Assembly: GCA_905235285.1 (NCBI GenBank)
Contig: CAJOLI010000013.1
Coordinates: 6,116 to 70,115 of the forward strand
Direction of reading: 5' to 3'
Origin: an uncultured Bacteroidaceae bacterium
Lineage (GTDB): Bacteria > Bacteroidota > Bacteroidia > Bacteroidales > Bacteroidaceae
Length of the DNA: 64,000 nucleotides
Part shown: positions 1 through 64,000 of the stretch, piece after piece
How the letters are laid out: each line of letters starts with the position of its first letter
Numbering within the stretch: the first letter of the stretch is position 1
Made by a program: the position numbers and the translations under genes
The notes under the pieces: model-generated
Database searches by the model: none
Seen by the model: only the letters and a program-made list of their open reading frames with translations
What the model was told of the DNA's origin: nothing

Positions 1-1212
1 ACGGAGGTAGAGGTGGGGTGTGCGCAGGAGGGGCAGCTGACGGATGAAGGTAAGCGATGCTACGGCTTCGTTGTCGGGATCGTAGCCGCCTACGACATTG
101 GCAGCGACATCGTTGAATTTATTGATTAGCAGATTCTTCTCATTGTTCTGAAACGAGAACTGACCGTAAGCAGCAGGGAAGTTACGGCCGCTTCGGTTGA
201 CGGCCTGCCCGCGTAGGTCGCTGAGCAGGTAAGCGCCGATGGTCTGGCCATTCACGGGGGTGAAGAAGTACGTGCGCTCTGCCATCATGCTCACGAACGA
301 CGCCGCAGGCTCGATGCCGGGCACCGTGTTGTAGGCCAGCCGTATGAGTGAGGGGTGATACTCGCGGGCATCGCTGCTATAAGCCATCTGGAAGAGCATC
401 TCGCCAGTGTAGCTGGCGGTGTGGTTCATCGATGCGTCCGTGCGTGTGTTCGTTGTCCAGTCGTTGCTATAGCCCTCGCTGATGGTCAGCTGGTGGGCAT
501 AGATATAATCGTAGTAGAGCTGAGCAGCCTCAGCATAATGATTCAGGTAGAGGTGCAGGTCAGCCAGGAACGGTTCGAGCGGCACGAAGAGGGTGTTCGT
601 CTGGATGCCGTCGACGGCGCCGTAGTCCAAGTGGCGCGTACCCAGGTACGGCGTGAGGTCGTCAATGATGAGTGCCGCCAGCTCGTCAATCGTCTTGTCG
701 GGATAGTCGGCCAGCGTGCTTTCGAGGCTGAGCAGCGGACGGTCGACGTAGCGGACGCGTCCGAAGGTGAGCGCCATCTGCCAGTAGGTCCAGTCGCGCA
801 GGGCGCGTATGGCCACGTACTCGGGCAGCATCACCTTCGTCTGGTAGTCGACGATCGACGTGTCCATGCGTTCGAGGGCGAAGTTGCAGTTGTTGATCAC
901 GGCGTAGTAGTCCATGCGGTCGACATAGGCATTGCCCGCCTCGACTGTGAAGTTGGCCACGTCCTGCAGGTCCTTGTCGGCAGCGGAGGTGGTGGTCATC
1001 AGGTCGCCACGCAATTCGTTCAGCAGGACGTAGCGCTCGCCCAGACGCTGGAACTGCGCCAGGATGCCCATAGCGCTATACAGCGAGTCGCCCGGGTGCT
1101 CGATGCGTGCACCATTGTCGATGACTACGCTGTCAGAATCGGTTTCGAAGACATCCTCGCAGGCTGTGAGGAACAGCAGACCTGCCAATATAAATAATGT
1201 GTAGTGCTTCAT
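1..1212 (-). CDS. SusD/RagB-family outer-membrane lipoprotein (partial, C-terminus beyond left edge)
   Basis: Absent from the ORF track because it runs off the window. A reverse-strand ATG at 1210-1212 opens a stop-free frame to position 1 (404 codons). The N-terminus MKHYTLFILAGLLFLTAC is a lipoprotein signal with a lipobox Cys. It lies immediately downstream of a susC-type gene. Confidence 0.8.
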   Translation of the reverse strand, partial: MKHYTLFILAGLLFLTACEDVFETDSDSVVIDNGARIEHPGDSLYSAMGILAQFQRLGERYVLLNELRGDLMTTTSAADKDLQDVANFTVEAGNAYVDRMDYYAVINNCNFALERMDTSIVDYQTKVMLPEYVAIRALRDWTYWQMALTFGRVRYVDRPLLSLESTLADYPDKTIDELAALIIDDLTPYLGTRHLDYGAVDGIQTNTLFVPLEPFLADLHLYLNHYAEAAQLYYDYIYAHQLTISEGYSNDWTTNTRTDASMNHTASYTGEMLFQMAYSSDAREYHPSLIRLAYNTVPGIEPAASFVSMMAERTYFFTPVNGQTIGAYLLSDLRGQAVNRSGRNFPAAYGQFSFQNNEKNLLINKFNDVAANVVGGYDPDNEAVASLTFIRQLPLLRTPHLYLR

Positions 1213-1257
1213 AGGTCAGTGGTGATGAATTTAAGATTCTTCATGAAGGATTTTGCA

Positions 1258-4200
1258 TTAAAGATTAATCTTCATGCCAAGTTGAAAGGAACGGCTGCTG
1301 GGCACGAGGCCGGCATCTACGCCTTGACAGAGCACCGCGGTCGACATCGAGAACTCGGGGTCGGCTCCGAGATAGCGTGTTAAAGTGAACAAATTGTTGG
1401 CAGCAGCCCATACCTTGATACCTTGAATTGCAGAGATGCGGAGGGGCAAGTCATAGGTCAGACGGAGCGTCCGCAGCTTCAGGTACGAAGCATCCTCTAT
1501 CCAGCGGTCGCTGGCACGGCTGTTACCCATCGGGTCGCCGAAGGTGGCGCGGGGTATGTCCGTCACTTGCCCGTCGGCCATCCAACGGTTCTCCATGGCT
1601 GTCGTCTGGTTGAAGAGGCTGCTGCCTGATTCCAGCTGCTGGCGCATGGCGTTGTAGGCGTCAACTCCGAGGCTGTAGGCAAAGAGGCCGTCGAGGGCGA
1701 GGCGCCGCCATTTCAGCTGCAGGTTGAAGTGGCCGTAGATGTCGGGATTGGGGTCGCCGAGCACTACGCGGTCATGGTCGTCGATGATGCCGTCATGATT
1801 CTGATCTACGAAGCGGACGTCGCCCGCGCCGTATGCCATCTTGTCGCCGTTGGCGCTGATGATGCCGAGGCCGTCGGCGGTTGCTGCACCCGCGTCGGCA
1901 TATACGCCGCGCGTCTGCCAGCCATAGAAGACTCCTGCGGGCAGGCCCTCGGAGGTGAGGATGGTGGCGCCCGCCACATCGGTCGTGAAGGCTCCGCTCG
2001 CGAGTTCCCTGATGCGGTTCTTGTAGTGTCCGAGCGTAGCACCGAAGGTCAGTTTCCAGTCCTTATGTTCAATGATGCGCGCAGAGGTTGAGAGCTCAAA
2101 GCCGCGGTTGGTGAGTTCACCATCGTTGTCCCAATAGTATCTCATGCCCGCCACATCGGCCAGCTGCCTGCGCGTGACCAGGTCGCTGGTACGTGCCCAG
2201 AACACATCGGCAGAGAGCTGCCAGCGGTCGTGCCACAGCGAGAGGTCAAGGCCTACTGAGGCGCGCCGTGTGGTTTCCCACTTGAGTTGTTCGTTGCCGA
2301 TATTGGACAAAAGGAGACCGGCAGCATCCTGCACTGGGGCGACAGCCAATCGATATGTGCGATTGGCCAATAGGGGCAGGCGGTCGTTGCCCGTTTGGCT
2401 CAGCGCCACACCGTGTTCACCGCCCTCAGCCGCTGCATCCACCGTTCGCCCGTGATGAGCCATGCTGCCTGCAACGACGGATTCACAGACCAGCTGACAC
2501 CGAATAAGTCCACTCCCCCCGCCTTACGTCCATAGCGCGAGGACGTGGCCAGTTCCAGGCCGAGGCCGACACTGTATCTCTTGAGAAAAGCATAGTCGGC
2601 CGTCAGGAACCAGGCCGCGTCACGCTCCTTGTCGCTCTCGCCGTCTATCCAGCGCAGGCTGCTGTTGGTGTTCGAGAGTGCGCGCATGAAGTCGGAGCCC
2701 GTATTGTAGCCGAGGCCGGAGTTCCATTTATAATACGTATTGTAGAAGCGCCCTCCGGCGACGAGGTCGAGCGCGTGGCGATAGTCCTTCAGTACGGCCC
2801 AGTCCAGCCGCCCTTCGGCACTCAGCGTGCTCTGGCGCGCCATCAGGTTGGACACCGTGTTCAGCGCAGTAGCATAGACCTCGCCCTGCGCGTTATGGAG
2901 AGGCATGTCGGCCACGCCATGGTCGGGCAGGAAGAGATCCTCGGCCGTCTTGTCCCACGAGAAACCGAGCGTGGCATTCAGTTTGAGGCGGTCAGTGAAG
3001 GCATACGACGGCCGCAGGTTGAGGTTGAAGCGGTAGCGGTCGATGTCGGGCAGGTTGTCGCCCGTCAGTGCGATAGGGTTACCGACGCCCAGTTCGTCGG
3101 TGTCGTTCATGCGATTAGTTTCCTGCCCACTTAGGTTATGCTGCCACGGGCCGTAGAGGGGCGATTTCACCATAGCCAGATAGGCTGGATTGTGCACATC
3201 GTCGAGTCCGTCGATGTTCACGCGCGACATCGTTTGGGCGTAGGCAATATCTGCCGCGAGGAAGAGCCGCTCCGTCAGGTGGATGTCGCTGTTGAAGCGC
3301 ACGTTCAGGCGTCCGAAGCTGGTGCCGTCCACATTGCCTTCGTTCTTGCCGTAGCCAAGCGAGAAGCGGTAGAGCGCCACGTCATCGCCACCCGCCACGT
3401 TGATGCCATACTGTTGCATGAAGCCCGTCCGATTCACTTCGCTGATCCAGTCAGTCTGCTGGTGCGTGTCCCAGTAGTAGGAACGCGACGGGTCGTTTTG
3501 CGTGAAGTGTAGTGCCCCCCGTTCTTCCGCCTTCATGCCGCGCATGACGTCGGTAGCGTAGCGGGTGTAGGCCTCGGCCTGCATCATCGTGGGTGACGAG
3601 TAGGGCGTCACGAAACCCATCGAGAGGTTAGCTTCGATGCGCGTAGCCATGTCCTTGGCGCGCCGCGTCCTGATCATGACTACGCCTGCGGCGCCCTTCG
3701 CGCCCCAGATGGCCGTGCCGTCGCGCATGACGTCGATGCTCTCGATGTCATCGGGGTCGATCAGGCTCAGAGGGTTGTCAGTGTAGCCAGCGACGGAGGT
3801 GTGAGCATCCTCCTGCATCTGCCACACCGCGCCATCTACGACGAAAAGCGGCTGGCTGCTGAGGTTGATGCTCTGCAGGCCGCGCACGAAATAGGTCTCG
3901 CCGCTGCCCGGCTGTCCGCTCTGCCGTGTAGCGCGCAGCGGACCCGTTATCCTCAAGTTCAGCTCTGAAGGAGTGGAGTCATCAATGGCGTCGAGCAGAC
4001 GAACGAGGATGTCCGTGCGCCCTTGCACAGCCACTACCTGCCCGACGCAGCCAGGAGCCGTAACCTCGAGCAGGACGCCCGTCCCGACGTGAGCCTGTCG
4101 AGTCGTCGACGGCAGCCGGATCTCGAACCGGCCATCATCGTCGGTCATCGCGCTCGCCCTGAGTTCAGCCGAAGTAATGCTGGCTCCGGCGAAGCCCTCA

Positions 4201-4394
4201 CCTGTTGCCACCCGCACCACACGGCCACGGACCGTGACGAAGTCAGCGGACGACGGCCGCTCACGGACCATCGCCAGAGTGCTGTCAGCCTGTCCTGACG
4301 TGAGCTTGTCGAATCGCTGTGCCGCTGCCATCATGGCGCTGCACACCAGCAGAAGGAAGGTAATATGACATTTCATCGTATTCATAGTAATCAA
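1258..4394 (-). pseudogene. SusC/RagA-type TonB-dependent transporter, split by a frameshift near 2403-2445
   Basis: ORF 2400..4394 (664 aa) has a signal peptide, a CarboxypepD_reg-like VRGRVV...DDDGRFEI segment, the plug and the start of the barrel. ORF 1258..2463 (401 aa) has the barrel C-terminus ending SFQLGMKINL. Together they are the two halves of one ~1045-aa protein. The two frames overlap at 2400-2463. Confidence 0.75.
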
Positions 4395-4398
4395 GATA

Positions 4399-5958
4399 TT
4401 AATCGGTTACAGGAACAAGGCGCACGCGGTCTATCCGGAACTTGCGGACGTAGCCGTTGCGGGCATCGGCCGCGGTGACGCGCGTCTGCACCCTCAGCGT
4501 CGTCGTCGGCGTCATGTCGAGGGCAGCATGAGCGGGATCGGCAAGCCACATCCCATCGTAGCAATCGCTCACGGGCAACTCCACCGCCTCAAAGGCCCTG
4601 ACGCTGATGATGTCGGGCAGCCTTGCGCCGTCGGCATCCACGCCCGTAATCTCGGTGGGCGTATTCTGGTTCATGGCCGTGGAGCGGCCATTCGCCCCGC
4701 GATACATCAGCTGGAAGGTCACCTTCGTCCGCTCGGCAGCTACGTTCTCGCCATCGACGATGGGGTTGACGAAATCCACGTAGACATCGTACTTCGTAGC
4801 AAGGGCATTCGCCACGTAGAACGTGCTGCCGCCATCCACGTTGCCGCTCGAGACCTCCAGATAACTGTTCTCGCTAACTCCCTGCACCAGGCTCGAGGCA
4901 TCCGTGTTGCGGACGTAGCAGTTAGAACCCGCCATCGCCACGCGGCTGTCCAAGTCCTCGGCCTCCGTCAGCAGCACGTGGCGCCAGACGCCCGCATCGT
5001 TGCGGTTCAGCGACGTAGCGGCGACGTAGATGATGCCGTTGGAAGCCTCGATGCGTTCGTAGCCTTCCAGATAGTCCTTTGCAGGCTTGATGACCTTACC
5101 CGTAATGGTGACGAGGCTGTCGGCAGTCGCATCCACGATGCCACGGAAGGTCAGACCGCCCAACAAAGCCTGCGCAGCCTGCACCCTCCTGATGCTGTCT
5201 GCCGCCACGGCGTCAGCGTTGTACGGAGCGAAGGCCGAGCTGATGCGCTCCAGCTCGGCCTGCCATACGGCATCGGTCGGGAGGATCATCGTGAAGAGGG
5301 AGTCTTCGTCGGCGAGGTCGCCCACGCCGTACTTCACGTCCTGCAGCAGCGCGTTGTAGTCCACGAACACGCTGTCGTAGCTCGTCGAACGCCGTTCGTC
5401 GTACACGCGCTGGTCGAAGCGCGCCACGAAGGCCGACAGCTCCTTGAAGCGCCCGTCCGCATCCATCAGTTCGCGCAGGTTGTAGCGATAAGGAATCTGT
5501 GCCGAAAGCTTGTGCAGGAGCCCGTTCACAGCCACGATGTTGGCCTCATCAATAGTGGCCTCGTTGAAAGCCATAGCGCTGGTGTAGCGCATCGACTTGC
5601 CGTTGAGCATCACGACGCTACCAGCTGTTGAGGTCGGATTGCTGAAGCGTGCTACGTGGTTCATCACCAGACGCTGTACTGCGGCAGCGTCGGTCAGGTC
5701 GAGCGTTGCAAGTGCTTCGTCCGTAGGAGCCCACACGGTGTAGGTCTGGTCGGAGCGCAGCACGCTGTCTATGCCCGTCTGCTTCAGGGCTTGGCTGAAG
5801 GTGCTGAGCTGACCGTCGGCCTCTATGATATCCATCAGGCACCGCGTGCTCAGGTCAGACCGACGGCCATAATGGTCATCCCACTCAGAGCTGCAGGCCG
5901 ACCAGACGAGCAGGCCTACCAGTACTGCCAAGGTGGCAATTATTGCATTTCTTTTCAT
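4399..5958 (-). CDS. Fasciclin (FAS1) domain lipoprotein
   Basis: The likely start is MKRNAIIATLAVLVGLLVWSAC (lipobox) at 5958, not the upstream M at 6027. FAS1 signature: TYTVWAPTDEALATL...VMNHV...VAVNGLLHKL. Confidence 0.75.
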   Translation of the reverse strand: MKRNAIIATLAVLVGLLVWSACSSEWDDHYGRRSDLSTRCLMDIIEADGQLSTFSQALKQTGIDSVLRSDQTYTVWAPTDEALATLDLTDAAAVQRLVMNHVARFSNPTSTAGSVVMLNGKSMRYTSAMAFNEATIDEANIVAVNGLLHKLSAQIPYRYNLRELMDADGRFKELSAFVARFDQRVYDERRSTSYDSVFVDYNALLQDVKYGVGDLADEDSLFTMILPTDAVWQAELERISSAFAPYNADAVAADSIRRVQAAQALLGGLTFRGIVDATADSLVTITGKVIKPAKDYLEGYERIEASNGIIYVAATSLNRNDAGVWRHVLLTEAEDLDSRVAMAGSNCYVRNTDASSLVQGVSENSYLEVSSGNVDGGSTFYVANALATKYDVYVDFVNPIVDGENVAAERTKVTFQLMYRGANGRSTAMNQNTPTEITGVDADGARLPDIISVRAFEAVELPVSDCYDGMWLADPAHAALDMTPTTTLRVQTRVTAADARNGYVRKFRIDRVRLVPVTD

Positions 5959-5984
5959 ATTTAACTTTTTATTTGATAGACGAG

Positions 5985-6001
5985 GACTCTCCCCCGCCCT
6001 C
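5985..6001 (+). repeat. Solo copy (one C shorter) of the 19-nt terminal module of the palindromic element family
   Basis: GACTCTCCCCCGCCCTC compared with GACTCTCCCCCCGCCCTCC at 12917, 12938 and 18408. It is intergenic between the two FAS1 genes. Confidence 0.7.
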
Positions 6002-6010
6002 TTCTTTCTC

Positions 6011-7891
6011 TTACTCCCTATCCTCATCTCTAATCAGATCTACGGGGATGTACTCGATATAGTCGGCGTGGAACTGTCGGCCACCGCCCTTGTCATCCAT
6101 GTTTTTGGCACGGAAGTAGTGGTAGCCATAGTCCTGGAAGAGGTACTGACCAATGATGATGCGCAGGCAGGCCGACATATCGCGCAGGCTCTTGCCGCCC
6201 TCCTGCCCCGTGTACATACTGGTGGGAGCCTTCATATAGCCGTGGTTGCGCATCATCTTGTCGTTCTCAATGCCATCGTCGGAGGTGTCCTCGTCATGGA
6301 CGTAGCCGATGCGGGGGTCGTTCTCGGCACCGTTGTAGCCAATGGTGAGGTCCACGGGAATGCCAGCAATCTGACCGTCGATGAAGAGCTGTGCTATGCC
6401 TCGCCAGTTCTCGGCACGGTAGCCAAGGCGTATCTCGTAGTTGCCAGGAGGCACGGGCAGCATGCGCAGTGTGAAATCATACATGGGTCCGGCAATGAGC
6501 ATCTCGTCGCTCTGGTAGTTGGTCCAGCCGTCGGAGGCCCATAGGGTCAGCTCCGAGCCTGTGTTGTATTTGAAGCAGTCGCCGCAGAAGTCCTGCGGGA
6601 AGGCGTGCGCGCTCGAGAGGTAGTCCCAATTCCAGCGGATGTGGTTGTTGGTGAGTTGGGGAGGCACGGCATAGAAGTCGAAGCGGATGCGCTTGTGCAT
6701 GACATCGGAAGTCATGACGTCCTCATCGTAAACGAGCAGGTCGCGCAGCACATGAATGTAGCCGTTCATCGTCTCGATATTGCTGGCCTCGTCGTCGAGG
6801 TGTACGCTCTTGCCATTGCGCTGGCGGTTGATCTCGGGCCCGGCCTTTACCTCTATCATGCGGTAGGCGAGCATCGTCTCGTAGTATTCGTATGCTTTCG
6901 AGCGATAGGTCGGTGCGCAGGCGAAGCCAGTGTAGACCATCGAGCCCGTGTTCATCTGGCGGTCGAGGATGTGGTAGGCCACGAAGCGGTGCAGGGGGTT
7001 ACGCTCGTCTGTGTAGCGGCCGAGGGCTTCGGAGCCATACCACTGCTCGGCGAAGCGCTCCACGGCCGAGAGCGTGTCGGAGCCCGCGATGGTGAGACCA
7101 GCCTGACGCAGTACGTCGTCGGGTTCGGCAAAAACGGTCCACCCCAGCTTACAATGTTCATAGTGGCCTTGAGAGGGGTCTTCGCTGTCGAAGCCGGCAG
7201 GCCCGGTGTAGGCGGGGTCGTAGAGGTCGGACATCCGTTCGTTGAAGCCCGAAGCCGCAAACGCCCGTGCGAAGATGCCGAGCGACGGCTGCCCGGCCAG
7301 TCGCTCGAGGAAGGTCGCCTCGGAGGGCTCTATGACGTGGTCCACGACGTGAACGACACCATTGTGGACTTCGTTATCGGCGCTGATGATGCGTGCCAGG
7401 CTGTTGACGAGAATCTCGCGCTGGCCCTCGTCGTTGGTGACGAAGCTGATCTGAACAGTGCGGTCCTGCATGCTCAGCAGCGATGTGGCGCTGCCCACGA
7501 AGTCCGTCGTCAGGAACTCTTGGCTGTTATTGCGGATGGTGCTGCTGTAGACCACTTTCTGCATGTCCTCCTCAGTCAAGTCCTCCCAGCGCTGTCCCCG
7601 CTCGCCCAGCCATTCGTCGATAGCCGCATTGGTGGGCGGGAAGAGGGTGAAGTGGCCGTAGATGCCGAGCAGGCTCTCATCGCCGGTAGCCACCAGCATC
7701 TCGTAGAAACGGCTGAGCTCGGGCGTGTGTTCGCAGAAGCTGGCCGCCGTCTCACCGGTGAAGGTGTACATCGCCTCGTCCTGGATGTCGTCGCCGTTGC
7801 AGGCGCCGAGGCAGGCAAGGATGGCGAGGGAGGTTAGCGTCGCCACCGAATGGCGACAGAAAAAGCGGAATGTCATATTCATCGTTTTCAC
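6011..7891 (-). CDS. Fasciclin (FAS1) domain lipoprotein
   Basis: Signal and lipobox LAILACLGAC. FAS1 signature: HFTLFPPTNAAIDEWL...NGVVHVVDHVIEPS. The start overlaps the susD stop by 4 nt. Confidence 0.75.
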   Translation of the reverse strand: MKTMNMTFRFFCRHSVATLTSLAILACLGACNGDDIQDEAMYTFTGETAASFCEHTPELSRFYEMLVATGDESLLGIYGHFTLFPPTNAAIDEWLGERGQRWEDLTEEDMQKVVYSSTIRNNSQEFLTTDFVGSATSLLSMQDRTVQISFVTNDEGQREILVNSLARIISADNEVHNGVVHVVDHVIEPSEATFLERLAGQPSLGIFARAFAASGFNERMSDLYDPAYTGPAGFDSEDPSQGHYEHCKLGWTVFAEPDDVLRQAGLTIAGSDTLSAVERFAEQWYGSEALGRYTDERNPLHRFVAYHILDRQMNTGSMVYTGFACAPTYRSKAYEYYETMLAYRMIEVKAGPEINRQRNGKSVHLDDEASNIETMNGYIHVLRDLLVYDEDVMTSDVMHKRIRFDFYAVPPQLTNNHIRWNWDYLSSAHAFPQDFCGDCFKYNTGSELTLWASDGWTNYQSDEMLIAGPMYDFTLRMLPVPPGNYEIRLGYRAENWRGIAQLFIDGQIAGIPVDLTIGYNGAENDPRIGYVHDEDTSDDGIENDKMMRNHGYMKAPTSMYTGQEGGKSLRDMSACLRIIIGQYLFQDYGYHYFRAKNMDDKGGGRQFHADYIEYIPVDLIRDEDRE

Positions 7892-9444
7892 CTGGTTATG
7901 TCAGTTGATGTTTCGTAGAACCGATTCTGCCGCAGCAACGTATTGGCTCGGAGCTCATCATCGTTGATGGGCATATAGATGGCATCGACGTCATTCAGTT
8001 TCGGGCGGACGTCGGCCCACATGCTGACGACCTCCTCGTACCGCTTGCGCAGATGAGTCTCGAGCACCTGCGTGGGCGTTCCGTCGCGGCGCATACGGCG
8101 CATGAGGTCGAAGTAGCGTTTGCCCTCGAAGAGGAATTCGCGCTGTCGTTCGGCCAGAACGAGGTTGCGCACCTCCTCTTGGCCCGCCGTGTTGGCCATG
8201 AGGGAGCCTGGCTCGAGGTCGGGATTGGCGCGGTCGTAGGTGATGCCGCACAGTCGTACTGCTTCCTGGAGGTTGTCGCTGCCTCCGAGCTCGGCCAGTG
8301 CCTCGGCTTTCATCAGGTAGACATCTGGCAGTCGATAGAGGATCCAGTTGCAGTGCGTGTCGCCCCATTGGAAGTCGGCCTCGCGGCCATCGGCGTTCGT
8401 CAGGTTGGTGCGCAGGGCCGTATATTTCTTTATGGCATAGTAGGCACCCGCACTGACGAAGGCATTCATGCGGCGCAGGTCGCGATGCACAAGGAAGAGG
8501 TCGCCAGAGCCACCTGCACCCGAGAAGTTGTAACTCGAGAGGCAGGCATCCGTTCCGTTGGCGCCGAAGAAATCGCGCACGGCAGCGTTCTCATTGTTCT
8601 GGTCGAGTTGCAGTTCCCAGATGCTCTCGCTGGAGTTGCCAGCGACGAAGACGTTGCGGAAATAGGTTGAAGCGCGCTCGAGGCTCAGCGGATTGGCAGT
8701 AGCGGAGAGCACCTTGTCGCAAGCCTCGATGCAGTCGTCGTAGCGATCGAGCCAGAGGGCGATGTCGGCCTCGAGCGTCCAAACCGCTTTCTGGGTGATG
8801 CGTCCGCGCGTGTAGGGGATGTTCTCGGTCCAGAGCTGCGGAGCCTGCGTGTCGATGCCCTTGAGGTTGGCGAGCTCTGCCTCTAAGATCTCGTCGCCCG
8901 ACGTCTGCGGCAGCATGAAGGGTCGGCTGTCGTCTACATATGGCTCCACGACGTAAGGCACGTCCTTGAAGGCCCGCACCAGCGTGAAGTAGCAGAAGGC
9001 TCGGATGGCCTTGGCTTCGGCCAGATGGGCATTGAGCTCGGAGGAGGCGTAGTCGGGGTCGGAGTCCTGCACCCCGGGGGCTTCGGCGATGAGCGTGTTG
9101 CACTGGTTGATGCACGCATAGAACAGGTTCCAGCGCGTATATTCGTTGGTGGGAGTGATGTTGGCCGTGAGAATCTTGTAGACATTGTCCTCGCGGTTAC
9201 GGCCGTCGAGGACGTTGTCGCTGCGCAGTTCGCCCCACACCAGCAGCCGCTTGATGACGCCCTGGTCGGCCAACGTGCGGTAGCAGGCGCCGATGGCTCC
9301 TTCCACGTCGCTTTTCTTCTTCCAGAAATCGTCGCGCACCATCTCGCTCTCAGGAGGCGTAGAGAACCAGTCCTCGCAAGAGGTCGTCATGCTTACAAGA
9401 GCCAAGGCTGTGATGAAATATTTTGCTTTCATTCTTATTTTCAT
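7888..9444 (-). CDS. SusD/RagB-family nutrient-binding lipoprotein
   Basis: Lipoprotein signal ALALVSMTTSCEDWF. Typical SusD N-terminus: DDFWKKKSDVEGAIGACY...WGELRSDN. Located downstream of susC. Confidence 0.85.
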   Translation of the reverse strand: MKIRMKAKYFITALALVSMTTSCEDWFSTPPESEMVRDDFWKKKSDVEGAIGACYRTLADQGVIKRLLVWGELRSDNVLDGRNREDNVYKILTANITPTNEYTRWNLFYACINQCNTLIAEAPGVQDSDPDYASSELNAHLAEAKAIRAFCYFTLVRAFKDVPYVVEPYVDDSRPFMLPQTSGDEILEAELANLKGIDTQAPQLWTENIPYTRGRITQKAVWTLEADIALWLDRYDDCIEACDKVLSATANPLSLERASTYFRNVFVAGNSSESIWELQLDQNNENAAVRDFFGANGTDACLSSYNFSGAGGSGDLFLVHRDLRRMNAFVSAGAYYAIKKYTALRTNLTNADGREADFQWGDTHCNWILYRLPDVYLMKAEALAELGGSDNLQEAVRLCGITYDRANPDLEPGSLMANTAGQEEVRNLVLAERQREFLFEGKRYFDLMRRMRRDGTPTQVLETHLRKRYEEVVSMWADVRPKLNDVDAIYMPINDDELRANTLLRQNRFYETSTDITR

Positions 9445-9546
9445 TTTTCACTTTTCACTCTTTATCTTTGTTGACTTTTGTCACGACTCGGCAATTCAAG
9501 CAAGCTTGATTGCTCTCGCTGCTCCAAAAGTTCATTTTTCACTCTT

Positions 9547-12500
9547 TTAGAACCCTACCGTCACGCCCAGCGTGAAGTAGCGGGCACGTGGCGTTCGGTT
9601 GTTGTCCTTAGCGACGCCGAAGTCGCTGCCACTTGGCGAGATCTCGGGGTCGGCGCCCGTGTATTTGGTGAGGGTGAGCATATTGTTGAGCGTGAGGCTC
9701 AGCATCAGGCTGTTCAGTCCTGCACGTTTGATCAGGTTCGGGTCGAAGTTATAGTTGACGGTCACCTGCTTCAGGCGGAGGAACGAGCCGCTCTCGACGA
9801 AGCGGTCGCTGGCGAGCCAGTTGTAGCCGCTCTGGTAGAGGGCTCGCGGCATGTCGGTGACGTCGCCGTCCTTGCGCCAGCGCCAGTTGGTGGCGATGCT
9901 CTGGTTGTTGGTAGAGTACATGTTCTCATTGTACATCCGTCCATAGTTGATGACCTTTGAGCCCAGGCGGAAGTTGGCCCACGTGTTGACGGTCAGTCGT
10001 CGCCAGCGGATGGTGAAGCCGAAGCCGCCGTCCAGCTTGGGGTTGGAGTTGCCGAGATAGACGATGTCCAGCTCGTCGATAGTACCGTCGTGGTTGACGT
10101 CCTCGTAGACCGCATCGCCGCCACGGAAGCGGTAGTTGGTACGTCCGTAGTCGAAGTACATCGGGATGGTCTCACCCTTGCCGTCGAGCACCGGCTGTCC
10201 GCGGTCATCGCGCACGACGGGCGCATTGGGACCCGAGACACCCGCGTTCTCCACGGCGCTGTACTTGTCGTACTGGTAGACCCCGCGATAGCGAAAGCCG
10301 TAGATGCTGCCGAAGGCGTTCTCCACCTGAATGCGGTTCAGATAGCTGCCATTGGCGGGAGAGAACTCAGCCTGATAGCTGCTGAGCACCATGGGGTCGA
10401 GCTCCTTGATCGTGTTGCGGTAGTTGGAGAGGTTGACGCTGACGTCCAGCTGCCAGTCGCCCCGCCTGAGCATACGGTTGGTGGACAGCTCCAGTTCCCA
10501 TCCGTTGTTGTCCATCGTGCCCGCATTGATGTAGCTGATGCTGCCGAAGCCGGTGCTCGAGGGGATGGTCTGATTGGCGAAGAGCAGGTCGGAGGTGCGG
10601 CGGTGGTAAGCGTTCAGGACCAGGCGGTAGCGGTAGTCTAGGAAGTTGAGCTCCAAGCCTGCGTTGAGGCTCGACGAGCGTTCCCATCGCAGGTTGCTCA
10701 GCTGCAGGCTGGCCGGCTTGATGGTGGGCAGGTCGACATAGTTGGAGCCGTAGCTGTCGTAGCGGCTGTAGCAGAGGTATTCGCGGTCGGGGCGGTTGCC
10801 CGTCACGCCCCATCCCAGTCGCAGGCTACCCTCAGAGAACCACTTGTCAGCAGCCCGCCGCATCCAGGGCTCGCTCGTGAAGATCCATTTGGCCGCGAAG
10901 GAGGGGAAGAAGCCCCATCGGTTGTCCTGCCCGAAACGGCTGCTGCCGTCCCATCGCGCACTCGCATCGACGACGTAGCAGTCCAGCAGCTTGTAGTGGC
11001 CGCTGACGAGGCAGGCCATGTTGCGACCTTGGTTCTTGGCACTGTAGAACGACTCGGGCACCATGCGCCCGCCTGTGCTGACGTCCATGGCTGTGGCCGA
11101 GGGCAGACCGTAGCGTTCGAACTGCTGAATCTTGCCGTGGCCGACGTCCATCTGCCATGAGGCGTAGAGCATGAGGCTGTGGTCGTCGCCCAGGCGGGGC
11201 ACGTAGGTCAGGTTGTGGTCGGTGTAGATGGTCATGGCCTCGCTCTCGCGCTGGTAGCTGCGACCCACGGCGCCGTCAGTCCAAGGCCGCGTAGACGTCT
11301 CGCGAGGGCGGAACTTGGCATCCTTGACGTTCTCGCTGTCGAACTTGACATAGCCTTGGTAGCGCAGGCGCCCGTCGTCGTCGGGGTCAAGAAAGTCGTA
11401 GCGCAGGCGCAGCGTCGGCATGATGCGCATATTAGTCTGCTGATACGAGGCCAGCTTGGCGATGGCCACAGGGTTGGCCAAGTCCTTCTGGTCGGCATTG
11501 AGCACCGAACTCTGAGCGATGTTGAAGAACTCGCCCGTAGCAGCTCCGTCGGTATCGCGGCGGTAGATGGCAGCATTGGGCATCTTCTTGTAGGCGATGC
11601 TCAGCAGGCCGTCGACCGAGCCGTCGTTGTAGTTCCTGTCGTTGTCGGTATAGGTGAGGCCGAACTCCGAGGCGAACATCAGTCGGCGCGAGACGTTGTA
11701 CTCCAAGTTCATGTTGCCCGTGAAGCGGCTCAGGCCCTGCCCGATGACCGTTCCCGTCTGGCGGTAGTAGCCGAGCGAGGTGCGGAAGCGTGCACGCTCG
11801 CCGCCGCCCTGCAGGGAGATGAGGTGGTCGTGCGTCCAGCCCGTCTGGCGGACGGCATCCACCCAGTCGGTGTTCTGCGTGAAATTGTTGAAGTCGGCAG
11901 CCGTGCCATAGGCAGTGAGGAACTGCTGGCGGTCGTAGCTGTACTCGGGGATACGGACATCCTCGCGATAGGCGTTGAAGTAAGCCTGTTTCATCAGCAT
12001 CGTGTACTCGTCGCCATCGAGCAGCGGAGCTCCCTTGGGCTGCCAGTTGCCCGAGAGACGATAGCTGTAGGTGACGCGGGTGGGACCTGTCACACCCTTC
12101 TTTGTCGTGATGTTGATGACGCCGTTGGCGCCACGGGCGCCCCAGATGGCGCAGGCCGCGCCGTCCTTCAGCACCGTCACCTCCGCGATGTCGTCGGGAC
12201 TGATGCACAGGAGGTTGGCAAACTGTTCGTTGTCGGCATTGGCGAAGTCGAAGCCCTCGGTGTTGCTCTCGAAGGGGATGTTGTTGACCAGGATGAGCGG
12301 CTCGTTGTTGCTGTTGATACTGGTGATGCCGCGGATGCGCATCGTCGTGCCGCTGCCGAGGTCGCCCGAGTTGGCCACGATGTCGAGACCCGCTATGCGT
12401 CCTTGCAGCGCATCGTCAATGCTGGTGACCGACATACCTTCAAGCCGCTCGGTCGAGAAACGTTGCATGGCGCCCGTGTACTCGCGCTCAGGGATCGACA

Positions 12501-12864
12501 TGCCGCCCGACGAGACGGTGCGTGTGGCTTTCACGACGACCTCCGTGAGCACGTTCTTGGCCTTCAGCATCACGTTGACCTTGCGCTGCCCGCGAATCGG
12601 TACCACCTGTTTCGTATAGCCCACGTAGCTGAACATGAGGTCGTTGTCGGTGGACTTCACCGCGATGGAGAAGTTGCCGTCGAAGTCGGTCTGAACAGCC
12701 GTAAGGATGCGCCCGTTCTTGTCCTGTTCGGCCACTGAGGCGGCAATGAGACCGTCAGGCTCATCATCACCGATGACGCGGCCCGTGATGATGGTCTGAG
12801 CGCTCAGGCGAAGCGAGAATGCGGCAAGCAGCAGCATGATAAGAAACCATTTATGATTTACCAT
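9547..12864 (-). CDS. SusC/RagA-type TonB-dependent outer-membrane transporter
   Basis: 1105 aa with a signal peptide and a CarboxypepD_reg segment (ITGRVIGDDEPDGLI...DFDGNFSI). The plug is TMRIRGITSINSNNEPLILVNNIPF. The C-terminus is the typical barrel end YFTLGVTVGF. Confidence 0.9.
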   Translation of the reverse strand: MVNHKWFLIMLLLAAFSLRLSAQTIITGRVIGDDEPDGLIAASVAEQDKNGRILTAVQTDFDGNFSIAVKSTDNDLMFSYVGYTKQVVPIRGQRKVNVMLKAKNVLTEVVVKATRTVSSGGMSIPEREYTGAMQRFSTERLEGMSVTSIDDALQGRIAGLDIVANSGDLGSGTTMRIRGITSINSNNEPLILVNNIPFESNTEGFDFANADNEQFANLLCISPDDIAEVTVLKDGAACAIWGARGANGVINITTKKGVTGPTRVTYSYRLSGNWQPKGAPLLDGDEYTMLMKQAYFNAYREDVRIPEYSYDRQQFLTAYGTAADFNNFTQNTDWVDAVRQTGWTHDHLISLQGGGERARFRTSLGYYRQTGTVIGQGLSRFTGNMNLEYNVSRRLMFASEFGLTYTDNDRNYNDGSVDGLLSIAYKKMPNAAIYRRDTDGAATGEFFNIAQSSVLNADQKDLANPVAIAKLASYQQTNMRIMPTLRLRYDFLDPDDDGRLRYQGYVKFDSENVKDAKFRPRETSTRPWTDGAVGRSYQRESEAMTIYTDHNLTYVPRLGDDHSLMLYASWQMDVGHGKIQQFERYGLPSATAMDVSTGGRMVPESFYSAKNQGRNMACLVSGHYKLLDCYVVDASARWDGSSRFGQDNRWGFFPSFAAKWIFTSEPWMRRAADKWFSEGSLRLGWGVTGNRPDREYLCYSRYDSYGSNYVDLPTIKPASLQLSNLRWERSSSLNAGLELNFLDYRYRLVLNAYHRRTSDLLFANQTIPSSTGFGSISYINAGTMDNNGWELELSTNRMLRRGDWQLDVSVNLSNYRNTIKELDPMVLSSYQAEFSPANGSYLNRIQVENAFGSIYGFRYRGVYQYDKYSAVENAGVSGPNAPVVRDDRGQPVLDGKGETIPMYFDYGRTNYRFRGGDAVYEDVNHDGTIDELDIVYLGNSNPKLDGGFGFTIRWRRLTVNTWANFRLGSKVINYGRMYNENMYSTNNQSIATNWRWRKDGDVTDMPRALYQSGYNWLASDRFVESGSFLRLKQVTVNYNFDPNLIKRAGLNSLMLSLTLNNMLTLTKYTGADPEISPSGSDFGVAKDNNRTPRARYFTLGVTVGF

Positions 12865-12915
12865 TTACGATTTACAATTTAGTTGACAAGTTAACAAGTT
12901 GACAAGTTGACTAGT
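12863..12915. repeat. Short tandem arrays forming the susC 5' leader: (ATTTACR)x3 then (TRACAAGT)x4
   Basis: The sequence catttacg atttaca atttagt tgacaagt taacaagt tgacaagt tgactagt abuts the susC start codon (12862-12864). Confidence 0.7.
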
Positions 12916-12916
12916 A

Positions 12917-13074
12917 GACTCTCCCCCCGCCCTCCAAGACTCTCCCCCCGCCCTCCCTGTTAGGGAGGGAGCGGAATGTATTAGACTGAATGAAAGATAT
13001 CTGCCCTCAAAGGTGATCGCTCCCTCCCTAACAGGGAGGGCGGGGGGAGAGTCTTGGAGGGCGGGGGGAGAGTC
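12917..13074. repeat. Nested palindromic (MITE/REP/RPE-like) element, copy 1
   Basis: Two tandem 19-mers GACTCTCCCCCCGCCCTCC (12917-35, 12938-56) are followed by the mini-palindrome CCCTCCCTGTTAGGGAGGG and a ~45-nt core. The inverted arm then carries two inverted 19-mers (13035-53, 13056-74). The core and arms are about 90% identical to 18408..18523. Confidence 0.85.
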
Positions 13075-13077
13075 AAC

Positions 13078-15753
13078 TTATTTATTATAGGGTGCTACGC
13101 GGTCGACGACGTGGATGACGGCGCGGCTGGAGGCAAGTATATTGTTTGCACGTTGCGGGTCCTTATTGTCTACGATGAGGTCGCGAGCCCAGACGTTATA
13201 CAAAGCGGGATCAGAGGTCACTACGTGCGCAGCATCGTCGGTGCCAAAGGTGAGGCCGTCGCCAGCCGAAGTGATCGTGACGGGGATGAACTGACCACCC
13301 GCCCTACGGGCGGCGGTGTAGTAGGTGCGCGTCCACGAGCCAGTGCCTACGGGCACGGCGCCGTCGATGAAATGGAAACGCAGGAAGTTGAGCAGATAGA
13401 GGCAGCGGGCTTTCTTCACTGCGGGGTCGTCCTCCATCGTGATCTGTTCCCATGTCCACAGGTCGGCATCGGCGCGGAAGGCCGCCTCGATGGCCTCGTT
13501 GGTAGGCACGAGAACGGTGTAGCGGTAGTTGTTGAAGGAGGTCACGGTCTGTCCTACGCCGCTGGACTGCTCGGTGGTCTGCTGATCAAAGATGGCCTGG
13601 ACATCCTTGTCGTCCTTGAAGTAGGCGTAGACGGCGGGGTCGCCCAGCAGGAGCTGGAAGAAGCGGCTGTAGGCTGCGTTGTCGCGCAGAGTCGTGTAGA
13701 CAGAGCGCGCCGGGTCTTGCAGGATGCGGTCGATGAAGAAGGTGTGGCTGTTCGTGGTGACGTAGATGCTGTCGGCAAGTCGGGCGGCGGGCAGCCCGAG
13801 CTCGGCATCGCCGACACCAGCGAACTGGGTGGCGAGGCCGCGGCCGCCGGCACGACGGATGACGGTGCCGCCCTTGGTGAGGTAGAAGGTCTTGTCGCCA
13901 GCGTCCATGAAGCCTGACATGGGTTCGTCCTCGGTGTCGGCTACGACGATGTGCGCGTCGATGATGTCGCGCAGGCGGTTCTGGATGCGGCTCTGGTCGG
14001 CCGACGACGTGCCGATGGTGCGCTGCAGCGCGCCGCGGCTACCGTCGGGGTTGACGGCATAAACGTCGGCCAGGATGCGGTCGCCGCCCATGCGGAAGCC
14101 CCATATCTCGCGGTTGTCCACGCCCGTGTTGGCGCAGATGCTCCAGGAGATGGGCTCGGCATAGTAGCGCACAGCCGAGTCGGTGGGTACGAGCAGGTTG
14201 TACTGGTTCTCCAGGGAGCGCAGGTAGAGGTGGAATTTCAGCTCGTCGTTCTCGTCGATGGCTGCCTTCATGACGCGCGTGACGGGAGAGGTCAGCGTGG
14301 GGGCGTAGGCGCATTTGTAGTCGATGGGCGGGAAGCAGGTGTTGGTGAAGTAGACGAGACCGTTGCAACCCTGCGCCGTGCCGACGATGCAGTCGCGCCG
14401 CACGTTCATCAGGTTGCCTTTCTGGTCGGCCAGGTTGTCCCAGTCATTGGGCAGCGAACCGACGAACGATTTCAGTTGATGGTTCTTGATGAACTTACAG
14501 AGGACATCGATGGGTACGTTGTCCCACGTGCCATAGACCTTGCGAAGGAATGCTCCGTCGTTGCCGTTCCAGTAGGCACGCATAGCCTCGTCGGTAGGCA
14601 CGAGCATGACGCCCATATCGGTGGGCGCACCCAGATGGTTGTAGGCGGGGTCGAAATAGAGCAACCTGTCGTCGGTGAGCGTCTCGGCTTCGCGTCCGGG
14701 CTGCTGCGGCGTCTGCGTGCAGGCTCCTGCGGCATTGTCGTTGAAATAGCGGCGGACGTAGACCGTGTCGGTCACATAGTCGTTCATCTCGTCGGCACGG
14801 ACGGTGACATCTATGTCGGCATCGTAGTAGGGTGCCGAGAACTTGTTCATCAGCAGGGCGAACAGGCTGGTAGCGGCATTGTCTTCGATGAGCTCGGCCA
14901 TATTGGGCAACGCTGTCACCACCTCGTCGGCAGGGTGGAGGTAGCCGTTCTTGCAGGTCGTGTTCTTCGCCTCCTCGCGTACGCGCGCTCCATTTACGTA
15001 GAAACCTTTTTCCTCGTAGGGCGCCCCACCGCCAATGAGTTCCCAGTCGGCCTCCGTGATGCCGCGTTTCTGCATGAAGGCAGGCGTGAAGATGACATCG
15101 GGGCGGGCCTCGTTGTCCACAATCCATGCACCACCGCGTTGGGCGAAGCGTGCCCACCACTTGGTGGCTGGCAGACGGTCAGCATCGAAGTGCCGGATGC
15201 GGTCGTAGATGGTAGACGAGGCGTCGCGCAGCACGGCCATTCCCTCGCCGTCATCGTCGCTGTTGGCGTTGGGCACGTTGGCCAACATCTTGTCCAGATA
15301 GGCCATATTGAGCATCGAGGCATTGAAAAGGTAGTTGGCATCGGCACGCGTGAGGCCGACGGCTATGTCGGTAGGCGAAGAGCCATTAAGGCCATGAGCG
15401 CTGAAATAGCGGGCATAAGCGTCGTCGGTAGCAGGGAAGAGCGTCTTGCTGCCCGTCCGGGCAAGGGTGCCGTCGAGGCCGAGGCGGTCGATGAGCGTCA
15501 GGTAGGTGGCATAGTGCCCGTCGGCTCGCAGCCAGTCATAGACGCTGCTCCCTAACCATGTAGGTTCCTCGTTGTCGTAGGCGTAGTCATCGCGGCACGA
15601 CGAGAAGCCCAGCATCGTCAGCGCCAGCAGCAGAATGCTTCCGAGGCATTGGCGGCGCCAGCGGCGGGGACGGCTCGACAAGCTCACGTCAGGACGCTTC
15701 GACAAGCTCGCGCCAAGACGGCTAAGGTGAAGTTGTTGGATGAGTGTGATCAT
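13078..15753 (-). CDS. Multi-FAS1 (fasciclin) domain lipoprotein
   Basis: 891 aa with repeated FAS1 signatures (GSKTLFPATDDAYARYF; YTVLVPTNEAIEAAF...AVIHVVDRV) and a lipobox MLGFSSC. The N-terminal 35 aa carry a repeat motif, and an alternative GTG start exists at 15687. Confidence 0.7.
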   Translation of the reverse strand: MITLIQQLHLSRLGASLSKRPDVSLSSRPRRWRRQCLGSILLLALTMLGFSSCRDDYAYDNEEPTWLGSSVYDWLRADGHYATYLTLIDRLGLDGTLARTGSKTLFPATDDAYARYFSAHGLNGSSPTDIAVGLTRADANYLFNASMLNMAYLDKMLANVPNANSDDDGEGMAVLRDASSTIYDRIRHFDADRLPATKWWARFAQRGGAWIVDNEARPDVIFTPAFMQKRGITEADWELIGGGAPYEEKGFYVNGARVREEAKNTTCKNGYLHPADEVVTALPNMAELIEDNAATSLFALLMNKFSAPYYDADIDVTVRADEMNDYVTDTVYVRRYFNDNAAGACTQTPQQPGREAETLTDDRLLYFDPAYNHLGAPTDMGVMLVPTDEAMRAYWNGNDGAFLRKVYGTWDNVPIDVLCKFIKNHQLKSFVGSLPNDWDNLADQKGNLMNVRRDCIVGTAQGCNGLVYFTNTCFPPIDYKCAYAPTLTSPVTRVMKAAIDENDELKFHLYLRSLENQYNLLVPTDSAVRYYAEPISWSICANTGVDNREIWGFRMGGDRILADVYAVNPDGSRGALQRTIGTSSADQSRIQNRLRDIIDAHIVVADTEDEPMSGFMDAGDKTFYLTKGGTVIRRAGGRGLATQFAGVGDAELGLPAARLADSIYVTTNSHTFFIDRILQDPARSVYTTLRDNAAYSRFFQLLLGDPAVYAYFKDDKDVQAIFDQQTTEQSSGVGQTVTSFNNYRYTVLVPTNEAIEAAFRADADLWTWEQITMEDDPAVKKARCLYLLNFLRFHFIDGAVPVGTGSWTRTYYTAARRAGGQFIPVTITSAGDGLTFGTDDAAHVVTSDPALYNVWARDLIVDNKDPQRANNILASSRAVIHVVDRVAPYNK
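15675..15719 (+). repeat. Tandem pair of the 21-nt motif TCGACAAGCTCACGTCAGGAC (second copy 18/21)
   Basis: 15675-15695 is an exact reverse complement of 4292-4312. 15699-15719 reads TCGACAAGCTCGCGCCAAGAC. Confidence 0.8.
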
Positions 15754-15777
15754 TTTGCTTGTAGTTTATCGTGCTGG

Positions 15778-15785
15778 CAAAGGTA
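15778..15785 (-). promoter_or_regulatory. -7 promoter box TACCTTTG (Bacteroidetes TAnnTTTG) for the FAS1-susC operon
   Basis: Exact match 25 nt upstream of the start at 15753. A TTTG (-33-like) lies 19 nt further upstream on the same strand. Confidence 0.5.
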
Positions 15786-15867
15786 CGGCTTAAATATGCT
15801 TGCACAAACGTAACGTTGAGTTATTTTTTAACACAAATGCTCCAAAAAGCCTCTCCAAGCTGTTCTT

Positions 15868-18141
15868 TCAGAGTTCGAGCAGGGTGCCACGGTGCTTGGA
15901 GGTGAGCAGGAAGCGGAGCGTCCCGCCTTGCAGCAAATCGTGATGCGAGAGGATCGGGCGTTTCAATTTCTGCCCATTCCATCGAATTTCCTTAAGATAA
16001 ATGGCATCCTTTCCTTGGCGAGATGTCTCGATGCGGAAGACCTTTCCATCGGACAGGTTAATTGTTGCTTCCTCGACCGAGGGTGCGAAAAGGACATACT
16101 CGGCCGAGGCCGGATTGAGGGGGTAGAGGCCTAAGGCTGCGAAGACATACCAGGCTGACATCTCGCCACAATCGTCATTGCCGATGTAACCGCTGACCTC
16201 GTCATTGTACATCGTCCGACGGATATAGTCCACGAGTTGGTCAGTCTTCTGAGGCTGACCGGCGAGGGTATAGAGGAAGGCTACGTGGTGGCTGGGCTCG
16301 TTGCCGTGGGCATACAGCCCGATGAAACCGCTGGCATTGTCGTTTCTGTCGCCGCTGGTGTCCTTGCAAGTGAAGAAATAGTCCAGCTGGTTCAGGAAGT
16401 GCTTCTGCCCGCCACTGAGGCTGATGAGGCCGTCGATGTCATGTTGCACCGACCAACGCCATTGCCAGGCGTTGCCTTCGGTGTAGGCGCTGCCGCCGTT
16501 GGCTCCGTAGCGCAGCGGGTCGAAGCCTTCGATCCAGTAGCCTTTGTCGTCTTTGGGTTGGAACAGGTCCGACTCGGTGTTGTAGAGGTTGCGATAGTTG
16601 CGGGCGAGGGTGTCAAAATGTTCCATTTCATCGGTCAGGCCGAGACGTTCGGCCAGACGAGCGGCGCACCAATCGTCGTAAGCGTCTTCGAGGGTGATGC
16701 TTACGCTTTGCGTCTGCTGGTTTTCGGGCATATAGCCCAGACGCTCCCACAACGGCCATGGCGAGTCGCGATGGGGCGTGGTGAGTGTCCGCTGGATGGC
16801 GCGCCAGGCGGCGTGCTCGTCAATGCCCGGCACTTCCTTGCGTATGGCTTCGACGATGATGCTGACGGCGTGGTTGCCAATCATACAATAATTATCCTGC
16901 CCCCACAGTTCCCAGATAGGCAGATAGCCGTAGTGTCCAGCGTGGTCGATCATGGACATGACCATATCGGCAGCCCGGGCGGGTTGCAGCAGGTCGTAGA
17001 GGGCATGGGCTGCACGATAGGTGTCCCAGATGCTGAACATCGTGTAGAAGGCGTGTCCCTCACGCGCGTGTCCTATAGCATAATCGGCGCGCACGTAGTC
17101 GCCATTCACGTCGCTGAACGCTGATGGCTGCTGCATGGCGTGGTAGAGAGCCGTGTAGAAGATGGTGGTGGCGGCACTCCCACTGAAGCGGGCGTTGATG
17201 CCGCCGAGCACAGCCTCCCACTGCTGGCGGGCACTGGCGCAGAGCGCGTCGAAGCTTCGGCCTGAGGTCTCTTGTTCACGGTTGAGGCGGGCATTCTCCA
17301 TGCTGACGGCTGAGATGCCTACTTGGGCTTCCAACTCGCGACCTTCGCTGGCGAAGGTGAAGGTGGCCTTGAGGTCGGTGCCGTTGACGAAGAAGGATGG
17401 CGCGCCGCCGACTCCCAGTTCGCGCCCGTCGTTCCAGCCATGGACGGCGACGATGGGCTTGGAGAAACGGATGCTGAAGCACACCTTGCGCAAGGGAGCC
17501 CAGCCGGTGATGAGGCGATAGCCCTCAACGGTGTGGGCATCGACGATGCGCAGTTGGGCTTTCTCTATGCGGCGGCCCCACGACCCTTTGGCGGCAGAGT
17601 GGTCGAGGTCGAGATAGACTTGCTGACTTGCACCCACGGCGTAGGTGTAGCGATGAACGCCCGTATGGGTAGCGGCCGTCAACTCGGCAAGGATATCGTC
17701 ATCGGTGAGGCGGACGGCATAGTAGCCTGGGTGCGCCTGCTCGCTTGCATGATCAATGGTGACGTGACGGCTTTCGGAGCTGGTAGGAAGCATGAGGATG
17801 TCTATGAGGTCGGCGGCTCCTGTGCCCGAGAGGTGGGTGTGCGAGAAACCGTAGATGACTGTTTCCTCGTAGGCATAGCCTGCAGGACAGTCCCAGTCGG
17901 GGGCTTCGCGCGTGTCGGGCGACAGCTGCACCAACCCGAAAGGAACAGTAGCTCCAGGGTAGTTATTACCTCGCAAGGCCCCTTCGATACGGCCTGTGCC
18001 GATGAACGGATTGACGTAGTCGGTCAGCCTGGCTGCCCCGAGAGCGGGCTGCGCACTGGCGTTCTCACACTTCAGACTGCCTGCCACGGCTGTCATGGCG
18101 AGAAAGAGGATGAATGTTTTCGCGATTGAAGGTGTTCTCAT
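15868..18141 (-). CDS. GH92 alpha-mannosidase family protein
   Basis: GH92 signatures YPGATVPFGLVQLSPDT and HGNEPSHHVAFLY. The likely start is MRTPSIAKTFILFLAM at 18141; the upstream 38 codons of the track ORF cross the promoter. Confidence 0.85.
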   Translation of the reverse strand: MRTPSIAKTFILFLAMTAVAGSLKCENASAQPALGAARLTDYVNPFIGTGRIEGALRGNNYPGATVPFGLVQLSPDTREAPDWDCPAGYAYEETVIYGFSHTHLSGTGAADLIDILMLPTSSESRHVTIDHASEQAHPGYYAVRLTDDDILAELTAATHTGVHRYTYAVGASQQVYLDLDHSAAKGSWGRRIEKAQLRIVDAHTVEGYRLITGWAPLRKVCFSIRFSKPIVAVHGWNDGRELGVGGAPSFFVNGTDLKATFTFASEGRELEAQVGISAVSMENARLNREQETSGRSFDALCASARQQWEAVLGGINARFSGSAATTIFYTALYHAMQQPSAFSDVNGDYVRADYAIGHAREGHAFYTMFSIWDTYRAAHALYDLLQPARAADMVMSMIDHAGHYGYLPIWELWGQDNYCMIGNHAVSIIVEAIRKEVPGIDEHAAWRAIQRTLTTPHRDSPWPLWERLGYMPENQQTQSVSITLEDAYDDWCAARLAERLGLTDEMEHFDTLARNYRNLYNTESDLFQPKDDKGYWIEGFDPLRYGANGGSAYTEGNAWQWRWSVQHDIDGLISLSGGQKHFLNQLDYFFTCKDTSGDRNDNASGFIGLYAHGNEPSHHVAFLYTLAGQPQKTDQLVDYIRRTMYNDEVSGYIGNDDCGEMSAWYVFAALGLYPLNPASAEYVLFAPSVEEATINLSDGKVFRIETSRQGKDAIYLKEIRWNGQKLKRPILSHHDLLQGGTLRFLLTSKHRGTLLEL

Positions 18142-18168
18142 ATAGATGGAACTTCTTGTTTTCCGTTG

Positions 18169-18176
18169 CAAAGATA
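18169..18176 (-). promoter_or_regulatory. -7 promoter box TATCTTTG for GH92
   Basis: Exact TAnnTTTG match 28 nt upstream of the ATG at 18141. Confidence 0.5.
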
Positions 18177-18255
18177 GTTTGTCGTCTCGTTGTCTGCCGT
18201 GAAACCTTGCGTCCCTTTTTACGCCAGATGCGTCAATAGTCCATTTGCGATGCAT

Positions 18256-18272
18256 TTATTTGCATCAAATAA
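18256..18272. promoter_or_regulatory. 17-bp palindrome TTATTTG-CAT-CAAATAA in the divergent GH92/HTCS control region
   Basis: Perfect 7-bp arms lying between the two -7 boxes. Confidence 0.35.
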
Positions 18273-18294
18273 GCATTTGTTCCCCCTTTTTTTG

Positions 18295-18302
18295 TACCTT
18301 TG
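18295..18302 (+). promoter_or_regulatory. -7 promoter box TACCTTTG for the HTCS gene
   Basis: Exact match 22 nt upstream of the ATG at 18324. The track ORF start at 18300 is a TTG lying inside this box. Confidence 0.5.
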
Positions 18303-18323
18303 CATCGAAAAACCCGATTCACT

Positions 18324-21300
18324 ATGCACATAAGACCTATCCTTTTATTGCTGCTGAGCTGTCTGACGATGACGGCAGCGGCGGTTCCCCGCAAAGACCC
18401 ACCCCCAGACTCTCCCCCCGCCCTCCCTGTTAGGGAGGGAGCAGATACCATCAGACTGGATGAAAGATATCTGCCCTCAAAGGTGACCGCTCCCTCCCTA
18501 ACAGGGAGGGCTGGGGGAGAGTCCGGCTTCCTGACCGTGGACAGCCGTTCGGGGCTGGCGCAGAACAACGTGAAGAGCATCGCTCAGGATGACTTCGGCT
18601 TCGTATGGCTGGGCACCAAGAACGGGCTGTGCCGCTACGACGGCCGCTCGCTGCGCACAGTGCGTGTGGCGGATGGCGATACGGGGGCTGCCAACCAGAA
18701 CATCTCGGCGCTGGAGCGGGAGGCGGGCCACCTGCTGTGGGTGGGCACCGACCAGGGGCTGTTCCTCTACGACCTGAGCGCGGACCGCTTCCTCCATGTG
18801 GAGACGGCTGCTGCCGACGGGCAGCGGATGACGAACTGGGTGTCCGAGATCTGGCACGACGGCGAGGGCAATGTCTGGGTGGTGGTGCCCGACGAGGGCA
18901 TTTTCAGAATTGCCTGTGCAGGGGGTGGCGGCGCCGAGGCGATGGCCACGGCTCCGCTGCACCATTATGCCAATCCGGGGCAGACGAGTTCGAACCACTT
19001 CAGCTGCCTCAGCGTGGGACCCGGCGGCGAGGTGTGGGCCAGCGGATGGAACATTGGGCTGTGGCGCTACGTGCCGCAGACCGACGGCTTCGAGCAGCTG
19101 CGCGAGGATGCCACGGGGCGCCCGCTGGTGGGCATCCAGACGAACACGCTGACGTCGCTGGCCGACGGCTCGCTGGCGATGGCGGTGCAGGACGGGCACC
19201 TGTTGCTCTACTCCCCCATCAGGGGCGAGCTGACGGAGAACCCGTGGCAGGATTTCAGTGCGACCATCGTGCGCGGCGCCAGGGCCTACGGTGAGACGCT
19301 GCTCGTGGGCACCTACGACGGGCTCTACCTCATCAACACGCGGACGGGCGAGGCGGCCCACTACAGCCACGACCGCAACAACCGTCTCAGCCTCTCCGAC
19401 GATATCATCTACTCCATCTTCCGCGACCGCGAGGGTGGCTACTGGCTCGGCACCATGTTCGGCGGCGCGGCCTACCTGCCTGCGCGCGAGCAGATGTTCA
19501 CGGTCATCCAGTGCGACGATGTGGGCCGCACGCTCTCGAGCGACCGCATTCGCCAGCTGACCACCGACGGCGGCACCAGCCTGTGGCTCTGCACCGAGGA
19601 CAGGGGCATCAATCACATCAACCTCGCCACAGGGCGTATAACGCCTGACGTAGGTCATACGGACAGCAAGGACGACAACTACACCGTCTGCCTCACCTAC
19701 TTCCAGGGGCGGCTCTACGCCGGCATCAACAAGGTGGGCGTCAAGGTGGTCGACACGCGCACGGGCCAGACACTCTTGCTCTCAAACAGCCTGTTGGGAA
19801 TGCCCGAGGGCGCGAGTACGTACGACATCAGCGTCGACCGTCAGGGCCTCTTCTGGCTGGCCACGGACAAGGGCGTGTGGCGCGGCCGCCTCGACACAGG
19901 AAGCGCGCTCACGTCCGTCGAGGGCTTAGAGGACCTGTGGGCCTACCAATTGCTTCATGACAGGCGAGGCGACGTCTGGGCGGCGCTCATGGGTGGCGGT
20001 TTGGCGCATTTAGATATAAGGAACGGGCGCGTGAGGCGCTACCTGCCCGAGGCCGACAACCCACACAGCCTCTCGTCGGCCAGCGTCAGTGCCGTATTCG
20101 AGGACAGCCGGGGGCGTATTTGGCTCAGCACTGACCGGGGTGGCATCTGCCGCTACCGCCCCGAGAGCGACGACTTCGAGCGCTTCAACACGGAGCAGGG
20201 TCTGCCCGACAACGTGGCCTACAACATCCTTGAGGACAGCCACCAACGCCTCTGGTTCGGCACCAACCGAGGGCTGGTGCAACTGGATCCCGCCACGGGG
20301 CGCATACGCCTGTTCACCACTGCGCAGGGCCTGCCCAGCAACCAGTTCAACTACAAGGCAGCGTTGGCATTGAACGGTAACACGTTCTTCTTCGGTACCA
20401 TCAACGGCCTCGTGCGTTGTCACCCCGACTTGTTGGCCTCTGACGGTGAGGGAGGGCGGACTGCCTCAGCCGCCGACCTGCTCATCACGCGCCTCAGCAT
20501 CGACGGACAGGAGGTGACGCCGCAGTCTCCGCACTCGCCTCTGAAGCACAGCATCATGGAGACCGACCGCATCACGTTGCCCTTCAGGCATTCCAACATC
20601 AGCCTCGACATAGCACTGCTCTCCTACGGCGACCGCCTGGAGACGGCCTACGAGTACCGCCTCGAGCCGCTCGACGAAGAGTGGCATCCAGTGCCTGACG
20701 GCGGCCTGACATTGGCTAACGTAGGTTCGGGCACCTATACGCTACGCCTGCGATCCTCGGGACTCACGGGCGACAATGCGAGCCAGCGCGAACGCACGCT
20801 CATCATCGTCGTGCGACAGCCGCTGTGGCGACAGTGGTGGGCCATCGTGCTCTACTTCATCGCCGCTGCCGCCCTCGTCAGCCTCTGGGCCATCTGGTAT
20901 CGGCGCCGCAAGGAGCGGCAGTTTCAGGAGCGGCAGCACGTCTTCGCCATCGAGAAGGAAAAGGAACTGAGCGAGAAACGCATACAGTACTTCACCGAGA
21001 TTGCGCACGAGATACGTACGCCGCTCACCCTCATCAGCGGACCACTCGAGGTCATCGAGCGGGCGGGCATCGACAACCAGCGCGTGGCCCACAACCTGAG
21101 CGTCATCCATCAGAACACCAACCGACTGCTGAACCTTGCCTCGCAGCTCCTGGACTTTCAGAAGGTCGATTCGGGAGAGTTGCACCCGCAACTGGAGACG
21201 GTCAACGTCAGCGAATTGCTGCGCGACACGATGGAGCGCTTCGAACCTACCTACGCCCTGCGCGGCAAACGGCTCCTACAGCTGCACATCGAGCCTGCCG

Positions 21301-22589
21301 TGCTGGCACAGATTGACCGCGAGGCCGTGACGAAGATCCTGAGCAACCTGCTTAACAACGCGCTGAAATATGGAGAGTCACGCTGCGAGGTGGAATTGAC
21401 CTCCGACCGTTCCAATCTGCGTCTCGCCGTCTTCTCCGACGGCCCCGTCATTCCCATGGAGCGTCGCGAGGCTATCTTCGACCCTTTTGTACAGTTGCGC
21501 AAACGCAAGCCCGACACCGACGAGCCCACCGGCGGCGTAGGCATCGGTTTGGCGCTGTGCCGCTCTCTGGCCAGGATGCATAATGGAACTCTGGTATTGG
21601 AGACCATTGCTGCCGATGGTCCTGCCCTGAGCCAATCGAAGGGCGCTGACCACCCCGAAGGCAACCGCTTCGTCCTGACAATACCCCTTGGCGAGGCTGC
21701 CATCACCGATGATGCCCCCGATGCGCCTGCCCGGCAGACGCTGCCCGATGCGGCCACCCTTCCCGAGGAGCGTCTGCTCACTCAGAGCGACGTGCGCGGT
21801 GCCAACATCCTGCTCGTCGAAGACGAGGACGGCCTCCGCGAGTTCGTCAGCGAGCGTCTACGTGAGGATTTCATTGTCGAGACAGCTGCCAACGGGCAGG
21901 AGGCGCTCGAGAGGATTCGCGCTACACACATCGACCTCGTCGTGGCCGACATCATGATGCCCGTCATGGATGGTATAGAGCTCTGCCGCACCATCAAGCA
22001 AGACATAGAGCTCAGTCATATTCCCGTCATCTTCCTCACCGCCAAGAACGACACCGACAGCAAGATAGCTGGTCTGCAGGTGGGGGCTGAGGCCTATATC
22101 GAGAAGCCTTTCGCCTGGGACTTCCTGCGCATGCAAATCGTCTCGCTGCTCTCCAACCGCCAGAAGGAACGCGAGGCCTTCGCCAAACGCCCGTTCTTCC
22201 CCATGAATGGAATGCAGATGAGCCGCGAGGACGAGGAGTTCATGGAACGTGCTCTCGCGGTCATCAACCAGCATCTCTCCGACGAGAGCTTCAACGTCGA
22301 GGCGATGGCTTCGGCCTTGTTCATGAGCCGCAGCAGTCTCCTGCGCAAGATCAAGACGCTCTTCGATATGCCGCCCCTCGACTTCATACGCCTCATCCGC
22401 CTGAAGAAAGCTGCCGACCTCATCCAGGATGGGCGCTACCGAATGGGCGAGATTAGCCTCAAAGTAGGCTTCAGCAACCATAGTTATTTCTCCAAACTCT
22501 TTTGCCGACAGTTCGGCATGACGCCCAAAGACTTCGAGAAACAGATACAAGAGCAGCGAGCCAAAACGAAGGATCTGCGTCAAAAATAG
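18324..22589 (+). CDS. Hybrid two-component system sensor kinase/response regulator with AraC-type HTH (HTCS)
   Basis: The protein has a signal peptide and periplasmic Reg_prop repeats (FGFVWLGTKNGLCRYDG, repeated). It then has a TM segment, HisKA (FTEIAHEIRTPLTLISGPLE) and an HATPase domain. The C-terminal part is REC (ILLVEDEDGL...VADIMMPVMDG) followed by HTH_AraC (SYFSKLFCRQFGMTPKDF). Confidence 0.9.
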   Translation: MHIRPILLLLLSCLTMTAAAVPRKDPPPDSPPALPVREGADTIRLDERYLPSKVTAPSLTGRAGGESGFLTVDSRSGLAQNNVKSIAQDDFGFVWLGTKNGLCRYDGRSLRTVRVADGDTGAANQNISALEREAGHLLWVGTDQGLFLYDLSADRFLHVETAAADGQRMTNWVSEIWHDGEGNVWVVVPDEGIFRIACAGGGGAEAMATAPLHHYANPGQTSSNHFSCLSVGPGGEVWASGWNIGLWRYVPQTDGFEQLREDATGRPLVGIQTNTLTSLADGSLAMAVQDGHLLLYSPIRGELTENPWQDFSATIVRGARAYGETLLVGTYDGLYLINTRTGEAAHYSHDRNNRLSLSDDIIYSIFRDREGGYWLGTMFGGAAYLPAREQMFTVIQCDDVGRTLSSDRIRQLTTDGGTSLWLCTEDRGINHINLATGRITPDVGHTDSKDDNYTVCLTYFQGRLYAGINKVGVKVVDTRTGQTLLLSNSLLGMPEGASTYDISVDRQGLFWLATDKGVWRGRLDTGSALTSVEGLEDLWAYQLLHDRRGDVWAALMGGGLAHLDIRNGRVRRYLPEADNPHSLSSASVSAVFEDSRGRIWLSTDRGGICRYRPESDDFERFNTEQGLPDNVAYNILEDSHQRLWFGTNRGLVQLDPATGRIRLFTTAQGLPSNQFNYKAALALNGNTFFFGTINGLVRCHPDLLASDGEGGRTASAADLLITRLSIDGQEVTPQSPHSPLKHSIMETDRITLPFRHSNISLDIALLSYGDRLETAYEYRLEPLDEEWHPVPDGGLTLANVGSGTYTLRLRSSGLTGDNASQRERTLIIVVRQPLWRQWWAIVLYFIAAAALVSLWAIWYRRRKERQFQERQHVFAIEKEKELSEKRIQYFTEIAHEIRTPLTLISGPLEVIERAGIDNQRVAHNLSVIHQNTNRLLNLASQLLDFQKVDSGELHPQLETVNVSELLRDTMERFEPTYALRGKRLLQLHIEPAVLAQIDREAVTKILSNLLNNALKYGESRCEVELTSDRSNLRLAVFSDGPVIPMERREAIFDPFVQLRKRKPDTDEPTGGVGIGLALCRSLARMHNGTLVLETIAADGPALSQSKGADHPEGNRFVLTIPLGEAAITDDAPDAPARQTLPDAATLPEERLLTQSDVRGANILLVEDEDGLREFVSERLREDFIVETAANGQEALERIRATHIDLVVADIMMPVMDGIELCRTIKQDIELSHIPVIFLTAKNDTDSKIAGLQVGAEAYIEKPFAWDFLRMQIVSLLSNRQKEREAFAKRPFFPMNGMQMSREDEEFMERALAVINQHLSDESFNVEAMASALFMSRSSLLRKIKTLFDMPPLDFIRLIRLKKAADLIQDGRYRMGEISLKVGFSNHSYFSKLFCRQFGMTPKDFEKQIQEQRAKTKDLRQK
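18408..18523. repeat. Nested palindromic element, copy 2, in-frame inside the HTCS coding sequence
   Basis: The sequence is GACTCTCCCCCCGCCCTCC-CTGTTAGGGAGGGAGC-core-GCTCCCTCCCTAACAGGGAGGGCTGGGGGAGAGTC. It is read as DSPPALPVREGADTIRLDERYLPSKVTAPSLTGRAGGES. Confidence 0.85.
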
Positions 22590-22663
22590 CCCGTTTCATC
22601 GCTTCTGCATCATTTGTTGCAGAAAATGGTGCATAGATGCTTTCGCATTCAACAGGGTTTGCC

Positions 22664-22671
22664 TACTTTTG
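22664..22671 (+). promoter_or_regulatory. -7 promoter box TACTTTTG, candidate promoter of the esterase/glycosidase operon
   Basis: Exact TAnnTTTG match about 300 nt upstream of the ATG at 22968, which implies a long leader. Confidence 0.35.
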
Positions 22672-22840
22672 TAGCGTGAATCCTGTTTTTTGTTATTCAA
22701 TGGACTGAGTCCACTTTAAAAAGTATGATAAGACCCAACCCCGACCTTACCCGTCCTCAGCAGAGGAGTTCTGCTTCGGTCGCTCAGGATGGCTTGACAT
22801 TCAGTCAACCCATTATTCCCTTCGCTACCCGTCAGGGAGG

Positions 22841-22944
22841 GGAGAGAGGTGGCCCCCCTACGGCCCCCGAGAGGGCTTCTATACCTTTGTTAGCAGAGGA
22901 CAAGGGTTCCGTAGCCCCCTCGGGGGCTGAAGGGGGGCCTCTCC
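22841..22944. repeat. GC-rich imperfect hairpin element in the operon leader
   Basis: The left arm GGAGAGAGGTGGCCCCCCTACGGCCCCCGAGAGGGC pairs with GTAGCCCCCTCGGGGGCTGAAGGGGGGCCTCTCC. The ~34-nt loop contains TACCTTTG. The element is open on both strands (ORFs 22725.. and 22832..23206). Confidence 0.7.
22882..22889 (+). promoter_or_regulatory. -7-like box TACCTTTG inside the hairpin element loop
   Basis: Exact TAnnTTTG match 79 nt upstream of the ATG at 22968. Confidence 0.3.
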
Positions 22945-22967
22945 TAAATGATAAATCGTATGATGAT

Positions 22968-25037
22968 ATGAAAAAAGCAATTTTCCTTTTAGCATTGAGC
23001 TTTGCCGCCTCAGCTGGCGCCGAGGTGCGCCTGCCGGGTTGGATGACCAACAACATGGTGCTGCAGCAGCAGACCTCTGTCCACCTCTCGGCCACGGCCA
23101 AGAAAGGGGCTACCGTGAAAATCACCGCTTCATGGGACGGCCAGACCCGCAAGGCGCAGGCCGACAAGCAGACAGGTGTTTTCAACTTCGACCTCTCTGT
23201 TCCCAAAGCCGGAGGGCCCTACACGCTGACGTTTGATGACGGTCGTAAGACCGTGCTGGAGAACGTCATGGCGGGAGAAGTCTGGTTCTGCAGCGGTCAG
23301 TCGAACATGGAAATGCCCGTGAAAGGGTGGGGACAGGTGAAGGACTTCGAACAGGAAGTGGCAGCTGCCAACCACCCGCTGGTGCGTCTGTTCCAAGTAG
23401 AGCATACGGTAGCCCATCAGCCACAGACTCGTGTGCCGCTGGGCCACACTCGAGGGTGGGCGGTCTGTTCGCCCCAGATGGTCGAGGAATTCTCCGCTGC
23501 TGCCTATTTCTTTGCCCGCGAAGTGTCGCAGCGATTGGGCGTTGCCGTGGGCGTGGTCAATAGCAGTTGGGGCGGCACGCCTGCCGAGACGTGGGTCAGC
23601 CATGAAGCGTTGAAGCACGTAAATGGCTTCGAGCAGCAGCTGGCACGTATTGAAGAAACCGGCTTTGACGACGCGAAGATCAATGTGCTCTACGAGACGG
23701 AGCGCGAAGCTTGGAACCGTCAGTTCTTTGCAGCCGACCAGGGACTTACTGACGGAGACATCAACAGTCCGCGTTGGACAGCTGTCGACACGAGCGATGG
23801 CCAGTGGAAGACCATCAACCTGCCGGGCGAATGGGAGACGTCCGTACTGCCAGGCTTCGACGGAGTAGTCTGGTTCCGTAAGAGCGTGGAGGTTCCTGCC
23901 AAACTGGCTGGAAAAGACTTGACGCTGAAACTCGGACAGATAGACGACGAGGATATCACTTATTTCAATGGTGAGAAGATAGCTCAGGGTGCCGGCTGGA
24001 CGACCCCGCGCACCTACACCGTGCCGGGAAGATTGGTCAAAGGCGGTTGCAACGTCATCACCGTGCGCGTGCTCGACACGGGTGGCGAGGGCGGCTTCCG
24101 CGGCACCGACGAGGACATGAGCCTCAGTCAAGGACTGACTACCTTGCCACTGGCTGGAGAATGGCGCTTTGCCATTGGCTTGGATGGCAGCCAGGTAGGG
24201 CCCGCGCCTAAGGCACCCGATGATTCGTGGTATCCCTCGAACCTCTTCAATGCCATGGTCTCTCCCTTCCTGAACATGCCTGTTCGCGGCTTCCTCTGGT
24301 ATCAGGGCTGTGCAAACGTAGGACGAGCCGTTCAGTACGAGAGCCTCTTCCAGACACTGATCCACGACTGGCAAGCGCGCTTCAATCGCAATGCCGACGT
24401 GGCCGCCTTCCCGAAGCCTGCCCCATCGCAGAACGACCGTCGCCGCTTCTTCCAGCAACAGGACACGAAGGCACTACCCTTCTATTTCGTACAGATAGCC
24501 AACTACTTGCAACGCCACGACTTGCAGCCGCAGTCGGAATGGGCTGCCATCCGCGAGGCTCAACGCAAGGCGCTGCAACTGGACGGAGTGGGCATGGCTG
24601 TGAACATCGACATTGGCGAGGCCAATGATATTCATCCAAAGAACAAGCAGGAGGTGGGGCATCGCTTGGCGCTGTTGGCACTGAATCGCACCTATGGACG
24701 AGATGAAGCCTGTGCCGCGCCGGAGTGCTTCGGCATGCGCATCAGCGAGGGCAAGTGCATCCTCACGTTCCGTCCCACTCAAGGCGGCGAGATGCTGGCC
24801 GAGAATGCTGACATCAAGGGCTTCAGCATCGCAGGTCCAGATCATCGCTGGCACGTCGCCAAAGCTCACACGGAGGGGCAGGGGTTCATGCAGCGCGTCG
24901 TAGTGGCGTCGCCCGATGTACCCCTTCCCGTAGCCGTCCGCTACGCTTGGGCTGATAACCCCGAATGTAATCTCCAAAGCACCAATGGTCTTCCCGTAGG
25001 TCCCTTCCGCACCGACGATTGGCCCGACTTCAAATAA
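22968..25037 (+). CDS. SGNH-type carbohydrate esterase, sialate O-acetylesterase-like
   Basis: The start is MKKAIFLLALSFAASAGA (signal peptide). The SASA/SGNH motif is GEVWFCSGQSNMEMPV...SSWGGTPAETW...LWYQG. The upstream 81 codons of the track ORF are a read-through of the repeat element. Confidence 0.75.
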   Translation: MKKAIFLLALSFAASAGAEVRLPGWMTNNMVLQQQTSVHLSATAKKGATVKITASWDGQTRKAQADKQTGVFNFDLSVPKAGGPYTLTFDDGRKTVLENVMAGEVWFCSGQSNMEMPVKGWGQVKDFEQEVAAANHPLVRLFQVEHTVAHQPQTRVPLGHTRGWAVCSPQMVEEFSAAAYFFAREVSQRLGVAVGVVNSSWGGTPAETWVSHEALKHVNGFEQQLARIEETGFDDAKINVLYETEREAWNRQFFAADQGLTDGDINSPRWTAVDTSDGQWKTINLPGEWETSVLPGFDGVVWFRKSVEVPAKLAGKDLTLKLGQIDDEDITYFNGEKIAQGAGWTTPRTYTVPGRLVKGGCNVITVRVLDTGGEGGFRGTDEDMSLSQGLTTLPLAGEWRFAIGLDGSQVGPAPKAPDDSWYPSNLFNAMVSPFLNMPVRGFLWYQGCANVGRAVQYESLFQTLIHDWQARFNRNADVAAFPKPAPSQNDRRRFFQQQDTKALPFYFVQIANYLQRHDLQPQSEWAAIREAQRKALQLDGVGMAVNIDIGEANDIHPKNKQEVGHRLALLALNRTYGRDEACAAPECFGMRISEGKCILTFRPTQGGEMLAENADIKGFSIAGPDHRWHVAKAHTEGQGFMQRVVVASPDVPLPVAVRYAWADNPECNLQSTNGLPVGPFRTDDWPDFK

Positions 25038-25077
25038 AAGAGATCATTCCTTTCATGAGATATAATACTTTTCCAAT

Positions 25078-27234
25078 ATGAAAATCAGAAAGCTCTTCTT
25101 TTGGTTGTGCTGCTGTGCAGCAACCATAATCCCCGCCTCTGCCGTGGCCGATGACCTCATCCGCGTGCAGACCCGCAGCCTCGACCTCATCCTGAAGGTT
25201 AAGGATGACGGCCGCGTCACACAATCCTATTTCGGCAAGCGCCTGCGCCACGAGAGCGACCTCGGCTGGCTGGAGGATGGCCGCGAGGCCTACCTCACAC
25301 GTACGGCCGACGTCTACTTCGAGCCTGCCCTCGACATCACGCATGCCGACGGCAATCCCTCCACGCGTCTGCGCCACACCGGCCACTCGACCCACCAGCT
25401 GGGTCAGGGGGTGCAGGAGACTGTCGTCACCCTCGAGGACGACAAGGAGCCCACGACCGTGCGTCTGCATTATGTGGCATACTCGGCCGAGGATGTCATC
25501 AAGGTCTACACCGAGATCGTGAACCGTCAGAAGAAGCCTGTGCAACTGAAGAAGTTTGCCTCCTCTGTGCTCCACTTCGACCGTGCGGCCTACTACCTCA
25601 CTCAGTTCAACGGCAACTGGGCCGACGAAGCTAAGATGACCACCACGCCCCTCGCCTTCGGCAAGAAGACCATGGACAGCAACCTCGGCACGCGCGCCGA
25701 CATGTACGCCTCGCCGCAGTTCATCGTCTCGCTGGATAAGCCCGCCACGGAGACCACGGGCGAGGTGCTCCTCGGCCAACTCGGCTGGACTGGCAATTTC
25801 CGCTTCGTCTTCGAGGTGGACGAGCAAGGAGGCCTGCGCATCCTCTCCGGCATCAATTCCGACTACTCCGAGCGCACGCTCGCACCCAACGAGACATTCC
25901 GTACAGCCGACTTCTACTTCACCCTCAGCCAGAGCGGACTCCAGCAGGCGTCGCACAACCTGCACAGCTGGGCACGCCACCACCAGCTCAAGGACGGCAC
26001 GGCCGAACGCATGACGCTGCTTAACAACTGGGAGGCCACCTATTTCGACTTCAACGAGCAACGGCTGGTGACCCTCATGGACGATGCCGTGCGCCTCGGG
26101 GTGGATATGTTCCTGCTCGACGATGGCTGGTTCGCCAACAAATACCCGCGCAGCGCGGACAATGCCGGTCTGGGCGACTGGGACGAGACGCGCACGAAGC
26201 TGCCCAACGGCGTCGGACGTCTCTGCGATGCTGCCCGCGAGAAAGGCATCCGCTTCGGCATCTGGATTGAGCCCGAGATGGTCAACCCCAAGAGCGAGCT
26301 CTACGAGCGTCACCCCGAATGGGTGCTGCAGACGCCTGGACGCGAACCGGCTCTCTTCCGCAATCAGCTCGCCCTCGACCTCACCAACCCACAGGTGCAG
26401 GACTTCGTCTTCAGTATCGTGGACGGTCTGATGACCAAGTACCCCGAGATAGCTTTCTTCAAATGGGACTGCAACGCACCCATCATGAATCCCTATTCGC
26501 CCTACCTGAAGGGCAAACAGTCGCACCTTTATGTCGACTACGTCCGCGGCCTGTACAGCGTTCTGGAGCGCATCAAGCAGAAGTACCCGCGCCTGCCCAT
26601 GATGATGTGTTCAGGCGGCAGCGGACGAATCGACTACAAGGGACTGGAGTACTTCACCGAGTTCTGGGCATCGGACAACACCGACCCCATCGAGCGCCTC
26701 TTCATCCAGTTTGGCTACAGCTTCTTCTATCCCTCCAAGGCCGTCTGCGCACACGTCACGACGTGGAACAGCCGCGCCAGCGTCAAATTCAGCACCGACG
26801 TCGCTTCAATGGGCAAGCTGGGCTTCGACATCAAGCTCGCCGACATGAGCGAGCAGGACATCCAGTACGCGCAGCAAGCCGTGAAGAACTACAACCGCCT
26901 GAAGCCTGTCATCATGGAGGGCGACCTCTTCCGCCTCGTCTCGCCCTACGAGGGCCAGCATGCTGCCACACTCTATGCCACTACCGACCAGAGCCACGCC
27001 GTACTGTTCACGTTCGATGTCCATCCGCGCTATGGCGAGCTGCGTCACAACGTCATCCTGCGCGGCCTCGACCCCGAGCGACGCTATCGCATCCAGGAAA
27101 TCAACCTCATGCCCGGGCAGGACACGTGGGTCTGCGACCGCACCTACAGCGGCGACTATCTGATGACCATCGGCCTCGACCTCTTCACGGGCAACCAGCT
27201 CAACAGCCGCGTCGTCGAGCTGGTGGCAGAATAG
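25078..27234 (+). CDS. GH36 alpha-galactosidase
   Basis: GH36 motifs: FLLDDGWF, LGDWDETRTKLPNG, FGIWIEPEMVNPKSELYERHPEWV, FFKWDCN, CSGGSGRIDYG..., WASDNTDPIERL. Confidence 0.85.
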   Translation: MKIRKLFFWLCCCAATIIPASAVADDLIRVQTRSLDLILKVKDDGRVTQSYFGKRLRHESDLGWLEDGREAYLTRTADVYFEPALDITHADGNPSTRLRHTGHSTHQLGQGVQETVVTLEDDKEPTTVRLHYVAYSAEDVIKVYTEIVNRQKKPVQLKKFASSVLHFDRAAYYLTQFNGNWADEAKMTTTPLAFGKKTMDSNLGTRADMYASPQFIVSLDKPATETTGEVLLGQLGWTGNFRFVFEVDEQGGLRILSGINSDYSERTLAPNETFRTADFYFTLSQSGLQQASHNLHSWARHHQLKDGTAERMTLLNNWEATYFDFNEQRLVTLMDDAVRLGVDMFLLDDGWFANKYPRSADNAGLGDWDETRTKLPNGVGRLCDAAREKGIRFGIWIEPEMVNPKSELYERHPEWVLQTPGREPALFRNQLALDLTNPQVQDFVFSIVDGLMTKYPEIAFFKWDCNAPIMNPYSPYLKGKQSHLYVDYVRGLYSVLERIKQKYPRLPMMMCSGGSGRIDYKGLEYFTEFWASDNTDPIERLFIQFGYSFFYPSKAVCAHVTTWNSRASVKFSTDVASMGKLGFDIKLADMSEQDIQYAQQAVKNYNRLKPVIMEGDLFRLVSPYEGQHAATLYATTDQSHAVLFTFDVHPRYGELRHNVILRGLDPERRYRIQEINLMPGQDTWVCDRTYSGDYLMTIGLDLFTGNQLNSRVVELVAE

Positions 27235-27242
27235 ACAGGCTT

Positions 27243-29312
27243 ATGAAAACCAGAATCTTTGCTTTCCTCATCTTCCTCGGCAGCGCACTGGCAGCTGCGG
27301 CGAAGTCGGACGCTTACTCCGTCCGCTTCGACAAGCGTGCACACGCCTTCACCATTCTGAAGGGCCATCAGCCGCTGCTCTCTGATTTTGTGCCCGAAGC
27401 CCGCTTCGGCGCGGAGGTCATCACGGCTGCCGACCTGCCCAAGGTCGTGAAGCGGTCGATGGGCGTGGAGCATCCATCCTTCGGGCGAGGGAACATCCAC
27501 AGCTATACCTTCACCGACGGCAGCAGGCAGATGACCCTCTTCGTCAGCATCTTCGTCGACGCCGTCGTCACACAACTTTCCCTGTCCATGGCCGATGGCA
27601 GTACTGTGGAGAGCAACTACCTGTCTCCCATCCGAGAGCAGGGCACGAGCACAAATAATAAAGGAACGCACGTGCGCGATGCCGCCGTCCGCTTCCTCAA
27701 GGTGCCCTATGACAACGACAGCTTCGTGCGCTATCACCTCCTGCCACTCGACACCGTAGCCACCAGCTACGAGGTGGCGGCCCTCTTCAGTCCGGCTACA
27801 CGCGGGGGGCTCGCCATAGGCTCCATCGACCACGACCATTGGAAGAGTGCCGTCGACCTCGACCACGGCCGTCTCGCCGCCTTCTCCGGCATTTCCACTC
27901 CCGAGACCCACGACGTCCTGCCACACGGCAGTCTCGTCGGCAAGCAGGTCAGCAGCGCACGCTTCCTCATCACGGCACGCACCGACTGGCGCGATGCCAT
28001 GGAACAGTTCGCCCGCACCTGCGACAGCGTACAGCCTGGTCGCAAGCAGTGGCCGCACGGTGCGCCCTTCGGCTGGCAGAGCTGGGGCGTGCTTGCCGAG
28101 AAGAACAGCTTCCAGACCGACCTCGATGTCAGCGACTTCATGGCCACCACGCTTCGTCCTTCCGGCTATTGTTCGACCGACGGGACGCAAGTCCTCAGTA
28201 TCGATGCCTGGGACAACCTCAACGCCCGGCAGAAGCGTGAGCTCTGTGCCCACACCCGGGCCAACGGGCAGGTGCCCGGCACCTACGTCACGCCTTTCTG
28301 CCTCTGGTGGAACGATGCCGACCTCGACCGTCCCCTCTTCGAAGGCTGCCAGTACACGGGCCGTGACGCTTGTGCCAAGGTGAACGGGCAGCCCTACAAG
28401 TACGACGGCGCCTTCTGCCTTGACCCTACGCACCCAGCCACCCTCGAGCGTTTCGCCCGCGAGGCTGCCTCGTTGAAGGCCGCAGGTTTCGAATACTTCA
28501 AGATTGACTTCACCAGCAACGGCATGATACAGGCCGACAGCTACTACGACCCCGCCGTGCGCACCGCCGTCGAGGCCTACAACTACGGCTTCACTCGCTT
28601 CATTCAGCAACTCGACCACGGCGGCCGCGTCTTCACGGCCCTCTCCATCGCCCCCATCTTCCCCTACCACTACGGCAACTCGCGCCGCATCGCCTGCGAC
28701 ACCTGGGGGCGCATCGACCAGAGCGAATATGCCATGAACGCTATCAGCTACGGCTGGTGGACGAGCGAGTTCTACCAGTTCAACGACCCCGACCACCTCG
28801 TCCTCGTTGGCAAGGATGCTGCCAAGGGCGATGTCGAGTCGCTCGGCGAGAACCGCGCACGCTACACCACGGGCGTCTGCTCGGGCATGGTCCTCCTGCC
28901 CGACGTATGGAGCCTCAGCGACAGCAGCGGGTGCGGCGATGCCCGCCTCTCCATAGAGCGGGCCCGGCAGGTAGCCATGAACGCCGAGGTCAATACCGTC
29001 GGGCGCATCGGGCGCAGCTTCCGTCCCCTCTACGGCGGCCGCCAGTGGCGAGCCCAGACAGGTGCCGCCGAGAACCTCGTCACCCTCCGCACCGACAGTG
29101 CCCTCTACCTCGCCGCCATCAACTATGCCGACCAGCCGCTCAACGTCACCGTCCCCCTCGCCGACCTCTATCCCTCCTCGCTGTCACAGGCCAAGGAACT
29201 CTGGACAGGCGAGACCGTCATACTGAGCCCGAACGTTTCCCTCACCCAGCCTCAACTCCTCATCTCAGTCCCTGCTAAGGACGCCCGTCTCTATCGTTTC
29301 ACTCTGAAATAG
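27243..29312 (+). CDS. GH27-like (clan GH-D) glycoside hydrolase, uncharacterised subfamily, paralogue A
   Basis: The start is MKTRIFAFLIFLGSALAAAA (signal peptide). Motifs resemble GH27: PFGWQSWGV (compare GWNSW), YFKIDF (compare KYDNC nucleophile region), RIACDTWGRID and FNDPDHLVLVG (compare WNDPDMLEVG). The track ORF 26319.. is an artefactual 5' extension. Confidence 0.55.
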   Translation: MKTRIFAFLIFLGSALAAAAKSDAYSVRFDKRAHAFTILKGHQPLLSDFVPEARFGAEVITAADLPKVVKRSMGVEHPSFGRGNIHSYTFTDGSRQMTLFVSIFVDAVVTQLSLSMADGSTVESNYLSPIREQGTSTNNKGTHVRDAAVRFLKVPYDNDSFVRYHLLPLDTVATSYEVAALFSPATRGGLAIGSIDHDHWKSAVDLDHGRLAAFSGISTPETHDVLPHGSLVGKQVSSARFLITARTDWRDAMEQFARTCDSVQPGRKQWPHGAPFGWQSWGVLAEKNSFQTDLDVSDFMATTLRPSGYCSTDGTQVLSIDAWDNLNARQKRELCAHTRANGQVPGTYVTPFCLWWNDADLDRPLFEGCQYTGRDACAKVNGQPYKYDGAFCLDPTHPATLERFAREAASLKAAGFEYFKIDFTSNGMIQADSYYDPAVRTAVEAYNYGFTRFIQQLDHGGRVFTALSIAPIFPYHYGNSRRIACDTWGRIDQSEYAMNAISYGWWTSEFYQFNDPDHLVLVGKDAAKGDVESLGENRARYTTGVCSGMVLLPDVWSLSDSSGCGDARLSIERARQVAMNAEVNTVGRIGRSFRPLYGGRQWRAQTGAAENLVTLRTDSALYLAAINYADQPLNVTVPLADLYPSSLSQAKELWTGETVILSPNVSLTQPQLLISVPAKDARLYRFTLK

Positions 29313-29322
29313 ACCCATTCTC

Positions 29323-31674
29323 ATGAGAAAAGCCATATCAATCCTGATTGTGACTATTGCCGCGTTACAGCCTTCACTGCCCCTCCTGGCCGACGACATC
29401 ACCCTGCAGAGCGGCAACCTTACCGTCGTCTGGAGCGAGGCCAACCGAGCCTTCTCGGTGCGCGGCACGCTGCCCGACGGCTCGTCCAAGAGCATCATCA
29501 CCCGCAGCAAGCCCAAAGCCACCTACGTCAACGCCTCTGGCACCGATCGAGGTTTTTTTACCAGCGACCGCTTTGCCTCGGTCGACTACGTAGCCGAGCC
29601 CGTGACCGATGAGTTTGGCGACGGCACCGCCCACCGCTTCACCTTCGCCGCCCCAACTGCGGCTGCCGAGGACGGCGTCGTGATGCAGGAGACCTTCTTT
29701 GCCTACGCCGACCAGCCCTTCATGTTCGTGCAGCTCGCCCTCATCAGCACCGATGGCAGCCCTATTCGCTCCAACCACCTCGAGCCCGTCAGCTGCGAGT
29801 CGGTCAGCTGGCGTTTTCTCAGCACCACCGCTGCCGACAACCGTATGCTGAAGGTGCCCTTCGACAACGATGGCTTCGGGCGCTACCACACCTATCGCCT
29901 CGACCGCGCCATGACGTCCTATGAGGTCAGCTGCCTCTTCGACGGCGCGCAACGCTATGGCGCCGTCTATGGCAGCGTAGACCACAACCACTGGAAGAGC
30001 GGCATCTGCGTCGAGGCCACGGGGGGCACCAACGTCAGCAAGCTGCAGCTCGTCAGCGGTATGGCCGACGACGAGACGCGCGACCACCTCAGCGGCTATG
30101 ACCGTCAGAACCACGGCTCCCTGGAAGGCGACACCATCCGCAGCGCACGCTTCCTCGTGGGCCTCTTTGCTGACTGGCGCCAGGGCATGGAACGCTTCGC
30201 CGACGCCTGCGCCACCGTGCGCCCAGCACGCAGCGACTGGACCCACGGCACACCCTTCGGTTGGCAAAGCTGGGGCGTACTGGCCGAGAAGAACTCCTAC
30301 AGCACAGACCTTGAGATAAGCGACTACTACGCCCAAGTGCTGCAGCCCGCAGGCTTCTGCTCGGACGACGGCTCCATCGTATTCAGTCTCGATGCCAGCG
30401 ACAATATCAGCACGGCACAGCGCAAACAACTTGTCGAGAACGGCAAGACCACCAACCAGCTCATCGGCAGCTACAGCACTCCCTTCGCCCTCTGGTGGGA
30501 CGAAGCCAGCATCAACGGCATCACTGCCACATGGACCGTCGACGGGCAGCAGGTAACACAGCCATATTCCGAAACACTCATCAAGATCAACGGCAAGCCC
30601 GTCAAGTACGACGGCGCCTACTGCCGCGACCCCTCGCACCCCGTCACCAAGCAGGACATCGTCAACTTTGTACGCTCGCGCGCCAATGAGGGCGTCAAGT
30701 GGATCAAGGCCGACTTCCTCAACTGCGGCATCATACAGTCCGACAGCTACTACAAGCAGGGCATCAACACCGCTGTCGAGGCCTACAACGACGGCATGCG
30801 CTACCTACAGCAGCAGTGCGAGCGCTATGGCATCTTCCTCGACCTCAGCATCGCACCCCTCTTCCCCCACGGACACGCCAACGGACGACGCATAGCCTGC
30901 GACACCTGGGGGCGCATCGACCAGACCGAATATGCCATGAACGCCATCAGCGGCGGCTGGTGGACCGACCGCCTCTATCAGTACAACGACCCCGACCACC
31001 TCGTCCTCATCGGGCGCGGCGACCAACTCGGCGCCAGCCTCGGTGAGAACCGCGCGCGCGTCACCAGCGGAGCCGTCACCGGCATGATGCTGGTGGCCGA
31101 CAACTTCAGCCCCAGCGACCAGAGCGGACGCGGCAACAACGCCATGAGCCGACAGCGAGCCGCAGCGGTGCTCACCAACCCTGACGTGAATGCCGTAGCA
31201 CGACTCGGGCGCAGCTTCCGCCCCCTCTACGGCCACAAGGAATACGACCTCAACGACTCCCATGCCCAGAGCCTCTTTGTCCACGAGGCCGACTCGTTCC
31301 TCTTCCTCGCCGCCTTCAACTACACCCCTGCCCCCACCACCTACGCCGTCCCCCTTGCCGACCTCGGCTTAGAAGAGGACGAGGAACCCACGGAGGCCGT
31401 GGAGCTGTGGACGGGCGAGGCCGCCAGCATCGCCACCCGCCAGCTCAGCATCGCCGTCCCGGCCAAGGACGTGCGCCTGGTCCGCCTGCGTCTCGCTCAT
31501 CCTCATGCAGATGCCGTCAGCACCCCTCATCACGAGGCTGCCGTCCTCAGCACACAGCACTTCGACCTCCTGGGGCGCCAGCTGCCTTCCGATACCCACC
31601 ATCGAGGGATCGTCCTCCGCCGCACCCTCCATGCCGATGGCACCGTACGCACCCAGAAAATCCTCCTGCCGTAA
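29323..31674 (+). CDS. GH27-like (clan GH-D) glycoside hydrolase, paralogue B, with a possible T9SS C-terminal tail
   Basis: Collinear with paralogue A (LKVPFDNDGFGRYH, PFGWQSWGVLAEKNSY, WIKADF, RIACDTWGRIDQTEYAMNAI, YNDPDHLVLIG). It has about 90 extra C-terminal aa ending FDLLGRQLPSDTHHRGIVLRRTLHADGTVRTQKILLP. Confidence 0.55.
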   Translation: MRKAISILIVTIAALQPSLPLLADDITLQSGNLTVVWSEANRAFSVRGTLPDGSSKSIITRSKPKATYVNASGTDRGFFTSDRFASVDYVAEPVTDEFGDGTAHRFTFAAPTAAAEDGVVMQETFFAYADQPFMFVQLALISTDGSPIRSNHLEPVSCESVSWRFLSTTAADNRMLKVPFDNDGFGRYHTYRLDRAMTSYEVSCLFDGAQRYGAVYGSVDHNHWKSGICVEATGGTNVSKLQLVSGMADDETRDHLSGYDRQNHGSLEGDTIRSARFLVGLFADWRQGMERFADACATVRPARSDWTHGTPFGWQSWGVLAEKNSYSTDLEISDYYAQVLQPAGFCSDDGSIVFSLDASDNISTAQRKQLVENGKTTNQLIGSYSTPFALWWDEASINGITATWTVDGQQVTQPYSETLIKINGKPVKYDGAYCRDPSHPVTKQDIVNFVRSRANEGVKWIKADFLNCGIIQSDSYYKQGINTAVEAYNDGMRYLQQQCERYGIFLDLSIAPLFPHGHANGRRIACDTWGRIDQTEYAMNAISGGWWTDRLYQYNDPDHLVLIGRGDQLGASLGENRARVTSGAVTGMMLVADNFSPSDQSGRGNNAMSRQRAAAVLTNPDVNAVARLGRSFRPLYGHKEYDLNDSHAQSLFVHEADSFLFLAAFNYTPAPTTYAVPLADLGLEEDEEPTEAVELWTGEAASIATRQLSIAVPAKDVRLVRLRLAHPHADAVSTPHHEAAVLSTQHFDLLGRQLPSDTHHRGIVLRRTLHADGTVRTQKILLP

Positions 31675-31746
31675 GAGAGGCTACACCTATATCTCAAAAA
31701 AAAGATAATGAGATATCGTTAGCCCCTGCTAACAGCATCCACACAC

Positions 31747-31783
31747 AAGAAGGGGTGACAGAACGCTCTGTCGTCCCTTCTTT
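31747..31783 (+). terminator. Rho-independent terminator of the glycosidase operon
   Basis: 16-bp stem AAGAAGGGGTGACAGA / TCTGTCGTCCCTTCTT (two G-U pairs) with loop ACGC. It is followed by TTTATATA. Confidence 0.65.
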
Positions 31784-32151
31784 ATATACACCACATCCTT
31801 AGCTGGGGCTGCACCCCTGCCTGTGATCTTGCCAGCCCTTCGGGCTTTGGTGGTATGATTGCGGATAATCATTAAATTTTTTTGAGCAGATGTTTTGCCG
31901 GTTTGAGGGAGCAATGGGGTTTCATTGTGACCGAAAAGCGGTGAAACAGATGACAGAAAGAAAGTTCGTCAGGGCGTAACGGCCAAATGACCGATTCGTT
32001 TTTAAGCCCTTACCTCAAAGTTCAGTGGACAGCAATAATAGAAAATGCACGTTAAAAAGCATAAAAAAGCAATTCAGTGTTACTAACCGTAATCTCTTCT
32101 AAAATGTCGAAAGAGGCAAAATATATATAAGTTTCGACACTTTATATGGAT

Positions 32152-32440
32152 TTATTTTGTACCTTTGCACCCAAAATCAGATAGATTATGATTATAGTCA
32201 TAGTCCCATCCGGGCTCTCGCATAGCCTTGCTCAGGATAAGCAACTCGATAGCCCACGCCGTGATGTATTGTAAAAGCTGTTCACGTAAAATATTGAGAA
32301 CAAGGTACAATACGCCCAACATGGACGCTCCGGTTGCGTTCTCTTCTGAGCTTAGATTTGCGAGATCTGGATGTCGAAGATAACGTTCGTAACGTCCTTT
32401 TCCGATAAGATTTTGACCCTCACGTCCGTAATGAGCTATC
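32152..32440 (-). pseudogene. Low-GC ORF fragment, possibly a degraded ISAs1-like transposase C-terminus
   Basis: Part of track ORF 32152..32565. From memory, the segment ENATGASMLGVLYLVLNILRE...SKAMREPGWDYDY resembles the NAP..NF..LRK.ALNLL ... AGWDDDY end of ISAs1-family transposases. GC content is much lower than the flanks, and no intact N-terminus is present. Confidence 0.25.
32160..32167 (+). promoter_or_regulatory. Orphan -7-like box TACCTTTG with no gene downstream
   Basis: Exact TAnnTTTG match. It is part of the 11-bp inverted repeat ACCTTTGCACC (32161-71) / GGTGCAAAGGT (32448-58). Confidence 0.25.
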
Positions 32441-32563
32441 GAAGTCGGTGCAAAGGTTATGTTTTTTTGCGAAGTGACGCAAAAAAGAAAGAAAAAATAC
32501 GCTCTAAAGAGAGAGAAAAAGAGAAAAGAGAAAAATTGTGAGCGGCGTCGAACAAGGGAGCAC

Positions 32564-32596
32564 AAAAAAAGCCTCCTCGCGGTTGGCGAAGAGGGC
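32564..32596 (-). terminator. Rho-independent terminator of GH95
   Basis: On the minus strand, the stem GCCCTCTTCGC-CAACC-GCGAGGAGGC is followed by TTTTTTT, about 145 nt downstream of the GH95 stop. Confidence 0.7.
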
Positions 32597-32739
32597 CTTA
32601 AGAGGATTGTCCTTGGGCCATCCGTGCCCGATGAGGAGAGCCAGAACTCCTCTGGCGACGGAGGAAAAGAGGCGGAGTTATTATCTGTATTCGTGAAGAT
32701 TTATGGATAATTTGTAGTTATTCGTTTCAGGAAAGATAA

Positions 32740-35211
32740 TTATTTCGTAGGAGTTATGACGACTGCTCGGCCGGCACGGACGGGAAGCTCGTACTCGTAA
32801 ATACCGAAGTCGGAATAGGTGCGGACAAGGGCACCATGACTCAAAGGAACGCTGGAGCGCAGGCGCAGGGTGCCTCCAAAAGAGGGATAGATGGTCGCCG
32901 TGGTGAGTCGATGGTTCTGCCAAGCTATGTCTACGGTATAGCCGCCACGGGCTTGCAAGCCTCTGACGGCACCGCTCGGCCACGCGTCGGGCAGGGCTGG
33001 CAGCAGGTGTATGGCACCGTCGTGGCTCTGCAGGAGCATCTCGGCGATACCGGCAGTGACGCCGAAGTTGCCGTCGATTTGGAACGGCGGATGGGCATCG
33101 AAGAGGTTGGGATAAGTGCGGCCATTGGGGTAGTCGCGCACGTGGCGGTCGTCGGGCAACAGACGCAGCATGTTGGAAATAATCTTGAAGGCGTGGTTAC
33201 CATCGAACATCCGGGCCCAGAAGCAGGTCTTCCAGCCAAGGCTCCAGCCGGTGGCCTGGTCGCCACGCTGCTGCAGCGTGACGCGGGCAGCGCACCATAG
33301 GTCGGGCGTGCGGAAGGGCGAAATCTGGGCTGAAGGATAAAGACCATAGAGATGCGAGATGTGGCGATGTTCGTCATTGGGGTCGTCGAGGTCCTCGCGC
33401 CACTCCTGCAGCTGCCCGTATTGGCCTACACGCATCGGGGGCAGTTTGGCAATAGCTGCGCGCAACTGCTGCTGCCACGCTGCGTCTAAACCCAGCACCT
33501 CTGCGGCACGCAAGGCTTGCGTGAGGGCGTCGCGGGCAATCTGGTTGTCCATGGTGCAGGCAGCACAAAGCGGCGTCTGGCGTCCGCGTCCGCCATGCTC
33601 TGGCGAGACGCTGGGTACGACGAGCAGCTCGCCGTCGCGCTCGACCATATAATCGAGATAGAACTGTGCTGCACCGCGCAGCACGGGCTCGTAGAGCCGA
33701 AGAAAATCGGTGTCGAGCGTGTAGAGGTAATGCTCCCAGAGGTGCGTCGCGAGCCATGCGCCGCCATTGGGAAACATACCCCAGAAGGCGCCGTCGATGG
33801 GCCCTGCTATGCGCCAGAGGTCGGTGTTGTGGTGAGCCACCCATCCACGGCAGCCGTACATAGTGCGTGCCGTCTCGGCCCCTGTGACACTGAGGTCACG
33901 AATCATGTCGAAGAGCGGCTCTGCTGTCTCTGCCAGTCCGCACACTTCGGCCGGCCAGTAGTTCATCTCGGTGTTGATGTTGATGGTGTACTTAGCGTCC
34001 CAAAGTTCGTCGGTCTTGTCGTTCCAGATGCCCTGAAGGTTGGCCGGCTGTCCGCCAGGTTGCGATGAGCTGATGAGCAAGTAGCGCCCGAAGTTGAACA
34101 TAAGCGCCACGAGCCCCAGGTCCCGGCTGCCATCGTCGTAGAAACGAGCGAGGCGTGCAGAGGTGGGCAGCAGAGAAAGTTCGGAAGGCGAGTCGAGGCG
34201 AAGGCTGACGCGGCGGTACTGGCGCTGGTAGCTGTCAACGTGGCGTTTCCAGAGCTTTGCCGGCTTTCGCTTCATGGCAGTCTGCAAGAGGCGGCTGTTG
34301 CGTGCTGAGGCGTTGCCGCTGACATCGTGGTAGTTGACGAAATTAGTTGCGGCAGATATGTAAAGGATAGCCTCTGTAGCCCTGGTGATACTAAGGGAAT
34401 CTGCTGCTGCAGACGTGGCACCGTCGGACACGACGATTACTTGACATTCAGCCGTGAGGGCGGAGGGTATGCCTTCGTGAGCGATGCCCTTGATGGTGGT
34501 TGTAATGATGCCACGCCCACGCTCATCTGCCGAGGCATGACTTTGGGTAGGAAGCAGAGGACAGGCGTGGCGCAGCGAAAAGGCGAGGGCGCCACGGCGG
34601 TTGGCTTTTATGTTGATGACGAGGACGCTGTCGGCCAGCGAGGTGAAGACGGTGCGTGTGTATTTCACATTGTTATATGTGTATGACGTCGTGGCTACAG
34701 CGTTCTGCAAGTCGAGGCTGCGCCGGTAGCCAGTGGTAGCATCGTGTCCGAAGGTCATCAGTAGCGACCCCAGCGTGAGGTATTTCATGCCATGAGGCCC
34801 GCGGATGAACTCGCGGTCGACGATGGCGGTAGCCTCGCGGTCGTTGCCCTCGAAGATAAGACGACGCACCTCCTCGAGGTGGCTGAGCGAAGTGTGGCTG
34901 TTGTTGTCGTGCGGACCGCCGCTGAAGAACGTCTCTTCGTTGAGCTGTATCTCCTCGACACGTGTGCCACCATAGACCATAGCGCCCAAGCGACTGTTGC
35001 CGAGGGGCAGTGCTTCGTGCCACACACGAGCCGGAGCATCGTACCACAAACATTCGCTCTGGCAGCCATTTGAAGGCCCCTCTGCATATGTGCGCGCAGC
35101 CCCTGTCGCTGGCGTAACAGCTATAGCCCCATCGGCAAGGCAGGATACAGTGAATGAGAATAAAGCGATAATGAAACAGTTTCTCATATAGACCATATTA
35201 TTAGAATTCAT
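32740..35211 (-). CDS. GH95 alpha-L-fucosidase family protein
   Basis: The GH95 N-terminal domain is [28 protein letters not shown]...[11 protein letters not shown], and the catalytic motif is [16 protein letters not shown]. The start may be the downstream [16 protein letters not shown] at 35187, because a -7 box sits at 35217. Confidence 0.85.
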
Positions 35212-35216
35212 AGCTA

Positions 35217-35224
35217 CAAAATTA
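35217..35224 (-). promoter_or_regulatory. -7 promoter box TAATTTTG for GH95
   Basis: Exact TAnnTTTG match just upstream of the GH95 N-terminal Met cluster. Confidence 0.4.
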
Positions 35225-35329
35225 ATTCTTTAGATGAAAGAGACAGCCTTTTACAGGAGAAAGTCGATGTATTTTTCTCTTTTAAGAAAAAAAACGAGGT
35301 ATTCTGAGACATTCAGACAGAATCTGAGT

Positions 35330-35337
35330 TATCTTTG
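35330..35337 (+). promoter_or_regulatory. -7 promoter box TATCTTTG for the kinase-NUDIX operon
   Basis: Exact match 64 nt upstream of the ATG at 35401. Confidence 0.5.
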
Positions 35338-35372
35338 CACAATAAAATGCCATTGCAAGCGGTCCTTTAACC

Positions 35373-35400
35373 ATCAACTATCAACTTTCAACTCACTAAT
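35373..35400 (+). repeat. Heptamer tandem leader (ATCAACT ATCAACT TTCAACT CACTAAT) abutting the start codon
   Basis: Read directly from the sequence. The array ends at the base before the ATG at 35401. Confidence 0.7.
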
Positions 35401-36831
35401 ATGACCCACTATCTTGCAGTAGACCTCGGCGCAACGAGCGGACGCACAGTGTTGGCCTCATTTGACGGCCAGCGCGTAGAGATGCGCGAGTTCACGCGTT
35501 TCGACAATCCCCAGCTACCGCTCTGCGGACATATCTTCTGGGACATAGCTCATCTCTACAACGAAATAATAAAGGCCCTGCAGCGCGTAGCTGCTGAGGG
35601 TATCACAATAGAAAGCATAGGCATCGACACCTGGGGCTGCGATGTAGCCCTCTTCGGAGCCGACGGTCAGTTACTAAGCCTCCCCTACTGCTACCGCGAC
35701 CCTCACACCGACGGAGCACTAGAGCGCTACTTCGCTGACTGTATGCCACGACACGAAGTCTACGAGCGTACTGGCATCCAGTTTATGCCGTTCAACACGC
35801 TCTTCCAACTCGATACTCTGCGACGAGCCGGCACCACGGCTCTGCAGGCTGCCTCCAAGGTCTTGTTTATTCCTGATGCGCTCATCTATATGCTCACAGG
35901 CGAGACCGTCTGCGAATATACGGTAGCCTCAACATCTCAGATGCTGAATCCATGCACCGGCGACCTCGACGAACATCTGCTTGCCTCTATCGGCCTGACC
36001 CGCGGCCACTTCGGGCGGCTGGTGCTGCCAGGAGAGCGTGTGGGGGTGCTGACGCCTCAAGTGCAGCAGGCGACAGGCCTCGGAGCTGTTGCCGTAGTGG
36101 CTGTCAGCAGCCACGACACAGCCTCTGCCGTAGCCGCCGTGCCTGCCGATGACGACCGTTTCGCCTACCTCAGTTGCGGAACGTGGAGTCTCTTGGGTGT
36201 GGAAAGCCCGGCTCCCATCATAAATGACGACAGCTTCAGAGAGAACTTCACCAACGAGGGAGGTCTCGACGGCACCACCCGTTTCCTGAAGAATATCACA
36301 GGCTTGTGGATTTTCGAACAATGTAGGAAAGAGTTCAGGGCAGACGACATAAAGTTCAAAGGCGTGCCGGAGAACGTCAACGAGCTGAACGCGCTCAGCC
36401 AGTGTTCTGCGTGCGACAGTCTGATAACCCCCGACGATCCCCGCTTCGCACATCCAGCATCGATGACGGCAGCCATACGCGACTACCTCACAGAGACCGC
36501 CCAGCCTCTGCCCGAGACGGCCGCCGACTACGTTCGCGTAATCTTCCGCTCGCTGGCTGCCCGCTACGGCGAGGTCATAGAGATACTCAGGAAAATCACA
36601 CCCGTGGACATCCAACGCCTGCACGTCATAGGAGGCGGCTCGCGTAACGAATACCTCATGCAATTTGCAGCTGATGCCCTTACTATGCCCGTAGTAGCCG
36701 GTCCGCAAGAAGGCACGGCGCTGGGCAATGCCCTCGTACAGGTGCGCTCAGCCGGTTACGTAGCCTCGCTGAAAGAGATGCGAAGCATAATTAAAAAGAG
36801 TATTGAACTGAAAACCTATCTGCCACAATGA
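35401..36831 (+). CDS. rhaB: FGGY-family sugar kinase, rhamnulokinase-like
   Basis: N-terminus YLAVDLGATSGRTVLASFDG...FTRFDN...IFWDI. The C-terminal FGGY motif is HVIGGGSRNEYLMQFAADAL. Length is 476 aa. Confidence 0.7.
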   Translation: MTHYLAVDLGATSGRTVLASFDGQRVEMREFTRFDNPQLPLCGHIFWDIAHLYNEIIKALQRVAAEGITIESIGIDTWGCDVALFGADGQLLSLPYCYRDPHTDGALERYFADCMPRHEVYERTGIQFMPFNTLFQLDTLRRAGTTALQAASKVLFIPDALIYMLTGETVCEYTVASTSQMLNPCTGDLDEHLLASIGLTRGHFGRLVLPGERVGVLTPQVQQATGLGAVAVVAVSSHDTASAVAAVPADDDRFAYLSCGTWSLLGVESPAPIINDDSFRENFTNEGGLDGTTRFLKNITGLWIFEQCRKEFRADDIKFKGVPENVNELNALSQCSACDSLITPDDPRFAHPASMTAAIRDYLTETAQPLPETAADYVRVIFRSLAARYGEVIEILRKITPVDIQRLHVIGGGSRNEYLMQFAADALTMPVVAGPQEGTALGNALVQVRSAGYVASLKEMRSIIKKSIELKTYLPQ

Positions 36832-37367
36832 AAGACATGGACTGGAAGCTCCTGAAATCGGAGTATCTGTTTAAGAGACCGTGGCTCACCGCACGCCGCG
36901 ACACATGCCAGCTGCCCGACGGCCGCATCATGGACGAATATTATGTACTCGAATATCCTACCTTCATCAACGTCATAGCAATAACGAAGGACGGGCAGAT
37001 GGTGCTGGTCCGCCAATACCGCCACGGCCTCGGGCGCACCTGTTTCGAATTGGTTGCAGGCTGCGTGGAGACGGGCGAAGAGCCTATGGCCGCCGCAAAA
37101 CGGGAGCTGCAGGAAGAGACGGGCTACACTGGCGGCAAATGGAGCGAGACAATGATCTACTCATGCAACGCCAGCGCCATGAACAACCTCTCGCACAGTT
37201 TCCTGGCCATCGGCGTGGAGCGCACTGACGCCCAGCACCTCGATGCCACTGAAGACATAGAAGTGTACACCTTCACTCAAGATGAAGTCCGGGAGATGCT
37301 CTTGCGAGGCGACTTCATGCAAGCCTCGATGATAGCGCCCCTATACAAATACTTCTCGCACCTCTGA
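36828..37367 (+). CDS. NUDIX hydrolase
   Basis: The Nudix box is GCVETGEEPMAAAKRELQEETGY. The ATGA start overlaps the stop of the upstream kinase. Confidence 0.8.
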   Translation: MKDMDWKLLKSEYLFKRPWLTARRDTCQLPDGRIMDEYYVLEYPTFINVIAITKDGQMVLVRQYRHGLGRTCFELVAGCVETGEEPMAAAKRELQEETGYTGGKWSETMIYSCNASAMNNLSHSFLAIGVERTDAQHLDATEDIEVYTFTQDEVREMLLRGDFMQASMIAPLYKYFSHL

Positions 37368-37444
37368 TACAGACACATTAATGCCTTGGAGCCCTCTTAC
37401 TGATTAGGACCGTGGCAAGCCTAAAACAATGAAAAAGAACCGAC

Positions 37445-38326
37445 TTGATTTATCATGTTGCGGCACTGATGGTTGTAGCCATCTGGGGCTCTACGTTTGT
37501 GTATACCAAGCTGCTGCTCATGCACGGTCTCTCGGCTGCGATGATTTTCACGTTGCGCTTTATTCTTGCCTACGTCATGCTCCTTGCCTACTCCCTCACG
37601 CGCAAATCCTTCCGCCTGATGGCCGATTCCGTCAAGGACGAACTGCTCATGCTGGGCTTGGGCATCTCGGGCGGCTCGCTATACTTCCTGACAGAGAACA
37701 GTGCCATGAACTACACGACGACGACCAACACTTCGCTCATCGTATGCCTCTGTCCGCTATTTGCCACTGTCTTGATTTCAGCCTTCTACAAGTCTGAAAG
37801 GCTGCACGGCGCTCAGATTGTAGGCACGCTGATGTCTGCCGTCGGAGTAGTCATCGTGGTACTCAACGGCCGCTTTCTGCTCAAGCTGTCGCCTCTGGGC
37901 GATGCCCTGGCCTTCGCTGCATGTCTGTGCTGGGCCGTCTACTCCTTGCTGATGATCAGAGCCTCGGAACGCTACGACACGATATTCACGACACGCAAGG
38001 TGTTTGCCTACGGACTCATATCCATAATTCCGTATTATATGATATGGCCTGAGTGGCCAGACTGGGAGGTTGTCATGCAACCCGAAGTGCTTGCCAACCT
38101 GCTATTCCTTGGCTGCGTGGCCTCTATGCTTTGTTTTGTCGTATGGAACTGGGTGCTTAAACACATAGGAGCCGTCACGACGACAAACTATGCCTATTTT
38201 AATCCCGTGATGACGATGTTGCTTGCCTGGGCTCTGCTCTCTGAGCGCATTACGTTTTATTTCATCGCAGGAACAGCGCTCATATTCGTGGGAATATACT
38301 TAATAAACAGACAGACTGAGGAGTGA
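37445..38326 (+). CDS. EamA/DMT-family transporter
   Basis: About ten TM segments, with AIWGSTFVYTK typical of EamA. The start is ambiguous: a TTG at 37445, an ATG at 37469, or the out-of-frame ATG at 37429 (MKKNR) one base off across an A5 run. Confidence 0.7.
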   Translation: MIYHVAALMVVAIWGSTFVYTKLLLMHGLSAAMIFTLRFILAYVMLLAYSLTRKSFRLMADSVKDELLMLGLGISGGSLYFLTENSAMNYTTTTNTSLIVCLCPLFATVLISAFYKSERLHGAQIVGTLMSAVGVVIVVLNGRFLLKLSPLGDALAFAACLCWAVYSLLMIRASERYDTIFTTRKVFAYGLISIIPYYMIWPEWPDWEVVMQPEVLANLLFLGCVASMLCFVVWNWVLKHIGAVTTTNYAYFNPVMTMLLAWALLSERITFYFIAGTALIFVGIYLINRQTEE

Positions 38327-39338
38327 GCGAGAGAACACCCACAACGATAAGCCCCAAGAACAGGACAACGAACAACGTCCGTGCGACCCACGAATGCGAG
38401 AACGTGGCCCAGTAAGCACACGCAGGCACTGAGGTAAATAGAAGCAATGGAAAAAGAAAGCGGAAGAGCCACGGTTGCAGCAAGAGCCATATGGCAACAC
38501 ACAGTTGCATCGTGATGATAGCGTAGTGACACATTCTCACACGCGTCTTATCATCGAAGCTGTTGGTGCAGTAAAAGATAACGCCCGTAGCCCCCATCAG
38601 CACGACCAGCACCAACGCAGCCATTTCCGCGAGGTGGCCGGCAAGAAGCCCCGCCCAGAACGAAGCCAAGCGCCCACGCTCTATGGCAAACCACGATGGG
38701 GCATCGTAGGTCTGGGCCAGCAGCAGCTCATGCCGGACCTGCATGCCAAGGCGGATGGCCGGAGCTGCCATCTCACGGGCATGAGCTACGAAAGGACTGA
38801 TATCACCCATGACAAACAGCACTGAGCTCCAAAAGATGTAGGGGAGAAACAGCCCCATCGCCGCTGCGCTAAAGCTGCGCAGAGAGAGTGACCGCAAGAG
38901 AAAGACCTGCACAAACAACAAGACGGGCGACAGGCATACCAAGGGTGGCCAGGCCAGACTACCAAGCGAGAGGAAGAGATAAGAGTGGAAGGTGTCAAGT
39001 TCCGGACGCGTCTTCTCGCACGTACGTAACAGCGAATACAAGGATGCTATCAATGACAGCTGAACGAGTAAGCCAGGACATAGTTCATGCAGGAAGCCGC
39101 AGACAGCCATCAACAGCAAGAAGAGACTGGATACCATTCGAGAACGCACACGCAGCAAGGCGTTCTGAGCCACCATCTCGATGATAAACAGAACAGCGAA
39201 GACACAAACGCCCCAACCTAAGAGGTACGGCAATGAATAGCCGCCTTGTGGAAGCCACCAAAGCAACGTGGTGAGCACAGCTGCCACAGGAAGAGTTACA
39301 GAACTGCGCGCTATCCTGTTATGCCAACGTATTCTCAC
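38280..39338 (-). CDS. Polytopic membrane protein, function unknown
   Basis: 352 aa with many hydrophobic helices. The ATGA start overlaps the purD stop, and the 3' end overlaps the convergent EamA gene by 47 nt. Confidence 0.5.
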
Positions 39339-40615
39339 AGGTCAGAGCCGATATCGTGGCGGAAGTATTTACCTTCAAACTGTATCTTATTGGCAACGGC
39401 AAAGCTACGCTCCATGGCCTCAGCCTGAGTGCTGCCATACGATGACACAGCTATGACACGGCCACCAGCCGTCACCACTTGCCCATCGGCCGAGAGAGCG
39501 GTGCCGGCATGAAAGACCACTGTGTCAGCACTCTCATTAACTTCAGACAAATCAATGGGGAAGCCCTTCTTGTAAGACCCGGGATAGCCGCCGCTGACAA
39601 GCATCACACATACGGCCTTGCGAGGGTCGATGGTCATGGAGCGCTGGTCGAGATCGCCTGCAGCTACTCCATTGAAGAGGTCTACGATATCACTCTCGAG
39701 GCGAAGCATCACTGTTTCGGTCTCGGGATCACCCATTCGGCAGTTATATTCGATAACCTTCGGGTCGCCATTGCAGTTGATGAGTCCTAAGAAAATGAAG
39801 CCCTTGTAGTCAAGGCCCTCAGAGTCAAGGCCCTCAACCGTAGGACGTATGATGCGGTCTTCCACTTTCTGCATCCATTCAGCATCGGCAAAAGGCACGG
39901 GCGAAACCGAGCCCATTCCGCCTGTGTTCAGACCTGTATCGCCCTCACCAATACGTTTGTAATCCTTTGCCTCGGGCAAAATCTTGTAATGATGACCGTC
40001 TGTAAGTACAAACACCGAACATTCAATGCCAGAAAGGAACTCTTCAATGACTACACGTGCCGATGCCTGGCCGAACATACCGCCGAGCATCTCCTCGAGT
40101 TCGCGCTTGGCTTCGTCGAGCGTCGGCACGATGAGGACGCCCTTGCCTGCACACAGGCCGTCGGCCTTGAGGACGTACGGCGGCTGCAGTGTCTCGAGGA
40201 AGGCAAGTCCTTCGGCAAGATGATTGCCGTCAAAGGTCTGATAGGCGGCTGTCGGGATAGCGTGGCGACGCATAAACTGCTTGGCAAAATCCTTGGAGCC
40301 CTCGAGCTGGGCACCGGCTTTAGACGGACCAATGACAGGGATTCGGCACAATGCCTCGTCATCGCGGAAAAAGTCGTAAATGCCCTTTACCAATGGGTCT
40401 TCGGGGCCTACGATAACCATATCAACGCGCTCTGTCAGGACAAAGTGCTTGATGCCCTCGAAGTCATCGGCCTTAAGGGCAACGTTCACTGCTCCGCCTG
40501 CCTGTGTTCCTGCATTACCTGGAGCAACAAAAAGAGTCTCTACACGAGGCGACTGCATGATTTTCCATGCCAATGCATGTTCGCGCCCACCGCTACCTAA
40601 AAGAAGTATCTTCAT
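39335..40615 (-). CDS. purD: Phosphoribosylamine-glycine ligase
   Basis: [19 protein letters not shown]..., an ATP-grasp body, 426 aa. Confidence 0.95.
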
Positions 40616-40701
40616 TTCTGACCAACGTTATTTGAATTATGATTTAAAATTCATTCTACAATCTGTCTGTTACTTATCTAATTATGCGTCATTAGATACC
40701 T

Positions 40702-42069
40702 CTATTTGCCTAACACCTTTGATATCATTTGTTCGGTATTCACGCTGGTTTGTTCGCCAGTAAGCATATTCTTGAGCGTGAAAACGCCCTCTGCCATCTC
40801 GCTTTCTCCGGCAAGGGCCACGAACGGAATAGCACGTGCGTTGGCATACGACATCTGTTTTTTCATCTTACTGGCGTCAGGGTAGATCTCTGCACGAATG
40901 CCTGCGCCGCGGGCTGCAGCCAGAGCCGGCAGGGCATAGGCGGCCTCGGCCTCACCGAAGTTGACAAACAGCAGCTGTGTTGCCGTCGTTATCTCTTGAG
41001 GATAGAGTTCGAGCTGATTCAGCACATCATAGATACGATCGGCGCCGAAAGAAATGCCTACGCCTGACAGGCCGGGCATGCCAAAGATGCCTGTCAGGTT
41101 ATCATAGCGACCTCCGCCTGTGATGCTGCCTATTTCCACATCCAGAGCCTTCACTTCAAAGATGCAGCCGGTATAGTAATTGAGGCCACGGGCCAGGGTC
41201 AGATCCAGTTCGATGGCGTTTGTCAGGGCACAAGCCTTCAGCGTATTCAACACAAACTCCACTTCTTCAATACCTTTCATGCCGGACTCGCTGTCCTTAA
41301 GCACTTGGCGCATAGTATGGATTTTCTCCTCGTTTGTGCCGCTGAGCTTGATGATAGGTTGCAGCTTCTCGATAGCTTCGGCCGGGATTCCGTCTTCTGC
41401 CAATTCAGCATTGACGGCTTCGAGGCCTATCTTATCGAGCTTGTCGATAGCCACCGTGATATCCACTATCTTATCGGCTTCGCCAATCATCTCTGCAATA
41501 CCACTGAGGATCTTACGGTTGTTAATCTTGATGCAGACACGTATTCCGAAGCGGCGGAACACCTCATCAACGATTTGCATGAGTTCGACCTCATTCAGCA
41601 AGGAGTCTGACCCTACGACATCGGCATCACACTGGTAGAACTCGCGATAGCGACCTTTCTGTGGGCGGTCGGCTCGCCAGACAGGCTGAATCTGGAAACG
41701 GCGGAACGGCAACGTCAGTTCCTCACGATGCTGCACAACGAAGCGCGCAAAGGGCACGGTGAGGTCGTAGCGCAAACCTTTTTCGCAGAGCTTGGCAGCC
41801 AGCTTGGGCGTGCCTTCGCCCGTCAATGCCTGCGGATCTATTCCTCGCAGGAAATCGCCGCTATCAAGAATCTTAAACAAAAGTTTGTCGCCCTCTTCGC
41901 CATACTTGCCCATCAGCGTGGAGAGATTTTCCATCGCGGGAGTTTCAATCTGACGAAAACCATAGAGCGCATAAACGCTTCGGATCGTGTCGAAGATATA
42001 GTTGCGACGCGCCATCTCTGCCGGGCCGAAGTCGCGAGTGCCTTTTGGTATGCTTGGTTTTTGTGCCAT
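40702..42069 (-). CDS. hisS: Histidine-tRNA ligase
   Basis: [41 protein letters not shown] and class II motifs ([18 protein letters not shown]). Length is 455 aa. Confidence 0.95.
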
Positions 42070-42112
42070 CTATATATTATAATTATTGTGTATGCTGTAG
42101 TAAAAATCGGTG

Positions 42113-42120
42113 CAAAAATA
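42113..42120 (-). promoter_or_regulatory. -7 promoter box TATTTTTG for hisS
   Basis: Exact TAnnTTTG match 44 nt upstream of the ATG at 42069. Confidence 0.45.
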
Positions 42121-42192
42121 GGTTATTTATTTTGTCTGAGCAAACAACACGACAATTTTCATTACGTAAATTTCCCCTCTTGATTATCATCG

Positions 42193-43218
42193 TCACCTGC
42201 CGAGGCTATCGAACGTTCGTTTGCCCCTCAGATAATATGCCACCAGGATGCTTGATGAATATAGCTCTGGGATTCGCCCGACCTTCGTGGCAGCCAGGTT
42301 TGCGGCCCTGTCGGCGGCGAAATCACCCTTAATCTTGCGGAACTCGCGGCGAGCCTGCCACACGGCGCGGAAGCTACGGACTTCGCCTTTGAGCAGGAAC
42401 ACCAAGGAAGCGAGGGAATCGAGGAAGAAGCGCGTGAACAGCACGCGGCGCAGACTGCTTACCGGTAGGTTCTTGTAGAGCAAGAGAAGGTTATTGCGGA
42501 AATTGAGGAGTGTCTTGCGCGGATTTGCTTTTGGCAGCGTGCCGCCACCTACATGGTATACAACAGACTGTGGGATGCACACTATGCGATAGCCTCGGGC
42601 ACGGAGACGCCAGCAGAGGTCTATCTCCTCCTGATGAGCAAAGAACCGGCCATCAAGTCCACCGACTTCCCAGTATATCTTGGCACGAATCATAAGAGCT
42701 GCGCCCGTAGCCCAGAAGACATCGGCCACATCGTCATACTGGCCGAGGTCGGGCTCCACGCTGTCGAACACACGTCCGCGGCAGAATGGATAGCCCAGGC
42801 AATCAATGTAGCCGCCAGCGCCTCCGGCATATTCGAAATGCGTCGGTGTGTGCTCGGCACGCAGTTTAGGCTGACAAGCAGCGACATCAGGATGGTCATC
42901 CATATACTGAATGAGCGGTTGAATCCAAGCCTCGGGTGTCTCAACATCGGAGTTGAGCAGCAGATAATAGTCGCAATCCTCCCCTACCCTACGGAGAGCC
43001 TGGTTATAGCCCTCGGCAAAGCCATAGTTTCTGTCCAGTGTAATGACACGCACCTCCGCGAACTCCGAAGCGAGGACGGCAAGGGAGTCGTCAGTGGAGC
43101 CATTGTCGGCCACGACGATGTCTGCTATCTCCCGGGGCGTGTTAGAGAGTACTGACGGCAGGAAGCGGCGAAGCATCTGAGCTCCGTTCCAGTTTAGTAT
43201 GACGATAGATATTCTCAT
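42193..43218 (-). CDS. Family 2 glycosyltransferase
   Basis: MRISIVILNWNGAQMLRRFLPSV...VADNGSTDDS...NYGFAEGYN, the GT2 signature. Confidence 0.8.
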   Translation of the reverse strand: MRISIVILNWNGAQMLRRFLPSVLSNTPREIADIVVADNGSTDDSLAVLASEFAEVRVITLDRNYGFAEGYNQALRRVGEDCDYYLLLNSDVETPEAWIQPLIQYMDDHPDVAACQPKLRAEHTPTHFEYAGGAGGYIDCLGYPFCRGRVFDSVEPDLGQYDDVADVFWATGAALMIRAKIYWEVGGLDGRFFAHQEEIDLCWRLRARGYRIVCIPQSVVYHVGGGTLPKANPRKTLLNFRNNLLLLYKNLPVSSLRRVLFTRFFLDSLASLVFLLKGEVRSFRAVWQARREFRKIKGDFAADRAANLAATKVGRIPELYSSSILVAYYLRGKRTFDSLGR

Positions 43219-44525
43219 TCTGCTATCAGTGCCGACTTATCGGCGTTCCATTTTGTGAGATGCAGGGGCTGGATGCTGTTGTCACATCCTCGCCCTTGAT
43301 ATTCCACTTTTATATAGTTGTCTGTAAAGCCATTGTAGACACCCTTCGTTCGCGTATGCTCGAGCAGTACCGGCCTCGTGGTGCCGATGAAGCACTCGTA
43401 GAAAGCGTGTAGCTTGGCCTGGCTGAGAGCGAGCAGACGCTGGCTGCGCTCATGTTTTTCCTCCGGTCGGACTACATGAGGTATGCGCAGGGCCGCAGTA
43501 CCTGGCCTTTCACTGTAGCTGAACACATGAAGCTGAGAAACTGGCAACGACTCTATGAAGCGTTCGGACTCCGCAAAGCGTTCGGCTGTCTCACCTCGAG
43601 TGCCGACGATGACGTCAACTCCGATGAAGGCATCGGGCATCAGTTCGCGCACGCGCGATACCTTATTATAAAAGAGGGCCGTGTCGTAGCGTCTGTGCAT
43701 CAGACGGAGCACCTCGTCGGAGCCTGACTGCAAGGGGATATGAAAATGCGGCATGAAGGCACGGCTCGAGGTGCAGAACTCGAGGACTTCATCGGTCAAA
43801 AGGTTTGGCTCGATGCTGGAGATTCTGTAGCGCTCGATGCCCTCTACACTATCCAAAGCGCGTAGCAGTGCTATGAAGGTCTCGCCCGTAGAACGCCCGA
43901 AATCGCCGATGTTCACTCCCGTGATAACGATTTCCTTTCCACCCTCGGCGGCAGCCTGGCGGGCCTGCCCTACTATATTTTCTATCGAGCCATTGCGGCT
44001 ACGCCCCCGCGCAAAAGGTATAGTGCAATAGGTGCAGAAATAATTGCAGCCGTCCTGAACCTTCAGGAAGAAACGAGTACGATCGCCACAAGAACAGGAA
44101 GGGACAAAGACATCGGTAACGGGTTTCGCTCCGGGGGTGGGCACGCCATGCTCTGACTCGCAAAAATGCTTCTGCACATACTGCAATATGCTACCCTTCT
44201 CACTCTGCCCAAGCACGAGGCTGACACCGGGTATGGCCGCCACCTCGGCGGGCTTGAGCTGAGCATAACATCCTACAACGACGACCAAGGCACCGGGGTT
44301 GAGACGGACGAGTTTGTGGATAGCTTGCCGGCACTTGTGATCGGCCACTTCGGTGACGCTGCATGTGTTTATAACGCAGATGTCGGCCGGCTCGCCTCGC
44401 CGAGCCTTCGCCACACCGGCATCCGCAAGCTGACGAGCAATGGACGACGTCTCAGCAAAGTTCAGTTTGCAGCCGAGGGTGAAATATGTCGCGCGAAGAC
44501 CTTGGAGGCTATTGTCAGGTTCCAT
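43215..44525 (-). CDS. mtaB: Radical-SAM methylthiotransferase, MtaB-like (tRNA ms2t6A)
   Basis: UPF0004 N-domain (YFTLGCKLNFAETSSI...INTCSVT). The radical SAM motif is CNYFCTYCTIP, followed by a TRAM-like C-terminus. Length is 436 aa. Confidence 0.8.
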   Translation of the reverse strand: MEPDNSLQGLRATYFTLGCKLNFAETSSIARQLADAGVAKARRGEPADICVINTCSVTEVADHKCRQAIHKLVRLNPGALVVVVGCYAQLKPAEVAAIPGVSLVLGQSEKGSILQYVQKHFCESEHGVPTPGAKPVTDVFVPSCSCGDRTRFFLKVQDGCNYFCTYCTIPFARGRSRNGSIENIVGQARQAAAEGGKEIVITGVNIGDFGRSTGETFIALLRALDSVEGIERYRISSIEPNLLTDEVLEFCTSSRAFMPHFHIPLQSGSDEVLRLMHRRYDTALFYNKVSRVRELMPDAFIGVDVIVGTRGETAERFAESERFIESLPVSQLHVFSYSERPGTAALRIPHVVRPEEKHERSQRLLALSQAKLHAFYECFIGTTRPVLLEHTRTKGVYNGFTDNYIKVEYQGRGCDNSIQPLHLTKWNADKSALIAE

Positions 44526-44547
44526 TTGGCTATCTTGTTTTCGGCTG

Positions 44548-44555
44548 CAAAGATA
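44548..44555 (-). promoter_or_regulatory. -7 promoter box TATCTTTG for mtaB-GT2
   Basis: Exact match 23 nt upstream of the ATG at 44525. Confidence 0.5.
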
Positions 44556-44706
44556 GCACTTTTACCTCAGACTGGCACGCTGTCATGATTTTTTAACATT
44601 TCCTTATACGTCTGATTAAGAGCAATTTAAGGCAAAGTTAAAAAAATAAATGAAAAATAAATAAAAAAAAGTTGAAGAAAAAAGTACAACGTATCTAAAA
44701 AGTGCT

Positions 44707-44714
44707 TACCTTTG
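44707..44714 (+). promoter_or_regulatory. -7 promoter box TACCTTTG for the small lipoprotein gene
   Basis: Exact match 57 nt upstream of the ATG at 44771. Confidence 0.5.
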
Positions 44715-44770
44715 CAGCGTTTTTAGAAAGCACATTATTGTTTTACAGAATTAAAAAGCAAAAAAAGAAA

Positions 44771-44980
44771 ATGAAAAAGGTTGCATTTATGTTCGTAGCC
44801 GCTATGGCTATCTCTTTCGCATCTTGCGGTGGCCAGGCTACTGCTACTGCTGAGGCTGTTGACTCTCTCGCTGAGACTTGCGACAGCATCGTAGAGGAAG
44901 TCATCGACAGCACCCTCGAGGTTGTTGACAGCGCCGCTGCTGAGGTCGTAGAGGCCGCTCAGGAAGTTGTTGCTGAGTAA
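44771..44980 (+). CDS. Small acidic lipoprotein, unknown function
   Basis: MKKVAFMFVAAMAISFASCGG has a lipobox and is followed by an acidic Ala/Val/Glu-rich 45 aa. The gene has its own promoter box and terminator. Confidence 0.5.
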   Translation: MKKVAFMFVAAMAISFASCGGQATATAEAVDSLAETCDSIVEEVIDSTLEVVDSAAAEVVEAAQEVVAE

Positions 44981-45028
44981 TTAACAGACACTTCCGTTCC
45001 CTGCGAACATTAATCACAGGAAACGTAT

Positions 45029-45060
45029 AGGAGTTGCATGGGATGTGTGACTCCTTTTTT
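45029..45060 (+). terminator. Rho-independent terminator
   Basis: AGGAGT-15 nt loop-ACTCCT followed by TTTTTT. Confidence 0.55.
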
Positions 45061-45137
45061 GTATACCTGCTGTTGCCGGCTGAGGTGTATACGACGTCAT
45101 CCGCTGTCGGCGATATGAAAGGCAGCTTACAACGAAA

Positions 45138-45168
45138 GAAGCTCAAGACGCGTCTGGTCTTGAGCTTC
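45138..45168. terminator. Strong hairpin, bidirectional terminator (downstream of rplI)
   Basis: 12-bp perfect stem GAAGCTCAAGAC / GTCTTGAGCTTC, with T-rich tracts on both sides. Confidence 0.65.
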
Positions 45169-45202
45169 TATTTTTATATTGCTGTTTATTTGCCGTCAAG
45201 GG

Positions 45203-45772
45203 TTATGCTTCTGCAGGGGCATCGAGCTCCTCAAGCACTTCCTGCTCGTCGGCCAGCTCCTGAGCTGCCTCGACATCGACGGGAGCTTCCTCAACAGGAG
45301 CTTCCTCTGCCTGAGCCTCTTCAACGGGAGCGCTCTCAGCAACGACGGTGACGGGGATTGTCACGCTGACTTCCTTGTGCAGACGGATTGTGGCGCTGTG
45401 CTCGCCAACGGTCTTCACGTCCTTGATGGTGATGAGCTTACGATCGATGTCGAAGCCAAGCTTAGCGAGCTCGTTGGCAATCATCAGGCTGTTGACACTG
45501 CCGTAGATGGTGCCGTTGTTGCTGACCTTAGCAGGTATGGTCAGGGCTACGCCCTCGAACTTGGCAGCAGCATTCTCGGCATCTGCCTTAATCTTCTCGA
45601 GCTTCTTAGCTTTCTGCTTGAGCTCCTCGGCGAGCATCTTCTTTGCGCTCTCTGACGCGATGACGCCCTTACCCTGGGGAATAAGATAGTTGCGGCCGTA
45701 GCCGGACTTCACGTTTACGATGTCGTGCTTGTAGCCCAAGCCGATAACATCTTCTTTCAGAATTATTTCCAT
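45203..45772 (-). CDS. rplI: 50S ribosomal protein L9 with acidic C-terminal extension
   Basis: MEIILKEDVIGLGYKHDIVNVKSGYGRNYLIPQGKG. Length is 189 aa, against roughly 150 for a typical L9. Confidence 0.9.
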   Translation of the reverse strand: MEIILKEDVIGLGYKHDIVNVKSGYGRNYLIPQGKGVIASESAKKMLAEELKQKAKKLEKIKADAENAAAKFEGVALTIPAKVSNNGTIYGSVNSLMIANELAKLGFDIDRKLITIKDVKTVGEHSATIRLHKEVSVTIPVTVVAESAPVEEAQAEEAPVEEAPVDVEAAQELADEQEVLEELDAPAEA

Positions 45773-45793
45773 AGTGCTTATTCCTCCTTATTA

Positions 45794-46057
45794 TTATTTC
45801 ATCATATCGGTAACGAAGGGCAGCAGAGCGAGGTGACGGGCGCGCTTCACAGCCTGCGCCACGCGACGCTGGTACTTGAGCGATGTTCCGGTGATACGGC
45901 GGGGCAGAATCTTGCCCTGCTCGTTGAGGAACTTCTTCAGGAACTCGGGGTTCTTGTAGTCGATATACTTAATGCCGAGCTTCTTGAAGCGGCAATACTT
46001 TTTCTTCTTGACGTCTACGGTGGGCGGTGTCAAATAACGTATTTCTGTCTGTGCCAT
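45794..46057 (-). CDS. rpsR: 30S ribosomal protein S18
   Basis: [56 protein letters not shown]. Confidence 0.95.
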
Positions 46058-46060
46058 TGC

Positions 46061-46402
46061 TTAGTCCTCCTTGTTTGCAAGTTTATTTCTTCTCTTCTCA
46101 GCATATTCGGCTGCGAACTTGTCGTTCTTGACAGTCAGATAGCGGAGCACGCGCTCGTCGCGGCGATAGTTTACTTCGAGCTTGCTGATAAGCGTGGGAT
46201 CGGCCTTGAACTCAATCATCACGTAGTAGCCCGTGGATTTCTTCTCGATGGGGTAAGCGAGTTTCTTCAGACCCCACATCTCTTCGTTCATGAGTTCTGC
46301 GCCGCCATCGGTGAGAATCTTCTTGAACTTTTCGACCGCTTCCTTTGTCTGCTCTTCAGACAAAACGGGAGTTAGAATGAAAACGGTTTCGTACTGATTC
46401 AT
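46061..46402 (-). CDS. rpsF: 30S ribosomal protein S6
   Basis: [18 protein letters not shown]...[12 protein letters not shown]. Confidence 0.95.
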
Positions 46403-46448
46403 AATTGTTTAATGGGTTAATAATGATTGCTTTTGCAAAAATGCTCGG

Positions 46449-46456
46449 CAAAGGTA
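46449..46456 (-). promoter_or_regulatory. -7 promoter box TACCTTTG for rpsF-rpsR-rplI
   Basis: Exact match 47 nt upstream of the ATG at 46402. Confidence 0.5.
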
Positions 46457-46640
46457 CTGCTTTTTTTTAATATGGCAATGCTTTCTGGCATTTTTCTTGA
46501 AAATATTTTGCGACTTACGAGCCTATAGCAGAAAAATAGTGTGTCAGCTAAACTTTTTTGCCTGAAAATTTCGTGGGTTCAGGTTTTTTGTCTTATTTTG
46601 TGCTGTCGAATGAGTAAACAATAACATTATACGTATCACT

Positions 46641-46832
46641 ATGAAACTTTATTTAGGTATTATCACAGCCATCGTTGGTGCTGTGATTCTTCTCCTGAGC
46701 TATCTCTTGGATTGGGTTGACAACAATTTGGTTCAGTTTTTGGCCGTATTGCTGATTGTTGCCGGCATAGCCCTGCACATCTTCGTCAACTACAAGAAAC
46801 CCGACTACATTCAGTCCAATGCAGAAGAGTAG
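46641..46832 (+). CDS. Small two-TM membrane protein, unknown function
   Basis: 63 aa with two hydrophobic helices. A strong terminator follows. Confidence 0.4.
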   Translation: MKLYLGIITAIVGAVILLLSYLLDWVDNNLVQFLAVLLIVAGIALHIFVNYKKPDYIQSNAEE

Positions 46833-46838
46833 ACGAGC

Positions 46839-46874
46839 AAAGGGGCCGCGCTTGAGCGCGGCCCCTTTCTTTTT
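46839..46874. terminator. Bidirectional rho-independent terminator between convergent genes
   Basis: AAAGGGGCCGCGC-TTGA-GCGCGGCCCCTTT followed by CTTTTTG. Confidence 0.75.
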
Positions 46875-46891
46875 GCCGTCCTGGCCGAGGT

Positions 46892-47605
46892 TCAGGGTTC
46901 TTCCTCCATGTGGGCGATGAGGCGGTAGCCTTTGCCGTGCACATTGTTGATTTCGATTTCCGGATCATCCTTGAGGTGCTTGCGCAGCTTGGTGATGTAG
47001 ACGTCCATGGAGCGCGCGTTGAAGTAGTTGTCGTCAATCCAGATGGTCTTGAGCGCCAGCTCGCGCTGCAGGACATCATTGGCATGTGCGCAGAGCAGGA
47101 TTAGCAGTTCGCTCTCTTTCGTGGTTAGCTTTGTCTGCTTGTCACCGATGGTGAGGATCTGACGGCGTGTGTCGAAGATGAAGCGCCCGATGTGGTAGAC
47201 GGCCACATTCTTCTGCTGCTTGCCGTGGACGCGGCGCAGGATGGCTTCCATACGATAGACGAGTTCTTCCATCGAGAAGGGTTTGGTGATGTAGTCGTCA
47301 GCGCCAATCTTGAAGCCCTCGAAGATGTCCTCTTTCAGGTTCTTGGCGGTGAGGAAGATGATGGGAATCTCCTGATTGACCTGGCGTATTTCCTGGGCCA
47401 ACTGGAAGCCGTCCATCTTAGGCATCATGACGTCGAGGACACACATGTCGTATTCGTCCTTGAGGAATGCCTTGTAGCCAGCCTCGCCGTCGGGGCAGAG
47501 GTCTGCTTCATAGCCTTTCGCCTGGAGGTATTCGCGGAGCAGCATGCCGAGGCTCTCGTCGTCCTCGCAGAGTAAGATTCTGAGTTTTGTTTCTTCTTGT
47601 GCCAT
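46892..47605 (-). CDS. rprY: OmpR-family response regulator RprY
   Basis: REC (LRILLCEDDESLGMLLREYL...DVMMPKMDGF) plus a winged helix (NARSMDVYITKLRKHLKDD...HGKGYRL). From memory, it closely resembles Porphyromonas/Bacteroides RprY. Confidence 0.9.
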   Translation of the reverse strand: MAQEETKLRILLCEDDESLGMLLREYLQAKGYEADLCPDGEAGYKAFLKDEYDMCVLDVMMPKMDGFQLAQEIRQVNQEIPIIFLTAKNLKEDIFEGFKIGADDYITKPFSMEELVYRMEAILRRVHGKQQKNVAVYHIGRFIFDTRRQILTIGDKQTKLTTKESELLILLCAHANDVLQRELALKTIWIDDNYFNARSMDVYITKLRKHLKDDPEIEINNVHGKGYRLIAHMEEEP

Positions 47606-47687
47606 AGTTGTATTCTTTTTTAGGGTTTGATATTTGCCTTAGCAGAAATAGTGAAATATGGTGTTGTAGGGATAGTTACGGTCGTGC

Positions 47688-49220
47688 TCAGTCAATCAGT
47701 GGCAGAGTGATGATGAATCGTGTGCCCTGGCGCAGCTGGCTCTCAGCTTTTATGGTGCCGTGCATCAGTTCTACCGTGCTCCTGACGTAAGCCAGTCCGA
47801 GTCCGAAGCCTTTGACGTCGTGCTTGTTGCCTGTGTGGACACGGTAGAACCGCTCGAAGATGTGCTTGAGATCCTCGCTGCGCATGCCTATGCCGTTGTC
47901 TTCTACGGTGATGACGAGGCGATCACCCTGGTTGCGCGTTGCCACGCGCAGCTCCAGCGGCACGTCGTTGCGCCGGTATTTCACGGCATTGTCCATGAGG
48001 TTGAAGATGACGTTCGTAAAATGCATCTCGTCGACGTAGATGGCACCATCCTCAGCATCGAGGGCAGCAGTAAGCGTGCCGCCGCTCTGCTTCACCTTAA
48101 GCTGGAAGGTCCTCACGACGTCGTCGATGACGACGTTGGCATCGATCTCTTTCTCATTGAAGCGTATGTTGCCGCGCTCGTAGAGCGACATCTGCAGCAC
48201 TTTCTCTACTTGGTAGCGGAGGCGGCGCGTCTCGCTCACGATGACGCCGGAGAGGTTGTCGAGCATGGCATCGCTCTTCTTGATGCTCTTGTCGCCCAGC
48301 ATCTGTGCGGCGAGCGAGATGCTGGAGATGGGCGTCTTGAACTCATGGGTCATGTTGTTAATGAAATCGTTCTTCATCTCGGTCTCCCGCTTCTGGCGCA
48401 CAATGAGCCAGACGGTGAAAGAGAAGGTGAGGAAGAGCAGCACGGTGAACACCAGCACGGGTATCATCTTGTTGGCCACGCCCAGGATGTAGGTGTCCAT
48501 TGTGGGGAAGTGCACGCGCAGCTGCCCCATCTTCTGCGACGGGTCGTTACGGAAGAGTGTCTGCGTGTAGCAGTAGTCGGCGCCCTCGTCGGAGTAGTCG
48601 GCGCAGCGGTACACCTCATGTCCCTCGACATCGTAGACAGAGAAGTGGTATGGCAGGCTGATGCCCGCGGACTCGAGTTCGTTGCGCAGGTTGCTGTCGA
48701 GCAGGCGGAAGTCGACGCGCTCGCGGAAGTCCTTGTCGCTGGCGTTGTAGAGTACGGTGTAGATAACCTCGTCGAGAACTCCTTTCTGGTAGAGGTATGC
48801 GTTTTTCACGAAGTCATGGAAGTGCTGGTTGGCGACGTCTATTGACGCGTTGGACTTCAGTGTCAGCGAGCTTTTGGGGACGTGGGGCTTGGCCGCATCG
48901 TTCTGAGGCAGACTGAAAGGTGCGTTGAACGAGGGGCGGTCGGCCACGCTTACCGGCGAGCCGGGCAGCAGGCTGCCGACGGAGGCGGCGAGGCTGTCGG
49001 CACGGTAGCCCGAGTGGCGCGCCACTTCCTCGAGGTAGCGGAACGTCTCGTTGCGCTCCATGTCGCGGCTCGTCTGGTCGAGGGCCCTGAGCACTGTCTC
49101 GTCGAACTGTTCCTTGCGCATCCTGACCATAGAGCGTATGATACGCCCCTGCAGGAAGAGCAACCCGAAGAACGAGGCTCCTATGACCAGGCCTATGATT
49201 GTTATTGTTGTACGTTTCAT
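47688..49220 (-). CDS. rprX: Sensor histidine kinase RprX-like
   Basis: Two TM segments, HisKA (NNMTHEFKTPISSISLAAQML) and HATPase (DNGIGM...GFGLGLAYV). The real start is likely MKRTTITIIGLV at 49220, because the TTG at 49265 lies inside a -7 box. Confidence 0.85.
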   Translation of the reverse strand: MKRTTITIIGLVIGASFFGLLFLQGRIIRSMVRMRKEQFDETVLRALDQTSRDMERNETFRYLEEVARHSGYRADSLAASVGSLLPGSPVSVADRPSFNAPFSLPQNDAAKPHVPKSSLTLKSNASIDVANQHFHDFVKNAYLYQKGVLDEVIYTVLYNASDKDFRERVDFRLLDSNLRNELESAGISLPYHFSVYDVEGHEVYRCADYSDEGADYCYTQTLFRNDPSQKMGQLRVHFPTMDTYILGVANKMIPVLVFTVLLFLTFSFTVWLIVRQKRETEMKNDFINNMTHEFKTPISSISLAAQMLGDKSIKKSDAMLDNLSGVIVSETRRLRYQVEKVLQMSLYERGNIRFNEKEIDANVVIDDVVRTFQLKVKQSGGTLTAALDAEDGAIYVDEMHFTNVIFNLMDNAVKYRRNDVPLELRVATRNQGDRLVITVEDNGIGMRSEDLKHIFERFYRVHTGNKHDVKGFGLGLAYVRSTVELMHGTIKAESQLRQGTRFIITLPLID

Positions 49221-49262
49221 ACGTTTGCGCTGCAGGAAACTCTTCTGGCGGTTCCTTCGATG

Positions 49263-49270
49263 CAAAGGTA
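49263..49270 (-). promoter_or_regulatory. -7 promoter box TACCTTTG for rprXY
   Basis: Exact match 43 nt upstream of the ATG at 49220. Confidence 0.5.
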
Positions 49271-49459
49271 TGAATTATCACTTTGGCTGCAATAGAGAAC
49301 GAAACCTAAAATTAACAATTTTGACAAATTTAACTAATTATATAGCTTTTATATTCATATTTGTTTCATACCTAAGTTTTCGATATCGTTTAAAAGCATA
49401 AAATAGCCTGCGAAGACGTTTTTATCGGCTTTCGTTGACTGCCCGTCAGAAAAAAAGGT

Positions 49460-49467
49460 TATCTTTG
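49460..49467 (+). promoter_or_regulatory. -7 promoter box TATCTTTG for the sialidase gene
   Basis: Exact match 61 nt upstream of the ATG at 49528. Confidence 0.5.
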
Positions 49468-49527
49468 CGCCTAAGGACTGGAAGACGTCCCTACCTTGCA
49501 GCCAACATTGAATACACCTATACTATC

Positions 49528-50790
49528 ATGCAAACGAACAAACTCTCCGGGCTCTTGCTCGCCATGATAATGGCGATGCCCGCGACGCTCGCTGCTCAGC
49601 AGACTTACGAAGCGACGCCACAACGCCTGTTCACTACCTACGACGCCTACGCCGTGCCCTACCGCATACCCGCTATCGCCACGACGCGCAAGGGACACCT
49701 CATAGCCGTGGCCGACCGCCGCTACTGCGGCTTCGACATAGGCTACGGACGCATAGACCTGGTGGCCCGCACCAGCACCGACGACGGACGGACGTGGGCG
49801 CCCGACACCGTCATCCAGCGCGGCTCAGGCATTAACGGAGCCGACGACTGCGGCTATGGCGACGCTGCTCTCGTAGCCGACCGCACGAGCAAACGCGTCC
49901 TGTGCATGTCGGTCACCGGTTGCACGCCATATATTCAAGGTACACGCGAGCGCCCCAACCGCATTGCCCGATGGTACAGCCCCGACGGCGGCCGTTCATG
50001 GACCAAGGCCGAGGATGTGACCGACGCCATCTACGCCTTGCTGCCAAACACCCGCACCTTGTTCATTGGTTCGGGACGTATCATGCAGAGCCGCGTCGTA
50101 CGCAAAGGCAAGTTCTTCAGGCTCTACTGCTCCGTGCTCACGCGTACGCTGATGGATGACAAGGACGTTGCGTGCAATTATGTGCTCTTCAGCGACGACT
50201 TCGGGCAGACGTGGAGCGTTCTCGGAGGCTCTACGCTCGACGGGCACGACAGCCCCTGCCTCGACGGCGACGAGCCCAAAACCGAGGAGCTGCCCTGCGG
50301 CGACGTAGTCCTCTCGTCGCGAAAGTGGTATGGCCGATTCTTCAACATCTTTCATTTCGATGACATCAGGGCGGACCAGCAGCGAGGCTCGTGGGGGGCA
50401 TGCGTAGCCTCGCACGACGTACCTGGCGGCATCAAGGTGGGTGCCAACTCTTGCAACGGCGAAATCATGCTCGTCGAGGCAACGGAATCAGCTACGGGAC
50501 GTCCAGTCCGACTGATGCTGCAATCACTGCCGTGCGGCGAGGGGCGCACCGACGTGGGCCTGTGGTACAAAGAGATAATCCCCAACGGCATCTACAGCCC
50601 GCGTGCCTTCGCTCACGCCTGGACGCGAGGCCTGCAGGTGTCCACGACCACGTCGGCATACTCCACCATGACGCTGCAGCGCGACGGACGCATAGCGTTC
50701 TTCTATGAGGAGGACAGCAAGGACAACGGCTACTCCATGGTATACCTACCGCTGACCATAGCCGAAATCACCCTCGGGCGCTACCGCTGA
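49528..50790 (+). CDS. nanH: GH33 exo-alpha-sialidase
   Basis: The start is MQTNKLSGLLLAMIMAMPATLAAQ. The FRIP-type motif is YRIPAIATT, with Asp-boxes STDDGRTW, SPDGGRSW and SDDFGQTW. Confidence 0.85.
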   Translation: MQTNKLSGLLLAMIMAMPATLAAQQTYEATPQRLFTTYDAYAVPYRIPAIATTRKGHLIAVADRRYCGFDIGYGRIDLVARTSTDDGRTWAPDTVIQRGSGINGADDCGYGDAALVADRTSKRVLCMSVTGCTPYIQGTRERPNRIARWYSPDGGRSWTKAEDVTDAIYALLPNTRTLFIGSGRIMQSRVVRKGKFFRLYCSVLTRTLMDDKDVACNYVLFSDDFGQTWSVLGGSTLDGHDSPCLDGDEPKTEELPCGDVVLSSRKWYGRFFNIFHFDDIRADQQRGSWGACVASHDVPGGIKVGANSCNGEIMLVEATESATGRPVRLMLQSLPCGEGRTDVGLWYKEIIPNGIYSPRAFAHAWTRGLQVSTTTSAYSTMTLQRDGRIAFFYEEDSKDNGYSMVYLPLTIAEITLGRYR

Positions 50791-50823
50791 CCGAAAAAGG
50801 CTCAAGGGGTCAGGGAGAAAATG

Positions 50824-50872
50824 GATTAGGAATTAGGGATTGGTGATTAGTGTTTAGGGATTAGAGATTAGA
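50824..50872 (+). repeat. Heptamer microsatellite (GATTAGN)x7
   Basis: gattagg aattagg gattggt gattagt gtttagg gattaga gattaga, 34 nt after the sialidase stop. Confidence 0.8.
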
Positions 50873-50902
50873 GTTCTTTATAAACAAAAACGGCTGCGTC
50901 TT

Positions 50903-50975
50903 GGGGGCCCGAGGGCACAGCCCCACCCCTAAGGCCCCTTATAGGGGGCCTAAGGGGTAGGGGCTGCGGCCCCCG
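50903..50975. repeat. GC-rich imperfect hairpin element
   Basis: GGGGGCCCGAGGGCACAGCCCCACCCCTAAGGCCCCT-TAT-AGGGGGCCTAAGGGGTAGGGGCTGCGGCCCCCG, set in an otherwise AT-rich spacer. Confidence 0.7.
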
Positions 50976-51056
50976 TCCTTTTGTAAGGGGCGTTTATGCG
51001 GTGTCATTCTTTCTGCTGTCATATAGGTTACGAACGATTGTCTTAAGACTTTCAGC

Positions 51057-51122
51057 CAAAAGTCCCGTAACTTTTTGGAAAATGTCCCATAACTTTCGGG
51101 CAAAAGTCCCATAACTTTCGGG
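51057..51122 (+). repeat. Three tandem 22-bp repeats, each a small hairpin
   Basis: CAAAAGTCCCGTAACTTTTTGG / AAAATGTCCCATAACTTTCGGG / CAAAAGTCCCATAACTTTCGGG. Confidence 0.8.
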
Positions 51123-51338
51123 CGAAACCCTTAGGAGAAACGGGGAGCGGGCTATACAATGTGGAATAACTGTCCGCTAAAAGTTGAAAGGGGATGAAAT
51201 ATGTGTCCTTATTACTGATAAACAGACATTGTGGATTCATCTTTCAAAGAGTAAGGCCCATCAGTCTGTCATAGCCTTCATTTTTAGCGGACACCAATAA
51301 TCCGTTTTATATGTTAATGAACTGTCAAGGGAGGCGGC

Positions 51339-51386
51339 ATACGACAAGGCCAAGGGTTCTGCGCAGATCCCTTGGCCTTGTCGTAT
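51339..51386. repeat. Near-perfect 48-bp palindrome (24-bp arms, no loop, one mismatch)
   Basis: ATACGACAAGGCCAAGGGTTCTGC|GCAGATCCCTTGGCCTTGTCGTAT, 85 nt downstream of the stop of the gene at 51471. Confidence 0.8.
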
Positions 51387-51470
51387 TTGCAGTAGGCGAA
51401 TAACGTGCAGGCAGTACGCCTTAAGAGGGTAAGACAGCTCGTTGGCTCCTGGTGCACAGGAGGCCGCCGT

Positions 51471-51917
51471 CTACTCGTCGGCCTGCTTGCGGTCGTCGAT
51501 ATTGTCGCCCTCGGTAGGTGCCATTTTAGAGAAATCGTCGAGACCGGCACCGATGAGGATGTTGTACCACTGAATGAGTTTCTTCACGTCGGAGGGGAAG
51601 ACACGGTCGCGGTCGAAACTGGGCAGCACCTCTACAAAGAAGTCGAAGAGCTGCTGCTTGGAAGCCGTCTTGATGTCGAGCGAGCATTTCTGCCCATTTT
51701 CTTTCTCCTTGAGGCTGGTGAGGACGTCGGCCAGGGGCACCTCTTTGTCATCGGTGTACATGGCTATGTCAGCCAGCGAGATAACACGGTCGGCTGCGAA
51801 AGCCGGCATACGCTGGTGTTTGTCGTCGATGCTCTCGACGATGAGGTTGCGTTTGCCTCGTGAGACGAGTTTATACAAACCGGGCTTACCGGCTATGGCT
51901 AAGATTGTTTCCAGCAT
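51471..51917 (-). CDS. Conserved hypothetical protein (possibly DUF5606 family, from memory)
   Basis: 148 aa, MLETILAIAGKPGLYKLVSRGKRNLIVESIDDKHQRMPAF. It is the last gene of the nusB-yajC-coaE string. Confidence 0.55.
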   Translation of the reverse strand: MLETILAIAGKPGLYKLVSRGKRNLIVESIDDKHQRMPAFAADRVISLADIAMYTDDKEVPLADVLTSLKEKENGQKCSLDIKTASKQQLFDFFVEVLPSFDRDRVFPSDVKKLIQWYNILIGAGLDDFSKMAPTEGDNIDDRKQADE

Positions 51918-51973
51918 TTGTTCTGTAGTTTTTATGGTTTCGTAATGTCCTGCTTAGATAAGCGGGCGCAAAA

Positions 51974-52570
51974 TTAAGGCTTCTCGCTTGATTTACCAAG
52001 CAACTCAGCCATAAAAAATCTTAATTGAGGCATTATGGGACGGCCGTCGTTGTGCACGACGAGGTCTGCATGTGCACGGCGCACGGCGTCGGGAGCCTGG
52101 CGGCTGATGCGCGCAAGCACCTGTCTGCGCGATGCTCCGTCGCGCTGCATGGCGCGGCTGATGCGTAGGGTCCGCGGTGCCTCTACGACGACTACGCGGT
52201 CCACGGCATCGAGGAAGCCAGCTTCGACGAGGATAGCGCTCTCAATGCATACGACGGAGGTCGCCTGCGCCAGTGCCCACTGCCGGAAGTCAGCCTTCAC
52301 GGCCGGGTGCACGATGCCGTTGATGGCGGCGGCATGACCGGCATCGGCGAAAAGGAAGTCTGCGATGGCGCTTTTGTTCAGAGAGCCGTCGGCGCCGTAG
52401 GCCTCAGGACCCACGAGGGCCTCTATCTGGCTGCGTAGCTGAGGCTCCAGCATCAGGCGCCGCGCCTCGCTGTCGCTGTCGTAAATGGGTATGCGGTAGT
52501 TCGAGGCAAGCAGCCGGGCCACGTATGTCTTGCCGCTGCCTATGCCTCCAGTGATGCCTACGACTGTCAT
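51974..52570 (-). CDS. coaE: Dephospho-CoA kinase
   Basis: The P-loop is VGITGGIGSGKTYVARLL. Length is 198 aa. Confidence 0.9.
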   Translation of the reverse strand: MTVVGITGGIGSGKTYVARLLASNYRIPIYDSDSEARRLMLEPQLRSQIEALVGPEAYGADGSLNKSAIADFLFADAGHAAAINGIVHPAVKADFRQWALAQATSVVCIESAILVEAGFLDAVDRVVVVEAPRTLRISRAMQRDGASRRQVLARISRQAPDAVRRAHADLVVHNDGRPIMPQLRFFMAELLGKSSEKP

Positions 52571-53562
52571 TCTTCGGTCTGCTCTATTAAGAATTGTACG
52601 CGCTGCGGCTGTATGCGCACCTGCGAGACGCCTTCAGGCACGGAGCGCAGCTGCAACGTCAGCATGGAATCGGGCAAGGCCATGAGTTGCTCGTAGGTGG
52701 CGGTGATGACAAACTGCTCGCGCGTCACACGCTTGTAGTCCTTCGACCCTACGCGGAAGGCCACGGTGGCCATGGCGGGGAACGTGCGCAGCGACAGGCC
52801 GGCAGGGAAATTGGTGCCTACGATGGGGACTTCAACCTGTTTCTCCGTGAAAACGTCGATGTCAGCCACAAGGCGCACCTCTGAAGGCTCAAGCTTGACG
52901 CCCCGCACGGCGGGCAACGCCACCGTGCGCTCGACGCTCTCTGTGATGCCGTTGATGTTGGTGACCACGGTGGAGACCTCTGTGAGCGAGTCGAGATAGC
53001 TCTGCTCGGCCCAGACGGTAACGGAGTCGGGCTGGCAGCGTAGCGAGGCAAGATAGTAGAGAGGCGCCGGCTCTACGTGTCCGCGGAACGTCACGGGCAC
53101 GCGCTTCATGTGGCCACGCGTGTAGTAGAATTCGAGCGTGTCGGGGCGTATGCTCACGAAATTCGTAGAGCCGTCGAAGCAACGCTGCAGGCTCTTCTGC
53201 ACGTCGCTGTGCGTCACCACTACGCGGTGGTACATCTCGCCATGGTCGTAGGCCTTGAAGTCGAGAGAGATTTGGCGACGGCTGTCCTTGGCATAGTAGC
53301 CTATGAGCTCCGTGCCGCGGTCGCGCACACGCACCTGCACCGTCGGCGGCAGCTCCGTCGTCAGCACTACTTCCGGCGGCACGCCGGTGAGCTCCACAGG
53401 AACCTCGACATCCATCTCATAGCTCTCGTTCAGGGTCAGAAGGAGCCAGAAGGTTGCCGAGACGAGCATGAAGAACATAAACACGAAAGCCTCCCTGCTG
53501 AGCTTACTCAGCAGGAAGGCCTTCAAGCCTTCGAAAGCGTGCTGTAGGCGGTGCCGGTCCAT
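52567..53562 (-). CDS. YbbR-like domain protein
   Basis: One N-terminal TM segment followed by a repeated beta-rich body. It sits between yajC and coaE, as in other Bacteroidales (from memory). Confidence 0.55.
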   Translation of the reverse strand: MDRHRLQHAFEGLKAFLLSKLSREAFVFMFFMLVSATFWLLLTLNESYEMDVEVPVELTGVPPEVVLTTELPPTVQVRVRDRGTELIGYYAKDSRRQISLDFKAYDHGEMYHRVVVTHSDVQKSLQRCFDGSTNFVSIRPDTLEFYYTRGHMKRVPVTFRGHVEPAPLYYLASLRCQPDSVTVWAEQSYLDSLTEVSTVVTNINGITESVERTVALPAVRGVKLEPSEVRLVADIDVFTEKQVEVPIVGTNFPAGLSLRTFPAMATVAFRVGSKDYKRVTREQFVITATYEQLMALPDSMLTLQLRSVPEGVSQVRIQPQRVQFLIEQTEE

Positions 53563-53585
53563 GGCCTGGTGTTGCAGGGTGAGCC

Positions 53586-53906
53586 TTATTTGGCGTATGT
53601 CTCAGTGGAAGCGGCAGAGGCGAAGACGGAGTTGCGGTCGACGCGCACGCGCACACCAGAGGCGACCTCCAAGATGAGGACGTTCTTAACCTCATCTATA
53701 TCACGGACGATGCCGTAGATGCCGCCGGCGGTGATGACCTCCTGGCCCTTCTCGATTCTGTTGCGGAAGTTCTGGATCTCTTTCTGCTTCTTCTGCTGCG
53801 GACGGATCATGAAGAAATACATGATGGCAAACATCGCCACAAGCATCAAAATCATGCCCATGCCGCCATCGCCCTGGGCCTGGAGGAATACAATTAATGG
53901 AGTCAT
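53586..53906 (-). CDS. yajC: Preprotein translocase subunit YajC
   Basis: MFAIMYFFMIRPQQKKQKEIQNFRNRIEKGQEVITAGGIYGIV. Confidence 0.9.
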   Translation of the reverse strand: MTPLIVFLQAQGDGGMGMILMLVAMFAIMYFFMIRPQQKKQKEIQNFRNRIEKGQEVITAGGIYGIVRDIDEVKNVLILEVASGVRVRVDRNSVFASAASTETYAK

Positions 53907-53970
53907 AGTCGTGTAAGTTTAATTATTGTTGGTACTCGGTTGAGACATTTCTTTGCGCAAGCGCCCCTCG

Positions 53971-54870
53971 TCAATCAGGCGCCGGCAGATATTGTCGAGC
54001 ATGCACGTAGGCTCCGCTCTTGGGCGTGGAGTACATCTTGGCAATCTCTACGTATTCGTTTATGGTGACGACGATGGGAATCTGCGAGAAGGTTAACACC
54101 TCTGCAATGGCCGTCTGCATGATGAGCAGGTCCATGAACGCCAGACGCGTCATGTCCCAGTTGCGCAGCGACTGCTGTATGAGTTGCCGGTAGCTGTCGC
54201 AGCCCAGCACCGTGGCGCGCAGCAGACGGCGTGCGAACTCGCGGTCCTCCTCGTCGTGGTATTCTGGCAGCAGGGTCTGACGCGCACCGGCAGCGGGGTC
54301 GAAACGCTTGATGGTTTTGAGCACGAAAGTGTCTACGATGAAGCGGTCATCGTTCCAGTAGAGGCTGCGCTCTTCCAGGATGGAATCGAGTTCCTCGTCC
54401 TCGGCTATTAACTTCTGGTAGAGCTGCCGCCATAGGTTGCGGTCGTCGTCGTAGGTCGTGGGTTCGCTGCCACTCATCCAATCGGCATAGATGTCTGAGT
54501 CGAAGATACGCTGGAGCAGACGGCGCACGTAGTCCTCCTCGTCGGCCCACGTCTTCTTCTGGTTGTCGATGAAGTCGCGGAGCTGCTCGTTGGAGGCCAG
54601 CTGGGCTATGAATTTGTTGTCGATAAAGCGGGAACTGGGAGCCTCGCCCTCCTTCAGGCGCTGATAGCGGCTCAGGGCTGTGCTGTAGGAACGCTCGGCC
54701 AGACGGTTGAGCTCCAACATGAGTCCGAGCATATACAGGTAGAGGTCGTAGGATTTCGAGAGGCTCATGAACAAGTCTTTCTCTGCTGTATCCAGCTTGC
54801 GATCGCAATTCATGTAGTAGACATAAACCTGCTGCACGACCTTCAGGCGAATCAATTCCCTATTTATCAT
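53971..54870 (-). CDS. nusB: Transcription antitermination factor NusB (long Bacteroidetes form), C-terminus apparently frameshifted
   Basis: MINRELIRLKVVQQVYVYY...LAFMDLLIMQTAIAEVLTFSQIPIVVTINEYVEIAKMYSTPKSGAYV. The expected NusB end (MLDNICRRLIDEGRLRKE) lies in another frame at 53919-54002. Confidence 0.85.
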   Translation of the reverse strand: MINRELIRLKVVQQVYVYYMNCDRKLDTAEKDLFMSLSKSYDLYLYMLGLMLELNRLAERSYSTALSRYQRLKEGEAPSSRFIDNKFIAQLASNEQLRDFIDNQKKTWADEEDYVRRLLQRIFDSDIYADWMSGSEPTTYDDDRNLWRQLYQKLIAEDEELDSILEERSLYWNDDRFIVDTFVLKTIKRFDPAAGARQTLLPEYHDEEDREFARRLLRATVLGCDSYRQLIQQSLRNWDMTRLAFMDLLIMQTAIAEVLTFSQIPIVVTINEYVEIAKMYSTPKSGAYVHARQYLPAPD

Positions 54871-54954
54871 AAAGTGTCTTTACGTTAGCTAAAACATGTC
54901 AATTAATCAAGTGCAAAGCGTACCTTGCATTACAAACATTTCCGTTTGCGACTG

Positions 54955-54962
54955 CAAAATTA
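54955..54962 (-). promoter_or_regulatory. -7 promoter box TAATTTTG for the nusB operon
   Basis: Exact TAnnTTTG match 85 nt upstream of the ATG at 54870. Confidence 0.4.
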
Positions 54963-55036
54963 GCTATTTTACTCTAATTATCGCTCTCGAAAGGAAAGTT
55001 TTTGATTTTTTTTTGGGCTGTTTCCCGAATAATACC

Positions 55037-55044
55037 TACTTTTG
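55037..55044 (+). promoter_or_regulatory. -7 promoter box TACTTTTG for the PUR-like gene
   Basis: Exact match 38 nt upstream of the ATG at 55082. Confidence 0.5.
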
Positions 55045-55081
55045 GACGCGAAAACGATAAAACACATCCAAAAAACTCACA

Positions 55082-55423
55082 ATGAAAGAAAATTTTAAGG
55101 ACTACGGAAGTAAGGAACGAGACATACTCTTCTCTAAATCCATCAAGGCAGGGAAGCGTCTCTATTATGTTGATGTCAAGAAGAGCAGCAAGGGAGACAT
55201 GTACCTCTCGCTCACCGAGAGCAAGCGCATCGTAAGCGGAGACCCTGAAATGCCACAGTTCTCATTCGAGAAGCACAAGCTCTTCGTCTACCCCGAAGAT
55301 TTCGAGAAGTTCACAGGAGCACTGGCTGACGCTATGCGCTTCATCTATGAGCAGCAGGGACCCGTAGAGCAGCGGCCCGAAGACTCACAAGGAGAGATTC
55401 AGCTCGAGGAGATTGAATTCTGA
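55082..55423 (+). CDS. PUR-alpha-like nucleic-acid-binding protein (DUF3276)
   Basis: ILFSKSIKAGKRLYYVDVKKSSKGDMYLSLTESKR...FEKHKLFVYPEDFEKFTGAL, typical of the Bacteroidetes DUF3276 family (from memory). Confidence 0.7.
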   Translation: MKENFKDYGSKERDILFSKSIKAGKRLYYVDVKKSSKGDMYLSLTESKRIVSGDPEMPQFSFEKHKLFVYPEDFEKFTGALADAMRFIYEQQGPVEQRPEDSQGEIQLEEIEF

Positions 55424-55491
55424 CCATGATGCACTGTCATACCCCCGCAAGAACAACAGCATTCATGCAGGGGCAAAAACTATTTCTCATC

Positions 55492-55526
55492 AGACGCGAA
55501 GAAATCTTCGCGTCTTCTCGTTTTTT
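55492..55526 (+). terminator. Rho-independent terminator
   Basis: AGACGCGAAG-AAAT-CTTCGCGTCT followed by TCTCGTTTTTT. Confidence 0.75.
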
Positions 55527-55540
55527 CTAACCTTTTTTCG

Positions 55541-55548
55541 TAACTTTG
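55541..55548 (+). promoter_or_regulatory. -7 promoter box TAACTTTG for purL
   Basis: Exact match 35 nt upstream of the ATG at 55583. Confidence 0.5.
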
Positions 55549-55582
55549 CAGCGCAAAAACAGGAATCTAACACTTTACCACA

Positions 55583-58500
55583 ATGGCCATCTCCTTTTTC
55601 CGAACACCTCAAAGTATCATTGCTACGCAGGCTGACCACCAGCTCACATTAGACGAAATAAACAGACTCGCCTGGCTCTACGGCAACGCCGAGCACCTGC
55701 AGGACACTGCCCTCGAAGGTTTCTTCGTAGGGCCACGACGCGAGATGATTACGCCATGGAGCACCAACGCCGTAGAAATCACACAGAACATGGCAATCAA
55801 CGGCATCACACGCATAGAGGAATATTTCCCCGTCGACAGCGCCGACGCCGACTACGACCCCATGCTGCAGCGCCTCTACAACGGACTCTCGCAGCAAATC
55901 TTCAACGTCGACATAGAGCCCGCGCCGATACTCAAGATTGAGAACCTCGAGGAGTACAACGAACAGGAGGGGCTCGCACTCTCACCTGAGGAGATAGACT
56001 ACCTCCACGACATAGAGCGACAGCTCGGCCGACAGCTCACCGACAGCGAGGTCTTCGGCTTCGCGCAGATCAACAGCGAGCACTGCCGACACAAAATATT
56101 CGGAGGCTCTTTCGTCATCGACGGCAAAGAGATGCCAAGCAGCCTCTTCGCCATGATAAAGCGCACAACACAGGAGAATCCACACAAAATCATCTCGGCA
56201 TACAAGGACAACGTAGCTTTCGCACAAGGACCCGTCGTAGAGCAGTTCGCGCCCGCCGAACATGCCACCAGCGACTTCTTCCGAGTGAAGGAAATAGAGA
56301 GCGTCATAAGTATCAAGGCTGAGACACATAACTTCCCCACTACCGTCGAGCCCTTCAACGGCGCTTCAACAGGTACTGGAGGCGAGATCCGCGACCGCAT
56401 GGGAGGCGGCACAGGCTCTTGGCCTATCGCAGGAACGGCCGTCTACATGACCAGCTATCCCGCCGGAGGCCTCAAAGGCACGATGTCTCCACGCCACTGG
56501 CTCTATCAGACGCCCGAGCAGATCCTCATCAAGGCCAGCAACGGAGCCAGCGACTTCGGCAACAAGTTCGGACAGCCTCTCATCGCAGGCTCTGTGCTCA
56601 CCTTCGAGCACGAAGAGAACGGCGAACAGTATGGCTACGACAAGGTCATCATGCTCGCCGGTGGCGTAGGCTACGGCACCAAGCGCGACTGCCTCAAGGG
56701 CACGCCCGAGAAGGGCAACAAGATTGTGGTCGTAGGTGGCGACAACTATCGCATCGGACTCGGTGGAGGCTCCGTCAGCTCAGTAGACACGGGGCGATAC
56801 TCAAGCGGCATAGAACTCAACGCCGTGCAGCGCGCCAACCCCGAGATGCAGAAACGAGCCTATAACCTCGTGAGATCGCTATGCGAAGAGGACGTGAACC
56901 CCGTCGTCAGCATACACGACCACGGCTCCGCAGGGCATGTCAACTGCCTCAGCGAACTCGTAGAGGACTGCGGAGGACTCATAGATATGTCCAAGCTGCC
57001 TATCGGCGACCCCACTCTCTCCAGCAAGGAAATCATTGCCAACGAAAGCCAGGAACGCATGGGACTGCTCATCCAGGAAGAGCACCTCGAACACGTGCGC
57101 CAGATTGCCGAGCGCGAGCGCGCGCCGCTATATGTCGTAGGCCAGACTACGGGCGATGCTCATTTCGCCTTCGAACAAGCCGACGGCGTACGCCCCTTCG
57201 ACCTCGACGTGGCCCAGATGTTCGGACATTCACCCAAGACGGTCATGGTAGACCAGACAGTGGAACGCCATTACGCTGACCCGTCATTCGCAGGCCAGGA
57301 GAAGAGCGTCTCCGACCTGCTTCAATCAGTTCTCTCGCTCGAGGCCGTAGCTTGCAAGGACTGGCTCACCAACAAGGTAGACCGCTCCGTCACCGGCAAG
57401 ATAGCACGGCAGCAATGCCAAGGCGAACTACAGTTGCCGCTATCCGACTGCGGCGTCGTAGCCCTCGACTACCGCGGGCGCAAAGGTATCGCCACAGCAC
57501 TCGGACACGCGCCGCAGGCCGGACTCGCAGACCCCGCAGCAGGCTCCGTACTCTCTGTAGCCGAGAGCCTCACCAACATCGTATGGGCACCGCTCACCGA
57601 AGGCCTCGACAGCGTCAGCCTCAGCGCTAACTGGATGTGGCCCTGCCGCTCACAGAAGGGCGAGGACGCCCGTCTCTTCAGCGCTGTAGAAGCTCTCTCC
57701 AATTTCTGCTGCGACCTCGAGATAAACGTGCCGACGGGCAAGGACAGCCTCTCCATGACACAGAAATACCCCGACGGCACTAAGATAATCGCCCCCGGAA
57801 CAGTAATCGTCAGCGCAGGAGGTGAGGTCTGCGACATACGCCACGTGGTAAGCCCCGTTCTTGCCGACGAGCCCAAGAGCGCACTATACCACATAGACTT
57901 CTCATTCGACCAGCTACGCCTCGGAGGCAGCGCCTGCGCACAGGCTCTCGGATATGTGGGCTCCGACGTGCCTACATGCACCAACCCCGAATATTTCCGC
58001 GACGCCTTCAACGCTGTACAGGAATGTGTCAAGCGCAAATTGATCCTCGCCGGCCACGACATCAGCGCCGGAGGACTCATCACCACACTCCTCGAGATGT
58101 GCTTCGCCAACACCAAGGGCGGCATGAAGATTAACCTGGTCAACTTTGAGACCGACGACATCATCAAGATTCTCTTCGCCGAGAACCCGGGCGTCGTCGT
58201 GCAGGTGGCCAACAAACACGAAGCGGCTTTCAAGGAACTCCTCGACGAGGCCGGCGTGGGATATATATATATAGGTACGCCTGCGCGCGAGAGGAGCTTG
58301 CGCCTGCGTAAGGGCGACTTCGAGGAGACGCTCGACATCGATGCCCTGCGCGACATCTGGTACCAGCCATCACACCGCCTCGACAGCCGTCAGAGCATGA
58401 ACGGATGCGCCGACCAGCGCTTTAGCAACTATAAGCATCAGCCGCTGCAGTGGAAGTTCAAGCCCCGGTTCACTGGCAAGCTCAGCCAGTATGCTATCGA

Positions 58501-59425
58501 CCCCGACCGCTGGCGCTATGCCTCCACCCCATCCTCCGCTGATGCCCTTGGTCAAGCTCCCAGCGGTCCGTCCGCCAGGGTCTCCATCCCCACCCCTTCC
58601 TCCGCTGATGCCCTGGGTCAAGTTCCCGGCGGTCCGTCCGCCGGGGTCGCCACCCCCCGCGCCGCCATCATCCGCGAGAAGGGCACCAACGGCGAGCGTG
58701 AGATGGCCTACTGCCTCTACCTCGCAGGCTTCGACGTCAAGGACGTCATGATGACCGACCTCATCACCGGTCGCGAGACGCTCGACGACATACAGATGAT
58801 AGTCTTCTGCGGAGGCTTCTCAAACAGCGACGTCCTCGGCTCAGCCAAGGGATGGGCAGGAGCCTTCCTCTACAACCCCAAGGCCAAGGCCGCCCTCGAC
58901 CGCTTCTATGCTCGCCCCGACACGCTCTCCCTCGGCATCTGCAACGGATGCCAGCTCATGGTGGAACTCGGACTCCTATTCCCCGCCGGAGAGGAGAAGA
59001 AAGCACAGATGCTCCACAACGACTCCCGGAAGTTCGAATCAGCCTTCCTCGGGCTCACCATACCAGAGAACGACAGCGTCCTTTTCAGCTCTCTCGCCGG
59101 CTTCAAGCTCGGTATTTGGGTGGCTCACGGAGAGGGTAAGTTCCACCTGTCACAACCCGAGAACAAATACCATGTCGTGGCCAAATACTCCTACGGCGAG
59201 TACCCCGCAAACCCCAACGGCTCAGACTACAGCGTCGCCGGCCTCTGCTCGCCCGACGGACGCCACCTGGCCATGATGCCCCACCTCGAGCGAGCTATCT
59301 TCCCCTGGCAATGCGCCTACTACCCCGCCGACCGTCAGGACGATGACGTAACACCCTGGATAGAAGCCTTCGTCAATGCTCGCCTCTGGTGTGAGAAAAA
59401 AGCCCACACCAAGCCCTCCAAGTGA
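55583..59425 (+). CDS. purL: Phosphoribosylformylglycinamidine synthase (single-chain large PurL)
   Basis: 1280 aa with AIR-synthase-like repeats (HNFPTTVEPFNGASTGTGGEIRD) and a C-terminal glutaminase (AAIIREKGTNGEREMAY...LGICNGCQL...HGEG). It carries a 2 x 22-aa repeat insert in the linker. Confidence 0.95.
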   Translation: MAISFFRTPQSIIATQADHQLTLDEINRLAWLYGNAEHLQDTALEGFFVGPRREMITPWSTNAVEITQNMAINGITRIEEYFPVDSADADYDPMLQRLYNGLSQQIFNVDIEPAPILKIENLEEYNEQEGLALSPEEIDYLHDIERQLGRQLTDSEVFGFAQINSEHCRHKIFGGSFVIDGKEMPSSLFAMIKRTTQENPHKIISAYKDNVAFAQGPVVEQFAPAEHATSDFFRVKEIESVISIKAETHNFPTTVEPFNGASTGTGGEIRDRMGGGTGSWPIAGTAVYMTSYPAGGLKGTMSPRHWLYQTPEQILIKASNGASDFGNKFGQPLIAGSVLTFEHEENGEQYGYDKVIMLAGGVGYGTKRDCLKGTPEKGNKIVVVGGDNYRIGLGGGSVSSVDTGRYSSGIELNAVQRANPEMQKRAYNLVRSLCEEDVNPVVSIHDHGSAGHVNCLSELVEDCGGLIDMSKLPIGDPTLSSKEIIANESQERMGLLIQEEHLEHVRQIAERERAPLYVVGQTTGDAHFAFEQADGVRPFDLDVAQMFGHSPKTVMVDQTVERHYADPSFAGQEKSVSDLLQSVLSLEAVACKDWLTNKVDRSVTGKIARQQCQGELQLPLSDCGVVALDYRGRKGIATALGHAPQAGLADPAAGSVLSVAESLTNIVWAPLTEGLDSVSLSANWMWPCRSQKGEDARLFSAVEALSNFCCDLEINVPTGKDSLSMTQKYPDGTKIIAPGTVIVSAGGEVCDIRHVVSPVLADEPKSALYHIDFSFDQLRLGGSACAQALGYVGSDVPTCTNPEYFRDAFNAVQECVKRKLILAGHDISAGGLITTLLEMCFANTKGGMKINLVNFETDDIIKILFAENPGVVVQVANKHEAAFKELLDEAGVGYIYIGTPARERSLRLRKGDFEETLDIDALRDIWYQPSHRLDSRQSMNGCADQRFSNYKHQPLQWKFKPRFTGKLSQYAIDPDRWRYASTPSSADALGQAPSGPSARVSIPTPSSADALGQVPGGPSAGVATPRAAIIREKGTNGEREMAYCLYLAGFDVKDVMMTDLITGRETLDDIQMIVFCGGFSNSDVLGSAKGWAGAFLYNPKAKAALDRFYARPDTLSLGICNGCQLMVELGLLFPAGEEKKAQMLHNDSRKFESAFLGLTIPENDSVLFSSLAGFKLGIWVAHGEGKFHLSQPENKYHVVAKYSYGEYPANPNGSDYSVAGLCSPDGRHLAMMPHLERAIFPWQCAYYPADRQDDDVTPWIEAFVNARLWCEKKAHTKPSK
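58524..58648 (+). repeat. In-frame tandem duplication, period 66 nt (59-nt cores 54/59 identical)
   Basis: CCACCCCATCCTCCGCTGATGCCCTTGGTCAAGCTCCCAGCGGTCCGTCCGCCAGGGTC compared with CCACCCCTTCCTCCGCTGATGCCCTGGGTCAAGTTCCCGGCGGTCCGTCCGCCGGGGTC. The peptides are TPSSADALGQAPSGPSARV and TPSSADALGQVPGGPSAGV. Confidence 0.85.
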
Positions 59426-59492
59426 GCAAGGGGAATAGCTCCCTAATAAATATCGGTACAGCCACTACACCGTAACAAGCACCTTCCCGATA

Positions 59493-60095
59493 ATGTCTTC
59501 AACACCCCAAAGCAGCAACAGCCAAGCACAGCCCACGCCACGCCATGAGCAGAGACTGGGATGGAGCTTGTTCGCCACCTTCTTCCACATTGGTCTCTTC
59601 ACCATCGGTGGCGGCTACGCGATGATTCCACTTATCGAAGCCAAGATTGTCGATGAGAAGCAGTGGATTACACGCGAGGACCTGCTCGACCTGATGGCTG
59701 TGGCACAGTCGTGCCCCGGCATCTTTGCCGTGAACATAGCCATCTTCATAGGCTACAAGTTGCGAGGCACGCCCGGTGCACTCCTGACGACACTGGGCTG
59801 CATCATGCCTTCGTTCATCATCATCCTCGCCATAGCCCTCTTCTTCCGTCAGTTCCAGGACAGCCCGTGGGTGGCACGCGCCTTCAGGGGCATACGTCCA
59901 TGCGTCGTGGCCCTCATCGCAGCGCCTACATTCAAGATGGCCAAGACCGCCAAGATAGGATGGACCAACGTGTGGATTCCCGTTCTCGGTGCCTTCCTCA
60001 TCTGGATGTTCGGTGTCTCGCCCATCTGGATAATCGTTGCTGCGGGACTCGGCGGTTACCTCTATGGTAAATTCATAGCAACGCCACAACCCTAA
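59493..60095 (+). CDS. chrA: Chromate-transporter (CHR) family protein, short-chain half 1
   Basis: FFHIGLFTIGGGYAMIPLIEAKIVDEKQWITREDLLDLMAVAQSCPG. Confidence 0.8.
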   Translation: MSSTPQSSNSQAQPTPRHEQRLGWSLFATFFHIGLFTIGGGYAMIPLIEAKIVDEKQWITREDLLDLMAVAQSCPGIFAVNIAIFIGYKLRGTPGALLTTLGCIMPSFIIILAIALFFRQFQDSPWVARAFRGIRPCVVALIAAPTFKMAKTAKIGWTNVWIPVLGAFLIWMFGVSPIWIIVAAGLGGYLYGKFIATPQP

Positions 60096-60112
60096 TCCCT
60101 AATCCCTAATCC
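60090..60112 (+). repeat. Heptamer microsatellite (CCCTAAT)x3, complement of the GATTAGG repeat at 50824
   Basis: ccctaat ccctaat ccctaat cc. The first TAA (60093-95) is the stop codon of chrA half 1. TAA triplets at 60093, 60100 and 60107 fall in all three frames. Confidence 0.8.
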
Positions 60113-60121
60113 AACCTCATC

Positions 60122-60694
60122 TTGATATACTTTCAGCTCTTCTACACATTCTTCCTCATCGGCCTGTTCGGTTTTGGCGGTGGCTACGCTATGATTTCCA
60201 TGATTCAGGGCGAGGTCGTCACCAACCACCATTGGATGTCGATGGGCGAGTTCACCGACATCGTTGCCGTCTCGCAGATGACGCCCGGCCCGATTGGCAT
60301 TAACTCCGCCACCTACGTTGGCTATACGGCCATCGTAAATGCCGGCGGCCCACATTGGATGGGAATCCTCGGCTCGGCCACAGCCACCTTCGCCGTCGTC
60401 CTGCCGTCGCTCATCCTGATGATTATCATCTCCAAGTTCCTGATGCAGTACAAGAATCACCCCATCGTAGAGCACGTCTTTCTGGGGCTGCGTCCTGCTG
60501 TCGTCGGCCTCCTTGCCGCAGCCAGCTTACTTCTGATGACACCTGAGAATTTCTCCACGCCGAAGGAATCGCCGTGGCAGTTCTGGCTAAGCATAGCTAT
60601 CTTCATCGGGACCCTCGTCGCCTGTCAAGTCTACAAGCTCAGCCCCATCCGCACACTCCTCTTCTGCGCCCTCGTAGGAATACTTCTGTTTTAG
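60122..60694 (+). CDS. chrA: Chromate-transporter (CHR) family protein, short-chain half 2
   Basis: FFLIGLFGFGGGYAMISMIQGEVVTNHHWMSMGEFTDIVAVSQMTPGPIGIN. The start is a TTG. Confidence 0.75.
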   Translation: MIYFQLFYTFFLIGLFGFGGGYAMISMIQGEVVTNHHWMSMGEFTDIVAVSQMTPGPIGINSATYVGYTAIVNAGGPHWMGILGSATATFAVVLPSLILMIIISKFLMQYKNHPIVEHVFLGLRPAVVGLLAAASLLLMTPENFSTPKESPWQFWLSIAIFIGTLVACQVYKLSPIRTLLFCALVGILLF

Positions 60695-60719
60695 GGGGAT
60701 GGGTTAACGCAGTATTTCG

Positions 60720-62465
60720 TCATTCTATCAGGCCTGCCCTCAGCGCCCCTCGCTCTGCTATATCATAGACTTCCCACCCAAACATATTTGCCTCGCTGCG
60801 CAACGCCTCACGCTGCCAGCGAGGCAAACTTGCATCAAGCACTACGAGCGTCGGAGCATACACGGCTGAAAGAGCCTGCAAGCGCGCTCCTTCAAAACCT
60901 CTTGTAAGCCAGAGCACATCAACGCCAATCTTATTGTCTACATGCTGTCCGGCCACTAAACTCTCTTCTTCGCCATGGAGCATCACGGCCTTGAAACCGC
61001 CAATGGCCAGCGACTGTTGCCCTGTCAGTGTCCGTGGCGGCTCCGTAAGGCGTTTCTTCCAGAAAGAGGATGCGATATATCTCATCCCGACCTCCATAGA
61101 ATCAGGCTCGGGCATCAGCAACCAGCTACGCGACGGGTCTGCGATAACATGAAGAGCAGGACAACGCCAGTTGTTGTAGACCACGACCTGGGGCACAGCC
61201 TTACGGCTCCAGAAATCTTCGATGACAGCTCCCGGCAAGCCTACAGTAAAGCGCATCACAGCCAACTCTACGGCCACGAGCGCCGACAGGGCTCGCCCGA
61301 GCAGGGGCGTCAGGAAGCCACAAAATGGAATAACGCCTACAGCGAGCAGGATGACGGCTCCGTAGATAGTCACCGTTGTCAGAGGTATCACTATTATGCT
61401 CAAGAACGGAGCATACAACGGGATATGGTGGAAATAATACGCCACCAGAGGCAGCGTAAAGACCTGAGCGGACAGAGAAACAGAAAACAGCGACAGAGGC
61501 CATAGCAGATAATGGCGTTCAAGCCAGTAAGCCTGACGCCTGCAGCGGCTACGGAACCAACGGACGAACCTATGGTGGAGCACTAAAATGCCGGCCACGG
61601 CAGCAAACGAGAGCTGTGCGCCGACATCAAACAGGCTTACCGGCCTCACCAGCAGCATGACAAGAGCCGTAAGCACTAACCAATGCATCGACTGGGCGTC
61701 CCTGTTCAGGAGGCTGCCAAGCAGGAACACACTCATCATGAGCGACGCCCTGACTAACGATGTAGGCAATCCGGCTATGAAAACATAAGCCCATACAAAC
61801 AGGATGACAAGCATGGCTACTACAGGTCTCCACCGCGACAGACGCAGACGTCCGTTGAGCAACATAAGGAAAAGACCTACGATGACACTAAGATGCAACC
61901 CCGAGAGCGCCAGCAGATGACTGGCTCCGGCCGCAGAGTAGAGGTCGCGTGTCTCGAGGGTGAGCTGCGAGCGGTCGCCCAGCGTAGAAGCGACGATGAT
62001 GGCCTGAGCCTCGGAGTCCATGCCGGCAGCGGCGTAATGTCCTACGAGTAAGGCACGAATCTCAAGGGCTTTCTTACGAAGACGCCCCATCGCAGAGGTT
62101 TCATCGCCGACGCCCTGAATCCAACGCCAACGCACGTAGTCGAATTCATCAGGGTTGCCGTGGTTGACGGGCGGGTGGTCCATTGCGGCCCAGGCGGTCC
62201 TAACCTCCTTGGCATAAGCAGCATAATGTGCAAAGCCTACGGCGGCAAAGAAGAGCGCTACAAGCGCAGGAAACACGTAGTGCCCCACCCTGCTGCGAAA
62301 CTCCCGACGCCATAATGCGTAAGCCCCGAGAGCAACGACAAAACAAAATCCCCATGCGGCCACACCGAGCCACATGGGGATTTCGTATTTCTGGTAGAAC
62401 AGGCTATCGCTCACAATGATGCCGGCCGCAAGCGACAGGACTATCAACACGACGGGCCTACTCAT
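60720..62465 (-). CDS. comEC: ComEC/Rec2-family DNA internalisation membrane protein
   Basis: The competence-domain motif is LYSAAGASHLLALSGLHLSVIVGL. The protein is polytopic, 581 aa. Confidence 0.8.
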   Translation of the reverse strand: MSRPVVLIVLSLAAGIIVSDSLFYQKYEIPMWLGVAAWGFCFVVALGAYALWRREFRSRVGHYVFPALVALFFAAVGFAHYAAYAKEVRTAWAAMDHPPVNHGNPDEFDYVRWRWIQGVGDETSAMGRLRKKALEIRALLVGHYAAAGMDSEAQAIIVASTLGDRSQLTLETRDLYSAAGASHLLALSGLHLSVIVGLFLMLLNGRLRLSRWRPVVAMLVILFVWAYVFIAGLPTSLVRASLMMSVFLLGSLLNRDAQSMHWLVLTALVMLLVRPVSLFDVGAQLSFAAVAGILVLHHRFVRWFRSRCRRQAYWLERHYLLWPLSLFSVSLSAQVFTLPLVAYYFHHIPLYAPFLSIIVIPLTTVTIYGAVILLAVGVIPFCGFLTPLLGRALSALVAVELAVMRFTVGLPGAVIEDFWSRKAVPQVVVYNNWRCPALHVIADPSRSWLLMPEPDSMEVGMRYIASSFWKKRLTEPPRTLTGQQSLAIGGFKAVMLHGEEESLVAGQHVDNKIGVDVLWLTRGFEGARLQALSAVYAPTLVVLDASLPRWQREALRSEANMFGWEVYDIAERGALRAGLIE

Positions 62466-62489
62466 AAGTTTAGCCTCGCTTAAAGCGCC

Positions 62490-63185
62490 CTACCTATCAA
62501 TACAGGTAAGTTTCTTCAGTTCAAGCACTTCCTTGACGGGATCTGCTGAGCCATAGACGGCGCTGCCGGTGACATAGACATCGACACCCGCCTCGCACAG
62601 CGCAGGAGCCGTCTTGCGATTGACACCGCCATCTACTTCTATCAAAGCGGAAGAACCGCTTTGTACTATAAGTTCGCGCAGACGGCGCACCTTGTCCAAG
62701 CTGTGCTCGATGAACTTCTGTGCGCCAAAACCCGGGTTGACGGTCATCAGCATGACGACATCTACATCGCCGATAATATCCTCCAACGAGGAAACGGGCG
62801 TCGAGGGGTTCAGCGTCACGGCAGCACGCATACCGGCCACGTGAATCTGCTCTATGGTGCGATGCAGATGGACGCAAGCCTCCTGATGTACATTCATAAT
62901 AGCCGCACCGAGGTCGCGCACCTGTGAGATGAACTTCTCGGGCTGCACAATCATCAGGTGCACGTCAAGCGGTTTCGTTGTCAGACGAGCCACATGCTCC
63001 AGCACGGGAAAACCGAAGGAGATATTGGGAACGAACACACCGTCCATGACGTCAAGGTGCAACCAGTCGGCTTCCGACTGATTGAACCACTCCATTTCTG
63101 ACTTAAGATTAGCGAAGTCAGCAGCCAGCAAGCTGGGCGCAATAAGGTTGTGCTGGCCTGCGCCTTGTGTGCGGAGCTCTATCAT
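62490..63185 (-). CDS. rpe: Ribulose-phosphate 3-epimerase
   Basis: IAPSLLAADFANLKSE...LHLDVMDGVFVPNISFG...MTVNPGFGAQKF...VDGGV. Confidence 0.95.
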   Translation of the reverse strand: MIELRTQGAGQHNLIAPSLLAADFANLKSEMEWFNQSEADWLHLDVMDGVFVPNISFGFPVLEHVARLTTKPLDVHLMIVQPEKFISQVRDLGAAIMNVHQEACVHLHRTIEQIHVAGMRAAVTLNPSTPVSSLEDIIGDVDVVMLMTVNPGFGAQKFIEHSLDKVRRLRELIVQSGSSALIEVDGGVNRKTAPALCEAGVDVYVTGSAVYGSADPVKEVLELKKLTCIDR

Positions 63186-63346
63186 AGCGGACGTACGGCC
63201 CTGGCGCGGGCGCGGATATTATTTAAAGTAGAAACTTTAGGGGTACGAAGCTTACCGCAGAGGGAAGCGGCGAGGAGTGAGGCAGCAAGCTGTTTGGCAG
63301 TGAGAACGTGTTCCATCTGCACTGGTAGGAGTAGAGTTTGCGGCAT
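63182..63346 (-). CDS. Possible 54-aa upstream ORF translationally coupled to rpe
   Basis: Below the track length cut-off. ATG at 63344-63346, MPQTLLLPVQMEHVLTAKQLAASLLAASLCGKL...RAVRPL. Its TGA overlaps the rpe ATG (ATGA). No recognisable family. Confidence 0.2.
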   Translation of the reverse strand: MPQTLLLPVQMEHVLTAKQLAASLLAASLCGKLRTPKVSTLNNIRARARAVRPL

Positions 63347-63433
63347 AGGCTGATGCTTTTTATTGCTTATCTACTATCTAAACGTACTCACTTAACAATT
63401 TATTGTGCAAGTCTTCAAAAAAAATGCGTCATC

Positions 63434-64000
63434 TTATCGCACAACCTTCCTTACCGCGTCTCCCTGCTTTATGACAAGAATGCCGCGAGCGGGCACGTCC
63501 CACAGGTTGAAACGAGCTGTGGGAGCAGCATATACAAGGCGACCTGCGGCGTCGAACACGCGGGTGAGGCCGTCGTTGTTGTCCTGTGATCCGGAGTTAA
63601 TGTTACGAATGGCTGTGGCAATATACTCTGAACCATCGGTGAAGGTGACACGCGTGCCGTTGATTTTAACGTAGACGGCGTTCTTCTTGAGACCTCCTGC
63701 CATATCAGGCAATAGCCATTCGCGCGTGCCGTTTTCGCGGAAGACAAGGCGGATGGCGTAGTCGCCATTCGGATATGAGCCCTTCAAACTACAGCCAATA
63801 ACAGCGAATTCACCCTTGTAACCGTGTCCAGGGTCTAACGAAAGTCCTGGTACACGCCCGGTCTTCACTTCTCCGAGCATTGTGTTTGTCACATCGAACA
63901 GTCCTAGGCTGAGTTGCCATGAATGAGTCGAGCCATTGAGGTTCCAAACATTGGAAACAGAGACATCAAAGGTGACGCTCGTCTGGATGGTACCAGTCTG
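63434..64000 (-). CDS. Secreted protein with T9SS-type C-terminal sorting tail (partial, N-terminus beyond right edge)
   Basis: The frame of track ORF 63434..63892 stays open to position 64000. The C-terminus VFDAAGRLVYAAPTARFNLWDVPARGILVIKQGDAVRKVVR resembles a Por/T9SS CTD. Confidence 0.5.
   Translation of the reverse strand, partial: QTGTIQTSVTFDVSVSNVWNLNGSTHSWQLSLGLFDVTNTMLGEVKTGRVPGLSLDPGHGYKGEFAVIGCSLKGSYPNGDYAIRLVFRENGTREWLLPDMAGGLKKNAVYVKINGTRVTFTDGSEYIATAIRNINSGSQDNNDGLTRVFDAAGRLVYAAPTARFNLWDVPARGILVIKQGDAVRKVVR

Follow-up and report, generated by a model that had tools for sequence, protein, structure and literature searches.

A Hairpin-Ended Element between Fasciclin and susC Genes of an Uncultured Bacteroidaceae Bacterium, a Probable Miniature of a DUF559 Nuclease Cassette

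Introduction

Among the described systems closest to the element analysed here are the Rickettsia palindromic elements (RPEs), which, like the family presented below, are dispersed palindromes of ~100–150 nt which protein-coding genes tolerate as in-frame inserts and which are always translated in the same frame (PMC10969869). The BoxC/PIT/TMECO repeats are intrastrand-triplex repeats of E. coli and relatives, for which Holder et al. 2015 gave the consensus CCCTCNCCC N3-6 GGGNGAGGG N3 GGGNGAGGG (PMC4666352). They share with our element the order of the blocks in the arm (a C-rich stem, a 3-nt loop, a G-rich stem, a short loop and a second G-rich block), an intergenic location, a frequent arrangement as inverted pairs and an association with variable loci. 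Selfish cassettes carrying a small ORF of the PD-(D/E)XK/Vsr fold are also known: those of the Vsr-like homing endonucleases (I-Bth0305I, PDB 3r3p) either occupy fixed sites in conserved genes or are missing from them, and a survey of PD-(D/E)XK proteins placed VSR, DUF559 and DUF2726 in one clade with that homing endonuclease (PMC3424549). As for MITEs, a census of 183,232 genomes reports ~90% of the prokaryotic ones to be intergenic.

The REP/BIME repeats and the REPIN-RAYT systems of Proteobacteria resemble our family in being made of short imperfect palindromes, combined as inverted mosaic units or left as solo units, in lying at the 3' ends of genes within operons and in including an enzyme gene between its own repeats. 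Inverted repeats of 100–160 nt co-transcribed with neighbouring genes, as our element would be, are well known as the Correia elements (CREE/NEMIS) of Neisseria and as ERIC/YPAL in enterobacteria. Their hairpins in the mRNA are cleaved by RNase III or change the stability of the transcript; insertion of a Correia element duplicates a TA target, Correia elements are found only between genes, and no nuclease-encoding parent is known for them.

Here, we compare these systems with a palindrome located in a polysaccharide-utilisation (PUL) operon in the window, by which we mean the whole stretch of 64,000 nucleotides analysed. What this locus adds is the history of one junction, the nesting of the element ends and a rule for the donation of start codons.

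Results

Structure and Setting of the Palindrome

The genome containing the window, called G000 below, is a MAG of 153 contigs and 2.76 Mb, 85% complete. The operon is read on the minus strand, from a GH92 gene (15868–18255) and a fasciclin-domain gene of 891 aa (13078–15753) to a susC-like gene encoding a TonB-dependent transporter with Plug and CarboxypepD_reg domains (9547–12864), followed by a susD gene (7888–9444). Between the fasciclin and susC genes lies an inverted repeat with arms of 61 nt (12913–12973 and 13018–13078), 98% complementary and separated by a centre of 44 nt. The hairpin covers 166 bases (12913–13078), slightly beyond the 158 nt first attributed to it. The fasciclin gene ends at its native TAA (13078–13080, minus strand), its ...PYNK* ending being common to four related species, and the outer module of the element starts 3 nt downstream, which agrees with the original prediction of a palindrome placed 3 bp after a stop codon inside the operon and upstream of susC.

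The 19/20-mer GACTCTCCCCCCGCCCTCC is found exactly repeated at the left end (12917–12935 and 12938–12956) and its reverse complement occurs at 13035–13053 and 13056–13074, with a spacing of 21 nt on either side; these duplicated 19-mers have the very coordinates first given for them. Six matches to the 19-mer occur within the 64-kb window for 0.02 expected, and a chance origin is excluded. The outer left module (GACTCTCCCCCCGCCCTCC, 12917–12935, plus strand) is the mirror partner of the outer right one (GGAGGGCGGGGGGAGAGTC, 13056–13074, plus strand), which is an extra, truncated copy of the element end. Between them lies an inner core of 120 nt (AAGAC...GTCTT, 12936–13055, minus strand; 116 nt from GAC to GTC, 12938–13053) having the orientation of the flanking genes. 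Each arm also contains the mini-palindrome attributed to it, CCCTCCCT-GTT-AGGGAGGG, which appears as the inverted-repeat pair CCCTCCCT-GTT-AGGGAGGGAGC in the left arm (12951–12972, plus strand) and as GCTCCCTCCCT-AAC-AGGGAGGG in the right one (13019–13040, plus strand). The asymmetric centre (12974–13017, no strand) lacks an ATG, and its canonical frame contains no stop on either strand.

In the orientation of the genes, the RNA fold of the element has an energy of -148.4 kcal/mol (z = -18.7 versus 200 shuffles), and the long hairpin within its mRNA context reaches -149.9 kcal/mol; the first arm alone gives -28.8 kcal/mol, and the arms folded as DNA give -84 and -86. Alternative folds had been proposed, one long hairpin or two local ones. 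The local hairpins do exist, but at -50.6 kcal/mol when folded alone they are much weaker than the long one.

The element encodes no ORF and is stop-free in one frame per strand. As had been noticed, this frame is also that of a sister copy located in-frame after the signal peptide of the neighbouring HTCS gene (18405–18527, plus strand; core 92% identical), and is read as the peptide DSPPALPVREGA...APSLTGRAGGES. The window also contains a solo terminal module with one C fewer (5985–6001, plus strand).

On the susC side, the element is followed by a tandem array of four 8-mers (AGTTGACA, 12881–12920, plus strand), and the complementary 8-mer GTCAACTT, present in one copy, overlaps the opposite element end at 13072–13079. 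A 14-mer repeated twice (12846–12873, plus strand) carries the present start of susC, the ATG at 12862–12864 (minus strand). This ATG is abutted by a TAA (12865–12867) which closes the canonical frame of the element, the same as the susC frame. Similar 8-mer arrays exist in G000 at C25:21106 and C56:2769. The 8-mer AAGTTGAC was considered as a family feature of element ends and rejected, as it is found twice in G000 and at 1/254 ends in other genomes.

A Longer Element with the Same Ends Encodes a DUF559 Protein

Pairs of exact arms bound two size classes, 111–188 nt (mode 113/116) and 432–491 nt. The elements of 483–491 nt (L090, L100, L126 and L132) encode a protein of 121–132 aa, which in the L100/L132-type elements is a DUF559 protein (PF04480, E = 4e-34). 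Its nearest solved structure is that of a Neisseria 'endonuclease-like protein' (PDB 3hrl, E = 9e-17), and it weakly matches the intron homing nuclease PDB 3r3p. A parent of ~489 bp with identical ends encodes this putative nuclease and not a recognised transposase. Nucleotides 1–58 of the window core correspond to nucleotides 1–58 of L100 (90%) and nucleotides 72–116 to nucleotides 445–489 (98%). Since the core consists of the two ends of this element, it appears to be a nuclease-less derivative in which an internal deletion has removed the whole ORF, and its 44-nt centre is probably what remains of the sequences that immediately flanked the lost ORF on its two sides. The window copy also has, relative to its upstream host gene, the orientation of the full-length elements.

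Of the 16 DUF559 genes in five relatives, 13 are bracketed by inverted repeats built in the same way, with an end block preceding a CCCTCCC-loop-GGGAGGG hairpin, and no convincing pair was seen around the remaining three (L054, L056 and L065). Two DUF559 genes of G000 are likewise bracketed; they belong to other subfamilies and have one in-frame stop each. No intact DUF559 gene was found in the assembled 85% of this genome, so that current mobility there is at most putative. Because solo arms exist, the nuclease could also be carried along by the repeat instead of driving it.

The element family occupies ~25 places in G000, including solo arms, a mini-hairpin of 45 nt and longer variants. Within the genus, 14 of 24 sampled genomes have it, and all 16 genomes sampled from the order's other families lack it; the family is abundant among Prevotella-like bacteria of the rumen. 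Scanning species-representative genomes for the exact arm gave >116 stretches, all in rumen Prevotellaceae/Bacteroidaceae MAGs (sheep, goat, deer, buffalo and cattle) except for one 3.5-kb contig binned as Ruminococcus. The copies nearest to the window core are intragenomic (97.4%, 94.9% and 92.2% identity, against at most 90.6% in other species), which suggests an amplification within this lineage. The full-length element had no match in plasmid or phage collections and the exact arm none in IMG/VR; these searches point to no vector for the family in the three sources. Rfam gave for the element only sub-threshold matches to miRNA hairpins. In the literature, we found no published account linking DUF559 nucleases to dispersed palindromic repeats and no description of in-frame palindromic elements in Prevotella.

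Placement Rules and Donated Start Codons

The location of the copies follows rules of the family's own, which bear no relation to the regulation of PULs. Thirty of the 57 paired elements are located within long ORFs, where they are in phase 0 in 26 cases and are always read as DSPPALPVREGA...APSLTGRAGGES. This fixed frame with a common peptide is the behaviour of RPEs, found here at the level of the family, the window copy itself being intergenic. Among the remaining 27 paired elements, an ORF ≥100 aa long ends -1 to 12 nt from the element in 18 cases, or in 19 when the distance of the window copy is taken from its outer module. As most copies outside ORFs thus lie at most 12 nt after a stop, the position of the window copy is typical of its family. 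For all five long elements (four intact ones and the truncated L120), a host gene in the same orientation has its stop 3–8 nt before the element.

In 17 of 19 copies at such junctions, the canonical frame of the distal arm runs 149–960 aa into the downstream gene, and in 15 of 19 this frame is opened by an internal ATG. Two full-length elements were read in detail, L100 and the G000 element L050, and in both the ATG overlaps the stop codon of the DUF559 gene. Proteins which would start at an ATG of this kind include SusC of G023 and an ArgB-like protein at L100. The window copy is one of the two exceptions, having no ATG and a frame which ends after 16 codons at the TAA abutting the susC ATG. 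We also considered whether it is meaningful that the element shares the frame of the fasciclin ORF upstream of it, and rejected this, the distance from stop to element being a multiple of 3 in only ~8 of 19 cases, which is the chance level.

The Same Junction in Related Species

The fasciclin gene was compared with that of four related species (79–86% DNA identity). In three of them (G005, G100 and G073), the fasciclin stop is followed after ~10 nt by the susC ATG and there is no element; a metagenome search for alleles of this junction gave one contig, which is G005-like and empty. In G000, ~24 nt including the original susC ATG have been replaced by the element, the fourfold 8-mer array, which is missing from the empty junctions of the relatives, and the twofold 14-mer repeat. 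The N-terminus of SusC is remodelled relative to that of the relatives, reading MVNHKWFLIMLLLAAF in the window and MQNKLFFMLLLAAF in the latter. The fourth species, G023, has at the same junction a 149-nt element of a different subfamily (AGACCCACCCC...), located 1 nt after the stop, and its susC ORF begins at an ATG in the element centre and continues through the distal arm. Since G000 is closer to the three empty-site species than to G023, an independent occupation of the junction by two subfamilies is the simpler reading.

The presence/absence polymorphism which the original prediction proposed to look for in syntenic PULs is thus real, and the element is clearly neither fixed in all relatives nor devoid of other copies, two findings which had been named beforehand as speaking against that prediction. 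A target-site duplication, to be looked for along with it, was not seen at the fasciclin-susC junction, where no clean boundary between empty and filled alleles exists either. Two further sites gave the same answer: neither the HTCS site, empty in G005 and G023 and bearing at its left boundary an end fragment of another subfamily, nor the C114 site, where 51 nt are replaced by the element, is flanked by a direct repeat. The relatives at C114 were rejected as a clean empty site, their 51 nt holding a CTAACAGGG motif which is possibly an old remnant. Taken together, these comparisons point to a recent lineage-specific insertion rather than to a conserved regulatory device.

The explanation which competes best with this reading follows the original prediction and is that of a hairpin selected by the host in the manner of REP/BIME, in which the stem would protect the GH92-fasciclin mRNA against 3' exonucleases or attenuate read-through and so set the ratio of the upstream genes to susC/susD. 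The RNA stem is indeed very stable (-148 to -150 kcal/mol), begins 3 nt after a stop codon within an operon and is untranslated in the window copy, unlike in most junction copies; moreover, the REP in malE-malF and the Correia and ERIC elements alter the stability of the mRNAs containing them. We nevertheless consider such a selected role unlikely, and the proposed setting of mRNA stability or attenuation finds no support. Three related species have the same PUL with an empty site, so that the PUL works without the element, and the placement is accounted for by family-wide rules valid at unrelated genes. In addition, there is no U tract or terminator signature, and the destruction of the original susC start resembles damage followed by repair, not design.

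Nested Ends

The doubled ends of the window copy are not an isolated case. Extra partial end modules are found at most 45 nt outside 18 of 77 elements (23%), versus 1.3% of background windows, and on both sides in seven elements; their offsets are multiples of 3 in 26 of 32 cases. Some of the outer fragments derive from other subfamilies or have diverged further than the inner ends have, which fits one site being occupied several times in succession. At contig C48 of G000, the junction between outer and inner modules, TTGGAGGGCGGGGGGAGAGTC, is identical to that of the window copy. In a search of 179 genomes of the genus, this exact junction was found only in G000, three times including C48, with one-mismatch versions in G136 and G193, and for this reason we rejected the idea of an exact nested junction propagating as a variant. 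Finally, arms are more alike within one copy than between copies (1.76 versus 2.44 mismatches, a difference reached in 0 of 5000 permutations), an observation which fits descent from symmetric masters and homogenisation between arms alike and cannot separate them.

The nested structure in the window is known from a short-read MAG assembly, and palindromes with internal 19-nt repeats are hard to assemble, all the more in a MAG of 153 contigs, so that the nested duplication or even the whole palindrome could in principle be an assembly artefact of a simpler 116-nt element. We regard this as very improbable, because the same outer-inner junction exists at a second locus of G000 (C48) and in nearly identical form in two other genomes, and partial extra ends recur at 23% of the elements in MAGs from several independent studies; an artefact would not give recurrent nested ends with offsets that are mostly multiples of 3.

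Possible Effect on the Operon

Another very improbable proposal is that the hairpin terminates or attenuates transcription, separating a GH92-fasciclin transcript from independently transcribed susC-susD. The GC-rich stem directly follows a stop codon, and the AT-rich repeats of the spacer give two weak sigma-70-like matches (9/12), as this proposal would have it. However, no terminator-like site was found in 12500–13500, the stem being followed by UACUAGUCAACUU without the T/U run of an intrinsic terminator, and no Bacteroidetes-type TAnnTTTG box was seen by eye in the spacer, while the neighbouring HTCS gene has one (TACCTTTG, also by eye). In the relatives, only ~10 nt separate the stop from the susC ATG, which leaves no room for a promoter, and therefore susC is normally co-transcribed, and susC and susD must here be transcribed through the palindrome.

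Under the reading of a recent insertion, the untranslated 61-bp stem would thus be transcribed within a GH92-fasciclin-susC-susD mRNA, and the long stem can form since neither arm is translated here, unlike in most junction copies. Any effect on the operon would then be exerted not by termination, but by processing of the double-stranded RNA (RNase III type) or by protection of the upstream 3' end, both plausible at such a stem, to which the loss of the tight stop-start coupling would be added. By analogy with Correia and ERIC elements, an effect of RNase III or on stability could be the most plausible way for the window copy to affect its operon.

Discussion

The element resembles several described systems, namely MITEs, RPEs by its tolerance in-frame and REPIN/RAYT by the enzyme gene between its own repeats, but it lacks features defining each of them. 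Like MITEs, it is short and non-coding with terminal inverted repeats (158–166 nt, 61-nt arms, no ORF) and has dispersed copies with presence/absence polymorphism. At none of the three sites studied (fasciclin-susC, HTCS and C114) is it flanked by a target-site duplication, which, together with the lack of a RAYT gene and the copies which are not extragenic, sets it apart from both MITEs and REPINs. The likeness to RPEs is treated as an analogy only. The host phylum is different, a coding parent with the same ends exists here (the DUF559 cassette), the window copy is intergenic and the junction copies of the DUF559-linked family donate start codons; to our knowledge, the repeat has no sequence resemblance to RPEs.

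The analogy with REP/BIME drawn by the original prediction is correct for the structure, as the family consists of dispersed mosaic palindromes with hairpin arms and includes other copies and polymorphism, its imperfect palindromes being combined in inverted orientation (mini-hairpin arms, inverted doublets and solo arms). It does not extend to membership of REP/RAYT: the arms flank DUF559 genes and no cognate RAYT (PF01797) lies between the repeats, the enzyme being a DUF559/Vsr-fold nuclease and not a Y1 transposase, and copies are commonly inside ORFs (30 of 57 paired elements) instead of being strictly extragenic. A REPIN-type element mobilised by a RAYT (an IS200/IS605-like Y1 transposase), in which the inverted doublet is copied as single-stranded DNA, would explain the two inverted ~38-nt units, each with a small hairpin, the additional solo units and the arms more alike within than between copies, but can hardly be maintained when the best PF01797 match in G000 scores 22.1 bits at a contig end (cut-off 23), the gene enclosed by identical arms is DUF559 and over half of the copies are inside ORFs, whereas REPs are extragenic.

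Membership of the TMECO family was likewise rejected. The consensus has 0 exact matches in G000 and, with at most 3 substitutions, six matches, all of them in a different arm subfamily; the window arms (CCCTCCCT-AAC-AGGGAGGG-C-GGGGGGAGAG) have only the block order in common with it, and TMECO repeats are not described as embedded in coding sequences or linked to a nuclease. In E. coli K-12, one TMECO is located ~150 nt downstream of the DUF559 gene ycjD, a single case which is suggestive. Compared with the Vsr-like homing endonuclease genes, the window copy does not encode a nuclease, having no ORF. More generally, no intron or intein removes the DUF559 cassette, which is bounded by structured inverted repeats and yields abundant nuclease-less miniatures.

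We therefore propose, with good though not complete confidence, that the sequence at 12913–13078 is a non-autonomous miniature of a hairpin-ended cassette encoding a DUF559 (Vsr-like PD-(D/E)XK) nuclease. In the scenario we favour, the element would have entered the short fasciclin-susC spacer just after the stop, the usual intergenic landing place of its family, and its insertion would have replaced ~24 nt with the original susC ATG among them. This copy would have lost the family's own ATG together with the nuclease ORF. susC would now start from a new ATG in short AT-rich tandem repeats, right after the TAA closing the element frame. Movement may have been performed by a DUF559 nuclease acting in trans, through break repair or gene conversion, which we prefer to classical transposition because no target-site duplication is found. 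The core is enclosed by another pair of its 19-nt end modules, which are truncated, and such nested ends could be scars left when one site was invaded, or its element turned over, more than once. In the fasciclin-susC spacer, the element would be a tolerated passenger.

A broader and clearly more tentative possibility is that DUF559 cassettes and their miniatures form a distinct class of 'junction-replacing' selfish DNA. Such elements would land just after a stop or in-frame inside genes, without target duplication, and their own ATG overlapping the nuclease stop, together with a translatable distal arm, would make the downstream gene dependent on them for its start. The centres of palindromes or cruciforms would be the targets of the nuclease, and new copies would invade old ones, leaving nested end modules; the window copy might then be a triple 'Russian doll', with the 8-mer palindrome and the outer ends as two of its layers and the inner element as the third.

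The element-borne start codon offers a concrete and testable route by which a selfish element may become hard to lose. For the polysaccharide-utilisation operon, the striking hairpin would be a recent parasite and not a conserved control element, so that models of PUL regulation in rumen Prevotella should not assume a function for it. If the nuclease does move the repeats, this would reveal what a very widespread domain of unknown function does, and might supply the missing origin of BoxC/TMECO-type repeats.

Reading frames running from the elements into host genes

In the full-length cassettes, an ATG overlaps the stop codon of the DUF559 nuclease gene (CATGAATAA / CAATGAATAAG), as seen at locus L050 (overlap and distal arm at 1800-1912, on contig C7 of the window's own genome, G000) and at L100, L120 and L126, which are one and the same site in three species. 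The frame opened by this ATG crosses the distal arm, the inverted-repeat end nearer the downstream host gene, and continues into that gene; the host genes entered in this way are KorB-like and ArgB-like (IIKVGGAVVED).

Several 163-188-nt "elements" (G000 C40:14474-14646 and loci L069, L115 and L118) have an AT-rich centre encoding an ATG and a signal-peptide-like hydrophobic stretch (e.g., MKVLKIAITSILLLTSSLLSSKV); translation then runs through the distal arm into the host protein. Either these centres are host signal peptides bracketed by two solo arms, or the signal peptide is supplied by the element.

Arm variants, arrays and composite elements

The 629-nt stretch at L108 4103-4731 is the element in array form: several arms stand in tandem and can be read as repeats of a ...DSPPALP(K/R/V)REGAVTI(K/Q)K... 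unit. At L195 (G136:C64, a related genome), end modules of two subfamilies alternate in tandem, on one side only. The right end module of L192 (G136:C40) and of L194 (G193:C25) is interrupted by the insertion of another small palindrome, GCCGGAACTATTAAGTGTTCCGGC plus flanks.

An additional subfamily of arms (CCCCCCTCCCTTTGGGGGAGGGGTCGGGGGAGAG), some of them paired in inverted orientation, was observed in G000 at C23:27652-27704, C29:3659, C30:629-738 and C153:1946, and the E. coli TMECO consensus lies within 3 substitutions of it. BoxC was first described beside fabI. At the ycjD (DUF559) locus of E. coli K-12 (1351.0-1351.8 kb, L190), the 3' end of the gene continues into a CACCCTCTCCCTGAAAGAGCGAGGGGG hairpin, past which come a second, incomplete copy of that 3' end and then a TMECO/BoxC adjoining fabI.

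At the host-gene site where G000 carries the C114 element, relatives present 51 nt (L184, G022:C43, 1572-1622; also G073:C71) in which CTAACAG occurs twice, along with a small GCGCT hairpin; this stretch may be the decayed leftover of an older element.

Short tandem repeats

Tandem 8-mer arrays, (AAGTTGAC)n, occur at three loci in G000 (window 12881-12920; C25:21106; C56:2769), and at C56 the arrays constitute a palindrome of their own (AAGTTGACGAGT...ACTCGTCAACTT). Directly in front of the end module, both at window 5985 and at C91:200, stands a GACGAG motif. Another recurring neighbour of gene starts and hairpin elements is a short tandem repeat of (G)TAAATnnTAAATGG, present at window 12846-12873, at about 22945-22960 of the window, and at G000 C1:116286 and C61:9903; the first of these supplies the susC start codon.

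In-frame stops in the DUF559 genes

Each of the two DUF559 genes of G000 (C7:22410-22712, equivalent to L050 1501-1803, and C94:5298-5615, L051) has a single in-frame stop. Both stops fall within the conserved L-W-x-x-L-R motif, two codons apart: one is a TGA exactly at the Trp position, the other a TAG two codons past it. Both genes may be pseudogenes; alternatively, the stops may constitute a recurrent means of holding nuclease levels down.

Follow-up and report, generated by a model that had tools for sequence, protein, structure and literature searches.

A palindromic segment read in frame in a rumen HTCS gene belongs to a repeat family whose full-length members carry a DUF559 endonuclease gene

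The element and its host gene

The window analysed here is a stretch of 64,000 nt from an uncultured Bacteroidaceae bacterium (contig CAJOLI010000013.1, positions 6,116 to 70,115). It contains an intact gene for a PUL sensor/regulator (HTCS) with a palindromic element, copy A, inserted near its 5´ end, and a second, intergenic copy of the same element, copy B. The features are as follows:

18295..18302, plus strand: TACCTTTG, a Bacteroides-type -7 promoter box, position conserved with the orthologue at locus L114
18324..22589, plus strand: HTCS host gene, intact, 1421 aa, with Reg_prop propellers, HisKA, HATPase_c, Response_reg and HTH_AraC
18396..18407, plus strand: GACCCACCCCCA, half a terminal module, duplicated and degenerate; orthologues lack its last 10 nt
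18408..18523, plus strand: element copy A, a 116-nt palindrome, read in frame by the HTCS as aa 29-67, DSPPALPVREGADTIRLDERYLPSKVTAPSLTGRAGGES
18408..18442, plus strand: left TIR of copy A, GACTCTCCCCCCGCCCTCCCTGTTAGGGAGGGAGC, with the hairpin CCCTCCCT-GTT-AGGGAGGG inside
18443..18488, plus strand: core of copy A, 46 nt, asymmetric
18489..18523, plus strand: right TIR of copy A, one mismatch against the left TIR
12917..13074, no strand assigned: element copy B, in which a duplicated 21-nt terminal module adjoins each end of the inner 116 nt (12938-13053)

Copy A lies where the preliminary description had put a 116-nt element, at HTCS codons 29-67, and has the inner mini-palindrome and the core of about 45 nt that were claimed for it: two 35-nt TIRs, each with a hairpin of its own, enclose the 46-nt core, and the inner hairpin CCCTCCCTGTTAGGGAGGG is matched 8 times in the window against 0 expected. 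The 19-nt terminal module of that description is likewise present (it occurs 6 times in the window, with 0.02 expected), but the conserved TIR is longer, namely 35 nt, or 36 nt with the flanking R/Y base. Taking full-length elements as reference, the polarity of copy A is that of the minus strand. Copies A and B each have one stop-free frame per strand, and the words DSPPALPVREGA...APSLTGRAGGES are read from either strand, as had been claimed; the antisense stop-free frame reported with them exists as ORF 18233..18580. Copy A shares with MITEs its 35-nt TIRs, its small size (113-116 nt in the family) and the lack of any ORF of its own or transposase gene. Folding of the segment as RNA gives -88.3 kcal/mol (z = -9.5). 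No Rfam family reached the gathering score over the window, and Rfam in E-value mode on the element gave sub-threshold matches only, mostly to generic miRNA-precursor hairpin models; the element corresponds to no known RNA.

The intergenic copy that had been described as about 90% identical is copy B, which matches copy A at 107/116 positions (92%) over its inner 116 nt. The minus-strand gene 13078..15753 ends with its stop codon 3 nt before it and the ATG at 12864 follows 52 nt downstream; copy B is fused to no gene.

The domain set of the HTCS is complete, from the signal peptide through Reg_prop, HisKA, HATPase_c and REC to HTH_AraC (Pfam on an identical product, and a propeller in AlphaFold), and 3 public contigs have a gene call for exactly this 1421-aa product. 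An exact-protein look-up of the neighbouring GH92 returned no record. In the AlphaFold model of the HTCS, a signal helix at residues 4-16 is followed by a stretch with pLDDT <50 (residues 15-66) and by the propeller from about residue 70 (pLDDT >90). This agrees with the location first proposed, after the signal peptide and ahead of the first propeller motif, and the insert is predicted to occupy a disordered tether that leads from the signal helix to the first propeller blade.

Four HTCS orthologues are without the segment (P0001/L114, L115 and L116, 82-86% identical; L117, 73%) and read ...SQQD/GF(V/L)(I/V)VDSRSGL across the insertion point (slash). In the orthologue comparison set beforehand for the claim that the segment is not native, the residues are therefore an indel: the HTCS segment is a derived insertion, and a dispensable one. 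Relative to the orthologues it measures 126 nt (42 aa), made up of the 116-nt element and CCCACCCCCA; the latter together with a host GA reads as the degenerate half-module GACCCACCCCCA, of which the last 10 nt are part of the 126-nt insertion. The variant termini GACCCACCCCCC are found in L111, L065 and L039. Exact look-ups of the HTCS and of an 891-aa neighbour, made in search of a strain-level empty HTCS allele, gave filled alleles only. The ATG at 18324 and the -7 box align with the start and box of the orthologues, and the conserved position of the box in L114 supports this ATG as the start codon.

A family in rumen Prevotellaceae and Bacteroidaceae

The census of the element was based on 8-kb loci chosen by an exact 23-mer of the TIR, and its numbers refer to such loci rather than to whole genomes. 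It bears out the earlier view of a repeated or mobile sequence, with a family of more than 113 stretches in rumen Prevotellaceae/Bacteroidaceae MAGs (all listed carriers are from the rumen) and host genes verified by Pfam. The ends are sharp, GACTC...GAGTC; position -1 is R in 72/73 copies, and position +1 is Y in 70/73. Among the matches listed, 39 of the 73 paired copies are read through inside real genes, and these are constrained in frame and length: 36 of the 39 combine a length of 2 mod 3 with frame 0, compared with 14 of the 34 remaining copies (Fisher p = 2.7e-6; binomial test versus 1/3, p = 1.9e-14). As inserted unit, 116+1, 116+4 and 116-2 nt all satisfy this rule. Compact copies lie within long ORFs in 28 of 30 cases, and at least one TIR is inside a reading frame in 66/73 copies. 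The hosts identified by Pfam are AcrB, Topoisom_bac, PurL, PyrG, HisRS, PriA, DapF, CbiJ-CbiD, CobQ and others; Pfam domains flank the insert on both sides in most of them, with inserts mostly at domain boundaries. Copy number, coding fraction and frame had been proposed at the outset as a check, and together with the hosts and the orthologues they support the behaviour that the preliminary description had likened to that of Rickettsia palindromic elements (RPEs), the in-frame colonisation of genes. The conservation of frame suggests that the HTCS insert is translated, and its effect on the PUL sensor protein is probably near neutral, that of an extra piece of disordered tether.

Between PurL orthologues, the TIRs agree at 69/70 positions, while identity in the flanks reaches only 80-83%. 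Inverted cores are seen between the orthologous sites L010/L026 (79/85 positions inverted vs 53/85 direct) and between L075/L105 (39/43 inverted vs 21/43 direct), in both cases between species, and frame 0 is free of stops on either strand. Related hairpin repeats occur nested in family copies as insertions.

Apparently intergenic copies are mostly fused translationally to the downstream gene. Of the 34 copies without read-through, 27 contain an ATG in frame, 3-23 codons ahead of the right TIR (at least 9 codons before it in all but one), with at least 149 open codons downstream. In 22/27 of these cassettes, an upstream ORF ends at -1 to +16 nt relative to the left TIR, the order being stop codon, left TIR, AT-rich core with the ATG, and right TIR in frame into the downstream gene. 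The recognisable downstream N-termini belong to IspD, TsaD, ValRS, ArgB, NadC, HolB and a HAD hydrolase. Such junction cassettes appear to be undescribed, and a literature search for in-frame palindromes in Prevotella or Bacteroidota returned nothing relevant.

Inspection by eye of the flanks of 24, then 73 copies for direct repeats of 1, 2 and 4 nt revealed no target-site duplication. Among the fetched loci, no empty site exceeded 82% identity with a filled site. Orthologous empty sites are found in PurL and HisRS of the window and in L097 and L100, and at 72-82% identity with loop indels they are too diverged to fix the insertion junctions; GACTCGGGGAG of L097 may be the footprint of an excision or a chance sequence. 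Solo arms, considered as separate insertions, proved to be internal-deletion derivatives in L102 and L007, the same sites being filled in L049 and L084. A scan of IMG/VR with the TIR 23-mer gave 0 matches, and hence no phage link. Searched against protein representatives clustered at 50%, the 39-aa peptide, a query too short for a census, gave 7 matches with E < 1e-3.

The DUF559 gene of full-length elements

DUF559 is a very common protein family without an assigned function. Full-length members of the repeat family, of about 465-640 nt, carry a single gene, which encodes a 121-124-aa DUF559 protein, a Vsr-like PD-(D/E)XK endonuclease (Pfam PF04480, E = 1.9e-33). Against the PDB, the product matches 3HRL (3e-16) and, at 2.7e-3, 3R3P, the homing endonuclease I-Bth0305I. 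In 121 homologues, E29, D57, D70, H74 and D83 do not vary, and these include the residues that align with the catalytic E, D, H and D of the EDxHD family. The protein is the nuclease domain alone, 121 aa without a NUMOD match, and its gene stands free between genes. All 13 of the 13 DUF559 genes examined, including 3 found via protein homology alone, are flanked by TIRs in the same architecture, and the TIR variant shifts as DUF559 identity falls from 100% to 54%. In most full-length copies read, the DUF559 stop codon overlaps the element-borne start codon as ATGA. ORF clustering of the 113 loci listed found no other recurrent gene within or beside the arms. The link between DUF559 and the elements appears to be undescribed; a literature search on DUF559 linked to repeats gave nothing relevant.

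No DUF559 gene is present in the window. The window copies match the ends of full-length elements at 44/45 and 45/48 positions, and the compact core shares only about 10 and about 13 nt beyond the TIRs with the leader and exit ends of full-length elements. The HTCS copy seems to derive from such elements by internal deletion. A deletion series is found at one orthologous junction, where L009 has a 581-nt element with DUF559 and L074 and L017 have cassettes of 143 and 138 nt.

Origin, movement and related systems

In our judgement, the HTCS segment is probably a miniature, internally deleted member of a small palindromic mobile family of rumen Prevotellaceae whose parents bear DUF559. The full-length element would consist of two 35-36-nt hairpin TIRs around one DUF559 gene, with arms that could be translated, exactly one frame per strand being open through both. 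It would sit at gene junctions in the order upstream stop, left TIR, leader, DUF559 gene, element start codon and right TIR into the downstream gene, and deletion derivatives of 133-190 nt would likewise occupy gene junctions. Compact derivatives of 113/116 nt would have lost the internal stop codons, and those in phase at permissive sites, for instance in a linker between domains or in an N-terminal tether, would be translated and so persist. In the window, one compact copy would have added 42 aa to the HTCS tether before the first beta-propeller blade. As to the mode of movement, sequence comparison suggests that the DUF559 nuclease may mobilise or maintain the TIR elements in trans, without target-site duplication. 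DUF559 could be an enzyme able to move such elements.

A more conventional origin is rather unlikely. The family would then be an ordinary MITE or REP-like repeat, moved by an unseen conventional transposase (DDE or RAYT/Y1), with DUF559 as a mere passenger and the in-frame copies as the remainder left by purifying selection. Its TIR-plus-core anatomy, its non-autonomous copies and the nested hairpin repeats are typical of MITEs and BIMEs, yet DUF559 is the sole ORF family inside elements among the loci listed, every DUF559 gene examined has its flanking TIRs, with the TIR variant following DUF559 divergence, target-site duplications are lacking, and the termini are without the GTAG/CGTC tag of REPs. 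The apparent immobility of DUF559 speaks for a passenger: no recent movement of DUF559 copies was seen, identical proteins having one context each across many samples. We also know of no stand-alone PD-(D/E)XK protein that is a transposase, and a 121-aa nuclease of this kind could for that reason be cargo.

It is decidedly improbable that the segment is a domesticated module instead of a selfish one, that is, an intragenic inverton or a selected DNA or RNA structure (a translation or mRNA-stability hairpin, or a site for a nucleoid or repair protein). The inverted cores at L010/L026 and L075/L105, open in both orientations, would suit an inverton, but the inversions are found between species only and none within a population. 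A selected structure would be in keeping with TIRs far better conserved than the flanking coding sequence, with the very stable RNA hairpin and with the start of copy B and many cassettes 0-8 nt past a stop codon; against it, no function is shared by the insertion sites, four orthologues do without the HTCS insert and no Rfam family matches. That the insert is outside the protein altogether, through a downstream start (an in-frame GTG follows the insert at 18537), a decaying HTCS pseudogene or removal of the palindrome at the RNA level, can hardly be correct even if a hairpin of -88 kcal/mol that starts 85 nt into the ORF should impede ribosomes, given that the signal peptide needed by a periplasmic sensor lies upstream of the insert and in frame with it, that the start and -7 box align with those of the orthologues, that the 126-nt insertion is frame-neutral and leaves all 1421 codons and the domains intact, and that frame and length are kept across the family in 36/39 copies, which makes skipping or splicing unlikely, as neither would select frame.

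More tentatively, the DUF559-bearing elements may represent a mobile class not recognised so far, with a stand-alone DUF559 on hairpin TIRs, translated ends, start replacement and readable, invertible miniatures. Full-length copies would exchange the start of the downstream, often essential, gene for an element-borne start codon. Overlap of this start with the nuclease stop would couple the two translationally, and the element, stabilised by its coupling to the start of the downstream gene, would be hard to lose. Such a class would provide a function for the widespread DUF559 family and a candidate mechanism for RPE-type palindromes generally.

In-frame palindromic repeats have been known since the RPEs of Rickettsia and are mostly viewed as a quirk of reduced intracellular genomes; to our knowledge, no gene that mobilises RPEs is known, and the movement of in-frame palindromic repeats is still unexplained. 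The present family resembles RPEs, as far as these are outlined in a review (Ogata et al., 2000, via PMC3184786), in having palindromes of about 100-150 bp with many in-frame copies at permissive positions of real genes, including housekeeping genes, where RPEs are translated into added peptide and the present copies are predicted to be, and in being usable in either orientation. It differs in its phylum, in its hosts, free-living gut anaerobes as opposed to a reduced intracellular genome, in full-length relatives that carry DUF559 and in the stop-restart cassettes at gene junctions. We regard the element as an analogue and not a member of the RPEs, since all carriers found are rumen Bacteroidales MAGs.

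Similarities to other repeats are also evident. As in MITEs and their parent IS (Nezha/ISNpu3, Correia; PMC3184786, PMC11602168), non-autonomous TIR copies share ends and subterminal sequence with a gene-bearing parent, originate via internal deletion and form very stable hairpins. Here, however, there is no target-site duplication, the gene of the parent encodes a 121-aa PD-(D/E)XK nuclease of no known transposase class, and copies with at least one TIR in a reading frame prevail, whereas bacterial MITEs are about 90% intergenic (PMC11602168). REP/REPIN/BIME repeats with RAYT (PMC3733652) share hairpin units of about 35 nt, inverted pairs, variable spacers, a gene flanked by repeats, copies right after stop codons and between co-directional genes, and long persistence at fixed loci; they are extragenic, with a GTAG/CGTC tag and a Y1 (HUH) transposase, in contrast to the RGACTC ends, the DUF559 gene and the translated arms seen here. 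The nuclease domain is homologous to that of Vsr-like (EDxHD) homing endonucleases such as I-Bth0305I (PMC3239194), with conserved catalytic positions, and, as for EDxHD homing genes and "fractured genes" (PMC2677866), a small selfish nuclease gene lies between host genes or within them and leaves these functional. The DUF559 gene, however, has no intron or intein, encodes no recognised NUMOD/HTH domain and is bounded by long TIRs, and miniature derivatives occur at many unrelated sites, which is unlike classical homing. Intragenic invertons, described in Bacteroides among others, also have intragenic inverted repeats around a flippable segment that stays readable and partly recodes the protein (PMC10028968), but the repeats of the present family are dispersed and mobile, not a gene-specific switch.

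The results extend in-frame palindromes, on a large scale, to free-living and ecologically dominant rumen Bacteroidales, where they lie inside PurL, PyrG, HisRS, PriA and topoisomerase. They suggest a role for the DUF559 family, and the physical linkage of a candidate enzyme to the repeats opens the mechanism to direct testing. In practical terms, assemblies break at the repeats, gene callers and orthology pipelines meet indels of 38-42 aa and changed N-termini, and the element provides many of the start codons annotated in carrier genomes. If translated, the insert should yield the peptides DSPPALPVR and APSLTGR, with the HTCS junctions ...DPPPDSPPALPVR and APSLTGR/AGGESGFLTVDSR, and MNTSSQIHSAPSLTGR is expected at N-termini.

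The HTCS gene and its derived insertion

Two copies of a palindromic element, and no further ones, were found in the 64-kb window. One lies inside the gene for a hybrid two-component sensor/regulator (HTCS).

18324-22589: HTCS gene, hybrid two-component sensor of 1421 aa, with copy A at codons 29-67
18408-18523: copy A, 116-nt palindrome with a left arm of 35 nt, an asymmetric core of 46 nt and an inverted arm
12938-13053: copy B, identical to copy A at 107 of 116 positions

The preliminary description of a 116-nt palindrome with a 19-nt terminal module, a second copy about 90% identical, and the same peptide words on both strands is borne out. The left arm of copy A (GACTCTCCCCCCGCCCTCCCTGTTAGGGAGGGAGC) returns inverted on the right with one mismatch, and each arm has its own hairpin, CCCTCCCT-GTT-AGGGAGGG. 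Within the window, the terminal 19-mer occurs six times (0.02 expected) and the inner hairpin eight times (0 expected). Copy B has an additional 21-nt terminal module at either end, for a total span of 12917-13074. Both copies have one stop-free frame per strand, encoding DSPPALPVREGA...APSLTGRAGGES. The copy A segment has a predicted RNA fold of -88.3 kcal/mol (z = -9.5), and the element matches no Rfam family.

The exact HTCS product is called on three public contigs, and precomputed Pfam matches on the identical product comprise Reg_prop, HisKA, HATPase_c, Response_reg and HTH_AraC. Its closest protein homologue (P0001) is 86% identical over the aligned part, and three metagenomic orthologues (L115, L116 and L117) are 86%, 83% and 73% identical. 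All four run uninterrupted from the signal peptide through ...SQQD|GF(V/L)(I/V)VDSRSGL and lack the inserted segment, in agreement with the proposal that it is repeated or mobile rather than native coding sequence. Residues ~29-67 are an indel, and the gap in the DNA is 126 nt, not 116: it comprises the element and CCCACCCCCA, 10 nt that together with the host GA form GACCCACCCCCA, a degenerate version of the terminal module. Family members often have partly duplicated termini, by 12, 15, 18 or 21 nt, as seen in copy B, L014, L010 and the PriA protein P0012. The HTCS ATG and the upstream TAnnTTTG -7 box align with those of the orthologue. The insertion is derived and frame-preserving, and lies in the tether of an intact gene. 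It is probably translated, since frame is conserved and the signal peptide encoded upstream is required. In an AlphaFold model (11 input sequences; mean pLDDT 74), a signal helix at 4-16 precedes a confident propeller starting at about residue 70; since residues 15-66 have pLDDT <50 and no secondary structure, the insert is predicted to form a longer disordered tether.

A family constrained by reading frame

An exact 23-mer of the terminal inverted repeat (TIR) matched at least 113 stretches in a one-genome-per-species collection. Among the matches listed, all carriers are rumen MAGs of Prevotellaceae/Bacteroidaceae/Bacteroidales, obtained from goat, sheep, buffalo and roe deer or belonging to the RUG (rumen uncultured genome) sets; a scan of IMG/VR with the 23-mer gave no matches. 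The listed loci and the window yielded 73 paired elements (≤5 mismatches per arm) with sharp ends, GACTC...GAGTC, preceded by a purine in 72/73 and followed by a pyrimidine in 70/73. Flanking direct repeats indicative of target-site duplication were absent from the inspected copies (24, then 73).

The family is under strong constraint of frame and length within genes. Reading frames continue through 39 of the 73 copies, of which 36 have a length of 2 mod 3 and use frame 0, counted on the coding strand from the first element base (binomial p = 1.9e-14 against a chance of 1/3). The same length class is found in 14/34 copies without read-through (Fisher p = 2.7e-6). Compact copies of 98-116 nt lie within long ORFs in 28 of 30 cases, and coding-sequence copies occur in both orientations. 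Pfam-verified hosts include AcrB, bacterial topoisomerase, PurL, CTP synthase, HisRS, PriA, DapF, CbiJ-CbiD, CobQ, a GltD-like protein, MFS, Acyl_transf_3 and RapZ; the insert sits mostly at domain boundaries or termini, mostly with host Pfam domains on either side.

One common layout accounts for 27 of the 34 copies without read-through. In 22 of these junction cassettes, a long upstream ORF ends ahead of the left TIR, at a distance of -1 to +16 nt. Stop codons are present in the AT-rich core, followed by an ATG 3-23 codons ahead of the right TIR (at least 9 in all but one copy), which is read in frame 0 (APSLTGRAGGES) and stays open for at least 149 further codons. Native N-termini are recognisable within ~5 codons downstream, e.g., IspD VIIVAGGKG, TsaD IILGIESSCDD and ValRS LASKYSPAEVEGKWYQYW, as well as ArgB ITIIKVGG, NadC, HolB and HAD VLFDMDGVLFDS; in the ValRS, TsaD and IspD junctions read, no alternative start was seen downstream of the TIR. 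The start provided by the element is identical, ATGAATACATCCAGTCAAATACATTCT (MNTSSQIHS), in L017, L074, L018 and L103, where the genes behind it differ. The cassettes supply start codons, and most seemingly intergenic copies appear from these junctions to be fused to genes. Tying the start of the downstream gene to the element would stabilise the latter. Adding the 39 read-through copies, at least one arm is therefore in a reading frame in 66/73 copies, whereas bacterial MITEs are ~90% intergenic (survey of 183,232 genomes; PMC11602168). Copy B is among the few exceptions; it lies 3 nt past a stop codon, and the next ATG is 52 nt away.

In PurL of L040 and L066, the element occupies the same site with TIRs identical at 69/70 positions, flanks at 80-83% and core at 72%, pointing to either selection on the arms or their homogenisation. 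At two other shared sites with identical TIRs, the cores match in inverted orientation (L010 2445-2599 and L026 2565-2719, 79/85 against 53/85 direct; L075 and L105, 39/43 against 21/43), which indicates recombination between arms; either orientation stays readable. The solo arms of L102 and L007 arose by internal deletion; the corresponding sites are filled in L049 and L084. The window's own PurL (57084-57515) and HisRS (41618-42029) have a longer native loop in place of the element found in L040/L066 and L104, respectively. At an "empty" AcrB site (L097, ~3524-3544), GACTCGGGGAG... corresponds to the opening 5 nt of an element joined to GGGGAG of the right arm, and may be an excision footprint or coincidence.

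Full-length elements with a DUF559 gene

Clustering of ORFs from the 113 loci placed a single ORF family inside the long variants.

L009 (581 nt), L017 (483 nt), L025 and L043 (489 nt each), L047 (491 nt): elements with an intact ORF of 121-124 aa
L037 (432 nt): element with an internally deleted ORF

The product belongs to DUF559 (PF04480, E = 1.9e-33), a Vsr-like PD-(D/E)XK endonuclease family, and matches the structural genomics entry 3HRL ("endonuclease-like protein", 3e-16) and, at 2.7e-3, the homing endonuclease I-Bth0305I (3R3P). Residues aligned to the EDxHD catalytic set (E29, D57, D70, H74, D83) are invariant across 121 homologues. The order is left TIR, leader GGTCACCTTTCAAGAAT, ATG...DUF559...TGA, exit start, and right TIR in frame into the next gene (ArgB, a TatD-like protein or Fmt); in most full-length copies read, the exit start overlaps the DUF559 stop as ATGA. 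More distant DUF559 genes (L021, L039, L098 and L059; 74-54% identity) have TIRs of the same architecture and different sequence, and three homologues picked by protein similarity alone (P0180/L119, P0251/L127 and P0257/L130; 69-72%) share this layout down to the ATGA exit start. DUF559 genes are constantly linked to these TIRs, in 13/13 examined, and the TIR variant shifts with protein divergence.

One orthologous junction has a DUF559-bearing element in L009 and cassettes of 143 nt in L074 and 138 nt in L017, an in-place deletion series. The DUF559 gene is absent from the 64-kb window. Reverse complements of the window copies agree with the ends of full-length elements (TIR and ~10 nt, 44/45; ~13 nt and TIR, 45/48), and their mid-core does not align to these elements. 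Compact copies would be non-autonomous derivatives that the putative nuclease mobilises or maintains without target-site duplication. The main rival holds that DUF559 is cargo and that an unseen transposase moves the elements. Identical DUF559 proteins have a single genomic context across many samples, a comparison that revealed no recent movement. A domesticated inverton or a structural role is possible but unsupported for the HTCS copy, which the orthologues do without.

The probability that the DUF559-TIR elements form a new mobile-element class is substantial. The family's behaviour matches the in-frame colonisation of ORFs proposed by analogy with Rickettsia palindromic elements (RPE), in a different phylum and lifestyle, and broadly resembles that of other intragenic repeats (reviewed in PMC3184786). 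Literature searches turned up neither reports of in-frame palindromes for Prevotella or Bacteroidota nor any of a link between DUF559 and repeats. The family is not a demonstrated member of RPE, MITE or REP/RAYT, because it lacks target-site duplication, a known transposase and a GTAG/CGTC tag. Unlike classical homing endonuclease genes, it has TIRs and is accompanied by miniature copies at dispersed sites.

Related repeats and other features of the window

TIR-element repeats break short-read assemblies. A public metagenome contig terminates within copy B (L118, 6677-6734), and many DUF559 homologues are on contigs of merely 500-1500 nt. Related hairpin families are nested in some arms and have given rise to more than 10 different in-frame inserts in the PyrG (CTP synthase) loop KRRMLR|...|DFVITE, an insertion hot spot, among 120 close homologues (P0020-P0139). 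These are palindromic or low-complexity, of 6-50 aa and mutually unrelated, and replace a short acidic loop (EDVEEEE) of other close relatives. PyrG of L073 (5301-7115) has two separate TIR arms around native GATase sequence, the left one in frame 1. Next to copy B, 12866-12916 contains short TTGACAAGTTAACAAGTTGAC word repeats, also found in L090, L111, L073 and L102; similar in-frame inserts in PyrG of relatives encode VDEFTSKQVDKLN...LVNSST peptides.

22851-22939: 89-nt palindrome of a different family, GGCCCCCCTACGGCCCCCGAGAGGGC...GCCCCCTCGGGGGCTGAAGGGGGGCC
22751-22841: unit of a third repeat family, ~91 nt
58524-58655: two tandem C-rich units of 66 nt, 89% identical
28376-29036 and 30582-31233: paralogous segments ~2.2 kb apart, 73-81% DNA identity

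The 89-nt palindrome is part of the spacer that runs from the HTCS stop (22589) to the next gene, of the SASA family (ATG ~22969), and peptides of its type (APLSPPEGG...APSGAVGGA) are in-frame inserts in PyrG of relatives. The third-family unit, possibly a structured RNA, has no Rfam match; its identity is 85% to two tandem units (2774-2864 and 2940-3030) within the composite element of L033, and 75% to L028 3840-3940. The paralogous segments look like a tandem gene duplication.
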